Assembly: GCA_028524385.1 (NCBI GenBank)
Contig: GCA_028524385.1_3661.2
Length of the DNA stretch: 52,202 nucleotides
Source of the DNA: a phage
Strand: one strand, 5' to 3'
Shown: positions 1 through 52,202 of the stretch, one piece after another
Layout: each line of letters opens with the position of its first letter
Position numbering within the stretch: position 1 is the first letter of the stretch
Notes under the pieces: model-generated
Databases searched by the model: none
What the model was told of the DNA's origin: nothing
What the model saw: only the letters and a program-made list of their open reading frames with translations
Translations under genes and position numbers: made by a program

Positions 1-1
1 A

Positions 2-1006
2 GCTGACACTATAACTTCTGGGAAACCAGTGGCTAATAATAACGATGTGCATTTTGATGGTCTGGGTAATAACTTTTTTGACTACGTGTACATTCGTGGT
101 AATGCCATGAAGGCAGCAACCGAACCGACATTGCAGGTCGATGGGACCACCAGGGTTAAGAACCTTGAGGTGACAGGTACCGTTACAGGGATAACATACT
201 CTGTCGATGGCACCATGATCTACCCTAGCTATATTGAAAGCACGGGTGATGCACTGATAAATGGCGATTTGGAGGTTGGCGGGTCTGTAGTTATTCGAGG
301 TACAGCCTCTATCCAAAATATATCTCTGAATACTCTAAGAGTCAATGAGCGTGCAACTTTTGAAGGAGAAGGGCTTACAGCCAATAAAGGTACAATTACC
401 GAGCTGACCGCCACCACTTTAACTGCAACAACTGCAAACTCTGAAAACTGCAACATTACCAGAAACTTGCAGGTAAATGGAGATGTCAGTTTAAACGCCT
501 CAGGGACTGGCACCACCTACCTTCACAATCTTGAAATATCCGGCACAGTGACCGGGTGGCTGCCAGACTTCTCTAATGTCAACTTTGTCTGTAATGGCAT
601 TAACTCCAGTGGTAAGATAACCACCTCTCAAGAAATTGAGGCTGGTAAAACCATCACTGCCCCTACTTTCCACGCAGGGAAGGTAGATTTCGATTTAGAG
701 GAGGTTGACGCGTCCAGTGGGACATGGACACCTAACGGGCAGGCCAGTATGTATGTTGTCCACGCTAAAGGGGATTTTACAATAGGGCAGTGGCCTGGAA
801 CATCAGCGGAAGATAAACCTTATCCATTCACTGCAGTTATCTATGTAATTCAGGATGCTGTAGGTCACAACGTGACTCTGCACGATAAGTATGCTATCCT
901 GTCGGCAACACCTGTTATTAACAACAAGGCTAACAGTGTTACCTTGCTGCAATTGACGTATTGTGGTGTTGGTGATATCGTAGACGTAGTAATTGCACAA
1001 CGTTAA
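2..1006 (+). CDS. tail fiber protein, C-terminal part (5' end outside window)
   Basis: Frame open from window edge (track start 29 is only an internal GTG) to TAA 1004-1006; Gly/Thr/Asn/Ser-rich beta-repeat composition typical of phage fibers. Confidence 0.5.
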   Translation, partial: ADTITSGKPVANNNDVHFDGLGNNFFDYVYIRGNAMKAATEPTLQVDGTTRVKNLEVTGTVTGITYSVDGTMIYPSYIESTGDALINGDLEVGGSVVIRGTASIQNISLNTLRVNERATFEGEGLTANKGTITELTATTLTATTANSENCNITRNLQVNGDVSLNASGTGTTYLHNLEISGTVTGWLPDFSNVNFVCNGINSSGKITTSQEIEAGKTITAPTFHAGKVDFDLEEVDASSGTWTPNGQASMYVVHAKGDFTIGQWPGTSAEDKPYPFTAVIYVIQDAVGHNVTLHDKYAILSATPVINNKANSVTLLQLTYCGVGDIVDVVIAQR

Positions 1007-1015
1007 TATATCTAA

Positions 1016-1040
1016 CCGCTCCTGACGGGGCGGTTTTCTT
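1016..1040 (+). terminator. intrinsic terminator between fiber genes
   Basis: Hairpin ccgctcc-tgac-ggggcgg followed by ttttctt; SD ggag and ATG 1055 downstream. Confidence 0.55.
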
Positions 1041-1054
1041 ATCTGGAGAACACA

Positions 1055-4000
1055 ATGCTTCCAATCCCTTTGCTAAAACTTGGTCGTCATTTCCTCGATA
1101 AGAGGGGTGGAATTAAGGAACTTGCTGTTCTGTCATACCCAATAGACAACAGTGACGGTACAAGCACTGCAGTATCCTATGTAAACAGCTTAGCTATACT
1201 TTTTGACGATGGTCAACTTAATATTACGGGCTATAACAAGTTCGGGGAGTGTCGCACTGGGGATCGTAACCCTATAAACTACCCGAGCGAAACAGCATGG
1301 AATGTTGATCATGTGTGGAGAGCAGACCGTGCGTTTGTGATCCGGACTTTTGATAATCAGTTTTTCTACATCGGCTGCACTGCAGGTCTTATCGGATCCA
1401 CTGCGGCGGGTGGTAATGATGTTTGTGTCAGAGAGTGGACACCTTTGCCGGAACAGATCGTAACAGGGTTGCATTTGGACACCCATCCTGAGAGACTTGT
1501 TGAAGTAATGGGTGGCATAAACAATACAGTGTGGGTAATTGCTGCACCAGAGGCTGATGGTATGCTTCACCTGTACGGCTCTGGCAATAATACTTACGGC
1601 TCTCTTCATGTTGACAAAAATCAACACGCTACTCCAGTTAAGATTGGTGAATCATCTGAAAGTCCAGAGACAGGTCCTTGGAAAAATCCAAGAATTAATT
1701 GTGAAGTTCATGACAACTCGGTTATTTTTGGTGGTCCTAACGGATTCTGGATTGCAGGTTACGATTTCTTAAGAAATAACAGCAAAAACACACCAGTTTA
1801 TCCAGCCGAGCATGTGACTCTTGACCAGTTTAAAGGCATCCCAGTGGGCGAGACATGGAAAGGGTTCATGTGTGGACCTAATGGTGCAATTATAGCCACA
1901 GAAAGGATGCACAAACCTGATGACCAACAACTTGTTAATGTGTTTTATGGTCAGGATGTTTGGGGTGACGACACGTGGAGAAGCCTTAACATCACCTATA
2001 CCCATGAAGTAATTATGGCTCGCGGGTACGGGACTAGTGGAATTTTCTTCAATAATGGTACAAAACAGTACCGTGGTTTCTCCAGAAACCTGTGTAACGA
2101 TATTGGTGCTCAATCTGCTAATAATAATCCTAGGGCCAATTTTATTCATTACAGAGCGCTGGCAACAGCTAAGTTTGTTGAACAGACAGAGCCAGTAAGC
2201 TGGACAGAAAGCGTTTATTTTCAAGGGATCCACAGGGAAGGTTTCTTAGGCACATTCTGTGTGGTAAATGGAAAGCTTTGGTGGTCAGGTATCCCAAGGG
2301 GCAGTTTTTCAGGCTCTAATAACCTGTTCGGCGGCAGACTTAACAGCCAAGGGTTCACAGAGATTCCTGAGAATTGGTATAAAAATGTTCCGGTAGATAG
2401 CTGGAGTATCGAAGACATCTTTGATGTCAATGGTGTAAGCAGTGTTAGCAATATATACATTGGCGACACTGTCAAAATGAAGTTGAAACCTCAACCGGAG
2501 GGTGCTACGTTCATTATTGACAAGATTGAGCTCGTGAACGCTGCAGGTACTGTTGTTACAGATGCAAACTATCAGTTCTCTACTAACTGGAACCATGGCG
2601 GTGCTAACGAGATTGTGGTTACCCAGCATAACCGTAACATCAACAGACGCGGTCTGTATTCTGTCAAGATCACCTATCATGATAAACATGGCGCTGGAAG
2701 AACCCACACCACACGAAACTTAAACTGGAACATTATAGTTCCTGCATATCCGTCAGACGGCAAATGGCACACTGTTGGCAGGAAGAAACAGTTCCATGTA
2801 AACGATACTGTATACTTTGGGCTTAACGGCTCTCAGCCTGCTCCAGAAAGCGATACAGCATATATGGTTAGGCTTCACAGGCAAGATGCCGGATCTACCA
2901 CGTATGATGTGACCCAGGAGATCTACGACCAGAGACGCAGTATCTATGACAATCTTGTGAAAACACAAGCCTTGTGGGAGTTCAACCCTAACGGCAAAGG
3001 CGGGAAGATGCTGCAGGTTAACGAGCAGAACGGAACATCGTTAACAGTGCACGAGCATGCTGATCCATGGCCTGATCCTGGTAAGCCTCACCCAGGTGCT
3101 CGCACACTGAAAGTTGTTAGCCACAACGCAGGGTATTTCGGGATACGTTGGGAAGCTACAGTAAAATATGTTGATGGAACAACAAACAATATAGGTATTA
3201 CTCTGGGTGGTACCAGTGAAGATAGTTCTCTGAAAATTGCCTACACCCCTAGAGGCATCTCTATTGACAATATGGATATAGTTCGTAACGGTTACGGTGA
3301 TGTAAACATCAAAGTTACCCTCGGTGAACATCTTGGTGGAGAAAGGATCATCATGTATGCCTTTGACCATGATCCTCGCACCAATGGAACCTATGCAAAT
3401 CAGGCGTGGAGTTACCTGATAAATGCACCTGAGCCAAATACTAAAGAGTTTTATTATGGTATGAAGCGCGATGTGTGCAAGAAAACAGGAACACATGACT
3501 GGATCGCTATCTGCGTTAAAGATGAGCGGACAGCTTGGGACGAGCCTGTTAACAGATGGTTCATAGGAATCCCAACCAGAAGTGATAAATATGTCACAGA
3601 ATATATTGTGTGCATGGGCGGCACCAACCTGAACCTGTGTTGGAACGAAGATGCAAACAAATATTCCGATTATGACTATATGAGAGATATCTCTTGTAAT
3701 CAGTGGTTTAACCAGACTACAGGTTACCCTCCGCGTCAGGCGAGAGTAAACCCTGCAATCTTCACAGATACGCAGGTTTTCTTGACAAAACAGGCCAACG
3801 AGGTTCAGACCTTCAAGAACAAATACGACCCTAACAAGTGGTTTTATAACTGTTATGGCGCATTTTTCTGGGGTCCGGGGGAACTACCTAACGGGGGATC
3901 TTGCTTCGAGGCTGCAACCTATGGCAGCGACTATATTATGGGGCAAGTCAAGAAATACAAAATGATCCCTGGTCCTGAAACCCTGGGTAATGCTGTTGAC

Positions 4001-6691
4001 CCGTATATAGTCTTCTCGTCTGTCCATGCAAATATGAACGGAGAGAAGTATCCGTTCGACGTTCCGGTAGCCAATAGATACAGACGTGTCGTGATGATCA
4101 TTAAGTGCGACCTGATAGGTAAGCAAGTTCCTGCTGAAAACGGAACATCAACACACCCGTTTGAAATTGCTCTGCACTACCAATTTGCAGATTCGCCTTT
4201 TGCAGGGGATAAGAGAATATCTGATACAGATGCACAGCGTTGTAAGAAGGTATTGTTAGGTGCTGGATGGTGGTGGTATGAGTTTGACTTGACAGACAAA
4301 CTCACAGACAACACAAAAACTCTTACAGGTATTCGTCTGGACCTTGGTGAAAACATGCACAAAAGTGTCTGCGATGGCACCTATGGTGATCCTACAGTAC
4401 ACTTGAAATATGTTTCTCTTGAGCATCCGGAGGAAACTGTTATTGGCCCCAAACTGAGACTGTTTGGCAGCTGGATTGCTAAAGACAGAGTAGGAATGGG
4501 TAAAAAGGTAAGAGGATTCCTGATGGATGCGGGGACAGAAGACATGCTGGTTAATGCAGTGTGGCCTACTCTAGAGGGAACCGACTACAACAATGCTGCA
4601 AGATCTGTCAACTGGTTTAACATCCACAGAGCCATGTGGACTACCAACTGCTATTTGTGGAGAGAGCTTAACGATAATGCCTTCGGCTTCAGCAATGGCA
4701 GAAGGATGGCTATCATTTGCTGGACAACACTGCAACGTTGCTATGACCACAACTATGAAATAGGTGGTAGAGCGTGGAAAGACACCAGGGATAGAATTGT
4801 GTACAACTTTGCAGACGACAACGGTGGTGGAGCGTATAACTTCGGCACAAGCAGACTTATCCACTTAAACGGATCCTCGGCCTACAAGAAAGAAGGTTAC
4901 TCTGGATCCATGATTGAGTGGGGTCTGGTAAAAGATGCTCGCGTATTGATGGGCCAACAACTTGCTGCTGCAATAGGTCCTAACGCAGTGCAATCTGTTA
5001 AACCAGCGTGGTTCGATATTCCATTGTGGTCATCCGGCACACCAGGGACTGCTGCAATCAATCCTACCACGGGAGATCTGGAAATCTCTTGGGAAGACTT
5101 GAAGCAGGTTGGGGGCTGGGATAAGACAGGGTATCAGGTGCAGTGGTGGAAATCTGACGGATCGTTAGCAGCTGATGAGTTTGTTAAGGACAATTTCTAC
5201 ACCATGTCTTCTGCAAAAGCACAGCAATTGTTTGGTCAGGCCACTCCGTCAACGATCACCATGTCTATGTGTTGTAAAGACAACAGGACTGGAGCTCTGG
5301 GACCAAGGGTTGCTAAAGTTTTCTCAGGTATCAAATGGAATCTACCTGTTCAAAGTGTTTCATGGAAGCAAATAGGTGATAACAGGCTGCTGGTTACTCC
5401 TGCTTGCCAGTTCAACGCAACTCTTAACGTTGTTCCGGTTGTTGCAGCAAACTCAGCCAAAGCTTCTGACTTCTCTGTGTCTAACACTGCCATGGCAGAT
5501 GTGAGAAAGATTGACACACTGAATGCAAGAATCACCTGTAAAAACACTTATGGCACCTTCCAGGTTATCAACAACTTCACAGATGCCGATTCTAAGGTGG
5601 TGAGAACCGCAAGCCAGACCTTGCGTTTAGGGACTTTGGCTTATGCAGCATTGATCACTGAGCAGTCATCTACCCTTCAGGGTGGTGGCGTAGGCAAGTC
5701 TATTACAACACCTGTTTGGAAGCCTAACGAGTGGGTTGTGTTTGATTTGACTGTTGACTTCTCCAGTGATAATAACTGGACGTGGGTAAGGGATTGCTTG
5801 TCTCAGTTAATGGGTGGTCCAAGCTCTATCAGGGATAGCCACGACTCTACCGATCCTGGCGTGTTCCAAGTGGGTAAAACTCACCCAGAGACCGGGGCTA
5901 CATTGCCTGACAGGAAGTATGCTTTGGTTTGCATCTCCCACGGCAAGGCCGATGTCACATTCTCAGGGACACATACTTATAACGGAACCTACAACTTCTC
6001 AAGAAAATACAGCCTCAAGGCTGGGAATATTGTAGATGAGGTTGGGGTGTTGTATAACCCTGGCAATGGCATAGGTATTGTTGGCGGTAAACTGCAGATG
6101 CAGGAACCCTCTATCACCCCTTCCAACGTAACAGGGATCAGAAAGACTTGGGAAAGTAGTAATACTGGCATAGCAACCGTTGATGCTAACACAGGACTGG
6201 TAACATTTAAAGCGCCCGGTAATGTCAACATAACGTTTGTAGTTACGGATGATGCAGGCCGCAAGACGTCTTCAACATCTTTCACTGTCAAACAGATGAC
6301 ACCACAGTGGAGAATGTGGATAGGCAGAGCAACAAACGGGGCATACCCAAATCCGGCAGGGACTTCAGGAATGAAGACTTTCTCTGCAAGCAGACCGATG
6401 GAGTATGGCAGCGGTCCTAAAGTAGGGCAAATGGTGTACTTCGGCGCATATATTCCTGAAATTATAGGGCTTCCGAGAAATCAGATCCAGTTGCTGTTCG
6501 GATCTGGAGTTGACGAGCTTGCTACTTTCGGGTATAGCGATAACATCGAGGCTGCAAGAAGTTCCGGATGGGTAGGGTTCAGACTGCAGTTGGCAGTAGA
6601 AGGCAGGGTCATGGGGTTTGGCTCCATAGGTGCCATGCTTCCTGGTGATCAGCAGTATGATCTTGAAGCTTATGCAACTTTCTCTCGTTAA
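1055..6691 (+). CDS. large tail fiber / receptor-binding protein (1878 aa) with C-terminal Ig-like domain
   Basis: Longest ORF; SD ggag 7 nt upstream; size and composition of phage fibers; Ig-like (BIG2-type) segment ...VTGIRKTWESSNTGIATVDANTGLVTFKAPGNVNITFVVTDDAG... near C-terminus. Confidence 0.65.
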   Translation: MLPIPLLKLGRHFLDKRGGIKELAVLSYPIDNSDGTSTAVSYVNSLAILFDDGQLNITGYNKFGECRTGDRNPINYPSETAWNVDHVWRADRAFVIRTFDNQFFYIGCTAGLIGSTAAGGNDVCVREWTPLPEQIVTGLHLDTHPERLVEVMGGINNTVWVIAAPEADGMLHLYGSGNNTYGSLHVDKNQHATPVKIGESSESPETGPWKNPRINCEVHDNSVIFGGPNGFWIAGYDFLRNNSKNTPVYPAEHVTLDQFKGIPVGETWKGFMCGPNGAIIATERMHKPDDQQLVNVFYGQDVWGDDTWRSLNITYTHEVIMARGYGTSGIFFNNGTKQYRGFSRNLCNDIGAQSANNNPRANFIHYRALATAKFVEQTEPVSWTESVYFQGIHREGFLGTFCVVNGKLWWSGIPRGSFSGSNNLFGGRLNSQGFTEIPENWYKNVPVDSWSIEDIFDVNGVSSVSNIYIGDTVKMKLKPQPEGATFIIDKIELVNAAGTVVTDANYQFSTNWNHGGANEIVVTQHNRNINRRGLYSVKITYHDKHGAGRTHTTRNLNWNIIVPAYPSDGKWHTVGRKKQFHVNDTVYFGLNGSQPAPESDTAYMVRLHRQDAGSTTYDVTQEIYDQRRSIYDNLVKTQALWEFNPNGKGGKMLQVNEQNGTSLTVHEHADPWPDPGKPHPGARTLKVVSHNAGYFGIRWEATVKYVDGTTNNIGITLGGTSEDSSLKIAYTPRGISIDNMDIVRNGYGDVNIKVTLGEHLGGERIIMYAFDHDPRTNGTYANQAWSYLINAPEPNTKEFYYGMKRDVCKKTGTHDWIAICVKDERTAWDEPVNRWFIGIPTRSDKYVTEYIVCMGGTNLNLCWNEDANKYSDYDYMRDISCNQWFNQTTGYPPRQARVNPAIFTDTQVFLTKQANEVQTFKNKYDPNKWFYNCYGAFFWGPGELPNGGSCFEAATYGSDYIMGQVKKYKMIPGPETLGNAVDPYIVFSSVHANMNGEKYPFDVPVANRYRRVVMIIKCDLIGKQVPAENGTSTHPFEIALHYQFADSPFAGDKRISDTDAQRCKKVLLGAGWWWYEFDLTDKLTDNTKTLTGIRLDLGENMHKSVCDGTYGDPTVHLKYVSLEHPEETVIGPKLRLFGSWIAKDRVGMGKKVRGFLMDAGTEDMLVNAVWPTLEGTDYNNAARSVNWFNIHRAMWTTNCYLWRELNDNAFGFSNGRRMAIICWTTLQRCYDHNYEIGGRAWKDTRDRIVYNFADDNGGGAYNFGTSRLIHLNGSSAYKKEGYSGSMIEWGLVKDARVLMGQQLAAAIGPNAVQSVKPAWFDIPLWSSGTPGTAAINPTTGDLEISWEDLKQVGGWDKTGYQVQWWKSDGSLAADEFVKDNFYTMSSAKAQQLFGQATPSTITMSMCCKDNRTGALGPRVAKVFSGIKWNLPVQSVSWKQIGDNRLLVTPACQFNATLNVVPVVAANSAKASDFSVSNTAMADVRKIDTLNARITCKNTYGTFQVINNFTDADSKVVRTASQTLRLGTLAYAALITEQSSTLQGGGVGKSITTPVWKPNEWVVFDLTVDFSSDNNWTWVRDCLSQLMGGPSSIRDSHDSTDPGVFQVGKTHPETGATLPDRKYALVCISHGKADVTFSGTHTYNGTYNFSRKYSLKAGNIVDEVGVLYNPGNGIGIVGGKLQMQEPSITPSNVTGIRKTWESSNTGIATVDANTGLVTFKAPGNVNITFVVTDDAGRKTSSTSFTVKQMTPQWRMWIGRATNGAYPNPAGTSGMKTFSASRPMEYGSGPKVGQMVYFGAYIPEIIGLPRNQIQLLFGSGVDELATFGYSDNIEAARSSGWVGFRLQLAVEGRVMGFGSIGAMLPGDQQYDLEAYATFSR

Positions 6692-6703
6692 CGGGGGGTA
6701 AAT

Positions 6704-6733
6704 AAAAAGGGGCCAAACGGCCCCTTTCTTTTT
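6704..6733. terminator. bidirectional intrinsic terminator
   Basis: Hairpin ggggcc-aaac-ggcccc flanked by A5 upstream and T-rich run downstream; sits between convergent genes 1055..6691 (+) and 6738..6938 (-). Confidence 0.7.
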
Positions 6734-6737
6734 ATAA

Positions 6738-6938
6738 TTAATAATATTCCCAACACGACCCATCTTCAGACGGCTGGACGCGTTTACCTTTGTGGTCAAC
6801 GTAGATATAGCCGCAACCTTCGCAGATAACAGGTGCTGCATAACCTTCCTTCCACTGATCTTCTGTGATTAGTCCTTCCAGATCTCCGCAATCGTGACCA
6901 AACAACTCTTCAGAACAGTCTTTACAAAAATCAGCCAT
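6738..6938 (-). CDS. small zinc-ribbon-like protein
   Basis: 66-aa ORF with CxxC...CxxC pairs (CKDC, CEGC); stop/start packed against next gene. Confidence 0.4.
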   Translation of the reverse strand: MADFCKDCSEELFGHDCGDLEGLITEDQWKEGYAAPVICEGCGYIYVDHKGKRVQPSEDGSCWEYY

Positions 6939-6941
6939 TTA

Positions 6942-7349
6942 TCAGTCCTCGCATTTAATAAATTTTTCTACAGACCCGCCAAGAACAGCTTGTTGCTTGA
7001 GGGCGCTTTCTTCATCGTAGTGAATAGATTTATGTTCCGTGCCTCCAAACTTACCTGTGTGGAAGGTATGCACCCAAATCTCTTTGGGGAGTGAGTTACC
7101 CTCTTCCTTCACCAACTCCCACATTCCCCACAAATGATCCGTAATATCACGGATAAAATATCCCTCACCGAGGTTTGTATTAACACTGTAGGCAGATTTA
7201 TGATCCCCGCAAGTATAACGGACGGCAGTGTATTCCTTGCCTGCTGTAAAATGGGTATCCATGATTATAGCTGTTATAGAGCTGGGGTCTCGAAAGCCTA
7301 AGAATTTTAGCTTAACAATTTCGACTTTTATATTTGTAAGATTATCCAT
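6942..7349 (-). CDS. hypothetical protein
   Basis: 135-aa ORF; SD gaggag upstream of ATG at 7349; promoter immediately upstream. Confidence 0.45.
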   Translation of the reverse strand: MDNLTNIKVEIVKLKFLGFRDPSSITAIIMDTHFTAGKEYTAVRYTCGDHKSAYSVNTNLGEGYFIRDITDHLWGMWELVKEEGNSLPKEIWVHTFHTGKFGGTEHKSIHYDEESALKQQAVLGGSVEKFIKCED

Positions 7350-7379
7350 GACAGTCTCCTCTGCTTGGTTGGTGGGATA

Positions 7380-7408
7380 ATCATATAAAAATTCTGCGTT
7401 GATGTCAA
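7380..7408 (-). promoter_or_regulatory. sigma70-type promoter (leftward)
   Basis: On minus strand TTGACA-17 nt-TATGAT, about 30 nt upstream of start at 7349. Confidence 0.5.
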
Positions 7409-7512
7409 GCTTAATTTTAAGCGATTTAAGAGGGTGTTTGTTTCAGGAAGGCAATCACATAGGGTGGGGCAATTTATGAAGGCACAGGCCTCGTTTGAGG
7501 CCTTAAATTCTA

Positions 7513-7893
7513 TTATGACACTTTGACATAGCGCTCTGACAAAGCTGGGAAGCCAAAAGTAGTGCCTATACTACCATAGGCTATCCACCATTGAAGTTCA
7601 TCGTGACACCATTTTCCGATCAGGAAGGTGCTGGGATAGCGGGTCAGTATTTTGGCATAAGCTTTAGGATCTGCATCTTCTGGGATAATGATGCTTGGAA
7701 CATCTTTGTTATGACCACAGCAGCAGTTTAGAGTTTTCAATCCTGCCGCCCATAGACTCATGATAGGTTTAGCCATGCACTTATCAAGGCACACACGTTT
7801 TTTGCCGTCACGGAGCTTTTTAGGCACATCAACGATAACATTTGGATGCTTGGCACCTTTCACTTTCCAATTATATGATTTACACTTGCACAT
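7513..7893 (-). CDS. Cys-rich hypothetical protein
   Basis: 126-aa ORF with multiple Cys clusters (CKCK, CLDKC, NCCCGH); possible metal-binding, function unknown. Confidence 0.4.
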   Translation of the reverse strand: MCKCKSYNWKVKGAKHPNVIVDVPKKLRDGKKRVCLDKCMAKPIMSLWAAGLKTLNCCCGHNKDVPSIIIPEDADPKAYAKILTRYPSTFLIGKWCHDELQWWIAYGSIGTTFGFPALSERYVKVS

Positions 7894-7944
7894 TTAGTCA
7901 GTCTCCATCTAGAAAGCCATACTATTACGTTTTTGAGGCATACC

Positions 7945-8115
7945 TTACTTAAAGTCTTTGTCACCTATCACGATTGCACGAATCCACTCATTGTGATGTT
8001 TAATGGCGGTAAGGTGTAACATAATGCAGTGATTGTCATTGCTAAACACGGTGCGGTAAGCTTTAGCAGCACCATGATATAACTTCCACATCAGGTAATG
8101 ATATCTTCGTTTCAT
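7945..8115 (-). CDS. small hypothetical protein (56 aa, not in ORF track)
   Basis: ATG overlaps stop of upstream gene (ATGA); SD ggagaaagag 5 nt upstream; translates MKRRYHYLMWKLYHGAAKAYRTVFSNDNHCIMLHLTAIKHHNEWIRAIVIGDKDFK. Confidence 0.3.
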   Translation of the reverse strand: MKRRYHYLMWKLYHGAAKAYRTVFSNDNHCIMLHLTAIKHHNEWIRAIVIGDKDFK

Positions 8116-8591
8116 GGCTCTTTCTCCGGCTCAGGGTCTGGGTAATCTTCAATAATAAAGGGCCATCCGTTCCGCTTAGCATCAGACTTGTACTCAATCT
8201 CCTTCATTGCAAACTCTAACTGATTTTTAGCCGGAATACATGCCGGAGAATCATCAATCCAGATATCTGGGTAGATATCAAACTGCGCCAGGTAGGCTGC
8301 CTTCTGAACACCGCCAGTATAAAACACCCCAACATCAAGCTCCTTGCGCCAATATTCAATGTCCACGTTGTCTTGAGTGATGAACCGAGAAGTCACAAGG
8401 TAGACTGTCCACCTCTCCTTCTTCAGATCCCTGATCAGGCGGGAGAAGATGAAAGGGCTCGCATTAAACGTTCCATCAAAGTCAATGGCAATGATGTGTG
8501 TGCCGTGGCGAGTCTCATATGGATTGCTCGTGGTAAGATTGCTGTAGTTAAAAGGAACTTCTTCCCCGCAGTAGCTGTAGTCCATATTCAC
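8112..8591 (-). CDS. HAD-superfamily phosphatase (putative 5'-deoxynucleotidase)
   Basis: HAD motif I DFDGT near N-terminus (IAIDFDGTF), later ...IWIDDSP... aspartate motif; 159 aa. Confidence 0.5.
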   Translation of the reverse strand: MNMDYSYCGEEVPFNYSNLTTSNPYETRHGTHIIAIDFDGTFNASPFIFSRLIRDLKKERWTVYLVTSRFITQDNVDIEYWRKELDVGVFYTGGVQKAAYLAQFDIYPDIWIDDSPACIPAKNQLEFAMKEIEYKSDAKRNGWPFIIEDYPDPEPEKEP

Positions 8592-8863
8592 ACCTTCTCG
8601 TTGATAAATTTACGGGCGGTTTGGTGAGTTGTTTCTGCTGTCTTCAGAATGATATTAATCTTATTGTCAAGATCATTCATCTCTGCAGTTAATTCAGGAA
8701 TCTCTCCAGCATGCATAGTGAAATCATACATAGACATGCCCAGAATCTCATTGATGCGGCGGTTGCATTCTGCAGCACGCTGGTTCATTTTCCAAGCTAA
8801 CACCAAAGCCTCCTGCGTAGCCTCTAGTGCAAAATCTAATACGTCGGCCTCTTCTTTCGTCAT
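8588..8863 (-). CDS. hypothetical protein
   Basis: 91-aa ORF, start overlaps stop of upstream gene. Confidence 0.4.
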   Translation of the reverse strand: MTKEEADVLDFALEATQEALVLAWKMNQRAAECNRRINEILGMSMYDFTMHAGEIPELTAEMNDLDNKINIILKTAETTHQTARKFINEKV

Positions 8864-8920
8864 CTCAGTCTCTCCTGTTGTATTGTTGGTAGGTGTATGA
8901 ATACCTTATAACTCACCTTT

Positions 8921-9487
8921 TTATTCAAACTGCAATAGTAAGTCCACCACCGCGCTAGGTCTGTCAACAAATTCCCCAGGTCCACATGCCCACAGAGGGT
9001 ATCCGTCCACATACCTCCAAATCCAACCTGCAGTGTGTAGCTCAAGCAGGGCAGTACCGTCCTTACTGTCAACCACTCTTTCCCACAGTGTTGGGCAGCG
9101 AAGCTTGAGAATCGGATCACCTCCCTTATACCCGTCCATGTAGATACCCATTGCAAAGTTCAGCATCATCTTTTTGTGCACTGATCTCTTACTGAGGGTG
9201 CTCATCACTTCCTCTTTGTGAATGTTTGTAAGCTTCTCTTTGGCTACCCGCAGATCGTTGCAACCATTGTTCAGCAGATCTTCCAGACACTTGATCCGGA
9301 GGTCGTGAATGTCTTTGTCGTGTACCGTTGGCACAGGGTCGTAGCGGTATAGCACTGTTGATACAAGGTTGCTCGGGTGTGGGTCTGACAGCAACCCATA
9401 ACCCCAATACTCTTCTGTATCTGAAAGGACAAGACACCCAATGTCTCTGTCAAGCTTTCCTGTGTTGTAAGCCACATTGACCGCCAT
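8921..9487 (-). CDS. hypothetical protein
   Basis: 188-aa ORF in leftward operon. Confidence 0.4.
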   Translation of the reverse strand: MAVNVAYNTGKLDRDIGCLVLSDTEEYWGYGLLSDPHPSNLVSTVLYRYDPVPTVHDKDIHDLRIKCLEDLLNNGCNDLRVAKEKLTNIHKEEVMSTLSKRSVHKKMMLNFAMGIYMDGYKGGDPILKLRCPTLWERVVDSKDGTALLELHTAGWIWRYVDGYPLWACGPGEFVDRPSAVVDLLLQFE

Positions 9488-9489
9488 GA

Positions 9490-9735
9490 CTATAGCTCCA
9501 CTAGCAAAGTGCTTTCAAAGTGCCGTTCATGCAGACCGTTGTAAGGGACCACTTCCACAACACCATCACGGACATACGGGGCCATCATAGTGGTATAATC
9601 TCCAAACGGGTTGGTATTGTCACTAACCACAACCACCTTCTGCCCTTCCTTGGCAGAGTGCCAAATAGATCTGCACTTCATCAGGTGTTCTAGAGCTCCA
9701 GGTAAAATTTTGTTACGTTCTTTACGGGTCTTCAT
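9490..9735 (-). CDS. hypothetical protein
   Basis: 81-aa ORF tightly packed between neighbours. Confidence 0.4.
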   Translation of the reverse strand: MKTRKERNKILPGALEHLMKCRSIWHSAKEGQKVVVVSDNTNPFGDYTTMMAPYVRDGVVEVVPYNGLHERHFESTLLVEL

Positions 9736-10181
9736 AACAGGTATAGCTCCTTATGAAAGTGGTCTTTTAATTTCTCACTGAGAAACTTCTTGATACCTTC
9801 CTCTAAAGTGTTTTCGATGTAGTCCAGCTTAACTGCTTCGATGGACATATCATAGATCGCCAGCTCTAAGCTGTCAAGTCCCATCATAGCATGAACCATA
9901 AGATTTTCATCTTCAGATACATTCAGTGGACTTCCTATAACATCTGTAGGTAGGATAGTTTCCCAATTATTCTGGGGGGTAGTTCTCCCACCATCCACTT
10001 TACGGCGCAGTTCGAAGGTGTTCTTAGTGTAGAACACTTCATAAGAAACGATACGACTATCGCTTTCATAATAAACGAAGTTCAGGTAGGAGCCTAGCCG
10101 CAGTCGGCAAACTTCTACCCCAAACCATTGTTTCTTATAAGAATTCAGGCTAATGCTGTCGCATTCACGTTTGCTCAACAC
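9732..10181 (-). CDS. hypothetical protein
   Basis: 149-aa ORF; overlaps stop of upstream gene. Confidence 0.4.
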   Translation of the reverse strand: MLSKRECDSISLNSYKKQWFGVEVCRLRLGSYLNFVYYESDSRIVSYEVFYTKNTFELRRKVDGGRTTPQNNWETILPTDVIGSPLNVSEDENLMVHAMMGLDSLELAIYDMSIEAVKLDYIENTLEEGIKKFLSEKLKDHFHKELYLL

Positions 10182-10197
10182 GGCTATCTCCTTTTTG

Positions 10198-10431
10198 TTA
10201 ATCTTCGTAAATCAGGATTTCTGCTTTAGGTTTTCGTGCTTTCAGGTCCAGCTCTATCCAGTGCACCATAGCTGTTTCAAGAAAAACAGCTTGGATGCAT
10301 CCGTCCTCAGCGTGCCCCACCAACATAACGAGATCTTCACCTTCGTCATCTGCATCACGAACATAAAGAATCTCTCCAGATTCAAAGTCTTTCACAACCT
10401 GATTGCTAGATAATTTACGAATTTTTGCCAT
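10198..10431 (-). CDS. small protein, member of tandem paralog family
   Basis: 77 aa; shares N-terminal pattern (MA..., S/G-E/T-V/I-V) with the three following ORFs. Confidence 0.45.
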   Translation of the reverse strand: MAKIRKLSSNQVVKDFESGEILYVRDADDEGEDLVMLVGHAEDGCIQAVFLETAMVHWIELDLKARKPKAEILIYED

Positions 10432-10432
10432 A

Positions 10433-10696
10433 TCAGAAACCCTCTAAAAAGCTCTTGTAGAAAACAATCTCAGTATCCACACCAGTCACAATCTTGTCGT
10501 TCCTGATTTCATCGGTAAGATAGGTGTCAAAACGCAGAACCTGTGTGGTGTTGTCACACATCCACTCAGCTGTGACCATTGCGAAAATCTTAGCATCTTC
10601 ATTATCTGGTGTGAATGTTACCACCTCACCGCACTTAAACTTTTCGATAGGCTGAGTGTTAGCTTTCGGTTCTGCGATAGTGATTTTTGTGGTCAT
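10433..10696 (-). CDS. small protein, tandem paralog
   Basis: 87 aa; motif KCGEVVTF aligns with PCGTVVSC / APGTVVMF of neighbours. Confidence 0.45.
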   Translation of the reverse strand: MTTKITIAEPKANTQPIEKFKCGEVVTFTPDNEDAKIFAMVTAEWMCDNTTQVLRFDTYLTDEIRNDKIVTGVDTEIVFYKSFLEGF

Positions 10697-10959
10697 TATT
10701 CTCCTCCTTCTTTTGAATAGCTTGTCTCTCCAAGGATGGTAATTTTGGTGTCAAGCTCTGTAACTTTCATGTTTGGCGGCAGATCGTACAACTCATTATT
10801 TTCTAAATCGAACCCCCACACACAATGTTCTCCTGTTTTGACAATCATAACTATGTTTTGAATACCGTCTCCGTCGCAACTTACCACGGTCCCACACGGA
10901 AAACTGTCTGCACGCTTTTTGTTCTTCACTTTAGAATTGAATACAATGCTAGTAGCCAT
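10696..10959 (-). CDS. small protein, tandem paralog
   Basis: 87 aa; MAT...KK...GTVV...GFDL...LP...E.D..I.ILGE pattern shared with 10959..11222. Confidence 0.45.
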   Translation of the reverse strand: MATSIVFNSKVKNKKRADSFPCGTVVSCDGDGIQNIVMIVKTGEHCVWGFDLENNELYDLPPNMKVTELDTKITILGETSYSKEGGE

Positions 10960-11222
10960 TATTGTTCCTCCACCATAACTTCGCCAAGAATTTCTATGCA
11001 GGCATCCATTTCTGTAACAACCAAACTGTGAGGTAGTTCTACAAACACCTTTCTGAACAGGTCAAATACCCCAACATATATGTTTGCAGGATGTGATTTT
11101 ACAACAAGTGCTGTATTCACATCCCCAAGTTCATCAACAAACATCACCACAGTGCCTGGAGCTACTGAGGACAGATACTTCTTAGTTTTACGGTTTGATG
11201 CAAATTTTAACTCTGTTGCCAT
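10959..11222 (-). CDS. small protein, tandem paralog
   Basis: 87 aa; same length and conserved residues as 10696..10959; ATGA start/stop overlap. Confidence 0.45.
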   Translation of the reverse strand: MATELKFASNRKTKKYLSSVAPGTVVMFVDELGDVNTALVVKSHPANIYVGVFDLFRKVFVELPHSLVVTEMDACIEILGEVMVEEQ

Positions 11223-11237
11223 AAATAACCTCCTCTC

Positions 11238-12719
11238 TTACTTAGCGTACTCGATTAATTCCACAGTTTTCCCAAAGCTCGGGATATAATTTTTATTATA
11301 CCCTTCGGTTAGAACCCATAAAGTATCGTACTTTTTCCACTTGTTGTCAACAGCCTTTTGTTCAAAGTTATGCTCAAAGTATAGGTCGGTCAGGACGATG
11401 ACATCTTTTGCATTCGGTATGTTGGCATCCAGATACTCGAACACGCAAGCAGCTGTTGTGCCCCATGTTGAGTGGACCTCATAGTTAATCATCTCGTCTA
11501 TGTTGCCGCGAGTGTATACTTTAACCTCTCCAACCTCAGTTGACCAACAGAACATTGTAACCTTAAACTCTTTATACAGATTGCACAATCCGGTGATTTC
11601 ATTGAACATTTTCTTTAAAGTTCTTTGAGAGATCGAGCCAGAAACGTCTAAAGCCACCACAATATCTATAGTGTTTTCCGGATTACGACCAGGAACAATA
11701 ACGTGCTGGTTCTTGTTTATAGCCCCAACTTTTCGCATTGTGCTGGTCAAAGACCCAGATCGGCGACCAGGTTTTCTGTAGGTCAGTTCAGCCTTTCGTT
11801 TAGACAACATGCGTTGCTTAATGATGTCTATATAGTTGATTACAGGCTTACCTCTGTTCTTGACAAACTCACGCACCGCCTCGGGGCAACGGCCTCCGGA
11901 CGCTTGCATTGCTGCCTCCAGCATATCACCAGAGTCCTGCATGGCCTGATCTTTATCAGATTGGCTGATTACAGGTTGTGGCTGATCATACCCCATAGCT
12001 TTTCCAAGATCATCACTGGTGCCACCGTTCCCACTCATGTGATCATCTGTTTGTCGCTTATCACCTTGAGAGTTCTCACCTTTACCGTTCTTACTTTTAC
12101 CGTTATTCTGATCTCTTTGCTTATCAAGAACTGCATAAACGTTCTCAGCAATCCATCCATGAAACTTCATATCGCAGTAGCAGCTGGCTAAGAAGCCAAA
12201 AGGCTTACCTTTCACGAACGTAGTGCTTTTCCCCTTCGGGAAGAAAACACAAGGAGGCTTGCTAAAGTCCACCACAAGTCCTGTGTTGATAACGTGATCA
12301 CAAGCAATATTGAACAGTTCCGGCTCAAAGCTTTTACCACGGACCAGGTGATCACAGATAATATGCCCCACCTCATGCGACAGAAGAAAGGCCACCTCTT
12401 TCACAGATTTGGGGGAATAGAAAACCTCAGCCATCTCAAACTGCTCGTCAGTTAGAGAAGCCTTAAGAATAGCCTTACGTTCATCAGCCAACCCCATAAT
12501 GAACTCAGGACTGTAATAGATGCGTTTATGGTCGGTTGCCATGGTGGAGCACCATGTATGGTTTTCTACGAACTGCAATCCTGACAGCAGTGTGCCATAA
12601 AACGGCAGCTTTTCAAGGAGATACATACGTGCAGCCTGCAACATTCTCAGGGCATCATCTTTTTGTGAGGCAATGATTTCTGAACTTCTGATATCCATTA
12701 AAACTCCAGAAGGGGCCAT
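11238..12719 (-). CDS. vWA-domain protein with HExxH metallopeptidase-like motif
   Basis: HEVGHIICDH (HExxH) in N-terminal half; MIDAS-type DxSxS motif VVALDVSGSIS in C-terminal half; 493 aa. Confidence 0.55.
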   Translation of the reverse strand: MAPSGVLMDIRSSEIIASQKDDALRMLQAARMYLLEKLPFYGTLLSGLQFVENHTWCSTMATDHKRIYYSPEFIMGLADERKAILKASLTDEQFEMAEVFYSPKSVKEVAFLLSHEVGHIICDHLVRGKSFEPELFNIACDHVINTGLVVDFSKPPCVFFPKGKSTTFVKGKPFGFLASCYCDMKFHGWIAENVYAVLDKQRDQNNGKSKNGKGENSQGDKRQTDDHMSGNGGTSDDLGKAMGYDQPQPVISQSDKDQAMQDSGDMLEAAMQASGGRCPEAVREFVKNRGKPVINYIDIIKQRMLSKRKAELTYRKPGRRSGSLTSTMRKVGAINKNQHVIVPGRNPENTIDIVVALDVSGSISQRTLKKMFNEITGLCNLYKEFKVTMFCWSTEVGEVKVYTRGNIDEMINYEVHSTWGTTAACVFEYLDANIPNAKDVIVLTDLYFEHNFEQKAVDNKWKKYDTLWVLTEGYNKNYIPSFGKTVELIEYAK

Positions 12720-12731
12720 TGGCCCCTGTCA

Positions 12732-13775
12732 TTATTTAACGTGTTTGAAAATACCTGCCAACTCGGTCATTGTCATGCGGGTGGTCTTCATAAGATCTGT
12801 CATAGCTTTCTCCATAATTGGAGATACTACCATAAAGTTTCCTTTAGTGAAACCTTTATTCCAGTCGGTCACCAACAGTGGTTTAAGTCCAGCTCCAAGA
12901 CGTTCACCAGTTAAAGCACAGCATTTGCGAATATACGAACTCTTAAATTGGCTGAACGACAGATCAACTTTCATACCTACATCGTAGAACGTTTGACAAT
13001 AGAAAGTGTAAGCTTTGGCAATCTCAACATCATCAGGTAGTGCAGGAACCTCTTCTGTAAGCTCCTCTTCGACCTCCTGAGTCTCTTTTTCCTCTTCATG
13101 CACCTGTTGCGTCATTTCTTCAATCTCTTCTGTGATAGGCTCGTTTACAATGTCGGAAATGTGCTTCTTGGGTGCACGATAAGTAACTTTAGACATCGGT
13201 AGCATATCTTCCTCCTCTTCTTCGTCAAAGAGTGCTAGTTTATCCTCTTCCGTTCCATATTGCAAGATGAAATCTTCAAAAGTATAATCACCTTTCAATT
13301 TCTCCATACGCTCTTCGCTCAGGTGGAGCATCATCTGCTGGACAATTTTTCGATCAGTTTCGTCTTTAATCAAGACTGCAGTCTTTTTATCTACCAGACA
13401 GTCCTTTAGAGAGTTGCATCTCAATCCCACCACACAACAGTTATCAACCGCATAAGGACCTTCATCATCTATCCGCTCCAGAGATGGGTAGAAAGGATTT
13501 CCCAGCCCGTTTTCATCTGTGTGCATGTCAAAAGGTATAAGGGTATAGTCGCATACTCCATCTCCTAAAAGTTTTTTACCAAATAGGAGGTATTCTTCCC
13601 ATGACAGGTCGAACTCTATATCTCGTTTCCGTGCATTATTCTGTTTGCGTCTATATTTTTTGAGCAAGCGCTCTAACTCTTCTGGTGTATAATATTTTTC
13701 AAGATTCATGAGTCGTCTCTCGTGCTCTGTAAGTGAAGAAATCGTATCAATTGTCTCAACAGATGTCAACATCAA
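12732..13775 (-). CDS. HNH-endonuclease-like protein fused to an unrelated C-terminal segment
   Basis: N-terminal ...ARKRDIEFDLSWEEY...CDYT...SLERIDDEGPYAVDNCCVVGLRCNSLK resembles HNH-type homing endonucleases; internal MSKVTYRA at residue 194 is encoded by a 29-bp sequence repeated inverted at 15035. Confidence 0.45.
   Translation of the reverse strand: MMLTSVETIDTISSLTEHERRLMNLEKYYTPEELERLLKKYRRKQNNARKRDIEFDLSWEEYLLFGKKLLGDGVCDYTLIPFDMHTDENGLGNPFYPSLERIDDEGPYAVDNCCVVGLRCNSLKDCLVDKKTAVLIKDETDRKIVQQMMLHLSEERMEKLKGDYTFEDFILQYGTEEDKLALFDEEEEEDMLPMSKVTYRAPKKHISDIVNEPITEEIEEMTQQVHEEEKETQEVEEELTEEVPALPDDVEIAKAYTFYCQTFYDVGMKVDLSFSQFKSSYIRKCCALTGERLGAGLKPLLVTDWNKGFTKGNFMVVSPIMEKAMTDLMKTTRMTMTELAGIFKHVK
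13173..13201. repeat. 29-bp perfect inverted repeat, left copy
   Basis: tgcacgataagtaactttagacatcggta is the exact reverse complement of 15035..15063. Confidence 0.8.
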
Positions 13776-13782
13776 AAACGTG

Positions 13783-13811
13783 TTGACTTTACTCTAACTC
13801 CACAATATAGT
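13783..13811 (+). promoter_or_regulatory. sigma70-type promoter at strand-switch region
   Basis: TTGACT-17 nt-TATAGT, about 40 nt upstream of ATG 13852 (SD aggag). Confidence 0.55.
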
Positions 13812-13851
13812 GCACCCATTCGAAAGAAAACTAACATAGGAGCACTTACTT

Positions 13852-14751
13852 ATGGCAAATCTTAACAGTTTTAGTACGCGGTGGAAACAGGACATAACAA
13901 CCAATCTTTCAGCTGGGGACATCCTTTCTGCAATTTACGAGGCTTTAGATGATAAAGCTACTTCAAAAGCGGTTTGTACCAACCCACTAATTCCTGTAGT
14001 GATGAAGGTTATTGAGCGCAGATTGGTATCTGGGTCTGATAAGTGGACATATTTAGATAATGAAGGACACACCTATTCCAATGGGTACGTCGATATAAAA
14101 GTAGAATACGCGGTATCATACCGCCGGAGCGGTTCTGTAACTTTCAACTTCTCTGGAGGTTTTCGATCTCTGGCTACCTCACCTTTTGTTTCCTCAGAGG
14201 AGAAGTATGAGCTACCATTTCTTTGGATGATGGCTAACGCGACAGGAAAAACCCCCGTTAGCATCCGAGTAAAATACAACTACAACGGATCTAGTAAGAT
14301 CTATGCCGAAAGTGTCTCAGCAAGTTTTTATTTTGTGATGGGGGATGGAATCCTCAAACATATAAAGATGTGCGATATGCATGATGTTATAAATGAAGTG
14401 ACTGATAAGAATGTTCTAGTGAAAGACCTCAACAATTTTTATACACCCGGAGACTATTACGTCAGCCGTCCACTGTGCATCTTTAATGCCGCACACCCTC
14501 TAGGTGAGTATTTGATCGCCAATAGCGATATTGCCAATAACCGCTTCGAGGTAGCAAGAGTTCAGAATGAGGTATTGACATCTTGCAAGAGCGGTGATAA
14601 GTTTACCGAAGAAGAGATGGGTGTTTTAGAAATGATGGGATATAAGTGTAGCCTTTGGGTAGATGAGGTGTTTAATGATTGCATCTATGGACAGGATATT
14701 TACCCATTAAAGAAGTATACTGATACAAGTTTAATTTATGCGAGGGTTTGA
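13852..14751 (+). CDS. hypothetical protein
   Basis: 299-aa ORF, first gene of rightward block, SD aggag. Confidence 0.5.
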   Translation: MANLNSFSTRWKQDITTNLSAGDILSAIYEALDDKATSKAVCTNPLIPVVMKVIERRLVSGSDKWTYLDNEGHTYSNGYVDIKVEYAVSYRRSGSVTFNFSGGFRSLATSPFVSSEEKYELPFLWMMANATGKTPVSIRVKYNYNGSSKIYAESVSASFYFVMGDGILKHIKMCDMHDVINEVTDKNVLVKDLNNFYTPGDYYVSRPLCIFNAAHPLGEYLIANSDIANNRFEVARVQNEVLTSCKSGDKFTEEEMGVLEMMGYKCSLWVDEVFNDCIYGQDIYPLKKYTDTSLIYARV

Positions 14752-14753
14752 CT

Positions 14754-15026
14754 ATGATGAAGGCATGTGGTAATGTATATTACGTCGGTGAACATGTTCA
14801 GGCAGACAGTGTGTGGAAATCTATTAAGTCCACCACTGACGATGCCTTTCTGAGTGGACTATGTTTCCCCAATCCGGGAGACATCCTCCCCCATCCTGGA
14901 GATTTTGTTGTCAACAAGATGGACGGTTATACCGTGTGCCTGATGGTTGAAAAAATCTTTTTAGACACTAGACACAATCACCGTCTTGTGTTAAAATTTC
15001 AAGAATGTAAAATGACAATTGCCTAA
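14754..15026 (+). CDS. hypothetical protein
   Basis: Track ORF 14748..15026; first ATG with SD gaggg at 14754. Confidence 0.4.
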   Translation: MMKACGNVYYVGEHVQADSVWKSIKSTTDDAFLSGLCFPNPGDILPHPGDFVVNKMDGYTVCLMVEKIFLDTRHNHRLVLKFQECKMTIA

Positions 15027-15034
15027 GGAGACCT

Positions 15035-15063
15035 TACCGATGTCTAAAGTTACTTATCGTGCA
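15035..15063. repeat. 29-bp perfect inverted repeat, right copy
   Basis: taccgatgtctaaagttacttatcgtgca; covers start codon and first 8 codons (MSKVTYRA) of gene 15040..15396. Confidence 0.8.
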
Positions 15064-15396
15064 GCTATTTACTGCAATGAACACCCAATCAATAATGATG
15101 GTCACTGCCTTTTTAAAGAAAATCAATTGGGCTGTATTGTCCTCCCTGATGAAGGGGAAGGTTATCTGATTGCATTGACAGGGTTTGAACCTGAGGCTCT
15201 GGAAGCCAATCTGGACTACCTGGTAGAAGAGGGTGCTGCAGACCTGGTTGCCAATGGCCTCTCCATAAGCCTTGACGAAGTAGAGCGCTTCATGGGCAAT
15301 TACCGTGTAGTGCGTGAGTTTACTATCGAGGTGGAAACTCCCGAGTGGAGTAGCACTGAAACTAATGCCGAAGAAAAAGAAGAGGAGGTAGAATAA
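15040..15396 (+). CDS. hypothetical acidic protein
   Basis: ATG 15040 with SD aaggag 9 nt upstream (track ORF starts at upstream TTG 15019); begins MSKVTYRA. Confidence 0.45.
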   Translation: MSKVTYRAAIYCNEHPINNDGHCLFKENQLGCIVLPDEGEGYLIALTGFEPEALEANLDYLVEEGAADLVANGLSISLDEVERFMGNYRVVREFTIEVETPEWSSTETNAEEKEEEVE

Positions 15397-15653
15397 TGAA
15401 AATACAGATCTTGACTAATGCCGAGAAGATGTTTATTGAAGATACACCTTTTGAAGCTGGTGAGCTACAGTTCGTTTATTTTGTTGACTTAGATAAGGTG
15501 TTTCCTGCACTGAATCTAGGTTTGGATGAAGTTCCTCATAAGGTTTTGTGCCAAGTTGTTCGTGCCTTAGCGGCAGAGGGGGAGTTCCACACCCTTCAAG
15601 ATGTCCAGACCTACGGGTATCTTGAACTACAACGAGAAGAAGAGGTGGACTGA
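15396..15653 (+). CDS. hypothetical protein
   Basis: 85-aa ORF, start overlaps upstream stop. Confidence 0.4.
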   Translation: MKIQILTNAEKMFIEDTPFEAGELQFVYFVDLDKVFPALNLGLDEVPHKVLCQVVRALAAEGEFHTLQDVQTYGYLELQREEEVD

Positions 15654-15655
15654 TA

Positions 15656-16036
15656 ATGGCTCAGTGGAAGACAACAGTTGACCTTCATGATCAGTGGTTA
15701 GGACGCATCACTGAAGACGGGAAGCTAGTGGAGTGGGACAATAAGCATGTTAGCGAGTTGGCAAGTATTGTGGCTGGCAAGTTACGCTCCAAGTTCCCTG
15801 AACAACTGGATCCTGATAGTTCAAAGTTCGATCCTGAGTTGGAGGATGTTGTATACTACTTCGATACCGTGGATGACTACGATGCGTGGTTTGCAGCACG
15901 GGAGCTTTACCCACAAGGCTCTGCTATGCGCCAGATGGAAGAAGATTATCCTCCGTGTGAGCAATTCAATAGTGCAATGACTTGCCTCTATGATTGGGCA
16001 GATAAGAACCTTGTCTGGATTCGGACTGCATTTTAG
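15656..16036 (+). CDS. hypothetical protein
   Basis: 126-aa ORF. Confidence 0.4.
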   Translation: MAQWKTTVDLHDQWLGRITEDGKLVEWDNKHVSELASIVAGKLRSKFPEQLDPDSSKFDPELEDVVYYFDTVDDYDAWFAARELYPQGSAMRQMEEDYPPCEQFNSAMTCLYDWADKNLVWIRTAF

Positions 16037-16080
16037 TGGGCAGGAATGGCGGCAAGGATGCTGCTTAAGGAGTAGTAGAG

Positions 16081-16350
16081 ATGTTATACCAGCAATATGA
16101 ACTTCGTGCAGAAAAAGAGTTAAATTTTGACAAAGATATTCACAGATATTATTATGGGAAAGTTAGAGGGCAAGCAAGAAAGTGTACTCCAACACTCTTT
16201 TATGCCAGCAGACGACTAGCGCCAGAAGAGGCAACAGCAGAAAGGGTTGCGTACAACTGGAGAGTCACGTATGATATTGACAGATTCGATGTGATATCTG
16301 TTTTGGAAAACTTTGAAAACACTTACACACAAGTAGAGGACTTTTACTAA
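16081..16350 (+). CDS. hypothetical protein
   Basis: 89-aa ORF; stop overlaps next start (TAATG). Confidence 0.4.
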   Translation: MLYQQYELRAEKELNFDKDIHRYYYGKVRGQARKCTPTLFYASRRLAPEEATAERVAYNWRVTYDIDRFDVISVLENFENTYTQVEDFY

Positions 16351-17534
16351 TGTCAAGAAACGTATTCGAAAGTGGTCAAATCACTGTCCGTGAGTTGCCA
16401 GCTATTATTCAGTTTGCCCAACGTCATAGCCGATCTGTCCTAATTTTGGGACCAATGGGTGTGGGTAAAAGCCAGGTGATGAAGCAGATCGCTGATAATA
16501 TGTTCGGTGAGCGAGATGACAACCTTGTTGACGTGCGACTGTCAGATAAAGATCCTGCCGACTTATCTGGGCTACCTATCCCTGTAGAAGCGGATGGAAC
16601 TACACGTACAGTGTTTGCAATTCCAGAATTTTGGCCTGCGGATCCTGACTGGAGCGGAATTATCTTTCTGGATGAGCTCACTCATGCAGATAACTACCTG
16701 CAAAAGGTTGCAATGCAAATTATGCTTGACCACAAGTGCGGCACCTATGCATTCCCTAAGGGTTCTGTTTTTGTGGCTGCGGGTAACCGTTCTACAGATG
16801 GTGCGGTTCTTTCGGCGCTCGAAGCCCCTCTGGCTAACCGTTTTATCATTGTAGAGGTTACAAGCAATGCAGAGGTGTTTATTGAGGACTACGCATTCCT
16901 CAACGGGGTTCACTCCTCTGTAATTGGGTATCTGAAAAGAGTTCCATCAGCTATTGATAATTATGAGGCTATGGCTGAGATTAATTGTCCATCTTTTGCC
17001 ACACCACGATCTTGGGTTGCTGCATCTGACATCTTGCACGATTTTGACAGCGGTATTATTTCTGACGCTATGGCCCGTGTTCTTCTGCAAGGTGCTATTG
17101 GTCACACTGCAGCGGTAGAGATCTGGACATACCACACCAAGAAACGCAATTTACCGGAAATCGGTCGGATTATGGCAGGTGGCTGCAAAGAATACGTAGG
17201 TCCTAAGCAGCCAGACATTTTGTGGATTCTTGGATCTGAAGGTTGTATCGCTATTCGTAATATGATGGAAAATGCAAGTATCTCAGACGAAGATCTTGTC
17301 AGCTGCGTGGCAAACTTCCTCGATTTCCTTTGGGAAAACTTCAAGGACGAGAACCGAGATTTTGTATTCTCAGTCTTTATGGCGATGATGAAACCTAATG
17401 CCTTAGGAAATGCCTTGCTTATAGGTAAAGGGCGTGACAAGATTGTTGCTCAGCTGATCAAAGCATACCCAAACCTGATGAAGATTGTAAAAGAGTTTGG
17501 TGAAGAGTTTAGCGCCATTTTGGCTAAAGCTTAA
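16350..17534 (+). CDS. AAA+ ATPase, MoxR-like
   Basis: Walker A LILGPMGVGKSQV, Walker B IIFLDELTHA, sensor region VFVAAGNRSTDGAVLSALEAPLANRF typical of MoxR/CbbQ-type AAA+. Confidence 0.6.
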   Translation: MSRNVFESGQITVRELPAIIQFAQRHSRSVLILGPMGVGKSQVMKQIADNMFGERDDNLVDVRLSDKDPADLSGLPIPVEADGTTRTVFAIPEFWPADPDWSGIIFLDELTHADNYLQKVAMQIMLDHKCGTYAFPKGSVFVAAGNRSTDGAVLSALEAPLANRFIIVEVTSNAEVFIEDYAFLNGVHSSVIGYLKRVPSAIDNYEAMAEINCPSFATPRSWVAASDILHDFDSGIISDAMARVLLQGAIGHTAAVEIWTYHTKKRNLPEIGRIMAGGCKEYVGPKQPDILWILGSEGCIAIRNMMENASISDEDLVSCVANFLDFLWENFKDENRDFVFSVFMAMMKPNALGNALLIGKGRDKIVAQLIKAYPNLMKIVKEFGEEFSAILAKA

Positions 17535-17544
17535 GGGGGGTTGT

Positions 17545-17925
17545 ATGGCTAAAGTAGGTAAGCGGGGAAACTACCTGGTGGTATTGACCGAGGAGCCGGA
17601 GAAGGAGTACGAATGCAGCTCCACTTGCGTGATCGATATCCGAGAAAAAGATGTAGATGAAATCTGGTTTAAAATATTGGACGCTTGCGATAGCAGTGAT
17701 TATTTCTTCATTTATGTCAACGATAAGGCTGGATTCTTCCATGACGACGGAGAGTTGCCGTATGAAATCTATGAACTTGTAGAGGCTTGCCATCGTGGAG
17801 ATGCGGAGTTGTTTGGCCTACGGCTGAAAAGCGGTAAATTCTTCTATCAAGATGAGTGCATGAATCTTCATAACTTTGTAGAGGGAACTTGCAACGATGG
17901 AGAGATTTTGGCACACTACGATTAA
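17545..17925 (+). CDS. hypothetical protein
   Basis: ATG 17545 with SD aagggggg (track ORF begins at upstream alternative start 17497). Confidence 0.4.
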   Translation: MAKVGKRGNYLVVLTEEPEKEYECSSTCVIDIREKDVDEIWFKILDACDSSDYFFIYVNDKAGFFHDDGELPYEIYELVEACHRGDAELFGLRLKSGKFFYQDECMNLHNFVEGTCNDGEILAHYD

Positions 17926-17936
17926 TTTCTAAGACC

Positions 17937-17965
17937 TCCCCCGCTTCGGCGGGGATTTTCTATTT
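17937..17965 (+). terminator. intrinsic terminator
   Basis: GC stem with ttcg loop (cccccgc-ttcg-gcggggg) followed by ttttctattt. Confidence 0.6.
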
Positions 17966-17974
17966 GGAGTCATT

Positions 17975-18475
17975 GTGAAAATTAAGATCTTTGCTATTAT
18001 TTTGAGCGCACTTTTATCGCTGCCTGTTGTTGCAGCACCAAAACAAAAAGTATATCATACTTGCAAGCCCTCAGATACTAAGGAAAACATTCTGGCATGC
18101 AATATCTACAGGGAGGCTAGAGGGGATGGCACGATGGGTATGCTGGCATCAGGGTTTGCCACACTAAACAGGAAATCTCACCCCAAATACCCAGACACTA
18201 TAAGAAAGATTGTCTACCAACCTAACCAGTTTTCGTGGACAAACCACGGCAAAACTTTTAAGGTGACAGAAAAAGATTCATGGGATCACGCTAAAAGTCT
18301 TGCAAAGATGCTTCTAAAGGTCTATAATAACAACCATGTTGCATACATGGCTATGGACATAACAGGTGGAGCAACACACTACCATACAACCAAAGTACGA
18401 CCGAAATGGGCAAAAAAGATGCAGAGGACAGCTCAATTCGGGAGTCATATCTACTACAAGGAGCGCAATAAATGA
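17975..18475 (+). CDS. secreted cell-wall hydrolase, SleB/CwlJ-like
   Basis: N-terminal signal peptide MKIKIFAIILSALLSLPVVAAP; ...CNIYREARGDG...NQFSWTNHGK... matches SleB-type hydrolase pattern; GTG start with SD ggag. Confidence 0.5.
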   Translation: MKIKIFAIILSALLSLPVVAAPKQKVYHTCKPSDTKENILACNIYREARGDGTMGMLASGFATLNRKSHPKYPDTIRKIVYQPNQFSWTNHGKTFKVTEKDSWDHAKSLAKMLLKVYNNNHVAYMAMDITGGATHYHTTKVRPKWAKKMQRTAQFGSHIYYKERNK

Positions 18476-20454
18476 TTGTAAACAGTAATGAAACTAAAGC
18501 AGTACTAACCGGAAATATGGAGGTCACCAGGGGCTCAATTTCTCTGAACAAAGAGACTTTTGGGCTAATCATTAAAGGGATTTACGAAGATAAGGTGCTG
18601 GCAAGCTGCCGTGAACCAATCTTCAATGCTGTGGACTCCCATGTTGAGTCTGGACGGGGTGATGTACCGATCATCATTCACTCTCCTACAGACCTTGAAC
18701 CATACTTCTTTGTGCAGGACGTTGGATTGGGCATGTCGGAAGAGATGGTCCGCAACACTTTCATGAACCTCGGGGAGTCAACCAAGCGCAACAGCAACGC
18801 TCTGGTAGGTAATAAAGGTGTAGGTTCAAAGGCCCCGTTCAGCATGGTGGACACTTTCGATGTGATCAGTGTGCACAACGGTGTTGAAAGCACATATCTG
18901 TTGTTCTTGGATCAGGGTATCCCAAACGTTACCAAGATCCGCGAGCGAAAGACTGAAGAGCACAACGGGGTAAAAGTTCAGTTCCATGTTAAGAAAGAGC
19001 ATGTTCTGAAATATCGCACTGCTATTGCGTCATGCCTACGCTATGCAAAGTTTCCGTTTACCGTTACCGACCCTATGACCAGTAAGATGCTGGAAGGTGA
19101 CAAGGTTGAGGCGCAGTATCGCTACGAGAAAGATGGTTGGAAAATGACTATCCTGAAAGGTTATACCAGCTCTGATGAGAGCCGTGTGGTGATGGGACAC
19201 CAACCTTACCGCTCTAAGTTTCTGGAAACATTGACAGACTACCCTGCAATCTGTGTAGAGATCCCTATCGGGGATTGCAATATTAACCCTGGGCGCGAAT
19301 GGACCATAGAGGGGCACGACGATGGTGGATTCCAGGATCGCCTGGAGGCCTTTGTCAAAGAAGGTATACGTCTTCGTGGGGCAGAAGTTGTTGCGGAATT
19401 GGAGACAGCAAAAACATCCTCAGAAGCACGTGAGATGATGAAGAACAGTGGAGTGTTCGGACACATCTTCGGCAAAAACTTTATGTGGAACCGTTGGGAA
19501 GAAACAGGGCTTGGCGACTTAGGCGATTGTGAAATTTTCGCTGGCGGCTTAAATAAAGGCCGCATAGGCTATGCTCGTTACGGAAAGTCGGAGTTCTTAC
19601 GAGGTGTATACCTTGTATTTAACGACGGAGACGGCAAATATAACCGAAATAAGTGTAACTACTTAAGCGAGATCACCGGACGCAACGTTTTCTATTGCCG
19701 TAACACGGATCTGATGGAAGAGTTTAAAGAAGCGGCACACCACCCGTTCTTTGCAGATACGGTCAAATTGTTATCAGAGCTCCCTCGCCGTCCTGTAAAG
19801 AAAGGTGAAACAAAAACTCACTATGAGCCAGGGTATTGGGTTAAAAAACTTGAGAAAGATGGTTACTTCCGTCGTGAGCGTATTACTAAGGCAGAGTTCA
19901 AGAAGATTAAGCACTGCATTCCTTATGAGGGTGATATCCAACGTGGAAGTTGTTGGCTGGGACAGCTAAGTAACATCTACCAGCAAAATTATGACCGTGT
20001 GCGTGCGGCACTCCAGATTCCTGAAGGGGAAGATCTGTACCTGGTATCAGAATCTCGTCTGCTTTGGACTGATCCTGATTGCCAGTATGTTACAGAGAAA
20101 AATGTGGAACATTTGTTGAAAGAGGATGCCTGGAAATTCTTACTGACTCGCGCAGCAAATGAAACTTCATATGACAGCCTGTATAGACAATTAGGGAAAA
20201 TTATCCCCATGCAAGATTTTGGAAATTATCGGCCACATTTCCACAAGTGGGAAGGTAACACCGCGTGGAAGCACAGTGAGCTAAATCATCGTGCCAAAAT
20301 CTTAATCGCCAACCGAGTCAAGTGCGGGAAGGCCTATATTGCAAGATTGGAAAAGAAATATCCACTTTTGAAGCATGTGGGCTTGAAATATTGGGACACT
20401 CCTGCTATGATTGAATACCGTGAACTGATCGACGCAAAGAATAACACCAAATAA
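18472..20454 (+). CDS. GHKL-superfamily ATPase (Hsp90/MORC-like ATP-binding fold), function unknown
   Basis: N-box IFNAVDS, G1 box VQDVGLGMS, G2-like GNKGVGSKAPFSMVD in N-terminal 120 aa; 660 aa. Confidence 0.45.
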   Translation: MIVNSNETKAVLTGNMEVTRGSISLNKETFGLIIKGIYEDKVLASCREPIFNAVDSHVESGRGDVPIIIHSPTDLEPYFFVQDVGLGMSEEMVRNTFMNLGESTKRNSNALVGNKGVGSKAPFSMVDTFDVISVHNGVESTYLLFLDQGIPNVTKIRERKTEEHNGVKVQFHVKKEHVLKYRTAIASCLRYAKFPFTVTDPMTSKMLEGDKVEAQYRYEKDGWKMTILKGYTSSDESRVVMGHQPYRSKFLETLTDYPAICVEIPIGDCNINPGREWTIEGHDDGGFQDRLEAFVKEGIRLRGAEVVAELETAKTSSEAREMMKNSGVFGHIFGKNFMWNRWEETGLGDLGDCEIFAGGLNKGRIGYARYGKSEFLRGVYLVFNDGDGKYNRNKCNYLSEITGRNVFYCRNTDLMEEFKEAAHHPFFADTVKLLSELPRRPVKKGETKTHYEPGYWVKKLEKDGYFRRERITKAEFKKIKHCIPYEGDIQRGSCWLGQLSNIYQQNYDRVRAALQIPEGEDLYLVSESRLLWTDPDCQYVTEKNVEHLLKEDAWKFLLTRAANETSYDSLYRQLGKIIPMQDFGNYRPHFHKWEGNTAWKHSELNHRAKILIANRVKCGKAYIARLEKKYPLLKHVGLKYWDTPAMIEYRELIDAKNNTK

Positions 20455-20464
20455 GGAGACAGCT

Positions 20465-21670
20465 ATGATTTTCATCTACGAACATTTCAAAACTCGTAAA
20501 GAAGCACGCGACCGCCGTGCAGAACTTGAGAAGAAGGGTTTCACATGTGCTATTGAGAAAGGTACTACAACATGGACACTGGCAGTAGGTGCCCCAGAGC
20601 TGTTTGATCCTGACCGAGACAGTGTCTGCTATACCCGTGAGGATTTTGAAACCCGCGAAGAGGCACGTTTATTCCGCTACGGACTGGAAGACAACGGTAA
20701 GTACGCCATGATCTTAGATTCAGGTGAAGGTTCCGTTAAACGTTGGGGCGTGGTATACCCACTGTGTGTTGTTCACGGTGTGGGGTTCACTGGGGTAGCA
20801 ATCAAGTCAGAAGAACCTTTAGTAGAAGTCAAAGATCCGGTGCTGGAAGTGGTGAGCAGTGTGTCTCAGCAACAGTCTCGAAGCATCGAGCCTTTGGTAG
20901 TTATTTGCGGGGAACTCCTCCAGATCACCTGCAACGAAGGCATTTTTGAAATTCGCCGCAGCGAAAGTGAGGAAGTTTACCAGAAAGTCTTCGACCATAT
21001 TTCTGTTCAGGAATATGATGAGGCAATTGGTGAAATCCTTGTCTGGCTGGAACGCAAGAATGAGTTCACCACACTTGCAGACAACCTGATCATGAAAGAT
21101 GGTAAGCTCTACTACTACGGTGTAGAGATGCGATCCACCATTGCAAAGAAAATTGAGGAAGATTATGTAGATGGAACACTGGACGACCGATATGTTAAAT
21201 TCCTTGTCCGTCTGCTACGCAACCCGTCTGCAAAATCTGTGAACATGCTCTACGATTTCATGCAGGCTAATGACATCCAGGTTGCAGAAGATGGTCGAAT
21301 CATTTGCTATAAGGGGGTTCAGTTTAACGGGAGCAGGTGGGTGGATTGGCACAGCGGTAAAGTTCCACAATACCAGGGTGCTTTTGTGTCCATGCCTCGT
21401 AACTTTGTAGAAGATGATCCGGAAGCTGCGTGTTCTTATGGCCTGCACTGCGCCAGCAAAGAGTATGCAGCGGGCTATGGCACTGTAATGATGGTTATGG
21501 TTGACCCTGCGGATGTGGTTAGTGTGCCATACCAACACAACAGTGCTAAGTGCCGTGCATGCCGCTACGAAATCGTAGCAGCACCGGAATCACGCAAAGA
21601 TGGCGATCCGATTGAATACGTAGTTGACCGTGATGGTAACATCATCGACATTATCTACGAGGAGGCGTAA
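20465..21670 (+). CDS. hypothetical protein with N-terminal tandem repeats
   Basis: 401 aa; two about 35-aa repeats (TRKEARDRRAELEKKGF... / TREEARLFRYGLEDNGK...) at N-terminus; SD aaggag. Confidence 0.45.
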   Translation: MIFIYEHFKTRKEARDRRAELEKKGFTCAIEKGTTTWTLAVGAPELFDPDRDSVCYTREDFETREEARLFRYGLEDNGKYAMILDSGEGSVKRWGVVYPLCVVHGVGFTGVAIKSEEPLVEVKDPVLEVVSSVSQQQSRSIEPLVVICGELLQITCNEGIFEIRRSESEEVYQKVFDHISVQEYDEAIGEILVWLERKNEFTTLADNLIMKDGKLYYYGVEMRSTIAKKIEEDYVDGTLDDRYVKFLVRLLRNPSAKSVNMLYDFMQANDIQVAEDGRIICYKGVQFNGSRWVDWHSGKVPQYQGAFVSMPRNFVEDDPEAACSYGLHCASKEYAAGYGTVMMVMVDPADVVSVPYQHNSAKCRACRYEIVAAPESRKDGDPIEYVVDRDGNIIDIIYEEA

Positions 21671-23040
21671 TGGAAAAAGGGCAGTATGACGTAGGCACAG
21701 ATGCTGCCCTCATTGCAATCATGAGCGGTGAGAATGTCTTCGTTTCAGGACCTGCAGGTTGTGGGAAGACGTATCTCATCAACATGATCCAGTCAATGTA
21801 TGGAGACTCTTGCATAACGGTTGCCCCGACAGGGGTAGCCGCTTTAAACGTTAATGGAGCAACAGCACACCGAACATTCGATCTTGCAGCAGGTGTGAGC
21901 ATGGAGTCGGACTGGACTGCAATAAGGGCAAAAACAGCAAAGCCTTTGAAAAGCAAGGCATTTACCATCCTAATTATCGATGAAATCTCTATGATCCGTG
22001 CTGATAAGTTTATAGAGATGGATAGGAAACTCCGCTTCCTTCGAAAAAATGACAAACCTTTCGGAGGCATACAGGTCATATTGTTTGGCGATTTTTACCA
22101 AGCACCTCCTGTTGTCTCTTCTATGGAGAAGGAAGCCTACTTCAACTTCTACCATACGGACCTGTGTTGCTATACCGAATCTTGGAAAGAACTTGACCTC
22201 CACAACATAGCCCTAGTAGATCAGTTCCGACAGGAGTCTATTCGATTTGCCACAATGCTCAACTGTGTTCGTGAGGGTCGTCGCATAAAAGAGGTTGTAG
22301 CAGAACTTAATGCTCGTTGTTACAAAGGCGGTGTACCAACAGACGCTCTCACAATTTGCGCCACCAACAAACAAGCGGAGGAAGTGAACAGAAGGTTCTA
22401 TGATGCCATCAACGCCCCAGAAAAGGTATACACTGGTGAAATGAAGGGTAAGTTTCCCTCCACCCTGCCAGTTGAGCAGGAGATGAAGTTGAAAATTGGC
22501 ATGAAAGTTATGATAACCGCCAACGATGTTGACCCGACGCACAAAGTACCTTATTATGTTAACGGAACACGTGCCACAATTGTTAAATTTAAGAACAAGG
22601 CGGTGGTGGTAGAGCTTGAAGATGGAACACAGGTTGACATAGAACAGAGGTTGTGGGAGAATAACGAGTATAAGCCATCTCAAAGATACAACATTGCAGA
22701 AAGGAAGATGGAGAAGTTTATAGAGAGGGTAGTGATTGGATCATACAAGCAACTTCCTCTGAAATCTGGGTATGCCGTAACATCTCATAAAAGTCAAGGA
22801 CTTACGCTAGATTGTTACAACCTGGACCTTGGAAAGAACGGAGCTTTCTCTCCTGGGATGACGTATGTTGCTTTGAGTCGAGTTAAGACAATACAAGGGA
22901 TAAACTTGTTGCGTCCACTAAGAGAAGTTGATATTATTGTTGACCCGAGAGTCGTAGAGTTTTACAATACAACATTCCCTGACTTAGACAAAATTGTCAG
23001 GAAAGATTTTGAAACCAGAGCAGAAGAGGGGGACGTATGA
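21670..23040 (+). CDS. SF1B DNA helicase (Pif1/RecD/Dda-like)
   Basis: Walker A GPAGCGKT, motif II IIDEISM, motif III ILFGDFYQAPPV, motif V GYAVTSHKSQGLTLD, motif VI YVALSRV. Confidence 0.75.
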   Translation: MEKGQYDVGTDAALIAIMSGENVFVSGPAGCGKTYLINMIQSMYGDSCITVAPTGVAALNVNGATAHRTFDLAAGVSMESDWTAIRAKTAKPLKSKAFTILIIDEISMIRADKFIEMDRKLRFLRKNDKPFGGIQVILFGDFYQAPPVVSSMEKEAYFNFYHTDLCCYTESWKELDLHNIALVDQFRQESIRFATMLNCVREGRRIKEVVAELNARCYKGGVPTDALTICATNKQAEEVNRRFYDAINAPEKVYTGEMKGKFPSTLPVEQEMKLKIGMKVMITANDVDPTHKVPYYVNGTRATIVKFKNKAVVVELEDGTQVDIEQRLWENNEYKPSQRYNIAERKMEKFIERVVIGSYKQLPLKSGYAVTSHKSQGLTLDCYNLDLGKNGAFSPGMTYVALSRVKTIQGINLLRPLREVDIIVDPRVVEFYNTTFPDLDKIVRKDFETRAEEGDV

Positions 23041-23378
23041 GTTTGTGGAGAAATATAGTTAACTACGTGTGTGGCAATCCAACTCCTGAAGAGAAGGATG
23101 TTGTGATTCACGATTTTACTAAAAGATCTCGTGAAAAAGACCTACTGCTAACAAAGGTGACTGATAAAGATCCTGCAGTAGGGGACTGGGCAGGTTTTGC
23201 GTTTACATCGGACAAATACACCTTTAACAAAGGTGACTATCTTGTTGTAGATTTTAACGAAGACATTGATGGTGCTGAACCTTACTATCAGACCCTTATT
23301 ATTGCAGGGTGCGTTGATCTCTCTGCAGGCATGCACAGTTTGATTCTTTTTGAGCTTGACTCTGAAGACCTTCAGTAG
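23037..23378 (+). CDS. hypothetical protein
   Basis: 113-aa ORF, start overlaps helicase stop. Confidence 0.4.
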   Translation: MSLWRNIVNYVCGNPTPEEKDVVIHDFTKRSREKDLLLTKVTDKDPAVGDWAGFAFTSDKYTFNKGDYLVVDFNEDIDGAEPYYQTLIIAGCVDLSAGMHSLILFELDSEDLQ

Positions 23379-23438
23379 TAAGATGTTAGTCTAAAGGGGA
23401 GGCACTCCTCCCCACAAAAACTAAGGAAGCACTAAACG

Positions 23439-23741
23439 ATGAAACGTTATAAACCGTACACTTTTGAAATCGATTTCGAACTTGACGATATGTTTACTGT
23501 GGAAGCTCAAGCAGTTGTCCAGTTGCCAGACTCGGAGTGCCGTGACTCTGATGTTGACTATTACGGATTTAGACAAATTACCGATGTGCGTGTTTACCAC
23601 AACGGTGAAGAGGTGGACTTCCACCAACTGCCAAACGATATGCGCCACTCAATTTACAAACGTGCAGCCCGTGAACTAGAGTCCTATCTGGATGCAGCGA
23701 CGACAGCAGCTGCATTTGCTGAAGAAGTTGGAGGTTTCTGA
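23439..23741 (+). CDS. hypothetical protein
   Basis: 100-aa ORF preceded by GC hairpin, CA-rich leader and SD aaggaag. Confidence 0.45.
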   Translation: MKRYKPYTFEIDFELDDMFTVEAQAVVQLPDSECRDSDVDYYGFRQITDVRVYHNGEEVDFHQLPNDMRHSIYKRAARELESYLDAATTAAAFAEEVGGF

Positions 23742-24136
23742 TGATTACAGGTGTGAAGATTATCCAATACCACTTAACCAAATTAGAAGATGCTGAAAAA
23801 GAGCTTGCAGAAGTTCTGAATAGTGGATATACTTTGCTATCATGCGCCTGCTCAGATACCTACGCTGTGTGGACACTTATCCGGAAGGAAGAGCCTGCAT
23901 GGACCTTGGTGCCAAACCCTAAGATTATTAGTGAGGTGGATGACTACCCTCAGGACGGCCTACCAGAAGACTGGGAAGTATGGGAAGGTGGTGAAAACCC
24001 TGCACCAGGTAAGTGGGTAAAATATAAACTACGTGGTGGTGCACAGTACGCTGACTACTCTGATAACCTAGACTGGAGTCATTCTTCACTAGGATCGTCT
24101 GCAAGTTCATATGATATCGTTGCTTTTCAGGAATAA
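23741..24136 (+). CDS. hypothetical protein
   Basis: 131-aa ORF, overlapping stop/start. Confidence 0.4.
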   Translation: MITGVKIIQYHLTKLEDAEKELAEVLNSGYTLLSCACSDTYAVWTLIRKEEPAWTLVPNPKIISEVDDYPQDGLPEDWEVWEGGENPAPGKWVKYKLRGGAQYADYSDNLDWSHSSLGSSASSYDIVAFQE

Positions 24137-24148
24137 GGAGAAGGTGGT

Positions 24149-24631
24149 ATGTCAGATTTTATGTGGAAAGTTGGTTATTCCTCCCCTGAAATGTGTAAGG
24201 CCTGTTTTGTGAAAATAGGTCGCGAAGATATCGACAAAGTGATCCTTAAGTTTCGTGATGTGGCTGTGATCGGCAACCGAGTGCTTAAGCACTTAAAGAA
24301 TCTGAAGCTCACCAAAAAGAAATTCTTCGGACTTTTCGAAGAGAAAGTTGATGCTTGGACCCATTGCATTCAGGAAGCTAAATCTCACTACAGTGCTATC
24401 GTTACCCCAGAACGGGTAGCCAAGATGGAAGGACTCATCAACAGCACAGAGTTTGAGTGTCTGAAAGCTGCGCTCGATAGTTATCCGAAATGCCTCAAGC
24501 ACTTGGACAAGTATGTAGAAAAGGATGGGGAAATGTATCTCACCCTGGACGCATACTATGAGATGCAAGAAATTTTAAATTTAGATTTGACATTGGTATC
24601 CACCGAGTATACAATAGGTATCCGGGTTTAA
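24149..24631 (+). CDS. hypothetical protein
   Basis: 160-aa ORF with SD aaggag. Confidence 0.4.
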   Translation: MSDFMWKVGYSSPEMCKACFVKIGREDIDKVILKFRDVAVIGNRVLKHLKNLKLTKKKFFGLFEEKVDAWTHCIQEAKSHYSAIVTPERVAKMEGLINSTEFECLKAALDSYPKCLKHLDKYVEKDGEMYLTLDAYYEMQEILNLDLTLVSTEYTIGIRV

Positions 24632-24637
24632 CACTAG

Positions 24638-24665
24638 GCCCTGCCCGAAAGGGTGGGGCTTTTTG
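24638..24665 (+). terminator. intrinsic terminator
   Basis: gccctgccc-gaaa-gggtggggc followed by ttttt; same hairpin sequence reused at 36029. Confidence 0.7.
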
Positions 24666-24682
24666 CATTAGGAGACAGCAAA

Positions 24683-25447
24683 TTGAAATTTATCTACAAA
24701 GAACACTACCACAAAGGTGTTGTGTGGAGTCTATTTGACGGGTCTGGTGGTGCAGTCATTGACTGGGCAAAAGCTGGGTACCTGTGCCTGTGCTTTAATG
24801 CAGAAGGTGCTGATCACGGCAGTTATGCAGAGGTGATAACCGATCATCCCAACATTTACTATGTGGATTATTGGATTGACCCATGGTTCCCTCAGGAAAC
24901 TTTTTGCATGTACCCAGCTCCAGACTTTATTCTTGCATTTCCTCCGTGCACGCATTTAGCGGTATCAGGTGCTGCACATTTTAAGAAAAAGCTGGCTAAG
25001 GACCCTATGATCCAAATTAATGCTGTAAAGGATGCTCGGGTTGCGGAAGAGCTGGGAGAGATTTACGATTGCCCGTGGCATGTAGAGAATCCTGTAGGTG
25101 TTATGTCCACACTGTGGCGCAAACCTGATTACCGTTTTCATCCTTCTGACTATGGCGGGTATTTACCGGAGGATGATGTAAACCCTTGGTTTCCTGAATT
25201 TATAGCTCCACGCGATGCCTATCCAAAAATAACTTGCGGCTGGATAGGTAATGGATTTATAATCCCGGCCACAAAACCTGTCCCGCAAATAGTTGACGCG
25301 GTTAGCGGGTATTCCATGCAACACGCTAAGCTAGGTGGAAAAAGTGCAAGGACGAAGATGATTCGAAGCCTCACACCCCGTGGCTGGGCAAAAGCCGTAT
25401 TCTTAGCAAACGAGCCTGTAGTAAGGAGCAGAATTAATGGGAAGTAA
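24683..25447 (+). CDS. DNA C5-cytosine-methyltransferase-like protein (short, no obvious target-recognition domain)
   Basis: Motif I SLFDGSGG, motif IV FPPC with catalytic Cys, motif VI VENPVG in canonical order; likely TTG start at 24683 with SD aggaga (track start 24653 lies inside the terminator hairpin). Confidence 0.4.
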   Translation: MKFIYKEHYHKGVVWSLFDGSGGAVIDWAKAGYLCLCFNAEGADHGSYAEVITDHPNIYYVDYWIDPWFPQETFCMYPAPDFILAFPPCTHLAVSGAAHFKKKLAKDPMIQINAVKDARVAEELGEIYDCPWHVENPVGVMSTLWRKPDYRFHPSDYGGYLPEDDVNPWFPEFIAPRDAYPKITCGWIGNGFIIPATKPVPQIVDAVSGYSMQHAKLGGKSARTKMIRSLTPRGWAKAVFLANEPVVRSRINGK

Positions 25448-27515
25448 ATTTATGGCATCTGCATATAACCGTTTCGGTGAGCCAAACCCGAAAGCAACTA
25501 AGTATAAAAGTGGGGGAAGTGTGAAACGAGACTATCGTGATGAAAAAGAGGTTGAAACTGTAGAGACTGTTTTAGAAAATACTAAAATCGTCCCTGTCCC
25601 ACAACAAAATATCGGTCTGATGGCTGCACAATATTTTGGTGTGCGATCAGCATTGTCCCAAGAAGACGGTGTGACAGTTACTGCAACATATTTCCCATAT
25701 TACGACCGCTACGGGAATCTGTCCGGTTTCAAAAAGCGTGACTGGACGATCCCCAAAGAGCAACGTGGGCACTTTACGACGGTTGGGATCGTAAAGGCTA
25801 ACTCCCAAATGTTTGGGCAAAAGCTGTGTGCATCTTCTAACAACCGTAAGCAGATTAACGTTTGTGAGGGGGAAGGCGATGTTATTGCAGCATGGCAGGC
25901 TGCATATCAGATACAAGTAAAAGGGATTCTCACCAACGCTAAAGCCCCGGCAAAGGTGAAACAGTGGGCTAAAGAGGTCCAGGACGGGATCGATGCAGTT
26001 ATCAACGGGGGTGATCTGGCAGGAAAACCCTGCCTACCTTTTGTTGGAATTAACTGTGGATGTGCAAACGCAGTAGATACTTTTGCAAACAATGAGAAAT
26101 TTATCCGTAGCTACGGAACAGTGGTCCTTGCAATGGACAACGATGCAGCTAACGAGGTAGAGAAGCAAAAACACGTTATCAAAGGTGTTGAAGCCACACA
26201 TAATATCGCGGCATTTTTGATGGCTGATAACGTTTACCACGTGGAATACCCCAGCGAGGTAAACGACCCTGACGGTGTAAAAGATATCCGTGACATGCTG
26301 AAGGCTAAAAAGCTGGAAGATATTGTCAACATGTTCCGTCACCCAGTCAAATATGTGCCCGATGCTGTATCTGATTTAGAAGACTTCTCCATTGAATCTC
26401 TTCGTAAGAAGACTTCTAATGGCGTAGATATCAGCGCGGAGTTCCCTAAATTGCAGAAGATGCTGAAAGGACTCCACAAAGGCACCTTGATGATGCTGAC
26501 AGGCCCATCTGGCGGTGGTAAAACAACTGTAGCCAAGAAACTAGAGCACTGCATTGCAAAATACTTGATGGATCCGACATGCCCTAAAGCCGATGATTAT
26601 GAAGAGGATGATCGCCTGTGTCTGATTCACCTTGAAGAGGACCCTGAGGAAGCAATTAACTCTCTATACGCCAACCAGTTGGGGTTTGATGTTAAAGAGT
26701 TTGTTGAAGACCCTAGTCAGTTCCTGACTGATCAGGAGCATGCTGAGATTCACCAATCTTGGGCCAAGGCTGGAAAAATCAAAGTGTTCAAGCATTTTGG
26801 GTCTATTCCTGTAGATGAGTTGATCACTAAGCTTAAACAAATGGTGTGTCTGTATCACTGCCGTTATATTGTGCTGGATCACCTGTCCATGGTAATTTCA
26901 GGGCTTAATGTTAAGGATGAGCGCAAAGAACTTGACATGGCTATGACGCAACTAGCCGCGTTCTGTAAGCAGTTTAATGTATTTATCTTGGTGATCGCTC
27001 ACCTGAAACGCACAGAGATTGTGCCTCCAAAGGACAAGGATGGGAATCCGTTACCTTTTTGGTATCCTGTACGAAAAGAGAACCTTCGGGGTAGTGCCGG
27101 ATTGGAGCAACTTAGCTGGGTAGTTGTTGGGGTGGAGGCAGAAGAGATGGTGGATCGTTCCCGTGGACGTGTCCGACTGGTAGGTCTTAAAAACCGCCCA
27201 GCAAAAACGTTAGGCATTGCGGATACCTTAGTTATGGATCCCCACACAGGTAAGTTCCATGATGCCAGCAACTGGTACTGGGACAAAGAAATGCAGATGT
27301 TCACAGACGGCGAAGGTGGGGAGGTTGTTTGGAGACCTCAAGCTATGTTTGAGGATCAAGAGCACGCAGTTGTAGAAACACCTGTAGGTAGGGTTGTGGC
27401 TGATAAGGTTGTAACTCCTACTGTTAACCCTGTTGACACACAAGAAGACCTTCCGTATGATGATCCGTCCTCTGACCCTGTTCCAGGTTTTGAAGACGAT
27501 GAAACACCTTTTTAA
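25437..27515 (+). CDS. primase-helicase (TOPRIM primase + DnaB-like helicase, T7 gp4-like architecture)
   Basis: TOPRIM EGEGD and MDND motifs in N-terminal half; Walker A GPSGGGKTT and RecA-like helicase core in C-terminal half; acidic C-terminal tail ending DDETPF. Confidence 0.65.
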   Translation: MGSKFMASAYNRFGEPNPKATKYKSGGSVKRDYRDEKEVETVETVLENTKIVPVPQQNIGLMAAQYFGVRSALSQEDGVTVTATYFPYYDRYGNLSGFKKRDWTIPKEQRGHFTTVGIVKANSQMFGQKLCASSNNRKQINVCEGEGDVIAAWQAAYQIQVKGILTNAKAPAKVKQWAKEVQDGIDAVINGGDLAGKPCLPFVGINCGCANAVDTFANNEKFIRSYGTVVLAMDNDAANEVEKQKHVIKGVEATHNIAAFLMADNVYHVEYPSEVNDPDGVKDIRDMLKAKKLEDIVNMFRHPVKYVPDAVSDLEDFSIESLRKKTSNGVDISAEFPKLQKMLKGLHKGTLMMLTGPSGGGKTTVAKKLEHCIAKYLMDPTCPKADDYEEDDRLCLIHLEEDPEEAINSLYANQLGFDVKEFVEDPSQFLTDQEHAEIHQSWAKAGKIKVFKHFGSIPVDELITKLKQMVCLYHCRYIVLDHLSMVISGLNVKDERKELDMAMTQLAAFCKQFNVFILVIAHLKRTEIVPPKDKDGNPLPFWYPVRKENLRGSAGLEQLSWVVVGVEAEEMVDRSRGRVRLVGLKNRPAKTLGIADTLVMDPHTGKFHDASNWYWDKEMQMFTDGEGGEVVWRPQAMFEDQEHAVVETPVGRVVADKVVTPTVNPVDTQEDLPYDDPSSDPVPGFEDDETPF

Positions 27516-27573
27516 TGTTTAACCAAGAGTGGGAGGGGTAGTACAACCGCCTCCCCTTTAAGGAGAACTGTAT

Positions 27574-30500
27574 ATGAGCATGTGGTCTTTCGATTTTGAG
27601 TCATCCGGTTTGCTGGAAGACCCAGATCTTTATTATCACTGCGGCCTGTTTAAAGAGCTGAATAAGAACCGTTTTATGCTGTTCCTTCCTCTAAATGACC
27701 GCACACACTACTCTGAAGAGGATATAGAGAAGGCTAAGAACTTTATTCTGGCAAAGAAAACTCTTTATAAAGATTTTGAAGTTCGCATAGCAGATTTTTC
27801 AGAGTTGGAAGGTTGGCTTACAGGAAATTCTGACTGGTCACCCACAGCTTTGAACTGCCACAACTGCTACAGCTACGACTTTATGCTGATGGAGAGATTG
27901 TCCGGTATTCATTTTGATATGTTCCGTGACCCTAAGTGTATGGGGACTATCAACGACCACCAGGTTAATCTGTTTGATACGTTGGCGATGAGCCGAATCT
28001 TGTGGCCTGATCGCCCTTTACCAAAAGGTTGTCCGGACTCTGTATTCAACCCGGTTACTAAGAAAATGCAGCCTGTTGGTCCTCACGGCCTTATGGCATG
28101 GGGCTACGCCCTTGGTAACCAGAAAGTTCAAATTGATGACTGGCGCGATCTTCCGTTGTGGAAGTATGTGGATCGTGTATTCGAGGACGTTATCATCCAG
28201 GAGCTGCTCTGGAAAGAGCTGGTAGCGGAATCAAAAGGTGTATTCTACGGCAAATCTGACATGCAGAACTTTATGTACGATCCAGCCAAAGAGAAGCCGA
28301 AAGGGTTCAAGAAGATCACCTGGAAGAACGCACTACGTCGAGGCATGCTGCAGCACTTCCTGATGGAGCTGCAGGCCCGTCAGGGTGTATACTTCGACAT
28401 AGATGGAGCTATTGCTTTACGTGACCGTTGCGATGCGTGGATGAAAGAAATCGCTGATCGTGTTGAACCACAACTACCTTTAAAAGAGCTGTCAATGTCT
28501 CAGCGGCCCAAGTTCCCTGAAAAGCCGTTTAACCAAGACGGGACAATCTCTAATAATGGTTGGAAATGGTTAAAAGATAAGCTTGGCTATCCTGTAGACA
28601 TGAGCGCTTTAGATTTCAAAGCCCCGCCTAAGCGAGCATTTACCTCTACAGGAGATGTCAGCAAGATGGGGATAAAATGGTGTGAAGAGATGGGCTGCAA
28701 AGACCCCGATAAGATGGCTGATTTCTTGAGAGGCTATATTAAGGGCACTTCCACACCTCACCCTTTGCCTAAAGAGCTGATGGATCAGGCAATAAGTGAT
28801 CTACAGCAGAAGCGAATGCCGGACTGCAAGATACCTATGAAAATCAGCAATCAGGACGACATTAAGCGGTATCTGATCAGTGCTGGCTGGCTACCGACAA
28901 TGTGGAGAACTAAGGATGTAACTAAAGATAGCAAGAAGAAAGCTCTACCTGATGCGGATGTTGATGCACGAGTATATGCATATATGGACGAGCTTTTAGA
29001 GTCAGAGTATTGTGACCTGATTATCAACTTCTGGAACAAAACTGATGCCAAGTTCCAGACAACTGTGCACAAGTTCCGAAGCTTTCCTAACTCTGAAAGG
29101 ATTAAAAAGGAAGTATTCGGGAAAATACGTAGAAAAGCCAGAGCACTTATTACTTCTCCGCAACTGAAAGATACGTTTGGACACCTGTGTCCGAATCTTG
29201 AAAAATTGAACGGAGAGATGGCTAAAGATATCGTCTTGTGGTTATCATTGCGAAACCGCAGATCAGTCCTTGATCCAATCAAGGAGGATAAGGTTGATAC
29301 TGGTCTTCTTAATCACCCACGTTTGAAGATTGACCATAAGCTTCCTGCTAAAAGCTCTGGATTAACAAACACTTCCAGACAGAAACACAGTATTTGTGCA
29401 AACATGCCTAAACCATCCCCTAAAGTGGTTATGGGTAAAGAGATGCGCAGTCTGTGGGGTGTTCCTCCTGGATACTTTCAGATCGGTATTGACGGGTCCA
29501 ACTTAGAGCAGCTTATCGGGGCTTGGGGTGCCTTTGAGTTCGACAACGGCCTGTATTACGATGTTGTAAGTAACGGCGATGCACATTGTTATTCAGGAGA
29601 TACACAAATTCTCACGGAGAAAGGGTGGGTGAGGTTTGAAGATCTTGATCCGGGAACACAAGTGTTCCAGTACGATCACAACACCTCGTCAATGAACCTT
29701 GTTACTCCATTAAATTACGTTAAGCGTAGTTATTATGGAGATATGTATCATTTCCACAACAGTAGTGTGGATTTTATGGTTACAGATCAACACAGGATGC
29801 TGACTGTGGATCACAGAAGCAATAAATTGTTTGAAGATTTGGCAAAAGACCTGAAAGCAGGTAAAGGGTCTAATTCAGGAAGAAGGTTTATCCATGCGGC
29901 AGAGTTTTATGGGAATACAGCCTTATCTCCTGCCCAGGTTAATTTGCTTATTGCTATTCACGATGATGGGCACTTGCATACAAATAAGGACGGCAGCATC
30001 GTGTGCAGGATTCAGGTCGGAAAGGGAAGAAAAGTTGCAACGCTTTTAGATACTTTTTCTGCTCTAAGCCTTAGTTATGTAGAGCAGAGCGGGAAAACCA
30101 CAAAAGGAGGCTTACTGGCGAGAAGGTTCCAATTCCACGTTCCGTCTTGGGTATTTGAGTTTTTGGACAGCAATAAGGATTTCACCTACAACCTGATGAA
30201 CCTTGATAAAGAATCTAAAAACCTGTTTATAGCTTCTTTATCTAACTGGGACGGGTGGGTATCTTCAGAAGGTGGAAAGGTTGCTTACTACTCCCAGGCC
30301 GAGTGTAGGAAGAAATCTGTAGAGGTGGTGTCTGCGCTGGCTACTCAGTGTGGTTTACGGAATAATACGGTGGCGATTCACAAAAAAGGTCGTGCCGTGC
30401 AGCACAGAATCACAATTGGTAGCAAACAGAGAGCAGGGTTGCTGACACTATCTAAAGAGTCTGTCGAGGTGAGCGGTTCTTTGGTTTATTGCGTTACCGT

Positions 30501-30966
30501 CCCTTCTGGAGCAATCATTGTGAGAAGGAATGGTAAAGTGGCAGTGTGCGGTAACTGTAATAACGCCAAAGCTTACTCTTCTGTAGCAGGCAAGGAGATT
30601 TCCCGTAACGATGGTAAGCCTATCACGTATGGGGTTATGTACGGGGCACAAAAAGATAAAGTTGCAGATATGCTGGACATCTCTCCAGAGTTGGGACAAA
30701 GGGTAATCGATGCACTCTGGGATGCCAACCCTGGTCTCAAGGGGCGCAAAGAGGATCTGGAGAAATTCTGGGAAGCAACTGGTAAGAAGTTTATCTACTC
30801 TTTTGATGGTCATGCTATCTGGACCAGATCTAAACACTCTTTACTTAATGCATACCAACAGAATGGTGGTGCATCGCTGTGTGACTTAGTTGGGATACTT
30901 ATGCACCACCAAATGGTGAAGCGTGGGTGGTACGATGAAGGTGTTCGTCGTATTATTTATTACCAT
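27574..30966 (+). CDS. family A DNA polymerase (T7 gp5-like), exon 1, containing an intein
   Basis: Exo I FDFE, HCG and HGLMAWGYALG as in T7 gp5 exonuclease domain; motif A IDGSNLEQL...NGDAH; motif B-like GKPITYGVMYG after intein; track ORF continues 2 codons into the intron to stop at 30972. Confidence 0.75.
29587..30555 (+). mobile_element. intein (323 aa) with LAGLIDADG-type homing endonuclease domain
   Basis: Inserted after extein ...SNGDAH; starts CYSGDTQILTEKGWVRFEDL; two LAGLIDADG-like motifs (LLIAIHDDGH, LFIASLSNWDGW); ends VYCVTV...VAVCGN followed by +1 Cys; flanks align to T7 gp5 NGDIH|TKNQ...RDNAKTFIYGFLYG. Confidence 0.65.
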
Positions 30967-31242
30967 AAATAACATTGTGGCTTCATAGAGTAATCTATGT
31001 CGAATAACCTCTTTAACTGCGGGAAGCCTAAACCTTATGGCAAGGTAATCCGCAACGAAGCGCTCAAAAGAGCGAACGCTCAGAGGCCATTCCGAAAGGA
31101 AGTAGACCAGCAAGTGCGGTCGAAATGGGAGGATTCCTGTGGTTGCTTATCATAGGAATATGAGATGGTCCGATCCTACGTGAAAACGTATGGCTATGCA
31201 CGTAATGGTGCGGGGTAGCTTAACGACCTACCTGAACTATTG
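30967..31242 (+). ncRNA. group I self-splicing intron (ORF-less) in DNA polymerase gene
   Basis: 276 nt between exon U30966 and terminal intron G31242; P/Q/R/S core elements aactgcgggaag, aatccgcaacg, cagaggcca, gagatggtcc; IGS gugg can pair with exon end ccau. Confidence 0.65.
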
Positions 31243-31596
31243 GATGAGTACCAACTTCAGGTCCCTGACACGCCTAAGTATAAGACTGTGTACACCTTCG
31301 ACACAATTGAAGAATTGGAAGCATTTAAGGCAGAGCAGGAGGCCAAACTTCATGTGTTTGACGGTCATAAGTACAAAAAGGCACGCAAGGATGAAAACGG
31401 AAACGAAGTGGTTGACAGAGACGGAAACACGGTGTACGATCCTATCCTGAACGATGACGGAAAGCTTGAACTTATCTGGAGCCCTGTGGGTGAAATGGTG
31501 GTGCATTGCTTCTGGCAAGCTTCTAAAATGATGGGCGTTCCATTCCAGATCACAGGTGAATACTTGTGTGGTCGGAACTGGGGTGATTGTCACTAA
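31243..31596 (+). CDS. family A DNA polymerase, exon 2 (motif C to C-terminus)
   Basis: Begins DEYQLQV, completing YYH|DEYQLQV (Pol A motif C HDE); ends ...GRNWGDCH like T7 gp5 ...GPNWAICH; no SD or promoter of its own. Confidence 0.65.
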   Translation, partial: DEYQLQVPDTPKYKTVYTFDTIEELEAFKAEQEAKLHVFDGHKYKKARKDENGNEVVDRDGNTVYDPILNDDGKLELIWSPVGEMVVHCFWQASKMMGVPFQITGEYLCGRNWGDCH

Positions 31597-31645
31597 TGTA
31601 AACTATCAGCATAGGGAGGTGCTGTTGAGCAAAGAGGGGATTTTT

Positions 31646-31930
31646 ATGGTAGTAGAACCAACAAAAACATTTACATCTATGACTATCCCTGTTATTATGC
31701 AGGTGGAGTGTGTTCAGGTATCTCAAGTGTGGCCTGGCACCAAAATCCCAACAGGGCCTGATTTCTTTCAGGTTGGGAAAGTGTACAATGTCTGGAAGGC
31801 ACCAGATTGTTACCCTTTCATTAAAGATGACCGTGGAATGTTGTGGTATCTTGGAAATGATTTGACACTGCACCTTGGGAATGCTATTATTGCAGTATTC
31901 AGACTTAACAAGAAGGAGACCGATCAATGA
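31646..31930 (+). CDS. small protein, KDD-G-WY paralog family
   Basis: ATG 31646 with SD agagggga; contains ...FIKDDRGMLWYLGNDLTLHLGNAIIAVF... shared with the next two genes. Confidence 0.4.
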   Translation: MVVEPTKTFTSMTIPVIMQVECVQVSQVWPGTKIPTGPDFFQVGKVYNVWKAPDCYPFIKDDRGMLWYLGNDLTLHLGNAIIAVFRLNKKETDQ

Positions 31931-32154
31931 CAACTTTGGTTAAAGCTACTTTTGTAGAAGAAAAGATGACAGACCTGTCCTTCTTTAAAGAAGGAAAGAC
32001 CTACGAGGTTTATTACGATAAAGCTCGTGCAAACAAAATGATTAAAGACGAGGAAGGGGTTGCCTGGTATATCTCTCACCTGGCAAACGGTGAGTATCAT
32101 ATCTACGGAACCACTTTGCTTGCCAAGTTTGTAGTTGTTGAAGAGGACCTATGA
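31927..32154 (+). CDS. small protein, KDD-G-WY paralog family
   Basis: 75 aa; ...MIKDEEGVAWYISHLANGEYHIYG... Confidence 0.4.
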   Translation: MTTLVKATFVEEKMTDLSFFKEGKTYEVYYDKARANKMIKDEEGVAWYISHLANGEYHIYGTTLLAKFVVVEEDL

Positions 32155-32345
32155 AAGTAAAGTATCTTGCTGAAGGTATGAATAGGTATTTTACCCTTGG
32201 TGAAGAATATTGGCCCTTTACAAACAACGGCGATGTCTACGTGAAAGATAATTTCGGCACGCCGTGGTTTCTGCACTCTAATGGGCTGGGATACTCTATT
32301 TACTGCGGTGCAGTGAACAACACAACTCTTGCAGAGTTCGTTTAG
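32151..32345 (+). CDS. small protein, KDD-G-WY paralog family
   Basis: 64 aa; ...YVKDNFGTPWFLHSNGLGYSIYCG... Confidence 0.4.
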   Translation: MKVKYLAEGMNRYFTLGEEYWPFTNNGDVYVKDNFGTPWFLHSNGLGYSIYCGAVNNTTLAEFV

Positions 32346-32355
32346 AGGAGGTAGG

Positions 32356-32727
32356 ATGCTAGTAAAAGGTACCCACACAGTCAAACAACGTATTGAAGTT
32401 GAGATTGATGATTGTGAGCTGAAGCATATTTTACGGTCATGCTCCAACGTTTTGCTCCTTAGTATTCTTCAGGAGCGAGCGGAGAACGAGTTCTTAAATG
32501 CATTGGCAGGCCGTCCAGGTGACTTTTGTGTGCGTAAGCGTGGTGACAACAAGTCATGGTTGTGGGAAATCGATGCCGACTGGGATTACCACAAAAATGA
32601 GGGCATAGATGAGCCTATTCGTGAACTGACGGACAAAGAGATTCAGATGTACAATGAAGTTTGTCATTGGGCAACACGCCAACAAATTTACCTAGACCCT
32701 GTGTGGCTGATTGAAAATAGCCATTGA
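32356..32727 (+). CDS. hypothetical protein
   Basis: ATG 32356 with SD ggagg (track ORF starts earlier at 32329). Confidence 0.4.
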   Translation: MLVKGTHTVKQRIEVEIDDCELKHILRSCSNVLLLSILQERAENEFLNALAGRPGDFCVRKRGDNKSWLWEIDADWDYHKNEGIDEPIRELTDKEIQMYNEVCHWATRQQIYLDPVWLIENSH

Positions 32728-32752
32728 CAAGAAGTAAGATTAGATATAAGAT
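32724..32752 (+). promoter_or_regulatory. sigma70-type promoter
   Basis: TTGACA-17 nt-TAAGAT, upstream of gene 32804. Confidence 0.5.
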
Positions 32753-32803
32753 GCTTCACACAAACAAAGCGTTGATTTTTAAATAACTAAGGAGACTGCC
32801 AAG

Positions 32804-33058
32804 ATGAAAATTACTTTGAAGCCGGAATGCGTTGCAAATGACCGAGCTTTTAAAGATTGCACAGTCGGTGCAATCTATGAAGCAGAGTTTTGTGAGAACC
32901 CTCTGGTAAAAGCCCTTCTGGAAGAAGGGGCCCCTTTATCACAAGAAGAGATTGATGAGCTGGAAAACTCAGCACAGTGCCTTACCTTTAAAGATGATGA
33001 AGGAGACTCTGTCTGGTGCACTGTTAATGAAGTAGTTTTTGTAAAACCTGAACATTAA
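32804..33058 (+). CDS. small protein, paralog of 33122..33394
   Basis: KPECVANDRAFKDCT...LTFKDDEGDSVWCTV aligns with KPDYLEKDSAFRDCT...ATIKDDQGDYVCCTT of next gene. Confidence 0.45.
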   Translation: MKITLKPECVANDRAFKDCTVGAIYEAEFCENPLVKALLEEGAPLSQEEIDELENSAQCLTFKDDEGDSVWCTVNEVVFVKPEH

Positions 33059-33061
33059 TAC

Positions 33062-33090
33062 TTGACAACAGTGATAGGGCCTAATATAAT
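33062..33090 (+). promoter_or_regulatory. sigma70-type promoter with palindrome around the -10 element
   Basis: TTGACA-17 nt-TATAAT; 9-bp arms gatagggcc / ggccctatc (33073-33081, 33091-33099) embrace the -10 hexamer. Confidence 0.55.
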
Positions 33091-33121
33091 GGCCCTATCA
33101 AAACGAAAGGGGACCACAGCA

Positions 33122-33394
33122 ATGACCAAACAATATCAACGAATTAAAGCCAAGGTTAAGCCAGACTATCTGGAGAAAGACTCTGCTTTTCGGGACTGCA
33201 CAGCCGACAAAGTTTACACAGGGGCCGTCCTGTTGAACGATGAACTTGAAGTAGATATTCTGGGTAAAGAGGCCACTATTAAGGACGACCAAGGCGATTA
33301 TGTTTGCTGCACCACACGTGAGCTAGAAATCTTAGAATACTTCGGTGAAATCTTCACCTCTCTTGATGATTACTTAGATGATGAGGAAGCGTGA
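33122..33394 (+). CDS. small protein, paralog of 32804..33058
   Basis: ATG 33122 with SD aagggg downstream of promoter 33062 (track ORF starts at the TTG of the -35 box). Confidence 0.45.
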   Translation: MTKQYQRIKAKVKPDYLEKDSAFRDCTADKVYTGAVLLNDELEVDILGKEATIKDDQGDYVCCTTRELEILEYFGEIFTSLDDYLDDEEA

Positions 33395-33783
33395 TGAAAA
33401 ATATTTGGGATATTGATATCTTTGAAGCCTCTAAGCTTGATGGTGCTGATGGAGTGATTATGGTATCTGATGGCAAGGCAACACTAACTTCCGGAGATAT
33501 CATCTATGCCTTGGACGAGCTGGCGCTTCTGAAATCTACCGGTAACACTCTAGAGGAGCGTCTTCAAGGCTTCGCCTTCAAAGAAGGTACAAATACAGCC
33601 ATGATGTGCACCACACGGACAGTTCAGATGGGTAACGGTGTCTATATGATTATTGCTGTGTGTCCTAAATTCAGCAACGTCAACAAAGATGATGCTGACG
33701 CGGTAAACGATGTGGTTGTTCTCTTCGTGGGTGACGCTATGGCAGATCTGATGAATGCGGGAGAAGCAGCAAATGAAGACTGA
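33391..33783 (+). CDS. hypothetical protein
   Basis: 130-aa ORF, ATGA overlap with upstream stop. Confidence 0.4.
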   Translation: MMKNIWDIDIFEASKLDGADGVIMVSDGKATLTSGDIIYALDELALLKSTGNTLEERLQGFAFKEGTNTAMMCTTRTVQMGNGVYMIIAVCPKFSNVNKDDADAVNDVVVLFVGDAMADLMNAGEAANED

Positions 33784-34075
33784 AAACATCACCCCAGCAG
33801 GGTTCTTAAAAGTATACCGTGAACTGCTGTATACTACAGAGGACAGTGTTCTAGAGTATCCAGAATATCTCTTGCTGTATAAGTATCTGCAGGAGGCTGG
33901 TGAAAATCTGCCAGTTAGTGCAGAAGGCGGTCCGAACTGGGTATACAGCGCATGGAGAAAGGTTGACATTCTCCCAGACCCAGGCAAAGATATGGTAGTT
34001 TGGCAGCTTATCAACAACATCGGGATTCCAATCTTTGATGAAGCTGTTAAAATCTATTTTGAACTTGACGATTAA
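33773..34075 (+). CDS. hypothetical protein
   Basis: Second in-frame ATG (33773) has SD gggagaag; overlaps upstream stop. Confidence 0.4.
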   Translation: MKTENITPAGFLKVYRELLYTTEDSVLEYPEYLLLYKYLQEAGENLPVSAEGGPNWVYSAWRKVDILPDPGKDMVVWQLINNIGIPIFDEAVKIYFELDD

Positions 34076-34092
34076 TATCAGGAGACCTTAAG

Positions 34093-34338
34093 ATGACTGA
34101 AGTAGTTGCTCGCGCAGGACAGAAAGTACGTTGTGTTGAAGTAGGTTTTGGTGGCAAAGGGTGTCAAAACTTGACTCAAGGTAAGGAATACGCTGTTATC
34201 TCTGGTGGTGGCGACGAAAGTATTGTGTTCGAGGGCCACATCCTGGATGCTGAAAACTTTGAAATCTTTGACGACGATGGGGATCCGATCACCTGCCTGC
34301 TGGACGGGAATTGGGGAACTTTCGAAGTGATTGGCTAA
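34093..34338 (+). CDS. small Gly-rich hypothetical protein
   Basis: 81-aa ORF with SD aggag. Confidence 0.45.
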   Translation: MTEVVARAGQKVRCVEVGFGGKGCQNLTQGKEYAVISGGGDESIVFEGHILDAENFEIFDDDGDPITCLLDGNWGTFEVIG

Positions 34339-34421
34339 CAAATACCTATTGTAATTTACAGAAGGGGATGCTAAAATAGTGTCTCCTTCTATGTTGTTCA
34401 AATAAAATCGGAGATTCCATA

Positions 34422-34787
34422 ATGGAACAAATGAACGATCAAGCGTCGGTTGCGATGAACGAGCAAGAACAACCTCAAGAATTTTTCTTAGGGTTAAGTA
34501 AAGATCAAGTGTCTCTTTTGCTAGTGCTTTCTTCTTTCATGGGAAGACTTCAGGAGCTCACACAACAACCGGAGGCTGAACAATTATTTCAGGCCCTGCG
34601 CGAAGAAGAAAAATATCGTCGTTTGGACTATGCCTTAGGTTGGGTAGCTCAACAACGAGATATGTTGATGGCCCTCTCTGGGACCACAAGTTTTGCAATG
34701 GGCCTGTTGGCTCAAGTTCAGGACAAATTAATTCAAGCAGGGTTTGCACACACGGCAAACACTAACGAAGAACAAGGAGACAAATAA
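34422..34787 (+). CDS. hypothetical protein
   Basis: 121-aa ORF, Q/E-rich. Confidence 0.4.
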   Translation: MEQMNDQASVAMNEQEQPQEFFLGLSKDQVSLLLVLSSFMGRLQELTQQPEAEQLFQALREEEKYRRLDYALGWVAQQRDMLMALSGTTSFAMGLLAQVQDKLIQAGFAHTANTNEEQGDK

Positions 34788-36013
34788 TGAGCGTTATTCA
34801 ACAATTCGCTAACCCGATGAATCCGCGTGAAACTGTTTTACTGGCTCACGGTATGATCAAGCGTGTTAGCATCAAACCTATTAAAGGGGCTGATCCTGCA
34901 ACAGGTATTAAAACCACCGTGTGGCAAGGTAAGAAAATTGAATCCAGCCACACCATCTCTTTACTGATTTCTGAACTGGATTCCTCTGATAACCTGCTTC
35001 AAGGTGGCGAAGAAGTCTGGATCAGCATGGGTGATAAGCTGCTTAAACCGGGTCATCAAGACTCTGTCTCTGTTAAGATTGATGACAAGTGGGAAACCGT
35101 AACACCAGGATGGATCGTAAATATCCCTTTGAAGGCAAACGAGCATAACGGTAAGACCTATTACAAAGGCTCACTGGCTAAGATGGTCAAGCTGGGTGCA
35201 GGAGAGGCTCCAGCAGCGACTCAGCAGCAAAAACAGCAACAAGGTGCACAATCACAAGGTCAGAAGCAGAAACCTCAGCAGAATGCCAATCAGGACGTTT
35301 TACGCATCTATGGCGATGTGACTCAGATTGTTGGCAACGTGGTTACTGTTAATGACCACAAGATCGGCGAAGGTGCTATGGTTGTCACGGATGAGCAGCT
35401 TAAAGACCTGGTGGTAGGTGGTCGTGTTGCAGCCATTGTTGACAAAGCCACCGGAAACATTATCAGTGGTTTCAAAGCCTATCCACCTAAGGCAGAGAAC
35501 GGCACCCAAGGTTCTGGTGGCAAGCGTAAATCCTCTTACGACCCTATCGGTGTGGAGACGGGGCATAGCATCAATGCGTTGCAGATCATCCTGGATCGCG
35601 GGTTTAAGGTAGACGACCCACTAGGCGTGGCTAAAACACTGCACGTAGTCACCATTGAGCTTAAGAAAGAGTATGCTCAAGCCACCAACCGAACTGAAGA
35701 TGAAGTAGGTGCCAGTGTCGGTAATGCGGTGTTGAACGCTTGTCGCCGTATTAACAAGAAAACGAAAGTTGATGATTTTGCAGCGGCAATTACTGCAGAA
35801 GCAAAAGATGTCTTGACTAATCTGGCTGAGCCGTTGTACGATTGGATCAAGAACGGTTCTGGGTCCACTGACCATCAAGAACCCCAAGCTGCCAAACAGG
35901 AAGCAGCTCCACAGCAAAACACTGTAGACGCTCCTCCTGTAAATGATGAGGAAGATGACCCAATGGATCAGAATCCAGCACAGTACTCCTTTGATGATGA
36001 CATCCCTTTTTAA
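34787..36013 (+). CDS. single-stranded-DNA-binding-like protein with SSB-type acidic C-terminal tip
   Basis: C-terminus ...SFDDDIPF matches the bacterial SSB C-terminal tip (DDDIPF); internal Q-rich low-complexity linker; placed in replication region. OB fold not verified. Confidence 0.45.
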   Translation: MSVIQQFANPMNPRETVLLAHGMIKRVSIKPIKGADPATGIKTTVWQGKKIESSHTISLLISELDSSDNLLQGGEEVWISMGDKLLKPGHQDSVSVKIDDKWETVTPGWIVNIPLKANEHNGKTYYKGSLAKMVKLGAGEAPAATQQQKQQQGAQSQGQKQKPQQNANQDVLRIYGDVTQIVGNVVTVNDHKIGEGAMVVTDEQLKDLVVGGRVAAIVDKATGNIISGFKAYPPKAENGTQGSGGKRKSSYDPIGVETGHSINALQIILDRGFKVDDPLGVAKTLHVVTIELKKEYAQATNRTEDEVGASVGNAVLNACRRINKKTKVDDFAAAITAEAKDVLTNLAEPLYDWIKNGSGSTDHQEPQAAKQEAAPQQNTVDAPPVNDEEDDPMDQNPAQYSFDDDIPF

Positions 36014-36028
36014 CAATTAGTTAACATA

Positions 36029-36056
36029 GCCCTGCCCGAAAGGGTGGGGCATTTTT
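36029..36056 (+). terminator. intrinsic terminator
   Basis: gccctgccc-gaaa-gggtggggc followed by attttt; hairpin identical to that at 24638. Confidence 0.65.
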
Positions 36057-36074
36057 GTATAAGGAGATCTGAAA

Positions 36075-36491
36075 ATGACATTAGAAGATATCATTGTTAA
36101 ACCTGAGAACTATGACCAATACAACCTGTCAACTCAATCTGTAGACCTTGGATGCGCCACGGTCAGTGCGTGGCTGGTTAACGGAAAAGAGCTAGATAAA
36201 TGCTTAGAAGCTCACATGTCTATTAACAAGTTTCTGGATGAAAATACTCACTGGCTTGAGGGTGCAGGAGTATATGCTTCATGGTTGGAGAGTATGGGAT
36301 TCGACTACCAATCTGAAGAAGGGTGGTGGAGCTATTTAGCTATCTGCCCAGAGACGCTGCAATGCTTCATGAAATATTCTGAAGATTTGGAGTACCGGGC
36401 GGTGGTTGATAGTGCTATTGCCCGTTATAGCCGTAAACCTTTTTCCCACGACATTAAAACTGTGGAAGAGTTTGTTGAAGTTTTCTGTTGA
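36075..36491 (+). CDS. hypothetical protein
   Basis: 138-aa ORF with SD aaggag. Confidence 0.45.
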   Translation: MTLEDIIVKPENYDQYNLSTQSVDLGCATVSAWLVNGKELDKCLEAHMSINKFLDENTHWLEGAGVYASWLESMGFDYQSEEGWWSYLAICPETLQCFMKYSEDLEYRAVVDSAIARYSRKPFSHDIKTVEEFVEVFC

Positions 36492-36587
36492 CACAGGCTG
36501 AAAGGTGTGCAATTATAACTTCATAGAACGGGAGGACGTGATGAACGAAGAAAACTGGGATGTATAACTAACAGGAGGCCACTGCCC

Positions 36588-36785
36588 ATGATTTATCGAA
36601 TCCGTGTAAGAGAAGATGCACCAGGCTGTTACTTTGACTGGCGTGGGTGGTGGTTTCTACACCCAATGGATGGACTCACAGATAGAATGCTGGATGCTGC
36701 CCTTTATACAGATACCGACATAGAATATAATCTCTATCTGAAGGACGGTATAGATAACGGCCTGTTTGAAGCAATTCCTGTGTAA
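36588..36785 (+). CDS. hypothetical protein
   Basis: 65-aa ORF with SD aggagg. Confidence 0.4.
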   Translation: MIYRIRVREDAPGCYFDWRGWWFLHPMDGLTDRMLDAALYTDTDIEYNLYLKDGIDNGLFEAIPV

Positions 36786-36853
36786 GAGACTGTGATAGCT
36801 ATGTTTTATGATCTTCCTGTAGCACCACCACCTGTTGAACCCGGAGAACTAAG

Positions 36854-37279
36854 ATGATCTATGAAATGCCAAAACTGATTCGTGACGATGCCCAAAACGC
36901 CCACACCTTTATCATGGGCAAGCGCATGGATATTATTTGTCATAAAGATTTCTGGGAAGGGAGTTACTTCACGGAATATTTTGGTAAACTGGATAATGGT
37001 CTGCTGATCCAGTTCTACACCGATGCGGAAAACAATATCTGCTGGGAGTTCGAAACTGAAGATATCCATAAACTTTTCACCTTCCTAGGTATTAAGGTTG
37101 AGGCCAAGTTCGAAGAAGGTGAGTGCGACGATTGTGGATTCTACGAGGTAACAGATTTCTATCTCCCAAGTGGTGAGAACCTTTACTATGAAAGCCACTT
37201 CGGCAACTCAAATATGCCACAAGGTTGGGATGAGTTTTTTGAAATTGTGGAAGAGGAGCTGGCATACCGTGATTATTGA
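36854..37279 (+). CDS. hypothetical protein
   Basis: 141-aa ORF with SD ggag. Confidence 0.4.
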   Translation: MIYEMPKLIRDDAQNAHTFIMGKRMDIICHKDFWEGSYFTEYFGKLDNGLLIQFYTDAENNICWEFETEDIHKLFTFLGIKVEAKFEEGECDDCGFYEVTDFYLPSGENLYYESHFGNSNMPQGWDEFFEIVEEELAYRDY

Positions 37280-37727
37280 TACTGTAGAGGGAGATTTAAT
37301 CTCCCTTTTTAAGAGCGGCGCTGGTCACCTGATCCACGGTTGTAACTGCTTCCACACAATGGGCAAGGGGATAGCAAAACAGATTGCCCGTGAGTTCCCT
37401 CAAGCATTGGCAGCTGACAAAGAGACCAGACATGGTTGCCTAAGTAAACTGGGTGCGTTCTCCCGATGGGAGCACTTATCTCCGAGAGGTATTGTCTACG
37501 GAATCAATCTGTATACTCAGTTCTACCCAGGACCTAATGCTGAATATTTCTCAATCCTGAAAGGCTTTGAGCTAGTCAATGAGGTATTCAGTGGATCGAC
37601 TTTACCATTCTACATCCCTAAGATCGGGTGCGGCATAGGCGGTTTGAAGTGGGAGCACGTAGAGGACGTTATTAACCTTGCCACTTTTGATATGGATATT
37701 ATCGTGGTGGAGTACAAAAAGTGTTGA
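37269..37727 (+). CDS. macrodomain protein (ADP-ribose binding / hydrolase fold)
   Basis: ...EGDLISLF...GHLIHGCNCFHTMGKGIAKQIA... aligns with macro motif GDIT...IVNAAN...GGGGVDGAI; C-terminal ...FYIPKIGCGIGGL... aligns with FPAISTGVYGYP; likely GTG start 37269 with SD gaggag (track ORF has long overlapping N-extension). Confidence 0.5.
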   Translation: MIIDTVEGDLISLFKSGAGHLIHGCNCFHTMGKGIAKQIAREFPQALAADKETRHGCLSKLGAFSRWEHLSPRGIVYGINLYTQFYPGPNAEYFSILKGFELVNEVFSGSTLPFYIPKIGCGIGGLKWEHVEDVINLATFDMDIIVVEYKKC

Positions 37728-37752
37728 CAGCTGGTTTTTGAGACGGTATAGT
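37724..37752 (+). promoter_or_regulatory. sigma70-type promoter
   Basis: TTGACA-17 nt-TATAGT overlapping stop of macrodomain gene. Confidence 0.5.
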
Positions 37753-37780
37753 CACCACAACGATTGAGAGAGGGAGCACT

Positions 37781-37951
37781 ATGGAGACTAAAATCTTAAT
37801 TCTGGCTGTGATAGATACAACCGAAGGGGCTGTGTTCGAATCTGCAGGAGGGTATTTCTACCTACCTTACGGAAAAAGAACTGCTGAACCAGGTAAAGAT
37901 TCAATCATCAAAGTGTTCCCGTGTGCTTTCTGGCTGGAGATTTTGGTATAA
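37781..37951 (+). CDS. small hypothetical protein (56 aa, not in ORF track)
   Basis: ATG with SD gagagaggga, downstream of promoter 37724. Confidence 0.3.
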   Translation: METKILILAVIDTTEGAVFESAGGYFYLPYGKRTAEPGKDSIIKVFPCAFWLEILV

Positions 37952-37977
37952 GATTGCAGAGGATTTGGGAGAGAATT

Positions 37978-38172
37978 ATGAGAAACAAGAGAGAGCTTTA
38001 CTCTGGCGAGTGGATCAACGATCAACAAGTCGGAGAGGTAACCTGCTTCCGGTGTTTTACTCGGTACAATCTTAAAACTGCACCAAAAAGTGTTCCAAAG
38101 ACTGATGGTTATTACATAAAAGAACCTCATTGCCCAAAATGTAAATGCCGATTGTGCTGGAGCAATCTATAA
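37978..38172 (+). CDS. small zinc-ribbon protein
   Basis: CFRCF...CPKCKC four-Cys pattern; ATG 37978 with SD gggagag (track ORF starts at upstream GTG 37921). Confidence 0.4.
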   Translation: MRNKRELYSGEWINDQQVGEVTCFRCFTRYNLKTAPKSVPKTDGYYIKEPHCPKCKCRLCWSNL

Positions 38173-38176
38173 GAGG

Positions 38177-38204
38177 TTGACATCTGAAAACTGCAGTGTA
38201 TAGT
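38177..38204 (+). promoter_or_regulatory. sigma70-type promoter
   Basis: TTGACA-16 nt-TATAGT. Confidence 0.45.
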
Positions 38205-38235
38205 ATACGCATAAACTAAAAGAGAGCGATGTATT

Positions 38236-38427
38236 ATGGTAATTTTTAACCGGGATGGTATCATAGTTAGACAGCACCCGTTCCTTGAATACTATCAAAT
38301 TGAGCAATGGTGCTACGGAGATTGCAGTCACTCCTATGGGCAAAGTTGGGGATATCGCACAGTTTTTGAATCAACAGACCTTGACAAAGTAAGACAGAAA
38401 GTTTTAGAACTTATTAACAACAAGTGA
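38236..38427 (+). CDS. hypothetical protein
   Basis: 63-aa ORF. Confidence 0.4.
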   Translation: MVIFNRDGIIVRQHPFLEYYQIEQWCYGDCSHSYGQSWGYRTVFESTDLDKVRQKVLELINNK

Positions 38428-38436
38428 GTATGATAT

Positions 38437-38769
38437 ATGGTAACATTAGAAAGACGTAAAGCTATCGCCGCCACACTGGCAGACATCTTTTGGGATTGCA
38501 ACTTAAAAGATACCAGAAATTGTGGCGCATCTGTAGATGTATTATTCCCACGGCCCACCATTGTTGCAATGGGAAACCTGTTAAACGTAGTGTACGGAGC
38601 ATGGGACAAAGAAGGTGGATTCTATATCTGGCAACCTGACTACGGAGCCTGGAAAGAGGTAAGGGGTACGGTTGACTTTGGGCCTACAAGTGCTAAGATG
38701 GATGGCTGGGAAATTTATGTTGGAAACGACATGAAGCTGAAAGGCGAGATTGTTTACTGGTTGCCTTAA
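38437..38769 (+). CDS. hypothetical protein
   Basis: 110-aa ORF. Confidence 0.4.
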   Translation: MVTLERRKAIAATLADIFWDCNLKDTRNCGASVDVLFPRPTIVAMGNLLNVVYGAWDKEGGFYIWQPDYGAWKEVRGTVDFGPTSAKMDGWEIYVGNDMKLKGEIVYWLP

Positions 38770-38828
38770 GAACGTGCAGGAGATAAAGTATAAACAAAGG
38801 GTGGACATTCGTAGACGGCGTTAAAAAC

Positions 38829-39035
38829 ATGCCTCTTGGAAAGTATATTGTAGCCATGGCAGATGAGAATGGCAAGGTGGATTTCGGAGTTTGCGAGGTT
38901 GTTCTTGCAGGATCTGGCGACTATGTGCACAAAACTGGGATAATTAACGGTCATTTCTACTTTGATTACAACCCTGTTGTGGCGTATATGGCTATGCCAG
39001 AGTTTAAGTTCCCAAAGGATGGTGCTGATGTTTAA
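38829..39035 (+). CDS. hypothetical protein
   Basis: 68-aa ORF; weak SD. Confidence 0.35.
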   Translation: MPLGKYIVAMADENGKVDFGVCEVVLAGSGDYVHKTGIINGHFYFDYNPVVAYMAMPEFKFPKDGADV

Positions 39036-39225
39036 GCTTAAATCCGCATGGAACATTGCTGTAGGTGACGAGATCCGTATTCCAGGTGGAGAAACTATTA
39101 TGAAGATATCTCGTATCGAGTATGAAGGTGACCGTGTATTCCACATCTTTGCAGAAGATGGTCGAGAAATTTATATACAGGCAGGCTCTCACATCTATAT
39201 TTGTAAGAAAGGGGACGACAAATGA
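39028..39225 (+). CDS. hypothetical protein
   Basis: ATG 39028 (SD aaggatgg) overlapping upstream stop; track ORF 38962..39225 has an N-extension overlapping the previous gene. Confidence 0.35.
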   Translation: MFKLKSAWNIAVGDEIRIPGGETIMKISRIEYEGDRVFHIFAEDGREIYIQAGSHIYICKKGDDK

Positions 39226-39554
39226 CAGAGATCATCGTTTCAACTGCAGGGTATGTATTCCTGACAATCATTGCGCTGGCTATTCTGGTGGCGGTGTATG
39301 GATTTGTTATCCTGCCTATTCTTGAGACATTTAGTTTGTGTCGGTGTTGGAGAAAAGCTTACGGACCACAACCGTGGAAAGACTGGTTCCATTTGGTGCG
39401 TATAGCGTTCTCTTATGCCTATGACCACTCTAGCAGTGCATGCGTAACCGGGTACCATGCCTACAACTGGAACTGGGAAGGGTTAGGGAGATGGACTGTT
39501 ACAAAAACTATACCCTTACGGTTGTACAAAGGAAAGAACACACTGGGAGCCTGA
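39222..39554 (+). CDS. predicted membrane protein
   Basis: 110 aa with hydrophobic N-terminal segment (YVFLTIIALAILVAVYGFVILPIL); SD aaagggga. Confidence 0.45.
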   Translation: MTEIIVSTAGYVFLTIIALAILVAVYGFVILPILETFSLCRCWRKAYGPQPWKDWFHLVRIAFSYAYDHSSSACVTGYHAYNWNWEGLGRWTVTKTIPLRLYKGKNTLGA

Positions 39555-39865
39555 TATTTTAAGTTATCAGGTTGCCAGAGATCAGGAGGATTTCTAAAAT
39601 GGATTTCCTCCTTTTGATATTTTACCTGCCATGATATTTTAAAATCCTTAGAAAATCAGAAAATGGATCGAAAACTAAAATGGATTTTTCAGAGTAGGCG
39701 CGACAAGCTGAATCACTCATCCTATCGTTTGCACCATATTCCAGACCACCATTACAGATTTCCCGCACATGCTTACATCTCGCTACTAGAACTTCCTCCA
39801 CTCACCCTTGACCTTTTATAGCAATAATCCAACCACTATCTTGAAGTTGCGGTGCAGCTTTCCAG

Positions 39866-39887
39866 GTACTCGATCTGTTTTTCGTTT
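39866..39887. repeat. 22-bp direct repeat, copy 1
   Basis: gtactcgatctgtttttcgttt repeated exactly at 39931..39952. Confidence 0.75.
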
Positions 39888-39930
39888 CAAATATTGAATT
39901 TTCTGAAAATTTTTCTCGATAAATTTCTCA

Positions 39931-39952
39931 GTACTCGATCTGTTTTTCGTTT
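39931..39952. repeat. 22-bp direct repeat, copy 2
   Basis: Exact copy of 39866..39887; surrounded by recurring aaaatggat and ttttctgRaaat words. Confidence 0.75.
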
Positions 39953-40188
39953 TCTGAATCGGATTTTCTGGAAATCGTTCCGGATCTCGACCTGAAATTT
40001 TTGGGGACGAAATCGATTTTTCGTTTTCAGAAATGGATTTTTAAAATTTGTATATGGAAATATTTTAGGAGGTATTATTTTATATAGAATTGTCACGGTA
40101 GGTAATTAGCATGCTAACTAAATTTATGAAATGCGAAAAGTTCTCATTTAGAACTTTGAATGATAATCATTCTCGTTTGCAGAATAAC

Positions 40189-40230
40189 GGGCAGGCCCGG
40201 TGATTGTCTCCCGGCCCCTGTTGCCCCGGC
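40189..40230. repeat. GC-rich structured element E1
   Basis: gggcaggcccggtgattgtctccc... ; core ccggtgRttgtctccc shared with E2 and E3. Confidence 0.5.
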
Positions 40231-40328
40231 TTGTTATTATAGTATCACGCAGGACAAAGAAGGCAAGGATTTTTTGCATAAATTTTTAAATGATAATGAT
40301 AACCGTTCTCATTTTATGCATCGCCCAT

Positions 40329-40365
40329 CCCCGGTGGTTGTCTCCCCCGTCACCGGTGCCTGCCG
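40329..40365. repeat. GC-rich structured element E2
   Basis: ccccggtggttgtctcccccgtcaccggtgcctgccg; near-identical to reverse complement of E3 (49271..49322). Confidence 0.55.
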
Positions 40366-40443
40366 TCCTTTCGATAGGTATATTGTGCCACCTGGCGGGG
40401 TCGCTGTCAACACCTTTTCGAAAAAAAAAAATTATAACCAGGT

Positions 40444-40492
40444 GCGCCCACCGCCAGGACCTGGCGGCGGGGCCAACCTGGCAGGTCCGCGC
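40444..40492. repeat. GC-rich element E4 with 17-bp palindrome
   Basis: ccgccagg-a-cctggcgg perfect palindrome; CCTGGCGG word recurs at about 40391, 40653 and 49282. Confidence 0.45.
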
Positions 40493-40707
40493 TATAAAGT
40501 GAACAGCTGAAGAAGAGGTACATAAATGAAAGGTAATATTATCCACCTGGGGAAATATAGTAATTAATGGCACGTGAGCTATCCTCCCTGGTTGAGAGGG
40601 CTAAAACTGAAGCGTTGGAACATAAAGAAGAATACGAAAAAATGATGGTTAACCTGGCAGGGGCGGCGGCTGGAGAATTCTACCCAAAAAATAATTTTAC
40701 ATAATGG

Positions 40708-40736
40708 TTGACAGCTCGGATAGTTCTTGTTATTCT
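40708..40736 (+). promoter_or_regulatory. sigma70-type promoter
   Basis: TTGACA-17 nt-TATTCT upstream of gene 40790. Confidence 0.45.
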
Positions 40737-40789
40737 TATTCTCGCAAGGTGAACAACACCACACTAATTAACAGAGAGGATAAGAAATC

Positions 40790-40987
40790 ATGAACGCATA
40801 CGGAATCAAATCACGTCGCAACGCTCGCCAGGTGGTCACCAATCAAGTGATTTGCCGGGTGGATGTAACCATCAACAACGGGCAAGGCCTTTATAAATTT
40901 CGTCGCGGTCATAGCTATACCCTGCAACAGCTTAACCGTTGCGCCCTGACAAAAGGTCAGATCAACCACTGGTTTAATAAAAAATAA
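40790..40987 (+). CDS. small basic hypothetical protein
   Basis: 65-aa ORF with SD agagagga. Confidence 0.45.
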   Translation: MNAYGIKSRRNARQVVTNQVICRVDVTINNGQGLYKFRRGHSYTLQQLNRCALTKGQINHWFNKK

Positions 40988-40990
40988 ATA

Positions 40991-41019
40991 TTGACATGTA
41001 GTCTGACACAAAATATACT
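40991..41019 (+). promoter_or_regulatory. sigma70-type promoter
   Basis: TTGACA-17 nt-TATACT. Confidence 0.55.
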
Positions 41020-41051
41020 GAAATCACAAAAGACACTAAGAGGATAAAATC

Positions 41052-41450
41052 ATGAAAACTACAACCTTTAATTTTGATAATGCTGACTTCTCTTTTTCTG
41101 ATGTTAAGAACTGCCGCCGTGAGCGTGGATTCTACAAGGCTTATAATCTGGTTGGCCTAGACGATGATAATAATTTACACGAAGTAGCCGAGATCCGGTA
41201 TTATGCCGCCTCCAGCGGTAACACTCATTATTGCGTCTTTTGGATGCACGACAGCAAGAACAATAAGTACGGTTATACTGGTGGCAAGGCGAGCGGTCAC
41301 GGTTATGATAAGGCCAATGCAGCGCTTGAAAGCGCGTTAAATGCTATGGGGATCACTGCCAACGGCTGGATCTATGAAGATGAATTTTTGTCAGCACTTG
41401 CTGCCCACCTGGGGTATAAAAAGCACATTGTGACATGCGCCCACGAATAA
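41052..41450 (+). CDS. hypothetical protein
   Basis: 132-aa ORF with SD aagagga. Confidence 0.45.
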   Translation: MKTTTFNFDNADFSFSDVKNCRRERGFYKAYNLVGLDDDNNLHEVAEIRYYAASSGNTHYCVFWMHDSKNNKYGYTGGKASGHGYDKANAALESALNAMGITANGWIYEDEFLSALAAHLGYKKHIVTCAHE

Positions 41451-41461
41451 AAAAAAAATTA

Positions 41462-41489
41462 TTGACACGCTGCAAAATTAAAGTAAACT
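41462..41489 (+). promoter_or_regulatory. sigma70-type promoter preceded by A10 tract
   Basis: A10 (41449-41458) then TTGACA-16 nt-TAAACT; 5'-proximal hairpin ggcgggaa-tgt-ttcccgcc at 41500-41518. Confidence 0.5.
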
Positions 41490-41537
41490 AGGCACAAAAG
41501 GCGGGAATGTTTCCCGCCAACACAAAGGAAAAAGATC

Positions 41538-41933
41538 ATGAATAAGAACGTACGCCGCATCATGAACGAACTGGCAAACGATGAAAAAATTATTGATATG
41601 CATTTGGTCAACATTTGCCGCCGTTGTGTAACATATAACAACCGCGCCGCAAAAGCGCGTGAGATGAACGCAAAAGGCACCTTAAAGCCCTTTCAGGTGG
41701 TTGTAAAATCTATAACTAATGCAGCAGGCCAGGCGCATGACCACAACAACGAGAGCACTAATATTGATCCGTCTTACGTAATGAAACGGATCCGGACTTG
41801 CAAGAATAAAGAGCAGGTGTATAACGTCATAGATTGGCTGGACTCCATGGGCGATGTGGTTTATAATAGGTTTTCTGCAGCTATCGAGATCCAGCTTGAC
41901 AGACTGGACGGGAAAGTACTGAAAACTTACTAA
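41538..41933 (+). CDS. hypothetical protein
   Basis: 131-aa ORF with SD aaaggaaaaag. Confidence 0.45.
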   Translation: MNKNVRRIMNELANDEKIIDMHLVNICRRCVTYNNRAAKAREMNAKGTLKPFQVVVKSITNAAGQAHDHNNESTNIDPSYVMKRIRTCKNKEQVYNVIDWLDSMGDVVYNRFSAAIEIQLDRLDGKVLKTY

Positions 41934-41980
41934 ATTTATTTTTAGATGGCCTTGACTCCAGGGCCATCAATAAAGTAAAC
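41934..41980. repeat. conserved 48-nt intergenic hairpin element, copy 1
   Basis: atttatttttaGATGGCCTTGactcCAGGGCCATCaataaagtaaac directly after stop codon; 10-bp stem, 4-nt loop, embedded TTGACT. Confidence 0.7.
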
Positions 41981-42013
41981 TAATCCTAGTTAAGCTAAAA
42001 AGGAGGCTTGAAG

Positions 42014-42133
42014 ATGAGCACTACACGCCAGCACACAAAGGTGACCATCATCGTTTGCATCATTGGGTACATCCTGGCGCAAATGTTGATGAGTAGCGCT
42101 AACAGTTTTGCAAAATTTTTCTTAAATTTTTAA
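42014..42133 (+). CDS. small hydrophobic peptide (39 aa, not in ORF track)
   Basis: ATG with strong SD aaaggagg; MSTTRQHTKVTIIVCIIGYILAQMLMSSANSFAKFFLNF has one predicted TM segment. Confidence 0.35.
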   Translation: MSTTRQHTKVTIIVCIIGYILAQMLMSSANSFAKFFLNF

Positions 42134-42161
42134 TTGACAAGCTGACTTAGATCGATATACT
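42134..42161 (+). promoter_or_regulatory. sigma70-type promoter
   Basis: TTGACA-16 nt-TATACT; 5'-proximal hairpin gggaa-aac-ttccc at 42174-42186. Confidence 0.55.
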
Positions 42162-42211
42162 AAGCACATCAACGGGAAAACTTCCCAGAACACACAAAAG
42201 GAGAAAACACC

Positions 42212-42553
42212 ATGACTACTATGACCGCCGCAGAAAAAGCCATGCAGATCGCCGCGCTGAAAAAACAGATCGCAGACCTTGAGAATAAGATCGATAACTT
42301 TGAAATCGACGAGGACAAGTACGACGAAAACTATGATGAATGGTTAGACGAGATCTACGGCGAAATTATGATCGGAAACATTTCTTTTCTTCCATCGCGT
42401 ATCCTCAAGGAGCTAGATCCTATCGCTTACCGCTGCGGATTTAGCGACTACATCGACAGCCTGGATATTGAGGACGATGAAGAATACCAGGAATTGCAGA
42501 CAGAGCTTGAGGAAGTGAAAGAAGAGCTTTCAGAACTGGAAGAAAACGAATAA
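42212..42553 (+). CDS. acidic hypothetical protein
   Basis: 113-aa ORF with SD aaaggag; very acidic C-terminal half. Confidence 0.45.
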   Translation: MTTMTAAEKAMQIAALKKQIADLENKIDNFEIDEDKYDENYDEWLDEIYGEIMIGNISFLPSRILKELDPIAYRCGFSDYIDSLDIEDDEEYQELQTELEEVKEELSELEENE

Positions 42554-42600
42554 ATTTATTTTTAGATGGCCTTGACTCCAGGGCCATCAATAAAGTAAAC
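42554..42600. repeat. conserved 48-nt intergenic hairpin element, copy 2
   Basis: Identical to copy 1, again starting right after a stop codon. Confidence 0.7.
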
Positions 42601-42639
42601 TTTACACTGTTAACACTGAACTAATGAGGAGTTAAAACC

Positions 42640-42885
42640 ATGGCAGCACTAATTACCAAATACTATGCGCCCACCAACACCAAAAGCGCCCGGATCATGG
42701 TAAAAGGCTTCGGACGTAAAAAGGTTTACACCTGGGATTATTCCCTAGACATGGAAGACAACTACACCAACGCGATGACCGATTTTATTAACGAGCTGAA
42801 TACGCGGATCTTAACAAATTATAAAATTACCGACATTGCTTATATAGGTGAAGGCGGGATCTGTTTTGTAGGCATTGTGAAATAG
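42640..42885 (+). CDS. hypothetical protein
   Basis: 81-aa ORF with SD gaggag. Confidence 0.45.
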   Translation: MAALITKYYAPTNTKSARIMVKGFGRKKVYTWDYSLDMEDNYTNAMTDFINELNTRILTNYKITDIAYIGEGGICFVGIVK

Positions 42886-42886
42886 T

Positions 42887-42936
42887 TATTTTTTCGGTGG
42901 TCCTGGCTGCAGGGCCATCTATAAAGATAATTTACT
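42887..42936. repeat. variant copy of intergenic hairpin element
   Basis: ttattttttcGGTGGTCCTGgctgCAGGGCCATCtataaag; 5' arm differs from canonical copies but still pairs with the identical 3' arm (G-U wobbles); -35-like TTGACT lost. Confidence 0.55.
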
Positions 42937-42960
42937 AACACCATGAAAGGAGAAAGTAAC

Positions 42961-43314
42961 ATGATCAGCGGGGCTAGTTTTATTATTGGCGCTATTGCTA
43001 CGGCTTTAATTGTAAACAAGATCCAGGATAAAAAGGAAAGAGGAAGTACCACCCTTGCAGAATATCCATTTTGGACATTTAACGATAACGAAGACTATAT
43101 TGTAAAGTATAAAAATAAAGAAGGTGACCAAGTAACACCTCGACCGATCCCAGCTTACAAGATGCAGGAAACACTATACCGCCTGGAGGCGGGAGGCGCA
43201 AAAATTGTAGACTTTTGGGGATACGATCACACAGATCAGGAAGCTATAAAGCGGCGTATCAGGGCTATTCAGGCCAATATTGAAGTTAGCAAGGGGGGAA
43301 TATATGAAGATTAA
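42961..43314 (+). CDS. membrane-anchored hypothetical protein
   Basis: ATG 42961 with SD aaaggag 8 nt upstream (track ORF starts at 42943 without SD); N-terminal TM segment ISGASFIIGAIATALIV. Confidence 0.45.
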   Translation: MISGASFIIGAIATALIVNKIQDKKERGSTTLAEYPFWTFNDNEDYIVKYKNKEGDQVTPRPIPAYKMQETLYRLEAGGAKIVDFWGYDHTDQEAIKRRIRAIQANIEVSKGGIYED

Positions 43315-43501
43315 TTTTGAGAAGATTGTAAAGCGGTCTCATGATTCCGAAGAGCTGCCGGAACGCCGCCAGCGTAACAATAAACTGAATAAGCCAAAAA
43401 GATTTGGGAAGATCTGGCGGAATCATTATGATCGTAAATTGCCGGGCCTCCTTTTGGAACGTGAACGGCAGGCGGAACGATACCGCCACAAAGGCAACTA
43501 A
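43304..43501 (+). CDS. small basic hypothetical protein
   Basis: ATG 43304 with SD aagggggg, overlapping upstream stop; Arg/Lys-rich. Confidence 0.35.
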   Translation: MKINFEKIVKRSHDSEELPERRQRNNKLNKPKRFGKIWRNHYDRKLPGLLLERERQAERYRHKGN

Positions 43502-43508
43502 CAACCAA

Positions 43509-43540
43509 CGCCCCGCCATCGTGCGGGGCTTTTTATTTCT
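43509..43540 (+). terminator. intrinsic terminator
   Basis: ccccgc-catcgt-gcgggg followed by ctttttatttct. Confidence 0.65.
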
Positions 43541-43659
43541 ATCCTACGAATAGCGCCCCTGGTTGGCCCCACAACGCCCTAAAGGCCCCCTACTCATGCA
43601 ATCCCCTTTCTTAACCTGAAAACATCGTCAAAGGCTGTTTTAAAGCGTTAAAAATGTTG

Positions 43660-43688
43660 TTGACATCTAAAAATGCTCTAGATATACT
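43660..43688 (+). promoter_or_regulatory. sigma70-type promoter
   Basis: TTGACA-17 nt-TATACT. Confidence 0.55.
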
Positions 43689-43724
43689 AATCACATCAAA
43701 GCGAGAAGTAAGGGGGTAAACGCC

Positions 43725-43985
43725 ATGCGTAAATTGAAAAATTTTGATAAAGTCGATGTTGTCCTAAATAATTTTTACTACTGCAATAATAAAGCCGTTT
43801 GGTGGCGTGATAGTTCCACCGATAAGGTTAAGGCGCGCTTTCTCCAGGGGCACTGGCAAGGCCGCCCAGTGATTAAAATCCTGGGGCAATTGGTAGCGTT
43901 TAAAAATTGCCGCCGTGTTGATGACGTTGAAGAGATTCTAAACATTTTACGCCACAATAATTTAAAAAATAGTGTTGACAAGTAA
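43725..43985 (+). CDS. hypothetical protein
   Basis: 86-aa ORF with SD aaggggg. Confidence 0.45.
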   Translation: MRKLKNFDKVDVVLNNFYYCNNKAVWWRDSSTDKVKARFLQGHWQGRPVIKILGQLVAFKNCRRVDDVEEILNILRHNNLKNSVDK

Positions 43986-44002
43986 GTCTCAATAAGTATA
44001 CT
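43975..44002 (+). promoter_or_regulatory. sigma70-type promoter
   Basis: TTGACA-16 nt-TATACT overlapping end of upstream gene; 5' hairpin cgggaa..ttcccg downstream. Confidence 0.5.
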
Positions 44003-44058
44003 TAAACACACAGACGGGAAACTTCCCGCCACTAACAAAGAAAATAGGAGAAAATATC

Positions 44059-44682
44059 ATGACCACCGTTAACATTACTACAGGTTACAATTTATCTTTC
44101 GACGTGCTGACCGACGAACAAAAAGAAAAAGCCGTTGAAATGGTCCGCGAAAGAGAAGAACACAGCGGGGATAACTTTTTTGCAGAAAGTGTAATTGAAT
44201 ACTATAAAGAATATGTTTTTCCAGAGTACGGGCTTGAAGATACAGATGTACATTGGTCCGGCTTTTGGTGCCAGGGTGACGGCGCGTCAATCAGTGCTGA
44301 AAACGTGGATTTAGAAAAATTCTTGCGTAAAGTCAAGTCTCTGACTAAATTCCGCTCAATTCGTCACTTGTTCGGCACAATGCACGATGGCGAGCTATCC
44401 GCAAGTGTTGAACGTGACACATACAGCCGATATAGTCACGAAAACACTGTAAACGGATACATCGATACTACATGGCTGGACCTGACCACCAAGCAAGAAA
44501 ACAAAGTGGAAGATCTGGAAGAGCTGATCACCGAGACTGTACGTGAACTATCTCGCAAGGTTTACGTAGACTTGGAAGCGGCCTATTTGGAGCAATTCAC
44601 ATCTGAAAACTTGATCGGCCTTATCGAGGCCAATGATTGGCGGTTTGATGTCGATGAATATGGTGAGATGACTTTTTCATAA
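44059..44682 (+). CDS. acidic hypothetical protein
   Basis: 207-aa ORF with SD aggag. Confidence 0.45.
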   Translation: MTTVNITTGYNLSFDVLTDEQKEKAVEMVREREEHSGDNFFAESVIEYYKEYVFPEYGLEDTDVHWSGFWCQGDGASISAENVDLEKFLRKVKSLTKFRSIRHLFGTMHDGELSASVERDTYSRYSHENTVNGYIDTTWLDLTTKQENKVEDLEELITETVRELSRKVYVDLEAAYLEQFTSENLIGLIEANDWRFDVDEYGEMTFS

Positions 44683-44690
44683 ATAAAGTG

Positions 44691-44718
44691 TTGCAATAAC
44701 CTAAAAACCTGCTATATT
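44691..44718 (+). promoter_or_regulatory. sigma70-type promoter
   Basis: TTGCAA-16 nt-TATATT; 5' hairpin ggggcaa-gacg-tttgcccc at 44728-44746. Confidence 0.45.
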
Positions 44719-44769
44719 AAAACTCAAGGGGCAAGACGTTTGCCCCACACAAAATAAAGAGGAAAAATC

Positions 44770-45150
44770 ATGAAAAACACTACCAAAGCTATTGACACCG
44801 TTATGTTTAACCTGGTTACCTTTCGCGAGGATATGAAAGATCTTCCACGTGAAACAGTGAGTGATCACATTGAAAACTATCGCAAACTAATCAAAGAGTT
44901 GCCTTTAAAACGTGACCAGTATGCGGCTAACGCTATGCTCAACGCCATGATCAAAAAGATGATCCAGTGTGATTTAACTCTGGCCTATGATTATGCAGGT
45001 GGTCGTTTTGCAGTATACAATCAGCCCGTGCCTGGTATGAGCACCACCGAAGAATTGCACGCGTTAAATCTAAAACAAGATGTATGGGATAACATGCCCC
45101 GCGTGGTGGTGTGGGCAGAAAGCGGAAAGATTTACGGCGATAATTTTTAA
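44770..45150 (+). CDS. hypothetical protein
   Basis: 126-aa ORF with SD agagga. Confidence 0.45.
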   Translation: MKNTTKAIDTVMFNLVTFREDMKDLPRETVSDHIENYRKLIKELPLKRDQYAANAMLNAMIKKMIQCDLTLAYDYAGGRFAVYNQPVPGMSTTEELHALNLKQDVWDNMPRVVVWAESGKIYGDNF

Positions 45151-45160
45151 TCAGGTAACA

Positions 45161-45186
45161 GGCGGCATATTTGCCGCCTTATTGTT
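45161..45186 (+). terminator. intrinsic terminator
   Basis: ggcggca-tatt-tgccgcc followed by ttattgtt. Confidence 0.6.
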
Positions 45187-45214
45187 AAACAGAACTGCAA
45201 AAGAGGTACATAGA

Positions 45215-45586
45215 ATGGAATTTATTATTTTGGCCGTATTAGTTGCCTTGTTTAACGCCTGGATCGCTGGCAAGATGGGTAGATCCGCCTTTTTATGGTT
45301 TATTATATCTATTTTCCTGGGGGTGGTTGCAACTATTGTACTTGTTATCCTTGCAATTGTTGACAAAGGCGATAATAGAAAGGGTAAAGTATTTTCCGAC
45401 CTGTATGACGCTCAAACTTTTGTTAACGCCTATTATAGTGATCTTCCGGTCTCCTTGCGCTGCAGCCTGGCGCAACAAGTTTTTGATGAAGCTAAAACCA
45501 GAGATCAAGCCCATGAGATATGTTTAACTGAGGCGGATCGCCTATTTGAGAGGAATAGAAAATATGTGGGCCAACCGTTTAAATAA
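45215..45586 (+). CDS. predicted membrane protein
   Basis: ATG 45215 with SD aagagg (track ORF 45080 start runs through the terminator); two hydrophobic segments (MEFIILAVLVALFNAWIAG..., FLWFIISIFLGVVATIVLVILAIV). Confidence 0.45.
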   Translation: MEFIILAVLVALFNAWIAGKMGRSAFLWFIISIFLGVVATIVLVILAIVDKGDNRKGKVFSDLYDAQTFVNAYYSDLPVSLRCSLAQQVFDEAKTRDQAHEICLTEADRLFERNRKYVGQPFK

Positions 45587-45809
45587 TGCCACGTTAATTA
45601 ATCCCTTTAGTGAAGATTTGAAGCCAGCCGCCTGGCGTGACGGATTCAATAACGAACGCTTTATTTTCAGGCCTGATCTTGAGGAATTTTATAACAATGG
45701 ATCGAACAACGACAGAGATAATTTTTCTTGTGATGTGCGTGGTGATGGTACTCCTGGGGGCCATTGTAAACCACGTCACTACTACCAGAAGGAAAGGGGG
45801 AGACGATGA
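45564..45809 (+). CDS. hypothetical protein
   Basis: ATG 45564 with SD gagagg (track start 45546 is TTG); overlaps upstream gene end. Confidence 0.35.
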   Translation: MWANRLNNATLINPFSEDLKPAAWRDGFNNERFIFRPDLEEFYNNGSNNDRDNFSCDVRGDGTPGGHCKPRHYYQKERGRR

Positions 45810-45925
45810 CAACCAAGGATAAGCCCAGCACCGATAAGGTGCGCCGGGTTATGGTATGGCTGGAGATCATCGCCCTTGAAATATTGTTAGGCGTAGGGAT
45901 GTACTTTATCGCTGTAAGTAACTAA
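45806..45925 (+). CDS. small hydrophobic peptide (39 aa, not in ORF track)
   Basis: ATG overlaps upstream stop (ATGA); SD aagggggag; MTTKDKPSTDKVRRVMVWLEIIALEILLGVGMYFIAVSN. Confidence 0.35.
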   Translation: MTTKDKPSTDKVRRVMVWLEIIALEILLGVGMYFIAVSN

Positions 45926-45930
45926 GAACG

Positions 45931-45958
45931 GCCCCCGATCATGGGGGCTTATCTTTTT
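45931..45958 (+). terminator. intrinsic terminator
   Basis: gccccc-gatcat-gggggc followed by ttatcttttt. Confidence 0.6.
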
Positions 45959-46068
45959 CAAAAAATTTTTCTTCCGGGGTGTTGCAATCTGGTCCGCAAT
46001 ATGGATAATAACAATCAACGGGGAAACATCCCCACCACACAAACAAAAGCCTGAAGAGGAGAAAGAAA

Positions 46069-46269
46069 ATGAGCAAGAATATTCGCGTTATCAATTTTAA
46101 AAAAGATGAAAAACTGGCTGTTCTGGTCGATGGTCAAGAAATCTTCAAGGGCGATTATGAAGATCATCAAACGGCGATTAGTATCACTCGCGTGATTGGT
46201 TACCATAATTTTTACCCCCAAGGCGCTGAGGCAGCGGTTAAACGAATCAAAGAGATTGTAGGCCTGTAA
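46069..46269 (+). CDS. hypothetical protein
   Basis: 66-aa ORF with SD gaggag, preceded by TATGGATAAT promoter-like box and 5' hairpin. Confidence 0.45.
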   Translation: MSKNIRVINFKKDEKLAVLVDGQEIFKGDYEDHQTAISITRVIGYHNFYPQGAEAAVKRIKEIVGL

Positions 46270-46317
46270 AATTTATTTTTAGATGGCCTTGACTCCAGGG
46301 CCATCAATAAAGTAAAT
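46270..46317. repeat. conserved 48-nt intergenic hairpin element, copy 3
   Basis: Identical core to copies at 41934 and 42554, again directly after a stop codon. Confidence 0.7.
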
Positions 46318-46362
46318 TTAAACCCTGTTAAAATACCACGCAGTTAACAAGGAGTGATAGAC

Positions 46363-46662
46363 ATGTTTATCCAGGCTAATAATCTTTATTTCTTTGATGG
46401 TCAGATCGTAGATGGTGTGGAAGTGGAGATCACCGGGTGCCCTGGCGGTCAGGCTATGACTTTTCGGAATAATGCCTTTGATGATTCTCATATCGTTATG
46501 AGAATGGAAGTTACGAAGCTGGACGATAAGAAAACACTCATTGACTATTCCGTGAAAGATCATCCAGACTACCACATGATTTATGGTGATTTGTGCATTG
46601 TTGACCGTGACAAGGTGGGCGGCATTGTGATCGCTATTGTGAACGATGTTTTCTCTGAATAA
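46363..46662 (+). CDS. hypothetical protein
   Basis: ATG 46363 with SD aaggag 8 nt upstream (track starts at GTG 46354). Confidence 0.45.
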   Translation: MFIQANNLYFFDGQIVDGVEVEITGCPGGQAMTFRNNAFDDSHIVMRMEVTKLDDKKTLIDYSVKDHPDYHMIYGDLCIVDRDKVGGIVIAIVNDVFSE

Positions 46663-46723
46663 TTCCGGCAAATGGTGCAAAATAAGGCCCCTAGCAGGGC
46701 CTGCAGCAATATAATCACATAAA

Positions 46724-46755
46724 GGCCATGCGGTTGCATGGCCTTTATTATTTTG
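46724..46755 (+). terminator. intrinsic terminator
   Basis: ggccatgc-ggtt-gcatggcc followed by tttattatttt. Confidence 0.65.
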
Positions 46756-46886
46756 GCGTTACAACGGCATACGGGGCGCTTAAAAAATTTTTAAAGAAGT
46801 ACTTGCATCATTCCCGACAATATGGATAATAAGAGTTGTCGAGGGGGAGGCCCCAATCATTAACCAGATAGATAGGAGTTAAAATC

Positions 46887-47171
46887 ATGGCTATTGTTAC
46901 CGCTGGCGATGTAGTAAAAATGGAAGCGAAGTATTTAAAAGCTGGTATGCATATCATCCGCAATGATCTTGAACTGGTCCTCACTATGGTTGATTATAAC
47001 TCCGGTCAAGATTATCCAAGTGTTGACTACTTTTTTGAGTATGTTGATGACGAATTGAAAGAAGAAGAAGCCTACCAGGGTGAATTCTGCAACTACTTTT
47101 GCCCGGATGAGGTTGTAAAAGTTATTTATCAACCTGGCGTACCTTTCCCGCTGCACGCTATCAATAAATAA
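46887..47171 (+). CDS. hypothetical protein
   Basis: 94-aa ORF with SD taggag. Confidence 0.45.
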   Translation: MAIVTAGDVVKMEAKYLKAGMHIIRNDLELVLTMVDYNSGQDYPSVDYFFEYVDDELKEEEAYQGEFCNYFCPDEVVKVIYQPGVPFPLHAINK

Positions 47172-47229
47172 ATAAACCTGGCGGGGCCGAAAAGGCCCCA
47201 ATTATGAAAATAAAGAGAGGTAAATCATC

Positions 47230-47463
47230 ATGATGGAACAAATTAAACGAGCCGAGGCTATTAATGGCAATGTGATCTATTTTGTTAGCAATAACGAGAA
47301 AGGCGTACCATATGCGGCGGTAATAGTACAGCCTGACGGTGATTATTGGTTTACTGTATACGGATCTTATTCTTTCGGGCGTCCGGTGCATGATAGAATT
47401 TTGAAAGTAGCGAACCCTACCGGGAAGAATATCACGGCAGAAAAATTTTTTGAAAATAGTTGA
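47230..47463 (+). CDS. hypothetical protein
   Basis: 77-aa ORF with SD agagagg, preceded by hairpin ggggcc-gaaaa-ggcccc. Confidence 0.45.
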   Translation: MMEQIKRAEAINGNVIYFVSNNEKGVPYAAVIVQPDGDYWFTVYGSYSFGRPVHDRILKVANPTGKNITAEKFFENS

Positions 47464-47487
47464 CATGACCATATAAGACTGTAATAT
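47460..47487 (+). promoter_or_regulatory. sigma70-type promoter
   Basis: TTGACA-16 nt-TAATAT; 5' hairpin ggggc-aacaa-gcccc at 47499-47513. Confidence 0.5.
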
Positions 47488-47535
47488 ATAAATCAAAGGG
47501 GGCAACAAGCCCCAACCACAAAGAGGATAAAAATC

Positions 47536-47724
47536 ATGGCTATTATTGCAAAGACTGAGATCGTGGGGTTAGATTCTATTCTCCTAGCATATGAGGAAGC
47601 TATAAAGATGTACGTGGTTTCCTATGGTGAATATATCCGTGAATATGAATCTATTGATCTGGCTTTTGAATGTTATATTCGCCAGGTAAATAAAGCATAT
47701 GATGATTATCGTTAAAATAGTTTG
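47536..47724 (+). CDS. small hypothetical protein (62 aa by my reading; absent from ORF track)
   Basis: ATG with SD aagagga downstream of promoter 47460. Not listed in the supplied track although above its apparent length cutoff, so my reading frame may contain an error. Confidence 0.3.
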
Positions 47725-47748
47725 ACAACATTTTCAAATAGTGTAAGA
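47721..47748 (+). promoter_or_regulatory. sigma70-type promoter
   Basis: TTGACA-16 nt-TAAGAT. Confidence 0.5.
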
Positions 47749-47786
47749 TGTATCACGTAGGGCGGCCTGGATTAGAGGATAATATA

Positions 47787-47933
47787 ATGAAAACTTTCAA
47801 CGCAACAGCCTCGACAATTGGTTATATTATTACAGTGCAAGCCGTGGATCTGGTAGCGGCAGCAAACAAGATTAAAAGAATGCTCCCGATAGGTAGTGAA
47901 TTTTCCGTTTGGGAAGTAAAAAATAAATCTTAA
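47787..47933 (+). CDS. small hypothetical protein
   Basis: ATG 47787 with SD gaggat (track starts at 47748). Confidence 0.4.
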   Translation: MKTFNATASTIGYIITVQAVDLVAAANKIKRMLPIGSEFSVWEVKNKS

Positions 47934-48013
47934 CGATAATTTGTTATCTGATAGAATGTATTTCGTAGGGCGGGGCAATAAGGCAACGCCCCCACATCGG
48001 AAAGGAAAAGATT

Positions 48014-48250
48014 ATGAGTATTGCAACAGTATTAACCGCCGTTAAAACCGCTGAATCATCCGGCTTGCATGTTGAGATTATAGATCAACCAGGTGGCGAT
48101 CTCCTTGTCCAGGTTTACCCGCCGAAAGTAGGGGATGATTATTATTGGTGCTATTCTGATACGTTCGAACAAGTAGACACGAAAGCGATCACGGCTTTTA
48201 TTTTAAAAGCTACTGAAGAAAATAACTTTCATTATAACATCAATCAATAA
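48014..48250 (+). CDS. hypothetical protein
   Basis: 78-aa ORF with SD aaaggaaaag, preceded by GC hairpin. Confidence 0.45.
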   Translation: MSIATVLTAVKTAESSGLHVEIIDQPGGDLLVQVYPPKVGDDYYWCYSDTFEQVDTKAITAFILKATEENNFHYNINQ

Positions 48251-48292
48251 ACCATAAGCGGGGCAGTAACGCCCATCAATGAGGGTAGAATC

Positions 48293-48397
48293 ATGTTAGA
48301 GAAAATTTTCACGGTTGTAATAGTGGGCCTGGTGTTATCGGTTGGAGTGGTTGCGACTCTGGCTAACATGATCCTATCTTCCAACGGTATCGGTTAA
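48293..48397 (+). CDS. small hydrophobic peptide (34 aa, not in ORF track)
   Basis: ATG with SD gagggtag; MLEKIFTVVIVGLVLSVGVVATLANMILSSNGIG. Confidence 0.3.
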   Translation: MLEKIFTVVIVGLVLSVGVVATLANMILSSNGIG

Positions 48398-48407
48398 GGT
48401 GTAACAA

Positions 48408-48623
48408 ATGATCACTAACAAAACAGGCAAAACAGAATTTTTACGCGGCTTGCAAATAGGTAAGCCTGAGATCTGGCATTGCACTAAAACACCACGTGAC
48501 GAAATGAAAGACTTCACCGCCACACTGCAACGGGTAAAGATATCCATCACGCAGAAAAAAGCCTTGATAGTGGTGGAAGGTGAGATCCCCCAAACCGTTG
48601 TTATAGTTGAGCGTACAGCATAG
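48408..48623 (+). CDS. hypothetical protein
   Basis: 71-aa ORF with SD aaggtg. Confidence 0.4.
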   Translation: MITNKTGKTEFLRGLQIGKPEIWHCTKTPRDEMKDFTATLQRVKISITQKKALIVVEGEIPQTVVIVERTA

Positions 48624-48714
48624 TTTAATTTATAGCGATACCTGAAAATTAACCAACAAAGCATAAACAGGCGGTTACCGCCGCCTTAAACGTAGCGGAA
48701 AGAGGCTAGACACA

Positions 48715-49005
48715 ATGAAAAAGATGATCGCAGTAGTTGCCCTGGTTGTTGGACTTAACGCACCTGTAATGGCTAAAGAGCTGGCAAAAGAGGTTGATCT
48801 AACGGATATCCATGCCGTCAATCAAATCGGGGTTACTTATCGCTTATGCCTTGCCGCTAAAACTTTTAATGACGGTACAACAGAGTACTACGGATTCGAG
48901 GGTATCCGGTGCGGTGAGCTTGCACGCGACCTTAAGGAAGATCCAGACCTGGAAGATCTGCCGATGACGGTAAACGGTAAAGCTTATGTAAACCGCCAAC
49001 AATAA
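48715..49005 (+). CDS. secreted / periplasmic hypothetical protein
   Basis: N-terminal signal peptide MKKMIAVVALVVGLNAPVMA; SD agaggc. Confidence 0.45.
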   Translation: MKKMIAVVALVVGLNAPVMAKELAKEVDLTDIHAVNQIGVTYRLCLAAKTFNDGTTEYYGFEGIRCGELARDLKEDPDLEDLPMTVNGKAYVNRQQ

Positions 49006-49021
49006 GTAAGGGCGATGTAAA

Positions 49022-49213
49022 ATGAATACTGAACAAGTCAGAAAGGTATTAGCAGTACTGCGTTATCATAATCATAGAAAGGTGATAGACGATCCTGATT
49101 ATGTAGATTCAAGCCTAGAAGAGGATACACTACAAGCCATAAGTAACATGCAAGAATTGCTAAAGCGCATGACAGAGAAAAACCGACCTGACTACATAGG
49201 CGAAAAAATATAA
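49022..49213 (+). CDS. hypothetical protein
   Basis: 63-aa ORF. Confidence 0.4.
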   Translation: MNTEQVRKVLAVLRYHNHRKVIDDPDYVDSSLEEDTLQAISNMQELLKRMTEKNRPDYIGEKI

Positions 49214-49227
49214 GATTTATAAACTAC

Positions 49228-49258
49228 AAAACAGGGCTTGCAATGGTCCTGTTTTTTG
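49228..49258 (+). terminator. intrinsic terminator
   Basis: acagggc-ttgcaatg-gtcctgt followed by tttttt. Confidence 0.65.
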
Positions 49259-49270
49259 TTATACTTGTTT

Positions 49271-49322
49271 CACGGCAGGCACCTGGCGACGGGGGGGGGG
49301 AGACAACCACCGGGCCTGCCTG
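49271..49322. repeat. GC-rich structured element E3 with G10 homopolymer
   Basis: cacggcaggcacctggcgac-G10-agacaaccaccgggcctgcctg; reverse complement matches E1/E2 cores; G10 at 49291-49300. Confidence 0.55.
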
Positions 49323-49345
49323 TCATATAAGAACTATAAAAACCG

Positions 49346-49374
49346 TTGACATCTGCCATGGGGTGGGGTAACAT
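49346..49374 (+). promoter_or_regulatory. sigma70-type promoter
   Basis: TTGACA-17 nt-TAACAT. Confidence 0.45.
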
Positions 49375-49428
49375 TTATCTTGAAGGGGCAAAAGTGCTCA
49401 CACAACAACCAGAAGAGAGGAAAACACC

Positions 49429-49701
49429 ATGTCAAGCTGGATTAATCAAGAAGTCGAATCACGTTTCAATGCTATTTGGGATCTCATCGAAAAAGAAGAC
49501 GGCACATCAAGCCCTTACCTCAATAATCTGGAATTTCATTTCGTGGAAGCAATGAACGCAGAATACAACCACAAAGGCGGTGCTGATGAGTTCGCCAGGG
49601 GATACGGATTCGATAACGCCAACCAAATGATCGAGGCGGTTGTTCTCCAGGCTGAAGAAGATTATCAATTAAAAACACTTGAGTTTTGCCGCCGGAAGTA
49701 A
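49429..49701 (+). CDS. hypothetical protein
   Basis: 90-aa ORF with SD agagagga. Confidence 0.45.
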   Translation: MSSWINQEVESRFNAIWDLIEKEDGTSSPYLNNLEFHFVEAMNAEYNHKGGADEFARGYGFDNANQMIEAVVLQAEEDYQLKTLEFCRRK

Positions 49702-49761
49702 TAAGATAATGACACGGGCCGAAAGGCCCACTAATCAAGACCACAAAGAGAGGAAAACATT

Positions 49762-50025
49762 ATGAAACGCATCGACCAACTTAAAGTAGTTCAACATATG
49801 GCTTACCGTATCCTTGAAGTTCAAAAAGGCAGCAAAAAAGAAGTTTGTGAAAAAGCTTATAAAATTTTCACCCGCAAAAAGGACGACTGGATGTTACGCC
49901 AGACTAAAAAGGACGATATCTTGGGATACCTGGAAGAAGAGATCCGCCTTGCCGAGCAAGAAGAGATCCGCCGTGATGAAGCAGAATATCAGGCAAGTTG
50001 GGAATACTGGATGAATAACAAGTAA
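49762..50025 (+). CDS. hypothetical protein
   Basis: 87-aa ORF with SD agagagga, preceded by GNRA-loop hairpin gggcc-gaaa-ggccc. Confidence 0.45.
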   Translation: MKRIDQLKVVQHMAYRILEVQKGSKKEVCEKAYKIFTRKKDDWMLRQTKKDDILGYLEEEIRLAEQEEIRRDEAEYQASWEYWMNNK

Positions 50026-50088
50026 TACAGCAAGCCATACAACCAGGGGCGAACGCCCCTTGATCCTGCAAAAATAATGCTATCCTTA

Positions 50089-50117
50089 TTGACAAGGATC
50101 GGCAGTTTTGCTATATT
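50089..50117 (+). promoter_or_regulatory. sigma70-type promoter with palindrome around -35
   Basis: TTGACA-17 nt-TATATT; arms atcctt / aaggat flank the -35 hexamer. Confidence 0.5.
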
Positions 50118-50164
50118 CTTTTTCAGAAGGAAGTTGTAAGAAAATTATCTAAGAGGTAAACACC

Positions 50165-50584
50165 ATGAATATTAAATCTAACAATCCCGCATACAGCTTT
50201 GATAACGCTTTTTGTCACGGCCCAGCCGCAAAAGGTTTTGAAATTGATGGTAAACTGGTTATTGTGAATGTTGACGGGGAAGAGGTTGCAGTATATCCGG
50301 TGGCAGACGTTAAAAGCCGTTTACAATGCCGCATTGATGTTACCGCATATCAGCTTGATCCGGTCCGCGTAGTTGCCCTGGTCCTGGAGGAAGAGATCAA
50401 AGCCATGCATCATAGCAACAAGTTTATCGGTGACGCGCAAGATAATATGAAGGTATGCCGCCATAAAGTTAACGAAGTTCTTAAAGAATACGGCTTCAAA
50501 GATCTGATGATCAAGCGTGATGAAAAATTCCGCTATCGTAATGACCTGGCAAATCGAATCTATCAAATATACGAATCATTATAA
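50165..50584 (+). CDS. hypothetical protein
   Basis: 139-aa ORF with SD agaggtaaa. Confidence 0.45.
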   Translation: MNIKSNNPAYSFDNAFCHGPAAKGFEIDGKLVIVNVDGEEVAVYPVADVKSRLQCRIDVTAYQLDPVRVVALVLEEEIKAMHHSNKFIGDAQDNMKVCRHKVNEVLKEYGFKDLMIKRDEKFRYRNDLANRIYQIYESL

Positions 50585-50602
50585 TTTCTTAACTAAACTA
50601 TC

Positions 50603-50630
50603 AGGGGCTTTAAAAGGCCCCTTTCTTTTT
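50603..50630 (+). terminator. intrinsic terminator
   Basis: aggggc-loop-gcccct followed by ttcttttt; last terminator before non-coding terminal region. Confidence 0.65.
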
Positions 50631-51238
50631 GTCTGTATTTCTCCTACCACAAACGGCCCCACCTGGCAAGTGGAATAATTGACTAGCCATCAATCCCACA
50701 CACTGTACAAACATACATATAAAATAGCTATTGCATAATCTTTCATTGTGTGGTAGCAGGGCCATTTTTACACGTTTTTCCTTCCAAAACTACATGTAAT
50801 TCCACTATTGCACAAAATTTAACCTTATGCACAATATCTCTTTCTTGTCAACAACTAAAAATCTTTATAAGTCATACACTTACATAACCACAAAAGCGTG
50901 TTCTACGTGAAAAATCGGGTATAACTATAGCCACTAAATTACAGAATTCACGTAGCGTCACCATTCTATAGTCTGCTAAGTATTTATTCCGACCATAGAA
51001 TAACGGAATAGTCAATACCTGCATAAAATAATTATTCGTGTAAACTGCATAACATAAATCGGCTCAGGTGTCAACATTTTTCGTAAACAGCCTGAAATTG
51101 TCACGGTAAGTTATTATAAGCATATAAATCTTTAGTCGTCTAATGTTTACTGTACATTACTATACTGACTGGAATCATTAGATGACTAAGAGAAAGATAA
51201 GAAATAATTAACAATACAATTATTTTATATGTAACAAT

Positions 51239-51415
51239 AAGGCAACTATGCAAACGAATGGCATGGCGCGACGGAGTCGCGACATAATATAAAAGCAGTA
51301 ACCATCACCCCCGTGATAGTTTGTCTGCAATCTATTATTCAGATCATAGTTGCCTTGTATTTAGTTAATCATGACATAACAAGCAAGGCAACTATAGATC
51401 TTATAATAGTTGCCC
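51239..51415. repeat. iteron cluster: AAGGCAACTAT in alternating orientation (4 copies)
   Basis: Copies at 51239-51249 (+), 51346-51356 (-), 51385-51395 (+), 51406-51415 (-); last two form ggcaactat-N12-atagttgcc inverted pair. Confidence 0.6.
51248..51267. repeat. 20-bp direct repeat, copy 1
   Basis: atgcaaacgaatggcatggc, repeated exactly at 51509..51528. Confidence 0.7.
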
Positions 51416-51508
51416 TGCTTTCATATTATGTCATAGAAACACCCGAAGGGGTGACCAAAGGTCACCTGGCATAGCCAGCGAAAGATTATTAACTTGTTAA
51501 TTATTGTC

Positions 51509-51528
51509 ATGCAAACGAATGGCATGGC
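51509..51528. repeat. 20-bp direct repeat, copy 2
   Basis: Exact copy of 51248..51267. Confidence 0.7.
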
Positions 51529-51569
51529 TTATCATATCTGTATAAATAGTTAGCTATGTAAACAGTCAG

Positions 51570-51626
51570 GCATGTCAATTATGTTCAGTGTGTCACCATT
51601 ATGTCATATTGTGTCAGTTATGTCAG
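51570..51626. repeat. helically phased TGTCA repeats
   Basis: T(A/G)TGTCA occurs 5-6 times at 9-11 bp spacing (about 51573, 51583, 51591, 51602, 51612, 51621). Confidence 0.55.
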
Positions 51627-52202
51627 ACAAGTTTTTCTCCTCTTTGTCAAGTGCTGCATGAAAAATTTACAATCTGGTATGGTAGCATTTTTGCGGCCCC
51701 GTTTACATTCAGTGATGTATGTATAAGCCTTGTTGTGTGGGCGTTTAGACGTCTAGACGGTTGGAAGTCCACAGGTCAATATCTAATCTATCGGCTGCTA
51801 ACTATATCCCACACAAATAGTAAGAAATATAATTGTTATGCGTGTAAACAGTAACTCATGTTATCAATCCCTGTATGTGTCGCCAGTGGTGCGCATAATG
51901 GGTATTATGTTAAATTGCCCGTAATGATAATGGTTCTCACAATGATATGTATTCTCATTCCCCCACACAAAATAGATTGCAAATGTTGTGCCACTATGTG
52001 AACGGCCTCACCTATTAATTTGCCTCACTGCCTCGATATTTGAGAATTGTTATAAGAATGAGAAGTATTCCCATTTCGTCCGCCTGGCAGCACTCCAGTC
52101 GCTACGGCTCATAACAGGGCAGAACCAGTCCTATTCAGATATTTCTGGCTGGCTATTCAGGTCTGTGTGGGAAAAGCCAACCCCTCCGGCGGCGGGGAGG
52201 GG

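Follow-up and report, generated by a model that had tools for sequence, protein, structure and literature searches.

The family-A DNA polymerase gene of a Vequintavirus, an rV5-like phage of E. coli of which a stretch of 52,202 nt was analysed (the window), is interrupted by an in-frame insertion of 323 codons (969 nt). This insertion is very probably a functional and mobile intein, with a LAGLIDADG homing endonuclease in the same frame, lodged in the replicative polymerase of the phage. The insertion is precise, carries the motifs and the predicted fold of a recognizable intein family, has evolved under purifying selection, and is flanked by a co-conversion tract; its distribution among related phages is patchy. 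Intein-less orthologues, a family alignment, structure prediction and a fold search agree on the identification, which had been proposed in a first-pass annotation of the window. The same intein is already present in seven GenBank phage genomes, though unannotated, and is not a new kind of element.

Insertion site and the interrupted polymerase gene

The open reading frame that contains the intein (27574..30972) encodes 1132 amino acids, and the intein corresponds to residues 672-994, which begin with CYSGDTQILTEKGW and finish with VAVCGN. In rV5 (NC_011041), LL12, RudolfGeigy, and PDX, precisely 969 nt are missing at this site, which means that both proposed splice junctions are exact. The intein-less alleles read NGDAH followed directly by QNNAEAYTKVAGREV, whereas in the window NGDAH and CNNAKAYSSVAGKEI are separated by the 323 residues; in rV5 and most of its relatives the protein is thus uninterrupted (...NGDAH-QNNAE...), as compared with ...NGDAH-intein-CNNAK... 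in the window. The +1 residue is Cys with the intein and Gln in the intein-less alleles, a difference that would follow from the nucleophile having come along with the intein. The comparison with intein-less homologues that the first-pass annotation had suggested therefore reveals an exact gap at the position it had proposed. Its N-terminal junction stands as drawn, and the C-terminal one, given at the time as a best estimate, proves to be exact by both the 969-nt absence and the GN ending. A penultimate His (block G:6) is common in inteins but not obligatory. The window intein has Gly322 in its place; GN is the ending of 228 of 239 relatives and G:6 is Gly in 96% of them, and since this Gly is the family norm, it does not blur the junction. 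The GC content of the intein (0.438, against 0.453 in the exteins) does not signal a foreign origin. An assembly artefact or chimera was ruled out, as seven phage genomes from separate depositions and one metagenomic contig share the identical insertion.

The polymerase aligned with the T7 DNA polymerase chains 1t7p and 2ajq (E 7e-14), which places the insertion site after the equivalent of T7 His506 and before that of Thr507. Motif A (GIDGSNLE) pairs with T7 GIDASGLE and motif B (RNDGKPITYGVMYGA) with T7 RDNAKTFIYGFLYGA, and the alignment bears out the earlier placement of the intein between these two motifs. In the T7 ternary complex, His506 is a ligand of the dNTP phosphates; its equivalent directly precedes the intein.

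A second, unrelated selfish element, also anticipated in the first-pass annotation, lies downstream in the same gene (Table 1). It is a group I intron that splits polymerase motif C and contains no endonuclease ORF (Rfam RF00028 match at 30957-31192, 64.7 bits against a gathering score of 50, E 3e-14). The 5' splice site follows CAU, with a U.G pair in P1, and the last base of the intron is G at 31242. In the intron-less alleles, NHEP1 and IMG/VR L023, YYHDEYQ is unbroken, and the LL12 and RudolfGeigy records annotate a polymerase exon join.

Table 1. Features of the polymerase gene and its two insertions (positions in the window)
Feature	Position	Strand	Details or evidence
N-extein, polymerase (family A) exon 1 before the intein	27574..29586	+	ends ...VVSNGDAH; orthologous to rV5 gp223
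Short 5' co-conversion tract	29577..29586	+	consistent difference at positions -10 and -7 between alleles with and without the intein
Intein, Cys1 to Asn323, 35.9 kDa	29587..30555	+	presence/absence, family alignment, AF2, Foldseek
N-terminal HINT subdomain, residues 1-~100	29587..29886	+	block A CYSGDTQILTEKGW (Cys1); block B MVTDQHRML
Block B residues Thr66 (B:7), His69 (B:10), Arg70 (B:11), Met71 (B:12)	within 29587..29886	+	
Predicted LAGLIDADG endonuclease domain, in frame, double motif, residues ~101-285	29887..30441	+	model, Foldseek, profile alignment
LAGLIDADG motif 1, LLIAIHDDGH, residues 120-129	29944-29973	+	Asp127
LAGLIDADG motif 2, LFIASLSNWDGW, residues 213-224	30223-30258	+	Asp222
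C-terminal HINT subdomain, residues 286-323	30442..30555	+	family alignment, conservation in 239 relatives
Block F, LVYCVTVPSGAIIVRR	within 30442..30555	+	Cys302 at F:4, Pro306 kink, F:13 His absent
Block G, NGKVAVCGN	within 30442..30555	+	Cys321 (G:5), Gly322 (G:6), Asn323 (G:7)
+1 Cys codon (TGT), first C-extein residue	30556..30558	+	Gln (CAA) in intein-less alleles
3' co-conversion / homing-site-immunity tract	30556..30600	+	~19 substitutions in 45 nt, QNNAEAYTKVAGREV to CNNAKAYSSVAGKEI
C-extein part of exon 1	30556..30966	+	motif B (RNDGKPITYGVMYGA) to ...RRIIYYH (His equivalent to T7 His653)
Group I intron, 276 nt	30967..31242	+	Rfam RF00028
Polymerase exon 2	31243..31596	+	DEYQLQVPD... 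(motif C Asp-Glu) to ...GRNWGDCH, stop

Intein family, fold and endonuclease domain

In the kind of profile search suggested in the first-pass annotation, the curated models scored the window intein below their thresholds (Pfam Hint_2, 23.6 bits against 28.4, E 7e-5; TIGR01445, 15.5 bits against 24.5), and a profile of the family matched the intein 6zgq (E 9e-9). Because the Pfam and NCBIfam matches were sub-threshold, the identification made use of the family alignment, structure prediction and fold search. A word-indexed protein search with the intein alone as query gave no match; relatives were found when it was repeated with an alignment of 12 members taken from phage records. These 12 relatives, at 21–31% identity, reside in unrelated host genes (NadV, NrdA, NrdB, ThyA, PhoH, primase/helicase, and nucleotidyltransferase), three of them match Pfam Intein_splicing (best E 7e-7), and a search of PHROGs returned only host-protein families that contain related inteins. 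By its sequence, the window intein belongs to a very large, already known, mostly phage-borne clade. It has Cys1, the TxxH motif (T66, H69), blocks F and G, the terminal Asn323, and Cys+1. The canonical splicing residues are kept across the 12 relatives, and conservation among the 239 relatives is 99% for Cys1, 97% for the block B Thr, 100% for His B:10, and 99.6% for the Asn.

A HINT fold is supported by the AlphaFold (AF2) model of the intein (pLDDT 90.2, pTM 0.87) and by its Foldseek matches, the best of which were endonuclease-bearing inteins: TliVMA (7qsu, E 1e-13), PI-SceI (1vde, E 3e-13), and 2cw7. The AceL NrdHF intein (6zgq) was also matched, as were the LAGLIDADG enzymes I-DmoI, I-SceI, and I-Tsp061I (E 1e-5 to 1e-6). 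In the model, two alpha-beta-beta-alpha-beta-beta-alpha repeats, whose order of secondary structure fits the LAGLIDADG duplication, contain helices 115–127 and 208–222, which end in Asp127-Gly128 and Asp222-Gly223. The two LAGLIDADG-like motifs that had been noticed earlier are confirmed: in alignments they correspond to the LAGLIDADG helices of relatives and solved structures and, in a profile alignment, to the LAGLIDADG blocks of the VMA intein, and their acidic residues are conserved in relatives (E/D in 95% for motif 1, D/E in 94% for motif 2). The Pfam LAGLIDADG models gave no match to the window sequence; weak matches to LAGLIDADG_3 were obtained for 4 of the 12 relatives (best E 0.002), and a precomputed PF14528 annotation exists on 6 of 19 database relatives. 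An endonuclease of the HNH or GIY-YIG type, or one in another frame, an arrangement described in certain actinophage inteins (bioRxiv 10.1101/2025.01.02.630785), was rejected, since the in-frame domain folds as LAGLIDADG in the model and in the Foldseek matches.

The architecture of the window intein, HINT plus double-motif LAGLIDADG, is that of PI-SceI (Sce VMA1, 1vde) and TliVMA (7qsu/7qss), its best structural matches (E 1e-13, TMq 0.61–0.68). Both are canonical class 1 inteins with the same homing life cycle as the one proposed here. However, their identity with the window intein is only 10–16%; they have Asp at F:4, a penultimate His, and an extra DNA-recognition region, measure ~430–450 aa, and are hosted by eukaryotic or archaeal V-ATPases.

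Another close counterpart is the intein of the mycobacteriophage Bethlehem RDF (gp51; phosphoesterase gp52 in GenBank), a full-length homologue (BLASTP E 2e-11; 317 vs. 323 aa) likewise located in a phage DNA-metabolism gene. Both have Cys1, the block B His, a Cys at F:4 (VWC in Bethlehem), the GN end, and splicing halves that are separated by an in-frame endonuclease. They differ in that the Bethlehem intein, at 21% identity, is carried in a metallophosphoesterase/RDF gene without an intron, in another phage and host phylum, and is followed by Ser rather than Cys at +1. In E. coli it splices completely with its penultimate Gly and less rapidly as the G316H variant; the endonuclease is toxic there (Kelley et al., 2016; PMC5050341).

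The best sequence match among solved structures is AceL NrdHF (6zgq), a split intein of phage-like, metagenomic origin that splices with a half-time of ~4 min (Hoffmann et al., 2020; PMC7891396). It shares with the window intein Arg B:11, Met B:12, Cys F:4, the Pro kink in block F, the lack of the F:13 His, and Gly G:6 followed by Asn. This comparison of blocks F and G relies on the residue numbers in PMC7891396, as the C-terminal 47 residues gave only chance matches against the PDB. In contrast to the window intein, which is contiguous with an in-frame LAGLIDADG domain and has Cys1 and Cys at G:5, AceL NrdHF is a class 3 intein with Ala1 and Thr at G:5 that occurs naturally in split form, its halves lying on either side of a free-standing GIY-YIG gene. 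In two related inteins, therefore, a penultimate Gly supports and even favours splicing (PMC5050341; PMC7891396), and by analogy the window intein would be expected to splice as well.

Splicing pathway

One unusual feature of the intein, missed in the first-pass annotation, is the invariant Cys302 at F:4 alongside Cys1. This Cys is invariant in the 12-member alignment, and likewise in alignments A1 and A2, and present in 95% of the 239 relatives, and it links the family to the class 3 inteins, of which Cys at F:4 is one trait. It is conceivable, though unlikely, that the window intein follows a class 3 or hybrid route, in which Cys302 would attack the N-terminal bond or take the acyl group from Cys1, a branched thioester would be passed on to Cys+1, and Cys1 would be dispensable, auxiliary, or redox-related. 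Class 3 is defined by the absence of the N-terminal nucleophile (PMC7891396; PMC4031507), whereas Cys1 is present in the window intein and in 99% of its relatives. The remainder of the WCT triplet, Trp B:12 and Thr G:5, is replaced by Met71 and Cys321, although most family members have Ser, Cys, or Thr at G:5, and AceL NrdHF, the nearest solved sequence relative and an experimentally proven class 3 intein, shares the residues in blocks B, F, and G listed above, among them Met as the deviating residue at B:12. Ser or Thr at +1, found in 85% of the family, is also typical of class 3 (PMC5222942). However, the related Bethlehem intein was handled as class 1 by its investigators (PMC5050341), and no mutational data on members with both Cys1 and Cys F:4 were found in the literature.

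A broader proposal, which we consider doubtful, is that the clade with Cys1 and F:4 Cys, and without both assisting His, splices by a hybrid pathway and connects class 1 to class 3 in evolution. Along such a pathway, the Cys1 thioester would be relayed via a branched intermediate on Cys302, or either Cys could initiate. A direct transition between the two classes was judged unlikely in earlier engineering work (PMC7664689).

As the G:6 and F:13 His are missing and F:4 is Cys, not Asp, class 1 chemistry is an assumption for the window intein. Following removal of the group I intron at the RNA level, downstream of the intein, a precursor with a computed mass of 142.5 kDa would be translated and would undergo self-excision, which would yield a 106.6-kDa polymerase (925 aa after RNA and protein splicing; ...NGDAH-CNNAK...) and the free 35.9-kDa intein. 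An N-S acyl shift at Cys1, assisted by Thr66 and His69, would be followed by transfer of the acyl group from Cys1 to Cys+1 and then by cyclisation of Asn323. As both His that assist cyclisation (F:13 and G:6) are missing, Arg70 (B:11) likely compensates, by analogy with AceL NrdHF; Cys302, in place of the class 1 catalytic Asp, may be a simple substitute or a relay nucleophile.

Distribution, mobility and significance

Seven of 136 related phage records carry the intein. All seven are GenBank records of named phages deposited with E. coli or E. fergusonii as host, which suggests that their polymerase presumably matures correctly, and in all of them the gene is annotated only as a polymerase or as a hypothetical protein. 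The seven alleles contain no stop codon, and the dN/dS of the intein is ~0.07–0.11; substitutions are scattered over the endonuclease domain, but Asp127 and Asp222 are never lost. In NHEP1 and YP-6, the dS of the intein (0.08–0.09) is several-fold below that of the exteins in the same genome pairs (up to 0.37–0.40), which indicates recent lateral spread into diverged backbones. The VB-EcoM-WM allele, with an intein dS of 0.49 above an extein dS of 0.20, would fit an older, separate lineage rather than a single recent sweep. A 139-kb IMG/VR contig carries the same intein at the same site in a polymerase of 75% identity, the identity of the intein being similar (75%), and appears to represent an older lineage.

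The 3' flanking tract is common to all alleles with the intein and absent from all intein-less ones. It is predicted that, in a mixed infection, the freed intein would act as a site-specific endonuclease and cut the intein-less polymerase allele near GACGCACAC/CAAAACAATGC, and that repair from the intein-bearing genome would copy the intein together with ~45 nt of 3' flank. The shared tract could also stem from one ancestral invasion and ordinary recombination, not repeated homing. On this basis, it may be argued that the intein splices but that its endonuclease is inactive or the intein no longer mobile, so that it is inherited vertically and shuffled among Vequintaviruses by general recombination alone. 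We regard this as quite unlikely. An identical tract in every carrier could mean a single ancestral acquisition, and a ~75%-identical intein in a 75%-identical polymerase fits long vertical co-descent; the low intein dS in NHEP1 and YP-6 speaks against this reading. Likewise, motif 1 is atypical (IAIHDDGH) and the window sequence escapes the Pfam LAGLIDADG models; yet both catalytic Asp-Gly pairs are intact in all eight alleles, a dN/dS of ~0.1 extends across a domain of no use to the phage unless active, and the toxicity of the related Bethlehem endonuclease in E. coli means that it is active (PMC5050341).

That the element does not splice at all, being a tolerated domain insertion or a dead, degenerate intein kept in the mature polymerase, is hardly credible. 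The sub-threshold scores of curated intein HMMs and the lack of the canonical penultimate His point that way, but the insert, with its 36 kDa and two domains, follows immediately on the His that binds dNTP in the fingers subdomain, where it should interfere with catalysis. Every splicing residue is present and under purifying selection, and among them is the obligatory Cys at +1 in place of Gln. The HINT and LAGLIDADG folds are predicted with high confidence, and splicing has been proven for relatives ending in GN (PMC5050341; PMC7891396).

An essential gene of nucleotide or DNA metabolism with two unrelated selfish elements, each at a catalytic motif, has a known counterpart, and in CB7, from the same phage subfamily, the DNA polymerase carries two spliced introns. 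In CB7, however, these introns contain HNH genes, no intein is reported in the polymerase, and the inteins lie in a helicase, NrdA, and NrdB; in the window, it is the polymerase that harbours the intein, and the intron has no endonuclease gene.

E. coli and other enteric model organisms have been described as free of inteins (PMC5050341). In the window, a lytic coliphage has an intein that occurs naturally and appears to be active, in a polymerase that is essential for its replication. As curated HMMs score it below threshold, such an intein is missed by annotation pipelines. Among close relatives that grow on laboratory E. coli there are alleles with both elements as well as alleles that lack the intein (rV5) or the intron (NHEP1), and these rV5-like alleles offer a convenient system for the study of homing, co-conversion, the fitness or regulatory cost of splicing, and the coexistence of intein and intron. 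More generally, the signature of Cys1, Cys F:4, and Gly-Asn, in common with a proven class 3 relative, bears on the origin of class 3 inteins; if the hybrid pathway were true, a coliphage carrier with natural alleles with and without the intein would allow it to be tested in E. coli.

Boundaries and site of the insertion

The 4-kb region around the intein shares 93–97% DNA identity with genomes of Vequintavirus, the rV5-like E. coli myoviruses. Its ORF, which is preceded by a T7 gp4-like primase/helicase gene, encodes a phage family-A DNA polymerase (see the table below). When this region was compared with phage genomes, 136 phage records were matched, but the whole query was covered in only seven of them; most showed 75% coverage and lacked 969 nt. 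In direct comparison, the alleles without the insert (rV5, LL12, RudolfGeigy, and PDX) read ...YYDVVSNGDAH/QNNAEAYTKVAGREVSRNDGKP..., whereas those that carry it (the window, 241Ecol014PP, Mangalyan, JEP1, NHEP1, YP-6, and VB-EcoM-WM) read ...YYDVVSNGDAH/323 aa/CNNAKAYS(S/A)VAGKEISRNDGKP..., where slashes mark the junctions. The insert is thus exactly 323 codons long and runs from Cys to a final Gly-Asn; the codon after it specifies Cys where the empty allele has Gln. Inteins must bring or find a nucleophile at +1, the first residue of the C-extein, and this exact insertion has the signature expected of one. The comparison with intein-less homologues that the first-pass annotation had called for therefore upholds its claim that residues 672-994 are an intein, and settles the C-terminal junction, then a best estimate, exactly where it had been placed.

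After in silico removal of the intein and of a downstream intron, the C-terminal 365 residues of the polymerase align to T7 DNA polymerase (E 7e-14). This alignment agrees with the earlier placement of the intein between motifs A and B and, from the pairing of the two sites, puts it directly after the equivalent of His506. In the T7 ternary complex, His506 contacts the phosphates of the incoming nucleotide; inteins are typically inserted at such catalytic, highly conserved sites.

Features of the polymerase locus, with window coordinates and T7 counterparts (slashes mark splice junctions)
Feature	Coordinates	Window polymerase	T7 counterpart	Remarks
DNA polymerase ORF	27574..30972			1132 aa
Motif A		GIDGSNLE	GIDASGLE (Asp475)	
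5' flanking block	29577..29586			
Intein	29587..30555	NGDAH/C	NGDIH506/T	residues 672-994
3' flanking block	30556..30600			first 45 nt of C-extein
Motif B		RNDGKPITYGVMYGA	RDNAKTFIYGFLYGA	
RF00028 match	30957..31192			64.7 bits (gathering score 50)
Group I intron (motif C)	30967..31242	YYH/DEYQL	WVH/D654-E655-IQV	276 nt; RF00028; no endonuclease ORF

A separate feature of the rV5 reference (NC_011041) is one extra base at about nt 16 of the polymerase ORF (position ~1516 of the rV5 sequence compared, window ~27589), with TCTCTTCG in place of TCTTTCG. It breaks the reading frame, which explains why that record annotates a tiny gp224 and a polymerase that starts at Met35; this record probably contains either a sequencing error or a true frameshift here.

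Intein family and splicing residues

The 323 residues, searched against translated phage genomes, gave 390 full-length matches of 21–31% identity, lying inside unrelated genes. The hosts include nicotinamide phosphoribosyltransferase in Staphylococcus Kayviruses and Citrobacter phage Tr1, NrdB in Tenacibaculum and Pseudanabaena phages, NrdA in T5-like Salmonella and Shigella phages, thymidylate synthase and PhoH in Acinetobacter phages, primase/helicase in Pseudomonas phage KIL1, and the gp3 nucleotidyltransferase of cluster C mycobacteriophages; in Lak megaphage genomes, the homologue lies in an unannotated stretch. The recurrence of one module across so many unrelated genes is itself diagnostic of a mobile intein. 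The KIL1 record (NC_030934) annotates the primase/helicase CDS as a join of two pieces that flank the homologue, so that a protein-level element is handled as though it were an intron. Two other family-A DNA polymerase fragments among the database proteins also contain inteins of the same GN/F:4-Cys family at different sites: a mini-intein that lacks an endonuclease and lies two residues upstream of the site used in the window (P0015, ...KPND/C...SGN/CHTINA...) and an intein further downstream, after motif B (P0019). The fingers region of PolA is thus a repeated target of this family.

In the profile search that had been proposed as a check, the curated models Pfam Hint_2 (23.6 vs. 28.4 bits) and TIGR01445 (15.5 vs. 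24.5) stayed below threshold on the window sequence. A profile of the family, searched exhaustively against 1.84 billion representative proteins, found 12,085 matches at E<=1e-30. In all seven GenBank carriers, the gene's label goes no further than DNA polymerase or hypothetical protein, probably because the curated models score this sequence too low; the exact element is already present, unannotated, in seven public genomes.

In a 12-member alignment, Cys1, His69 (in the block B TxxH), Asp222, Cys302, Gly322, and Asn323 are invariant, and all 12 members have the ending GN, with Cys, Ser, or Thr at +1. Of the 12,085 matches, the best 150 proteins contain 239 full-length copies. In this sample, which is enriched for lookalikes of the query profile and describes this clade rather than inteins at large, position 1 is Cys (99%), B:7 Thr (97%), B:10 His (100%), F:4 Cys (95%), G:6 Gly (96%), the last residue Asn (99.6%), and +1 Ser or Thr (85%).

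Experiments on two relatives bear on the Gly before the terminal Asn and on the Cys in block F. The intein in the Bethlehem RDF gives a full-length alignment to the window intein (E 2e-11) and shares Cys1, a VWC in block F, and a TGN/S end. It splices completely in E. coli, where its endonuclease is toxic, and a Gly316-to-His change slows its splicing (Kelley et al., PMC5050341). The family profile matches AceL NrdHF (6zgq) at E 9e-9, which makes it the closest solved sequence relative; this intein is proven to be of class 3, and its essential nucleophile is Cys F:4 (PMC7891396). AceL NrdHF has Ala1, Ser B:7, His B:10, Arg B:11, Met B:12, and a Thr-Gly-Asn end, and it lacks the F:13 His owing to a Pro-Gly kink; its G145H mutant is inactive, and the C-terminal scissile carbonyl is in contact with Arg B:11 (PMC7891396). 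The window intein has the same unusual residue set (Thr66, His69, Arg70, Met71, Cys302, Pro306, and Cys321-Gly322-Asn323), except that it keeps Cys1. Because it retains this N-terminal nucleophile and lacks Trp B:12 and Thr G:5, it does not belong to class 3 by published definitions, and so we file it, on its residues, as class 1-like. A purely class 1 chemistry is somewhat favored; with Cys1 and Cys F:4 both near-invariant, a hybrid mechanism would be allowed.

Endonuclease domain and probable mobility

The AlphaFold2 model, for which the window intein was aligned with 16 relatives from the database, has a mean pLDDT of 90.2 and a pTM of 0.87. It shows a HINT domain of beta-strands (residues 1-75 and 289-322), its halves separated by an alpha-beta-beta-alpha-beta-beta-alpha unit that occurs twice. 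In each copy, the opening helix (115-127 and 208-222) terminates in an Asp-Gly pair, Asp127-Gly128 and Asp222-Gly223, respectively; these correspond to the two LAGLIDADG-like motifs recognized in the first-pass annotation. In a Foldseek search of the PDB, the top-ranking matches are inteins that contain an endonuclease (TliVMA 7qsu, E 1e-13, TM 0.68; PI-SceI 1vde, E 3e-13; PI-TkoII 2cw7), followed by the monomeric LAGLIDADG enzymes I-DmoI, I-SceI, and I-Tsp061I, and then by the mini-intein 6zgq. When PDB sequences were searched with the family profile, both motifs aligned to LAGLIDADG blocks in a VMA intein. The window sequence itself has no Pfam LAGLIDADG match, but the model supports the assignment at the level of the fold.

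The reading frame is open in all eight alleles, and comparison of the window intein with the others gives a dN/dS of 0.07–0.11. Of the 27 amino-acid differences from VB-EcoM-WM, the endonuclease accounts for 17 and the N-terminal and C-terminal HINT parts for 5 each; none removes a catalytic residue. Between the window and five carriers, dS is 0.08–0.09 in the intein, as against up to 0.37 (NHEP1) and 0.40 (YP-6) in the flanking polymerase exon of the same genome pairs, which indicates that the intein is younger than the backbones it occupies; the VB-EcoM-WM copy is more diverged (dS 0.49).

All intein-bearing alleles have in common about 19 substitutions in the 3' flanking block, with five amino-acid changes besides the +1 Gln-to-Cys, and two at -10 and -7 in the 5' block; differences beyond are sporadic. 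These blocks look like a co-conversion tract, and the substitutions would also destroy the presumed recognition site. The two sides of the tract differ strongly, with about 19 changes in 45 nt 3' of the intein vs. 2 in 10 nt 5' of it, and this asymmetry may be a clue to the place of the endonuclease recognition site or of the recombination end-point. A 139-kb IMG/VR contig encodes a 75%-identical polymerase in which this site is occupied by the same intein (325 aa, 75% identity), with an intermediate flank, CNNAKAYSKVIGREVS. The element is thus older than the E. coli phage group, which it may have entered from a lineage like that of this contig.

A second element in the gene, and the proposed cycle

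The first-pass annotation had also proposed a second, unrelated selfish element in the polymerase gene, and the Rfam match identifies it as a group I intron. Its limits are defined by its P1 pairing, from which the 5' splice site directly follows CAU (30966), by the return of the reading frame at GAT GAG (31243), and by two intron-less alleles, NHEP1 and the IMG/VR contig, in which YYHDEYQ is uninterrupted. The intron splits motif C between His653 and Asp654-Glu655 (T7 numbering). It contains an HNH gene in Mangalyan (843 nt) and VB-EcoM-WM (842 nt), measures 328 nt in JEP1, and is already annotated as a join in the LL12 and RudolfGeigy records. Polymerase introns of the related Certrevirus CB7 have been shown to splice (PMC7344957). 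No other Rfam family above its gathering score and no tRNA gene (ARAGORN) was found in the 52-kb window. In 241Ecol014PP, an HNH endonuclease gene (5544..6191 of that sequence) lies downstream of the polymerase exon 2 region and is absent from the corresponding place in the window; it points to further homing-endonuclease traffic around this locus.

In the cycle that we propose, transcription and RNA splicing would be followed by translation of a precursor with a computed mass of 142.5 kDa, from which protein splicing would yield a 106.6-kDa polymerase and a 35.9-kDa intein. The released LAGLIDADG enzyme would then home in mixed infections, with a presumed rV5-type target of ...GTAAGTAACGGAGACGCACAC/CAAAACAATGCTGAGGCATATAC..., in place of which intein-bearing alleles have the flank TGTAATAACGCCAAAGCT... 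The intein is very probably functional, and its endonuclease is likely to be active at present.

Inteins in phage replication genes, LAGLIDADG inteins, penultimate-Gly inteins, and an intein together with an intron in one gene have all been documented (PMC5050341, PMC7344957, PMC4760082); a literature search limited to non-subscription journals found no paper on an intein in a Vequintavirus polymerase. Among close relatives, all four combinations of intein and intron presence and absence occur, and these natural alleles offer a genetically tractable coliphage system. More generally, the signature of Cys1, Cys(F:4), and Gly-Asn ties a huge clade of phage inteins to a class 3 relative.

Follow-up and report, generated by a model that had tools for sequence, protein, structure and literature searches.

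The polymerase locus

We analysed a stretch of 52,202 nucleotides (the window) from a Vequintavirus, an rV5-like myovirus of E. coli, in which the gene for a family A DNA polymerase is divided between two open reading frames on the + strand. The first ORF (27574..30972, + strand) encodes 1132 aa with the C-terminus ...RRIIYYHK and is closed by an in-frame UAA stop at 30970-30972 (+), as seen in the sequence and the ORF list. This stop is codon 2 of the intron described below, and the coding part in front of the intron, exon 1 (27574..30966, +), has 1131 codons by the ORF list, including those of a 323-aa intein, and ends with ...RRIIYYH. A weak match to Pfam DNA_pol_A together with an alignment to T7 gp5 identifies the product as the polymerase, and with the intein left out exon 1 has 98.8% protein identity with the rV5 polymerase. 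The next ORF on the same strand (31240..31596) has a TTG start and reads MDEYQLQV...NWGDCH. Its translation from 31243 to 31596 gives exon 2 (+), DEYQLQV...NWGDCH, with 117 codons plus the stop. No purine-rich Shine-Dalgarno sequence was seen upstream of the TTG at 31240, and no promoter-like or terminator-like sites were found on the + strand between the exons. An earlier, sequence-only reading of this DNA had described the same layout, with a stop right after ...RRIIYYH and a following ORF that begins DEYQLQV and lacks a Shine-Dalgarno sequence, and we find these features where it had placed them.

The intein lies at 29587-30555 and went unmentioned in that reading. The peptide predicted across the joint left by its removal would contain ...NGDAH-CNNAK.... 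It is absent from the polymerases of phages LL12 and RudolfGeigy, where exon 1 spans 2430 nt, compared with 3393 nt in the window.

Joining U30966 to G31243 leads to an in-frame product of 1248 aa with the junction YYH|DEYQLQV. The mRNA predicted for this joint reads ...TATTACCAT|GATGAGTAC..., and the tryptic peptide predicted to cross the ligated exons is IIYYHDEYQLQVPDTPK. When the C-terminal half of the polymerase is aligned to T7 gp5 without the intron and the intein, YYHDEYQL falls opposite WVHDEIQV (residues 651-658), so that the HDE of the window is aligned with H653-D654-E655 of motif C and the junction H|DE is that of T7 H653|D654. D654 of the T7 enzyme is a catalytic metal ligand, and D654-E655 is part of the family A motif C; the equivalent of motif C in Pol I is H881-D882-E883. 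The proposal that splicing would restore this motif and give a protein ending much like T7 gp5 is borne out by the alignment and by the translation of T7 gene 5, which ends with ...NWAICH, while the spliced product ends with ...NWGDCH. We also ran phmmer against the PDB sequences with the C-terminal 142 aa of the spliced product, i.e. exon 2 and the last 25 residues of exon 1, and obtained no polymerase match, which we attribute to an insertion of ~60 aa in exon 2. In intron-less phages exon 2 is continuous with exon 1, with 100% amino-acid identity.

Group I identity and boundaries of the intron

The 276 nt between the two exons (30967..31242, +) belong to the group I introns, based on the Rfam match, the indel relative to an intron-less allele and the covariation among related introns. 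Rfam family RF00028 (Intron_gpI) matches positions 30957..31192 (+) over the full model (1-253) with 64.7 bits and E 3.3e-14, the gathering score of this family being 50 bits. The group I assignment of the sequence-only reading thus passes the covariance-model check that it had suggested. A scan of the whole 52-kb window at E<=0.1 gave this match only, with no second intron and no other RNA, and no tRNAs were found in the window. The introns of relatives have higher Rfam scores, 72-91 bits, and given this difference the core of the window intron is somewhat atypical.

The boundaries of the intron are defined to the nucleotide by an intron-less allele. The allele of rV5_ev147 equals the window minus exactly 30967-31242 and reads ...TATTACCAT|GATGAGTACC..., the intron-less insertion site having the sequence ...TATTACCATGATGAGTACC.... 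The splice junctions that match this allele are U30966|A30967 and G31242|G31243, and the indel cannot be shifted in either direction because the bases flanking each boundary differ. Both junctions and the length of 276 nt had been correctly predicted before this comparison, and so had a terminal G, which is G31242, the last base of the indel. The Rfam alignment ends at 31192 in P9, and for the final 50 nt, which hold P9.1, P9.2 and the 3' tail, our assignments come from the intron-less allele and the covariation. Precise excision of the 276 nt leaves a gene identical to the continuous gene of intron-less phages. In a tblastn search using the predicted spliced C-terminus, the coding sequence for it was likewise uninterrupted in many close relatives, with up to 100% identity.

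The intron has no endonuclease ORF. Of the ORFs in or overlapping it, the longest on the + strand encodes 52 aa and the two longest on the - strand encode 75 and 45 aa; no significant Pfam match was obtained for the 52-aa ORF, the 75-aa antisense ORF or an 86-aa out-of-frame ORF over exon 2. The earlier statement that the intron contains no homing endonuclease ORF therefore stands. The minimum free energy fold of the intron as a single sequence has z = -2.7, and we set this value aside as evidence.

Secondary structure and covariation

We modelled the intron with 15 helices from P1 to P9.2, including the P3/P7 pseudoknot, and all 79 of the 79 pairs are canonical in the window. The model was examined in an alignment of 11 introns found at the same site in Vequintavirus, Avunavirus, Certrevirus, Vibrio phages and IMG/VR contigs. 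The sources of same-site introns include the Vequintavirus phages JEP1, JLBYU08 and isim, Avunavirus 18-1-2, Escherichia phage A5-4, Certrevirus CB7, Vibrio phage K470 and three IMG/VR contigs, and every collected intron splits its gene at ..YH|DE... A pattern scan of IMG/VR for the 5' junction and P1 gave 4 loci only.

The first helix ties the intron to its exons. P1 (30963-68 / 30975-80, +) pairs the exon end CCAU and the intron nucleotides AA with the internal guide UUGUGG, according to the Rfam alignment and our model, and places a U30966.G30977 wobble at the 5' splice site. The pairing of a guide GUGG (30977-80) with the exon CCAU (30963-66) had been put forward from the sequence, and the Rfam alignment agrees with it. 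All 6 pairs of P1 are invariant in the 11 introns. A guide segment CAUU (30973..30976, +), as read from the sequence, can pair with the start of exon 2, GAUG (31243-46), and would form P10. The following hairpin, P2 (30984-88 / 30995-99, +), has compensatory changes in 5 of its 5 pairs among the relatives.

The P4-P5-P5a domain (31018..31054) consists of P4 (31018-23 / 31049-54, +), P5 (31026-29 / 31043-46, +) and P5a (31033-34 / 31039-40, +), where P4 and P5 are given by the Rfam alignment and by covariation. It is followed by P6 (31056-57 / 31077-78, +) and P6a (31061-65 / 31070-74, +), both drawn from covariation. P6a is the position of the HNH endonuclease ORF in relatives, and in isim, A5-4 and two further introns of the collection (L012 and L014) this ORF stands in place of P6a.

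P3 and P7 make up the pseudoknot. P3 (31008-13 / 31127-32, +) is 100% paired in the alignment with 2 pairs changed on both sides, from C-G to U-A and from U-A to C-G. P7 (31085-89 / 31166-70, +) has 5 pairs, also 100% paired, and holds the guanosine-binding site of the P3/P7 pseudoknot. The window itself has a compensatory C-G in P7 where the relatives have U-A, and a G.U pair where they show A-U. The sequence-only reading had named four core elements, P and Q, which pair with each other, and R and S, which can form P7; the covariation backs these assignments, with P and Q being the two strands of P4 and R and S those of P7.

Two further helices lie between P7 and the 3' strand of P3, and they determine the subgroup. 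P7.1 (31090-93 / 31098-101, +) is closed by a GAAA loop in our model, P7.2 (31105-11 / 31116-21, +) is 100% paired with 2 double changes, and the linker between them is GUA (31102-04, +), with GUA(G) invariant in 11 of the 11 sequences. The criterion for subgroup IA2 given in PMC3428280 is the presence of two extra helices, P7.1 and P7.2, that lie between P7 and P3' and are joined by G-U-A, and we therefore assign the intron to IA2. Both P5 and P7.1 are shorter in the window than in the 328-nt form of the intron discussed below.

On the 3' side, P8 (31133-43 / 31149-59, +) has 11 bp with 5 compensatory pairs, P9 (31175-81 / 31186-93, +) has a GAAA loop and 4 double-change pairs, P9.1 (31198-201 / 31208-11, +) has 1 double-change pair and P9.2 (31213-18 / 31228-33, +) has 3. 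RNAalifold also predicts each of these four, and P9, P9.1 and P9.2 are 98.7-100% paired. The intron ends with the omega-G, the terminal guanosine at the 3' splice site (31242, +), which is the last base of the indel and invariant in the 11 introns.

The pairing is conserved well beyond what displaced strands would give. In the alignment standard pairs occupy 95.3% of the cells, compared to 37-40% in controls in which the 3' partners were slid by 1-3 columns, and both sides have changed in 38 of the 79 pairs, compared to 3-8 in these controls. None of 500 shuffles (0/500) reached the observed covariation. Compensatory changes are seen in all the helices, including P3 and the pseudoknotted P7, except for P1, which is constrained by the exon; P1 and P10 are invariant, so they offer little variation for covariation to score. 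RNAalifold independently found 11 of the 15 helices, i.e. P1-P6, P7.2, P8, P9, P9.1 and P9.2. It also paired the 3' strand of P7 with the 3' splice site (columns 328-332 / 404-408). We rejected this pairing as an artefact because the program cannot draw pseudoknots, there is hardly any variation in these columns and a compensatory change is seen in the P7 pairing. A fold that covaries in this way indicates that the RNA structure is under selection, unlike a mere spacer between two genes.

Comparison with known introns

Experimental data are available for Pectobacterium phage CB7, a Certrevirus in the same subfamily (Vequintavirinae) as the window phage. Both introns in its polymerase gene are spliced, as established by shortened RT-PCR products and Sanger sequencing (PMC7344957). 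The second of these interrupts the gene between the same two codons as in the window, RRIIYYH|DEYQLEV, and its ribozyme core, which is homologous, is included in our alignment; CB7 also has another intron, in motif B. The CB7 intron at the shared site is 687 nt long with an HNH ORF (CB7_50) that extends from P5/P4 through P6, whereas the window intron has no endonuclease ORF. Its Rfam score is 46.6 bits, below the gathering cut-off, which we ascribe to the ORF.

Introns at the same site are also known from the T7-like phages phiI and W31 (AY769989 and AY769990), for which PMC3428280, citing Bonocora and Shub (2004), describes self-splicing introns of subgroup IA2 that are inserted at Pol I site 881 and have their HNH gene in P6a. 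Going by the published insertion site and descriptions, these introns and the one in the window have in common the family A DNA polymerase gene, the insertion at the His of the HDE motif C (site 881) and the IA2 structure with GUA-joined P7.1 and P7.2. The phiI and W31 introns carry an HNH gene (I-TslI) and their hosts are podoviruses, while the window intron carries none and resides in an rV5-like myovirus. The 842-nt variant of the isim type in Vequintavirus has its HNH ORF in P6a, as is reported for phiI and W31.

Other phage introns differ in site or in gene. The polymerase introns of SPO1, SP82, Bastille and Pf-WMP3 and the T4 introns in td, nrdB and sunY are at a different site (Pol I position 674) or in different genes (PMC3428280). 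The nicking HNH enzymes I-HmuI and I-HmuII are encoded by introns of the SPO1 type. [quoted passage not shown]

Within Vequintavirus, the intron of phage LL12 (MH491969) and that of the BASEL phage RudolfGeigy (MZ501102) consist of the identical 276 nt (100%) at the same position. The records of the two phages give no RNA class, structure or experimental test.

Polymorphism at the insertion site

The insertion site occurs in four states among the Vequintavirus genomes. Of the 117 Vequintavirus records that match the locus we surveyed 60, chosen at even spacing, and found the site empty in 31, occupied by the 276-nt intron in 12, by an ORF-less intron of ~328 nt in 2 and by an 842-nt intron with an HNH gene in P6a in 15. 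About half of the sampled genomes hence encode one continuous polymerase across the site. The comparison with intron-less polymerases proposed in the sequence-only reading thus supports the intron, and a separate downstream protein, which that reading had named as the arrangement that would speak against it, is not the normal state in view of these continuous polymerases. A polymorphism of this kind is the pattern typical of a homing-intron site. The 276-nt form and the 328/842-nt forms have the first ~18 and the last ~50 nt in common and differ in the core, so these forms are mosaic.

The 276-nt intron is frozen relative to the gene around it. We found 0 variable sites in the intron across 7 genomes, while the adjoining 734 nt of exon have 69, with 52 of the 69 at third codon positions, and the probability of 0 variable intron sites at the exon rate is ~1.5e-12. 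Exon 2 varies already at +13 and +18, so that the block of identity ends within ~13-18 nt on that side. The intein of the same gene is not frozen, with 24-27 of its 969 nt differing. We read the invariance as a sign of spread because purifying selection cannot plausibly freeze every loop nucleotide. Judged from these sequence comparisons, an invariant ORF-less intron suggests recent horizontal spread with very short co-conversion.

We searched for an endonuclease that could serve such an intron. Eight HNH proteins of relatives, compared by tblastn against the 52-kb window, gave nothing below E 0.1, and there is therefore no candidate trans-acting endonuclease in these 52 kb. In phage 241Ecol014PP, which has the 276-nt intron, a free-standing NUMOD4/HNH gene, a candidate for such a helper, starts 21 nt past the polymerase stop, and the protein it encodes shares 35% identity (E 1e-16) with the HNH protein in the 842-nt intron of isim. 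Phage phita32, also with the 276-nt intron, has the same extra ~680 nt beside the polymerase gene, as judged from a search match only. The free-standing HNH protein of 241Ecol014PP showed no similarity to T7 gp5.3 or to the HNH protein encoded downstream of the Vibrio K470 polymerase. The HNH family concerned is very broad: a tblastn search using the isim HNH protein returned 896 records and did not single out the T7-like intron carriers.

The 276-nt intron may conceivably still spread by means of an endonuclease encoded elsewhere (collaborative homing), an idea that we put forward tentatively and hold to be rather doubtful. Bonocora and Shub (2009) reportedly proposed a pair of an intronic and a free-standing endonuclease for phiI and T3. 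The free-standing HNH gene together with the intron in 241Ecol014PP resembles that pair.

Proposed splicing of the intron

With the RNA family, the boundaries, the covarying structure, the restored frame and motif and the site polymorphism established as above, we are highly confident that 30967..31242 is an ORF-less group IA2 intron in the family A DNA polymerase gene, spliced from the RNA. Catalysis by the intron is probable from its membership in the family, from the RT-PCR results on its CB7 homologue and from the viability of the phages that carry it.

The proposed course of splicing would be the standard one of group I introns, with two transesterification steps of which the first is started by an external guanosine. 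The gene would give a single transcript, in which the intron would fold into the ribozyme from P1 to P9.2. A guanosine at P7 would attack the phosphodiester after U30966, held by the guide in the U.G wobble of P1. The freed 3'-OH of exon 1 would then attack behind the terminal G31242 while P10 holds exon 2 in line, and the ligation CAU|GAU would produce His-Asp-Glu. Only the spliced mRNA would encode a polymerase with the catalytic carboxylates of motif C; the unspliced RNA would stop at the UAA and give a truncated ...YYHK protein without the catalytic Asp/Glu. The 323-aa intein would also have to leave the protein, resulting in an enzyme of 925 aa.

At least 19 plaque-forming phages that were isolated independently, among them rV5, LL12 and BASEL isolates, contain the identical 276 nt. 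Since these viable carriers presumably rely on their polymerase, the intron would have to splice efficiently.

The intron might instead have decayed, with its ribozyme activity lost, in which case a host or phage factor would be needed for splicing or the polymerase would be non-functional in this genome. We regard this as very unlikely: although the endonuclease ORF was lost or never present, the 64.7 bits lie below the 72-91 bits of the same-site introns and the 328-nt form has a longer P5 and P7.1, all 79 pairs of the core and the periphery are canonical, the GUA linker, the J-region consensus, the U.G pair and the omega-G are intact, and the plaque-forming carriers, whose dependence on the polymerase we infer, have the very same sequence.

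Still less probable is a split polymerase, in which the insertion would stay in the RNA and the YYHK piece (~131 kDa, or 95 kDa after removal of the intein) and a ~13 kDa piece from the TTG 31240 ORF would be translated separately and assemble, as might be thought from the two CDSs annotated in the rV5 RefSeq and several other records, from the in-frame stop after exon 1 and the TTG ahead of DEYQL, and from the precedents of an unspliced HNH-associated insertion in the nicotinamide phosphoribosyl transferase gene of CB7 and of the Aeh1 NrdA gene split by mobE, the latter cited in the same paper (PMC7344957); the break would part His from Asp-Glu within the catalytic motif C, the second piece lacks both a promoter and a Shine-Dalgarno sequence, a complete group I fold kept by 38 compensatory pair changes would have no explanation without splicing, splicing is documented for the CB7 homologue at this site, and half of the close relatives encode one continuous protein.

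Annotation and implications

The intron as such is already known, and our result is a rediscovery of an annotated group IA2 intron at a known insertion site. The joined CDS of LL12 (MH491969) carries the note 'intron-interrupted gene; intron splice site predicted based on homology to AKU44295', and the announcement of this phage in Microbiol Resour Announc 2019 describes the DNA polymerase gene as 'disrupted by predicted intron sequences' (PMC6658697). The record of RudolfGeigy (MZ501102) has a two-piece CDS across the intron. What our analysis adds is the assignment to a subgroup, the full structure with its covariation and the exact equivalence of the site to that in phiI/W31 and CB7.

Other records of the group do not join the exons. 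In the RefSeq entry of rV5, gp223 and gp220 each stand as a 'DNA polymerase' CDS of their own, and two hypothetical CDSs lie between the two. The rV5 paper of 2013 reports a '775 amino acid DNA polymerase', and the terminase gene is the only one for which it mentions introns (PMC3606486). This 775-aa protein is exon 1 without the catalytic Asp-Glu, and the two small rV5 CDSs within or across the intron are probably spurious. The same annotation error is found in many related records, e.g. those of YP-6, JEP1 and O157 typing phages. Our result corrects the annotation; errors of this type skew pangenome and phylogeny studies of phages used in therapy and typing.

The locus is a textbook case of a group I intron that interrupts a phage replication gene at the codons that are most conserved and essential for catalysis. 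With a site in four states and a frozen ORF-less intron, the genus is a convenient natural system for studying how introns without an endonuclease persist and move. If the 276-nt intron does spread through an endonuclease encoded elsewhere, all stages of the pathway of Bonocora and Shub for the assembly of a mobile intron would be preserved at the polymerase locus within the single genus Vequintavirus: the empty site, the bare intron, the bare intron with an adjacent free-standing endonuclease, and the endonuclease inside P6a.

Proposed spread of the polymerase intron

The 276-nt group I intron, which lacks an ORF and splits the family A DNA polymerase gene of the window at 30967-31242, has no variable site in seven genomes, i.e. 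the window, rV5 (L001), Escherichia phage 241Ecol014PP (L010), L002, L003, L020 and L021, whereas the flanking exon of the same genomes has 69 variable sites in 734 nt. At the exon rate, the probability of finding no variable intron site in the seven genomes is ~1.5e-12. The intein of the same polymerase gene is not invariant either, with differences at 24-27 of 969 nt. Judged from these sequences, the absence of intron variation against variable exons and a variable intein suggests that the endonuclease-less intron has spread horizontally, and recently.

HNH endonuclease genes were found next to the polymerase in some relatives. 241Ecol014PP, which also has the identical ORF-less intron, encodes a free-standing NUMOD4/HNH/HTH endonuclease (L010 4618-5265) that starts 21 nt past the stop codon of the polymerase gene, equivalent to an insertion just after window position 31596. 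Its product shares 35% identity (E 1e-16) with the HNH protein encoded within the intron of the Vequintavirus phage isim. An HNH gene also lies directly 3' of the polymerase in Vibrio phage K470 and in Pectobacterium phage CB7. No HNH gene was detected after the polymerase in the 52-kb window by tblastn with eight HNH proteins from relatives.

The same polymerase family carries more group I introns, at sites other than the HDE motif. The first polymerase intron of CB7 (L016 22865-23535, minus strand) splits motif B between ...GVTYG and (V)MYGAQ. The IMG/VR contig L012 has, in addition to the HDE-site intron, a second-site intron (1104-1479, plus strand; Rfam-positive, 79 bits) following ...LPAESSG and upstream of motif A. 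Several genomes have two to three places matching the 276-nt intron, a second place being found in Vibrio phages K470 and K412, and hence related introns sit in other genes of such phages. Escherichia phage Av-05 has an element (KM190144.1, 120740-120872), under a 'terminase large subunit' annotation, that shares 73% identity with nucleotides 8-148 of the intron. Another relative, with 66% identity, is flanked by two 'hypothetical protein' CDSs in Vibrio phage vB_VibM_10AMN (L018 1501-1725); it is without the TACCAT|AAA junction pattern and does not reach the Rfam gathering score.

Annotation of the locus

The rV5 RefSeq record gives the polymerase as two CDSs. Two 'hypothetical proteins' are annotated across the intron, namely gp222 (L001 4531-4689, window 30997-31155) inside it and gp221 (L001 4724-4984, window 31190-31450) running out of frame over the intron/exon 2 boundary. 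Both small ORFs are probably spurious because they have no Pfam match.

Sixteen GenBank records among MG065635-MG065682 are named 'Campylobacter phage' with Campylobacter jejuni as the host. Over the polymerase intron locus they share 94-98% identity with Vequintaviruses of E. coli, and together they include all the intron-site variants. Their host label looks doubtful. Near its start, the window has a very long ORF of 1878 aa (1055-6691, plus strand).

An intein in the same gene

Polymerase exon 1 contains an intein of 323 aa (window 29587-30555, plus strand), which begins with Cys1, ends with VAVCGN before Cys+1, and includes the LAGLIDADG-like blocks LLIAIHDDGH and LFIASLSNWDGW. It resembles Hint_2 (E 7.5e-5) and the AceL NrdHF intein (E 1.7e-4), in both cases weakly but specifically. 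The penultimate residue is Gly, the usual one being His. The intein is present in YP-6, 241Ecol014PP and JEP1, and absent from rV5, LL12 and rV5_ev147. The intein-less alleles have Gln at the +1 Cys, and the adjoining extein codons differ as well (CNNAKAYSS here versus QNNAEAYTK), as expected from co-conversion. With an intein and an intron in one polymerase gene, both protein splicing and RNA splicing, as predicted here, would be needed.

Follow-up and report, generated by a model that had tools for sequence, protein, structure and literature searches.

The gene at 37269–37727 on the forward strand of the window, which is the whole 52,202-nucleotide stretch of phage DNA analysed here (contig GCA_028524385.1_3661.2), probably encodes an AdfM-family ADP-ribosyl-glycohydrolase, and by analogy with its relatives it would remove DarT2-type ADP-ribose from thymidine in phage DNA. 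The earlier note on this DNA had proposed a macrodomain eraser acting against host ADP-ribosylating defence toxins, and membership of the T4 Tk.4/AdfM family supports this proposal and, by sequence comparison, appears to narrow the target to DarT2 adducts on DNA thymidine. The 152 amino acid ORF and both peptide strings quoted in that note are indeed present in the translation. A Gln, rather than the Lys familiar from DarG and human TARG1, occupies the catalytic position.

The macrodomain gene and its setting

The coding sequence begins with GTG at 37269, ends with a TGA stop at 37725–37727 and specifies a stand-alone macrodomain protein of the AdfM/T4 Tk.4 family. The longest mechanical ORF in this frame opens further upstream at GTG 37170, the extra stretch lying inside the gene at 36854–37279. 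GTG 37269 is taken as the start because homologues from many phages begin ‘MII(D/x)TV’ or ‘MII..V.GD’, because the 5' end of the Krischvirus RB49 orthologue, ATG ATT ATT GAT, is the counterpart of GTG ATT ATT GAT in the window, and because a 459-nt coding sequence identical in extent is annotated in the BP9 and FFH2 records. The longer frame from GTG 37170, and likewise the 540-nt coding sequence annotated in Pr121LW, was rejected since it overlaps the upstream gene and since homologues, including that of RB49 with its ATG, begin ‘MII’. A Shine-Dalgarno sequence of the gene's own, as the earlier note had it, can be read as GAGGAG at 37253–37258 (forward strand), 10 nt 5' of the GTG. The upstream gene (36854–37279, forward strand, 141 amino acids), taken from the ORF list, matches PHROG 8157, a family of unknown function, and has no Pfam match; it shares its final 11 nt with the beginning of the macrodomain gene, an arrangement that points to translational coupling.

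The window belongs to a Vequintavirus, and this region is 97–98% identical to that of Vequintavirus (rV5-like) myoviruses of E. coli such as ime, Pr121LW and FFH2. Labels given to the macrodomain gene in these relatives range from ‘macro domain protein’ through ‘phosphatase’ and ‘O-acetyl-ADP-ribose deacetylase’ to ‘hypothetical protein’, and because a macro domain is already annotated in Vequintavirus records the macrodomain call itself is not new. The macrodomain gene is one of a long run of small genes on the same strand, some 6 kb downstream from the gene for DNA polymerase. None of 10 neighbouring genes has a significant Pfam domain, their PHROG matches are all to families of unknown function, and a PDB sequence search with the neighbouring 408 amino acid protein gave no match.

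A promoter scan found 25 sigma-70-like promoters in the region against 12.5 in shuffled controls. The promoter that the earlier note placed at the 3' end of the gene is there, as a near-consensus sigma-70-type sequence (TTGACA-17-TATAGT, 11/12 matches; 37724–37752, forward strand) that overlaps the macrodomain stop codon, and it would serve the downstream small genes and not the macrodomain gene. A candidate promoter for the latter, TTGACA-17-AATTAT with an extended TG, came from the promoter and terminator scan at 36488–36516 (forward strand), with a terminator-like hairpin upstream of it at 36029–36050. From this layout we infer a candidate three-gene unit, comprising 36588–36785, 36854–37279 and 37269–37727, that may be driven from 36488–36516.

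Fold, class and active site

Profile searching and structure prediction with fold comparison, both proposed in the earlier note as ways of checking the macrodomain call, bear it out. The Pfam Macro family PF01661 matches at 28.3 bits (gathering cut-off 22), PHROG 335 matches at 2e-59, and the family profile finds PDB macrodomains at E-values from 4.5e-17 to 1e-13. An AlphaFold2 model built on an alignment of 68 homologues (mean pLDDT 96.8, pTM 0.91) has the macro fold, an alpha/beta/alpha sandwich of three layers, with two glycine-rich ADP-ribose-binding loops, and these loops are conserved. The top Foldseek matches of the model are all macrodomains, namely TARG1, Poa1p, DarG, BT1257 and SCO6735, of which TARG1, the eukaryotic eraser of Glu/Asp-linked protein ADP-ribose, is the best (E 4.6e-10, TM 0.78/0.85). 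With the family profile the same five proteins score near-equally, at 54–66 bits, and the best curated models are those of DarG, NCBIfam NF048014 and the PADLOC DarG model (7.6e-14). The window protein is thus a member of the ALC1/TARG1/DarG-like class and forms a subclass of its own within it.

A MacroD-type deacetylase was considered and is ruled out by the structural ranking and by the absence of the catalytic Asp of the G-G-G-V-D loop, the position of this Asp being taken by A36, which is invariant in the family. The alignment made in the earlier note to the pattern GDIT...NAAN...GGGVDGAI was therefore right in part: the loops do correspond in topology, whereas the assignment to the MacroD type was wrong, with A36 in place of the Asp.

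The first ADP-ribose-binding loop, recognised from conservation and from alignments with DarG, SCO6735 and Poa1p, spans codons 23–36 (H-G-C-N-C-F-H-T-M-G-K-G-I-A; 37335–37376, forward strand). Within it N26 (37344–37346) aligns with DarG N22 in the HMMER alignment, G24, C27 and G34 are near-invariant in the family, and H23 aligns with SCO6735 H24 and with H23 of Poa1p, the active-site residues of the latter being H23, S30 and F152. Codons 80–84 read N-L-Y-T-Q (37506–37520, forward strand) and end in Q84 (37518–37520); HMMER alignments place this residue opposite the catalytic Lys of DarG (K80, the Lys of F-P-T-K) and of TARG1 (K84), and also opposite SCO6735 Q85 and the Gln of N-M-I-G-Q in BT1257. 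The second, glycine-rich and diphosphate-binding loop at codons 117–126 (P-K-I-G-C-G-I-G-G-L; 37617–37646, forward strand) aligns with the PRIGCGL of TARG1, SCO6735 and BT1257, and its P117, G120, G122 and G125 are invariant or nearly so. The TARG1 D125 position is G124 in the window protein.

Among 235 family members N26 is kept in 233/233, Q84 in 231/231 aligned and H23 in 230/233, and the family signature H-G-[CA]-N-C ... N-x-Y-T-Q ... P-x-I-G-x-G-x-[GA]-G is present in full in the window protein. The residues mutagenised in SCO6735, namely H24, N27, K34 and Q85, correspond to H23, N26, K33 and Q84 here; of these, K33 varies within the family, where Ala is the commonest residue at that position. 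Lacking from the phage family is the ‘mobile loop’ insertion of 5–6 residues found directly after the Gln in SCO6735 and BT1257.

The roles of DarG K80 (numbered as in the T. aquaticus and M. tuberculosis proteins), TARG1 K84 and SCO6735 Q85 have been described (PMC9411070; PMC13309987). SCO6735 clears thymidine-linked ADP-ribose from DNA faster than do DarG or TARG1, and its presence rescues E. coli from DarT; the Q85A and Q85E variants are inactive, and a water-mediated mechanism independent of lysine was proposed for it (PMC9411070). Its mobile loop, which exceeds that of DarG and TARG1 by five residues, was linked to its high activity on DNA, it acts also on protein ADP-ribose, less efficiently than on DNA, and even the dead Q85A variant still inhibits DarT through an interaction (PMC9411070). 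Since the Gln is invariant in the phage family and essential in SCO6735, the missing Lys is no sign of inactivity, and by analogy the Q84 active site suggests an SCO6735-like chemistry in a scaffold of DarG size.

The AdfM family, its cellular relatives and known erasers

Over its full length (residues 1–150, E 2e-40) the window protein shares 39% identity with T4 Tk.4, and the motifs H-G-C-N-C-F-H-T-M-G and N-L-Y-T-Q-F-x-P-G-P-N are identical in the two, the Gln included. Tk.4 was the single T4 gene that a DarTG2 host made conditionally essential in a transposon screen, and a clean tk.4 knockout leaves T4 sensitive to DarTG2, for which the gene was named adfM (preprint, bioRxiv 10.1101/2025.11.20.689424). 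This T4 evidence is genetic and in preprint form. The transposon method was also applied to the Vequintavirus Bas54, with no DarTG2 challenge reported (bioRxiv 10.1101/2025.11.20.689424), and a literature search for functional tests of a Vequintavirus orthologue found none.

At the syntenic regB-vs.1-tk.4-tk position RB49 carries a homologue that shares 67.6% identity with the window protein and 44% with T4 Tk.4, and so stands nearer to the window protein. These identities suggest that the macrodomain gene has been exchanged between Straboviridae and Vequintavirinae. No homologue of the upstream gene 36854–37279 adjoins the RB49 orthologue. The family is widespread: of 50,697 phage records examined by tblastn, 2,783 contain a homologue, tk.4 of the T-even phages among them, and 1,424 clusters (50% identity) match at an E-value of 1e-30 or better. 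Close Vequintavirus orthologues are 99.3–99.8% identical in the macrodomain gene as against about 97% over the region, and comparison of the gene with that of RB49 gives pN 0.24 and pS 0.84, with synonymous sites near saturation, for a pN/pS of 0.28.

Like the window protein, T4 Tk.4 is a stand-alone phage macrodomain of about 150 amino acids. They differ in that Tk.4 belongs to the Straboviridae and the window to the Vequintavirinae, with window neighbours that are absent from the RB49 locus, and in that the window gene has a GTG start, is probably coupled in translation to the PHROG 8157 gene before it and has a role that is predicted. More distant is the chimallivirus AdfM, gp104 of PhiKZ, which in vitro frees DNA of the ADP-ribose added by DarT2 and which gives protection from DarTG2 (Cell Rep 2026, PMC13309987). 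It too is a stand-alone phage macrodomain of the DarG-like class and has the loop 1 Asn in common with the window protein, but the identity is about 21% in a partial alignment (E 2e-5), and its active site of N23 and K78 keeps the DarG-type Lys (F-P-T-K) where the window protein has Gln. PhiKZ gp104 moreover is imported into a phage nucleus; Vequintaviruses are not known to have one.

The DarG2 antitoxin itself (PDB 5M3I, 5M31, 5M3E) differs in several respects. The NF048014 model gives the window protein 47.5 bits, far short of its cut-off of 250, and matches at profile positions 3–141 of 338 only, the C-terminal DarT-binding domain is absent, Q84 stands where DarG has its catalytic K80, and no darT adjoins the window gene, the neighbours of which are phage genes in a lytic phage genome. 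SCO6735 of Streptomyces coelicolor and BT1257 of Bacteroides (PDB 5E3B, 2FG1) resemble the window protein in having Gln where the catalytic Lys would be; at 22–23% identity to it they differ by their cellular origin and by the mobile loop. Human TARG1/OARD1 (PDB 4J5R, 4J5S) has class and loop architecture in common with the window protein, but uses a Lys84/Asp125 dyad where the latter has Q84 and G124. AdfN (T4 30.3) is likewise a phage-borne orphan eraser, antitoxin-like and able to reverse DNA ADP-ribosylation by DarT, but its fold is unrelated and it is specific for DarT1 guanine adducts (PMC11825919).

Bacterial and archaeal relatives were sought by scanning representative genomes with a 12-sequence alignment as query. 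The 77 loci returned are nearly all stand-alone ORFs of about 150 amino acids with N-x-x-[TG]-Q, a Lys occurring in only one. NADAR genes (Pfam PF08719, E-values down to 3e-58) lie within 2.2 kb in eight of these loci, and four of the eight, three in Ruegeria genomes and one in an uncultured bacterium, are NADAR-Macro operons with NADAR immediately ahead of the macrodomain ORF and overlapping it. Fusions of Macro and NADAR account for 3 of 14 long family members. Other than NADAR, the conserved neighbours are only lineage-specific housekeeping genes, for example that of Ile-tRNA synthetase, and clustering of neighbour ORFs by similarity, which used no DarT profile and could let a divergent DarT escape, revealed no toxin partner near the bacterial relatives. 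NADAR strips ADP-ribose from guanine in DNA (PMC11825919; PMC11543638). The NADAR linkage is an independent pointer to a family substrate range of base-linked ADP-ribose in nucleic acids. In the window a profile HMM of the bacterial NADAR neighbours reached a best E-value of only 0.27 for an AdfN-like gene, and no NADAR is annotated in the FFH2 genome.

Proposed function and alternatives

The macrodomain gene would be expressed early in infection from host-type promoters. Its protein would then bind the ADP-ribose placed on thymidine of single-stranded phage DNA by DarT2, the toxin of the DarTG2 toxin-antitoxin defence, and hydrolyse the bond between ribose and base, so that ADP-ribose is released, replicable DNA is restored and the phage escapes the abortive infection imposed by DarTG2. 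Catalysis is predicted to be lysine-independent and SCO6735-like, with Q84 together with N26 and H23 positioning substrate and water, a route that would differ from the Lys-dependent catalysis of DarG and TARG1. Fold, class, family membership and conserved active-site residues were obtained directly, and the DNA substrate and DarTG2 counter-defence by homology. Points that count against an anti-DarTG2 role are that identity to T4 AdfM is only 39%, that the T4 evidence is genetic and from a preprint, that the canonical Lys and the mobile loop are both absent, and that the phage genus also has a Sir2-family protein, which could make O-acetyl-ADP-ribose or ADP-ribosylated targets. As for specificity, SCO6735 and TARG1 use protein-linked ADP-ribose also, which counts against DNA being strictly the substrate, and DNA is perhaps not the sole or main one.

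Three alternatives were weighed, each of them less well supported than the anti-DarT2 reading. It seems unlikely, though the least improbable of the three, that the protein erases protein- or RNA-linked ADP-ribose left by other bacterial ADP-ribosyltransferase toxins or by a phage writer. The nearest structural class does include TARG1, the top Foldseek match and active on Glu/Asp of proteins, and SCO6735 removes protein ADP-ribose as well, though DNA more efficiently (PMC9411070); against this, the TARG1 catalytic dyad is missing (K84 replaced by Q84, D125 by G124), the sole known phenotype of the family concerns DarTG2, which is a DNA-modifying system, the NADAR linkage indicates nucleic-acid base adducts, and FFH2 is without an annotated ADP-ribosyltransferase. 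That last observation bears also on a further suggestion of the earlier note, the regulation of phage-driven ADP-ribosylation, which gained no backing: in this close relative the sole candidate writer is a Sir2-family gene at 68010–68771, far from the macrodomain gene. An enzyme acting on metabolites, either an O-acetyl-ADP-ribose deacetylase or an ADP-ribose-1''-phosphate phosphatase that might clear what the phage Sir2 or RNA repair produces, is implied by the GenBank labels ‘O-acetyl-ADP-ribose deacetylase’ and ‘phosphatase’ (PHROG 335), and we hold it to be quite improbable.

The remaining alternative does away with catalysis and would have the protein bind ADP-ribose or act as a stoichiometric inhibitor, blocking DarT or sequestering ADP-ribose-derived signals. 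The absence of the canonical catalytic Lys would fit with this, as would the inhibition of DarT by the catalytically dead SCO6735 Q85A (PMC9411070) and the way in which the phage factors AdfA and AdfB act through DarT binding. However, SCO6735 needs a Gln at the equivalent position for catalysis, and an invariant Q84 with N26 and H23 fits an active site and not a surface co-evolving with diverse toxins, and so this alternative is very improbable.

Returning to DarT2-type adducts as the probable target, the window gene is then an expected counter-defence gene of a known family and no new kind of system, and the principle of how DarTG and its antagonists work is left unchanged by it. Rather doubtful, though worth stating, is a broader proposal in which Tk.4-type AdfM proteins form a mechanistically distinct Gln-using subclass of erasers that derives from stand-alone cellular macrodomains pairing or fusing with NADAR as a general module for the repair of base-linked ADP-ribose, and was not captured from DarG2, and that, like SCO6735, maybe acts on several kinds of adduct (DNA, protein and possibly RNA). 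If this were true, around 5% of sequenced phages would be equipped against a broad spectrum of ADP-ribosyltransferase defences and not against DarTG2 alone.

Vequintaviruses infect a broad range of E. coli hosts and are candidates for use in biocontrol and therapy. An anti-DarTG2 role would give a specific and testable function to a gene that their records label ‘hypothetical’, ‘phosphatase’ or ‘O-acetyl-ADP-ribose deacetylase’, and the family-wide use of Gln for Lys links the phage enzymes in mechanism with SCO6735, which matters for how such erasers are studied and inhibited.

Promoters and gene starts around the macrodomain gene

The small-gene block of the window (34000-41000) carries 25 sigma-70-like sites against 12.5 expected, and this is consistent with many independent early promoters. 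Two of them, on the + strand at 37724-37752 and 38177-38204, share the same hexamers (TTGACA and TATAGT, with 11 of 12 matches in each) and lie 450 nt apart.

Some GenBank records carry a longer form of the macrodomain gene (37269-37727 in the window), as in the Vequintavirus relative Pr121LW, where it is annotated as a 540-nt CDS (locus L001, 6688-7227). About 90 nt of this form lie within the upstream gene, and its start is probably mis-called. Sixteen records named 'Campylobacter phage' (MG0656xx, host Campylobacter jejuni, including search hits H3-H9, H13 and H14) share about 97% identity with this region of an E. coli Vequintavirus; their host or name assignment looks doubtful.

Putative replication-linked features

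The DNA polymerase ORF (27574-30972, + strand, 1132 aa) contains an insertion of some 323 aa (residues 672-994, window 29587-30555, + strand) which the polymerase of the relative FFH2 lacks; there, HNH endonuclease genes lie around the polymerase gene in its place. The insertion begins with C-Y-S-G-D-T-Q-I-L and ends with V-C-G-N followed by Cys, a weak Hint_2 match covers residues 672-706, and the insertion looks like an intein.

A 408-aa protein (34787-36013, + strand), matched to PHROG 4477 (function unknown) and with no match in Pfam or in a PDB sequence search, has a central linker rich in Gln and Pro and ends in SFDDDIPF, the motif at the C-terminal tip of SSB in E. coli. That tip recruits host replication and repair proteins. 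The protein may act as the phage's own SSB, or it may mimic the SSB tip. A strong terminator-like hairpin (36029-36050) lies 3' of its gene.

Possible exchange and partners of the adfM family

In Krischvirus RB49 the Tk.4 orthologue occupies the syntenic tk.4 position (locus L082, 4001-4453). It shares 67.6% identity with the Vequintavirus protein as opposed to only 44% with T4 Tk.4, which suggests that adfM has been laterally exchanged between unrelated phage families.

Vequintaviruses also carry a Sir2-family gene, located in FFH2 outside the window (68010-68771, or 18010-18771 of locus L084) and adjoining genes for a putative RNA ligase, a nucleotide pyrophosphohydrolase and a phosphoesterase; its product is possibly an NAD-consuming or ADP-ribose-generating phage enzyme.

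Among bacterial relatives, at loci L021, L030, L031 (Ruegeria) and L061 (uncultured bacterium), a NADAR gene lies directly upstream of the Gln-type macrodomain gene, with the pair overlapping by 4-38 nt around locus positions 2470-5460, and Macro-NADAR fusions occur among the family proteins (P0149, P0107 and P0198). NADAR and the Gln-type macrodomain may constitute a two-enzyme module erasing both thymine- and guanine-linked ADP-ribose from DNA.

Follow-up and report, generated by a model that had tools for sequence, protein, structure and literature searches.

Replication origins of T4 and of the T7 type consist of a promoter plus an AT-rich element. In the T4 origins oriF (uvsY) and oriG (34) a promoter is followed by an unwinding element of approximately 50-100 bp. 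Since the promoter lies directly before this element, its transcript could form a priming R-loop. The promoters used there are middle promoters that depend on MotA, and T4 can do without any single one of its origins. In the primary origin of T7 the tandem promoters phi1.1A and phi1.1B are located upstream of an AT-rich segment. Iteron origins, such as lambda ori, P1 oriR and those of theta plasmids, contain direct repeats that adjoin an AT-rich unwinding region. Here we describe a phage locus in which tandem predicted promoters, direct repeats and an unwinding-element-like segment are found side by side.

The window, i.e. the whole stretch of 52,202 nucleotides that was analysed, belongs to a Vequintavirus (rV5-like) phage. 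Positions 39555-40789, in the following called the hub, comprise about 1 kb of non-coding DNA, the architecture of which is kept across Vequintavirinae and Stephanstirmvirinae. A previous sequence-only reading had taken this region for a replication origin or a regulatory switch. The class of element was recognized correctly, as the region is non-coding and conserved and its core is insertion-intolerant in the related phage Bas54, although most of the cues that had been put forward were uninformative. We interpret the hub as a cis-acting non-coding control region. For its core (approximately 39850-40440) a candidate transcription-activated replication origin with Fur-type operators is the most likely reading, to which we assign a probability of roughly 45%. 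The coordinates of the individual elements are given in Table 1.

Table 1. Elements of the hub and of the distal module with their positions in the window.
Element	Position	Strand	Characteristics
T1, intrinsic-terminator-like hairpin	39583-39624	+	AGGAGGA...TCCTCCT, then TTTTGATATTTT; fold z = -2.2
Spacer	39686-39855		poorly conserved; identity to relatives 0.72-0.86, hub minimum
Three iteron-like long direct repeats	39856-40041		cores GTACTCGATCTGTTTTTCGTTT at 39866 and 39931; 65/74-bp spacing
T2, 16-bp hairpin in third repeat unit	39997-40045	+	followed by GGATTTTTAAAA; from terminator scan
DNA-unwinding-element-like segment	40031-40110		least stable duplex of the window
FB1, Fur-box-like	40130-40177		AATGATAATCATTCTCGTT at 40159-40177; 12/14 of 7-1-7 Fur consensus
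rcA1, GC-rich leader	40188-40236	-	minus-strand sense ...CCGGGGCAACAGGGGCCGGGAGACAATCACCGGGCCTGCCCG; directly downstream of P(c1)
P(c1), predicted sigma70-type promoter	40239-40266	-	TTGCCT-N16-TACTAT
FB2, Fur-box-like, two overlapping registers	40289-40313		GATAATGATAACCGTTCTC; AATGATAACCGTTCTCATT; 11/14 of 7-1-7 consensus
rcA2, second GC-rich leader copy	40320-40372	-	within the 134-136-bp tandem duplication
P(c2), strong predicted sigma70 promoter	40382-40431	-	TTGACA-N17-CACAAT with TG
Third GC-rich inverted repeat	40443-40493		CCCACCGCCAGG / CCTGGCGGCGGG; fold z -1.5 to -1.8
Small-ORF remnant, frameshifted	40527-40704	+	13 aa (40527-40568) + 45 aa (40567-40704)
Rightward early promoter	40708-40736	+	TTGACA-N17-TATTCT (TG); annotated P195B in rV5
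Distal third module, inverted	49238-49320	+	TTGCAA-N16-TATACT (49238-49265), then rcA3 (49272-49320)

Positions 39555-40510 were found to be non-coding, as substitutions among 13 relatives were without third-codon bias. In every hub ORF, on both strands of this 13-phage alignment, third codon positions took 29-35% of the substitutions. Such a share is random and argues against protein coding in this part. Of six flanking genes that were tested, five had a share of 57-84%, while the sixth, the short gene 40790-40987, gave 45% from only 31 substitutions. The spacer provided neither a coding signal (ORFs on both strands, no third-position bias) nor a recognisable element. Annotators differ in placing 0-7 ORFs in the hub depending on the GenBank record. 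The strands and ends of these ORFs vary by annotator, their stop positions vary among close relatives, and no Shine-Dalgarno sequence precedes those annotated in relatives. The hub might still encode small essential proteins, e.g. bas54_0101, bas54_0102 or rV5 gp193 and gp194, considering that ORFs are annotated in many GenBank records and that bas54_0101 was scored 'Essential' (see below). Given the third-position share, the inconsistent annotation with its missing Shine-Dalgarno sequences and shifting stops, and a sole family match to an ORF that is itself dispensable, we consider this very improbable.

The ORF in question lies at the 3' end of the hub. The sequence-only reading had seen no ORF with a convincing start, which holds for 39555-40510 but not for this end, where the ATG at 40527 carries a good Shine-Dalgarno sequence (AAGAGG-N7-ATG). 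In relatives the ORF has 59 aa and matches phrog_21957 (E=4.7e-36), the only family match within the hub. It is intact in PMBT16, MaxBurger and others and absent by deletion in phiWec196. Since it is deleted in phiWec196 and 12 of the 14 TA sites in its Bas54 counterpart bas54_0103 are hit (bioRxiv 10.1101/2025.11.20.689424), the small ORF at 40527-40704 is dispensable. A conserved protein gene in relatives, which had been named as evidence against a non-coding role, is thus found in this dispensable ORF only.

No Rfam match was obtained for the hub and nine relatives (E up to 5-10), and no tRNA or tmRNA was found. As none of 5,426 complete E. coli genomes contained a match, a host or prophage source of the element was rejected. 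The pseudo-ToxI locus of phiTE with its 36-nt ToxI-like repeats is a different locus with unrelated repeat sequences; the phiTE counterpart of the hub is the gap between phiTE_078 and phiTE_079.

The central part of the hub is formed by two tandem minus-strand modules, in which a predicted sigma70 promoter is followed by a GC-rich leader (rcA) and a Fur-box-like palindrome. The whole module is tandemly duplicated (134-136 bp). The predicted promoters P(c2) and P(c1) point leftward, opposed to the flow of all neighbouring genes. P(c1) possesses an alternative -10 element, TATAAT at 40236-40241. In its homologues from other genera the position is kept but not the sequence (TTGCAA-17-TATATT, TTGACT-17-CATAAT, TTGACC-17-GATAAT, TTGATC-16-TATTAT). 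P(c2) matches the Certrevirus early-promoter consensus AAAA(N3)TGTTGAC(N17)TATAAT (PMC7344957), and judged by sequence its T11 tract together with AAAAGGTG represents an UP-like upstream region. On the plus strand this tract is the A11 run (40421-40431) that had been listed as a cue before; the run is present but uninformative, its length varying between relatives. The rightward early promoter serves the gene at 40790, where the early-gene cluster begins. The distal third module is co-directional with the early genes. Cronobacter phage CR8 likewise contains an inverted distal copy 10.6 kb downstream with an adjoining Fur-like box.

The GC-rich core CCGGTGRTTGTCTCC occurs at 40197 and 40331 on the plus strand and at 49299-49313 on the minus strand (expected 0.09). 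The previously reported GC-rich elements thus exist, but their strand had been misread, as predicted promoters precede them on the opposite one. Among 20 distinct rcA copies, taken from six genera, 15 had a sigma70-like sequence with a score of at least 9/12 no more than 45 nt upstream, while the same test gave 1/20 for the opposite strand of rcA and 3.2% for random windows. The fold of rcA1 had a z of -2.3 on the minus strand versus -0.5 on the plus strand. For the GC-rich elements single-sequence folds ranged from z = -0.5 to -2.3, and RNAalifold returned zero consensus pairs across 19 rcA copies. By eye, the closing helix of rcA shows one compensatory change, but mismatches too. The third GC-rich inverted repeat has an identity of 0.70-0.84 with indels, including a 48-nt insertion in many relatives.

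Other readings of this DNA were rejected. A structured plus-strand RNA or sRNA from a Fur-controlled TTGAAT-N18-CAGAAT promoter was discarded because plus-strand folds were no better than shuffles, position -11 of this promoter is not conserved and the consistent promoters sit on the opposite strand. A micro-ORF through rcA (minus-strand 'RQSPG(L/V)P(A/V)IL'-like pattern) has neither start nor frame conserved between genera. G-quadruplex and Tus-ter-like readings of the GC-rich core were dropped upon inspection, neither being conserved across genera.

Promoters and leaders of this kind might also belong to an essential early non-coding RNA locus or a transcription switch. An RNA made from the leftward promoters would then comprise the rcA leader, the Fur-box region and an AT-rich tail, with Fur tuning its level. 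It could act as an antisense or insulating transcript against upstream read-through, or it could control the early-to-middle switch. The repeats would be operators for a phage regulator and replication would begin elsewhere, e.g. in a 2.5-kb region described below. The promoter, leader and Fur-box data fit such a locus just as well. Moreover, the hub exactly borders the early cluster, rich in sigma70 promoters, and the distal promoter-rcA module (49.3 kb) sits in the 5' leader of early genes, so that ordinary gene expression is a possible role of the module. Less compatible with an RNA locus are the terminator scan, which revealed neither a leftward terminator nor a defined 3' end, and the lack of conserved RNA secondary structure and of an Rfam match.

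The Fur-box-like palindromes were scored against the 19-bp GATAATGATAATCATTATC or the 7-1-7 inverted repeat TGATAATnATTATCA. Allowing up to 4 mismatches, the window contained 7 hits at 5 distinct sites, all of them non-coding, compared to 0.33 expected from Markov simulations. FB2 was the only window site with up to 3 mismatches to the 19-bp sequence (expected 0.02). FB1, accompanied by a weak extra copy at 40130-40148, is 100% conserved in 13 Vequintavirus and forms the centre of the sole block whose DNA sequence is conserved outside the genus, including in another subfamily. The proximal boxes of other genera agree at 12-13 of 14 positions with the 7-1-7 Fur consensus, and there the boxes form regular arrays of 29-bp spacing. 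Overall, the phage palindromes have the consensus AATGAkAATCATTCTCATT, which corresponds to 11-13 of 14 positions of the 7-1-7 consensus. Each of them lies approximately 55-75 nt after a predicted promoter start.

The intergenic regions fepA-fes, fepD-entS and fepB-entC of E. coli are Fur-regulated. When a matrix of the phage palindromes was run over 50 kb of E. coli K-12 (100 kb on both strands), its top 8 hits were all ent/fep sites and fell exclusively in these three regions. In IMG/VR, at least 120 exact matches to the Fur-type palindrome are scattered over many unrelated viral contigs, compared to about 1-3 expected according to a rough calculation of how large the collection is. All genera that we examined, which belong to two subfamilies and infect Escherichia, Salmonella, Klebsiella, Cronobacter, Enterobacter and Pectobacterium, have conserved Fur-type operators. 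In the literature we found no report of Fur bound to such phage boxes. The single candidate Fur homologue examined, rV5 gp153, which is annotated as 'transcriptional regulator', has no Pfam domain. The Fur-box-like operators, like the unwinding element and the terminators, had been overlooked in the sequence-only reading.

The quality of these sites, their 29-bp-spaced arrays in other genera and their occurrence in three non-coding loci per genome would also suit a decoy for host Fur, with the rest of the hub being ordinary promoter DNA. Multi-copy phage DNA would then titrate Fur and derepress iron uptake, which would help the iron-dependent ribonucleotide reductases of the phage; both a class I and a class III reductase are encoded. 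However, interruption at a single TA site should not kill a decoy, and the segment without any insertion (40042-40103) does not overlap the boxes, so that we give this explanation hardly any credence.

Leftward of FB1, at a distance of about 70 nt, begins the unwinding-element-like segment, which abuts the three conserved iteron-like repeats. For 40031-40090 the nearest-neighbour dG over 60 bp amounted to -62.0 kcal/mol, rank 1 of 52,142 positions. Across 38 kb of rV5 the homologous segment came 2nd in duplex instability, and across 50 kb of CR8 it came 4th. General AT-richness, in contrast, did not hold up as a cue.

The perfect 22-bp direct repeat of the earlier reading (39866-39887 and 39931-39952) was confirmed and found to be a member of a three-copy family, the third copy being degenerate (around 39981-40041). 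Likewise the near-palindromic ttttctgRaaat words are present, at 39899, 39964 and 40023, as parts of the repeat units. Three units with a 63-78 bp period also occur in Certrevirus, Seunavirus and Mydovirus. Number and position of the repeats are kept in the four genera, with a common core (G)GTNCTCGATC(G)...CGTATT that includes CTCGATC. Among the 13 Vequintavirus relatives 39911-40060 is indel-free with an identity of 0.92-1.00. The T2 hairpin is essentially invariant in the 13 relatives and reached a fold z of -4.4, with 0/200 shuffles being equally stable. Due to its G-U pairs it is strand-specific, i.e. terminator-like for plus-strand transcripts.

For T1 an equal stability was reached by 3/200 shuffles. 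This predicted terminator closes the upstream plus-strand gene block; together, the predicted plus-strand terminators T1 and T2 close the upstream replication/nucleotide-metabolism block. They face the leftward promoters, which amounts to convergent transcription and would also be in line with an RNA locus. Around T1, TGATATTT words are found at 39552, 39615 and 39632 (3/4 of all copies in the window). The recurring aaaatggat(ttt) words seen before are there as well: AAAATGGAT occurs exactly 3 times in 39596-39685 (at 39596, 39660 and 39677) and 4 times in the 52-kb window (expected 0.8), with a near-copy AAATGGAT at 40030. In all other genera GATATTT words occupy the equivalent place.

A transposon screen of Bas54 (Extended Data Table 8 of bioRxiv 10.1101/2025.11.20.689424) allowed us to assess the tolerance of the hub to insertions. 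Bas54 is 92.7% identical to the window phage. The mapping of coordinates was checked via TA-site counts, and the insertion counts give the essential boundaries at ORF resolution. In bas54_0101 (window 40001-40105) 0/11 TA sites were hit and the gene was called 'Essential', while bas54_0102 (40160-40437) with 5/15 sites hit and low reads was assigned a 'Strong fitness defect' (bioRxiv 10.1101/2025.11.20.689424). For bas54_0130, covering the distal module, 4/8 sites were hit ('Intermediate'). On both sides of the hub, bas54_0089-0099 and 0104-0109 were 0.73-1.0 saturated; ten of this flanking set were called non-essential and bas54_0095 'Reduced fitness' (bioRxiv 10.1101/2025.11.20.689424). About 20 genes flanking the hub tolerate insertions in Bas54. 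In the iteron-like repeat region 1/3 TA sites was hit, at a very low read count. Natural indels and deletions in relatives spare 39860-40410.

Lethality of insertions in the hub could equally mean the loss of an essential RNA. However, the neighbouring genes that such an RNA might regulate are dispensable, so that the lethality of losing their regulator is hard to understand. An RNA locus would furthermore leave unexplained why the most easily melted DNA, together with the conserved iteron-like repeats, is located immediately downstream. Taking both sides into account, we regard it as the main competing reading, though a somewhat unlikely one.

According to the origin reading that we favour, leftward transcription from the predicted promoters would enter the least stable DNA (40031-40110) and open the unwinding element, while the GC-rich leader would anchor an RNA-DNA hybrid. 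As in T4 oriF/oriG and the T7 primary origin, this hybrid could provide the primer and loading site for the T7-type DNA polymerase and primase-helicase. The iteron-like repeats would bind a phage protein, and host Fur on the palindromes may gate the priming transcript or act as a roadblock to it. With regard to DNA polymerase and primase/helicase, the replisome of the phage resembles that of T7. Near the hub we found no recognisable initiator gene; the proteins encoded next to it lack Pfam domains and match PHROGs of unknown function only.

The involvement of host DnaA or IHF, as suggested by the sequence-only reading, did not find support, since there is no DnaA-box cluster and no IHF consensus. 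The DnaA-like box exists (TTATCCACC at 40539) but has one mismatch, and 21 such sites occur in the window; it is not conserved, with most relatives having TGATCCCCC. GATC is not enriched, so the hallmark of SeqA is missing. The GC skew at the hub displays a change of slope only, with no further inflection; for rV5 it was reported to follow transcription only (PMC3606486).

An equally good origin candidate is an insertion-free non-coding region of about 2-2.5 kb from 50.6 kb of the window onward, which is rich in repeats, contains highly unstable DNA and carries Fur-like boxes.

The cis-essential core could also serve a purpose other than replication, e.g. as a pac site for the initiation of packaging, as a site of recombination, or as a strong site for gyrase or anchoring. 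Its GATC-bearing repeats recall pac of P1, which carries hexamer repeats. Known pac sites, however, lie in or adjoining terS, and in Bas54 the terminase genes are about 78 kb distant. Relatives are reported to be circularly permuted (PMC3475682), indicative of headful packaging, which would suit a pac site. As the records begin at arbitrary places, this permutation also discounts a physical genome end or terminal repeat at the hub. With GATC not being enriched, and with promoters and Fur-like boxes left unexplained, another kind of cis-acting site appears improbable.

Our interpretation recasts two 'hypothetical genes' of Bas54, scored as 'Essential' and 'Strong fitness defect', as one defined cis-acting element that consists of promoters, leader, operators, unwinding element and repeats. 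Few broad-host-range coliphages are isolated as commonly as the rV5-like phages, which are also considered for therapeutic use. If Fur binds, they would be a rare case of strictly lytic phages tying an essential function to host iron sensing, with relevance to phage performance at iron-limited infection sites. A more far-reaching model is that Fur-Fe2+ on the operator arrays licenses an essential transcription-primed origin in virulent rV5-like and phAPEC8-like phages, coupling replication to host iron while the arrays titrate Fur. We consider this decidedly unlikely. If such an iron-gated origin were true, the excess of palindromes in IMG/VR would imply that iron sensing by lytic phages could be widespread.

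Among known loci, the insertion-free region of Bas54 and rV5 (bas54_0134/0135; the 'non-coding' box of the rV5 map) resembles the hub in being non-coding, repeat-rich and unstable and in carrying Fur-like boxes. It differs in its location between convergent gene blocks, 10 kb downstream of the hub, and in lacking rcA in the part within the window. The literature mentions this region, but not the hub. With the Fur operators of E. coli ent/fep the phage palindromes share the consensus, and the phage matrix recovers the ent/fep regions. The phage boxes follow the predicted start at a distance of about 55-75 nt, whereas the ent/fep sites lie over -35/-10; unlike the latter, the phage boxes occur in 29-bp arrays (in other genera) and in a virulent phage. 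As in iteron origins, direct repeats adjoin the unwinding region, but the hub has only three units, 63-78 bp rather than about 20 bp apart, and neither a recognisable initiator gene overlapping or adjoining them nor a DnaA-box cluster. The T7 primary origin has the tandem promoters upstream of an AT-rich segment in common with the hub, and the rV5 replisome is like that of T7 in its DNA polymerase and primase-helicase; yet T7 uses its own RNA polymerase, whereas rV5-like phages encode none (PMC7344957), and the T7 origin is without Fur-like boxes or long repeats. Unlike T4, the hub has predicted host-type early promoters and is apparently essential, a GC-rich leader and Fur-like operators are interposed, and iteron-like repeats flank the unwinding element. 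Like T4 oriF and oriG, it has predicted sigma70 promoters that are aimed at the least stable segment of the window.

The window is from a Vequintavirus (rV5-like) coliphage. At least 80% of its hub, the region 39555-40789 between two gene blocks, is spanned by 88 phage records (megablast), and the more sensitive blastn returned 113 phage records at 83-92% identity for the hub. Genes of both blocks lie on the + strand. In rV5 the upstream block comprises rIIB, a helicase, methyltransferases, a primase/helicase, a T7-like DNA polymerase, endonuclease VII and small genes; a group I intron was detected in this block of the window, and the polymerase is annotated in rV5 as two separate CDS. Downstream, about 30 small genes follow in a run with many sigma70 promoters, a kind of cluster considered the likely early region in the Certrevirus literature (PMC7344957). 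Phage YP-6 carries an inserted HNH homing endonuclease gene (L142 761-1405; phrog_953, E=4.5e-65) directly upstream of its hub, which is left intact. The searches also returned 16-17 GenBank MG0656xx records named 'Campylobacter phage' (host Campylobacter jejuni) with ~92% identity to this hub, which suggests mislabelled or contaminating coliphages. The PLSDB entry CP057073.1 (E. coli, cattle faeces, 'non-mobilizable plasmid') matched 99% of the hub-core query with 93.4% identity; at 137,565 bp it is as long as an rV5-like genome and is probably a phage genome assembled with its host (carrier state or contamination).

To assess coding capacity we aligned the window and 12 further Vequintavirus sequences with MAFFT and determined the share of substitutions that fell at third codon positions. 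This share was 57-84% in five of six flanking genes tested, 45% (on 31 substitutions) in the short gene 40790-40987, and 29-35% in every hub ORF on either strand. GenBank annotators placed 0 to 7 ORFs in the hub, with inconsistent coordinates and strands. Based on these two observations, 39555-40510 is non-coding as judged from the alignment. The sequence-only reading had seen no ORF with a convincing start, which holds for this part but not for the 3' end, where a good Shine-Dalgarno sequence precedes the ATG at 40527. In PMBT16, MaxBurger and others this ATG starts a 59-aa ORF (phrog_21957, E=4.7e-36) that is frameshifted in the window (13 aa + 45 aa), likewise broken in rV5 and phita32, and mostly deleted in phiWec196.

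Phage Bas54 (MaxBurger, MZ501093), whose hub is 92.7% identical to that of the window, was saturated with mariner insertions in the HIDEN-SEQ preprint (bioRxiv 10.1101/2025.11.20.689424). We placed its annotated ORFs on window coordinates and checked the placement by exact agreement of the TA-site counts (Table). Upstream, bas54_0089-0099 were 0.73-1.0 saturated, 10 of the 11 being non-essential and bas54_0095 classed as 'Reduced fitness'; the six downstream genes bas54_0104-0109 were 0.91-1.0 saturated (bioRxiv 10.1101/2025.11.20.689424). Since the hub 'ORFs' are non-coding and polarity on dispensable neighbours cannot kill the phage, it is the DNA or its transcript that is required. In the preprint bas54_0101 and bas54_0102 are annotated as hypothetical proteins (bioRxiv 10.1101/2025.11.20.689424). 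Their substitution pattern indicates that they are not protein-coding, such that the Bas54 tally of unannotated essential genes may include cis-acting DNA; small essential proteins encoded in the hub are a most improbable explanation.

Coordinates of features in and around the hub (window numbering unless a locus of a relative is named)
Feature	Coordinates	Direction	Remarks
Group I intron	30957-31192		Rfam RF00028, 64.7 bits, E=3.3e-14
T1, terminator-like hairpin	39583-39624	+	z = -2.2
bas54_0100	39849-39995		TA sites hit 1/3; not classified
T2, terminator-like hairpin	39997-40045	+	z = -4.4
bas54_0101	40001-40105		TA sites hit 0/11; Essential
Unstable segment	40031-40090		
FB1, Fur-box-like palindrome	40159-40177		
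bas54_0102	40160-40437		TA sites hit 5/15, low reads; Strong fitness defect
rcA1, GC-rich leader	40188-40236	leftward	
P(c1), predicted promoter	40266-40239	leftward	predicted to drive the rcA1 leader transcript
FB2, Fur-box-like palindrome	40289-40313		
rcA2, GC-rich leader	40320-40372	leftward	
P(c2), predicted promoter	40410-40382	leftward	predicted to drive rcA2; T11 tract as UP-like upstream region
bas54_0103, small ORF	40526-40704		TA sites hit 12/14; Intermediate
Third module	49238-49320	inverted vs hub copies	
rcA3, GC-rich leader element	49272-49320		
Second non-coding region	50600-52202		runs past window end
Its least stable segment	~51141-51240		second least stable DNA of the window
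Its Fur-like boxes	51923, 51941, 52057		
phrog_19316 gene of other genera	L005 2819-3085, L008 1791-2213, L007 1809-1994, L009 1817-2008	-	phrog match

The GC-rich elements noted earlier are real, with a core CCGGTGRTTGTCTCC at 40197 and 40331, but had been assigned to the wrong strand. Their + strand folding was no better than that of shuffled sequence (z about -0.5 to -0.8), RNAalifold over 19 copies gave no consensus structure, and an Rfam search of the elements gave no match. On the opposite strand a sigma70-type promoter lies upstream of every copy at a constant distance, with a sequence that varies by genus (TTGACA-17-CACAAT, TTGCAA-17-TATATT, TTGACT-17-CATAAT, TTGACC-17-GATAAT, TTGATC-16-TATTAT, TTGACA-16-TATTAT). 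Promoter scores of at least 9/12 were reached in 15 of 20 distinct copies, compared to 1 of 20 on the strand originally proposed and 3.2% of random 47-nt windows. The hub copies rcA1 and rcA2 are therefore read as leaders of leftward transcripts. Downstream of each leader, ~55-75 nt from the predicted start, comes a Fur-like box, and the whole module of promoter, leader and box is tandemly duplicated, with copies 134-136 bp apart. The third module is co-directional with the early genes; a + strand terminator lies on one side of it and the promoter of the gene at 49429 on the other. Cronobacter phage CR8 has an equivalent inverted distal copy 10.6 kb downstream of its hub, with a Fur-like box adjacent (L145, ~31760-31880), such that inverted copies partly enclose the early cluster. 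An essential leftward non-coding RNA or a transcription switch would account for the same data as an origin; we consider it possible, if somewhat unlikely.

Of the 14 positions of the 7-1-7 Fur consensus TGATAATnATTATCA, the phage palindromes match 11-13, and FB2 is the sole window site with at most three mismatches from the classical Fur 19-mer (0.02 expected). We derived a position matrix from promoter-proximal palindromes of 11 phages; the boxes were picked for where they lie with respect to the conserved GC-rich block and not for Fur resemblance. In 50 kb of E. coli K-12 with the enterobactin cluster, the eight best matches all fell into the fepA-fes, fepD-entS and fepB-entC intergenic regions, which are classic Fur-controlled promoters. 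Within the window, sites with at most four mismatches from the phage consensus comprised seven matches at five distinct sites (0.33 in Markov simulations), all in the hub or the second non-coding region (51.9-52.1 kb); the distribution in CR8 was alike. The near-perfect palindrome AATGA[GT]AATCATT[CT]TC[AG]T[CT][GT] had at least 120 exact matches in IMG/VR viral contigs (L012-L131), where by our rough estimate ~1-3 are expected by chance. Among the matches listed almost all were in contigs unrelated to rV5-like phages, several with 2-3 tandem copies, which argues for a widespread host factor and not a lineage-specific phage repressor. Operators of the Fur type may therefore be frequent among phages. 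From the sequence resemblance we infer that the palindromes in the hub would be bound by Fur. In searchable literature we saw Fur boxes reported for no virulent rV5-like phage. That the boxes make the hub a pure Fur decoy seems very unlikely.

Conservation within Vequintavirus is blocky: 39636-39685, 39911-40060 and 40111-40410 are indel-free at 0.89-1.00 identity, equal to or above the flanking genes, and 39686-39860 and 40411-40610 are variable. Beyond the genus, DNA matches were limited to ~40119-40237 and occurred in Certrevirus, Seunavirus, Mydovirus and Phapecoctavirus (the last from a different subfamily), in every case within a ~1-kb gap that has no annotation and occupies the same syntenic position. 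The shared architecture starts with GATATTT words directly after the upstream gene, followed by three long direct repeats in four genera (63-78 bp period, core (G)GTNCTCGATC(G)...CGTATT), 1-6 palindromes (consensus AATGAkAATCATTCTCATT; often at 29 bp spacing in CR8, ESCO13 and KB57) and finally the GC-rich element. In the four other genera (L004-L011) a second highly conserved GC-rich block of ~100 nt, CTACCGGCGATCCACCTTCCGACC...GTTAGCCCCGCCTTTTCGCCGTGGGGTGGCG, adjoins the module (e.g. L004 2675-2790, L005 2695-2790), with a conserved CAAGCGTCTTTACAnnTCTTTACAAA motif alongside; the block has no Rfam match. Vequintavirus has the duplicated module instead of this block and motif. The right edge of the hub in other genera also has a small leftward gene of unknown function (phrog_19316, absent from the window), whose product has a helix-turn-helix-like stretch, GGTVHQVAsxTGL, by eye only.

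The 22-bp direct repeat described previously is perfect at 39866 and 39931 and part of a three-copy family. The recurring words are likewise genuine and non-random: AAAATGGAT occurs three times within 90 bp and four times in the window (0.8 expected), and three of four window copies of TGATATTT cluster at 39552-39639. Two proposed origin cues had to be dropped: the window has 21 one-mismatch sites of the DnaA-like TTATCCACC kind and this one is unconserved, and the A11 tract differs in length between relatives. GATC occurs in the hub at background density, and neither an IHF consensus, a DnaA cluster nor an initiator gene is present there. According to nearest-neighbour energies the unstable segment is the least stable 60-bp duplex of the 52-kb window, and it lies in the path of the predicted leftward transcripts; in 100-bp windows a segment of the second non-coding region is less stable, and the hub segment takes second place. 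The homologous rV5 segment is the second least stable in 38 kb, and in CR8 (50 kb) the hub, the distal module and the second non-coding region together contain all of the five least stable segments. Directly beyond the unstable segment lie the three repeats and T2 (a strong hairpin, specific to the + strand, that carries a T-run); T1 closes the upstream gene.

The second non-coding region lies between convergent gene blocks (rV5 locus L144 4014-6619) and is rich in short repeats, both direct and inverted. Its counterparts are the box labelled 'non-coding' on the rV5 map and the insertion-free Bas54 region bas54_0134/0135, the only intergenic region on which the preprint authors remark (~2 kb, or ~2.5 kb by gene coordinates; bioRxiv 10.1101/2025.11.20.689424). 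It is a candidate for a competing origin or pac; that the hub itself is a pac-type or other DNA site appears improbable.

Phage origins and regulatory hubs are known kinds of element. The rV5 genome paper located no origin (PMC3606486), and searchable papers give no description of the particular build of this hub. As far as sequence comparison tells, it stands out by its host-type promoters directed against the gene flow, its conserved GC-rich leader, Fur-type operator arrays and three long conserved repeats, and by its apparent essentiality. Its interest lies mostly in the testable Fur link and in an 'essential hypothetical gene' being reassigned as a cis-acting element.

We rank first, with a probability of roughly 0.45, that the hub is a transcription-activated origin with Fur-type operators. 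Going leftward, tandem early promoters would be followed by the GC-rich leader, the operator, the unwinding element and the repeats, an order that fits transcription-activated origins. We go no higher because the second insertion-free region, with its repeats, unstable DNA and Fur-like boxes, is equally plausible as an origin, because an initiator gene and a DnaA cluster are absent, and because a leftward RNA or switch explains the same observations. In T4 oriF and oriG a promoter is followed by an unwinding element, where an R-loop provides priming; the hub likewise has predicted promoters and then a putative unwinding element in leftward order. The primary origin of T7 consists of tandem promoters and an AT-rich region; tandem promoters are likewise predicted in the hub, in a phage with a T7-type polymerase and primase-helicase.
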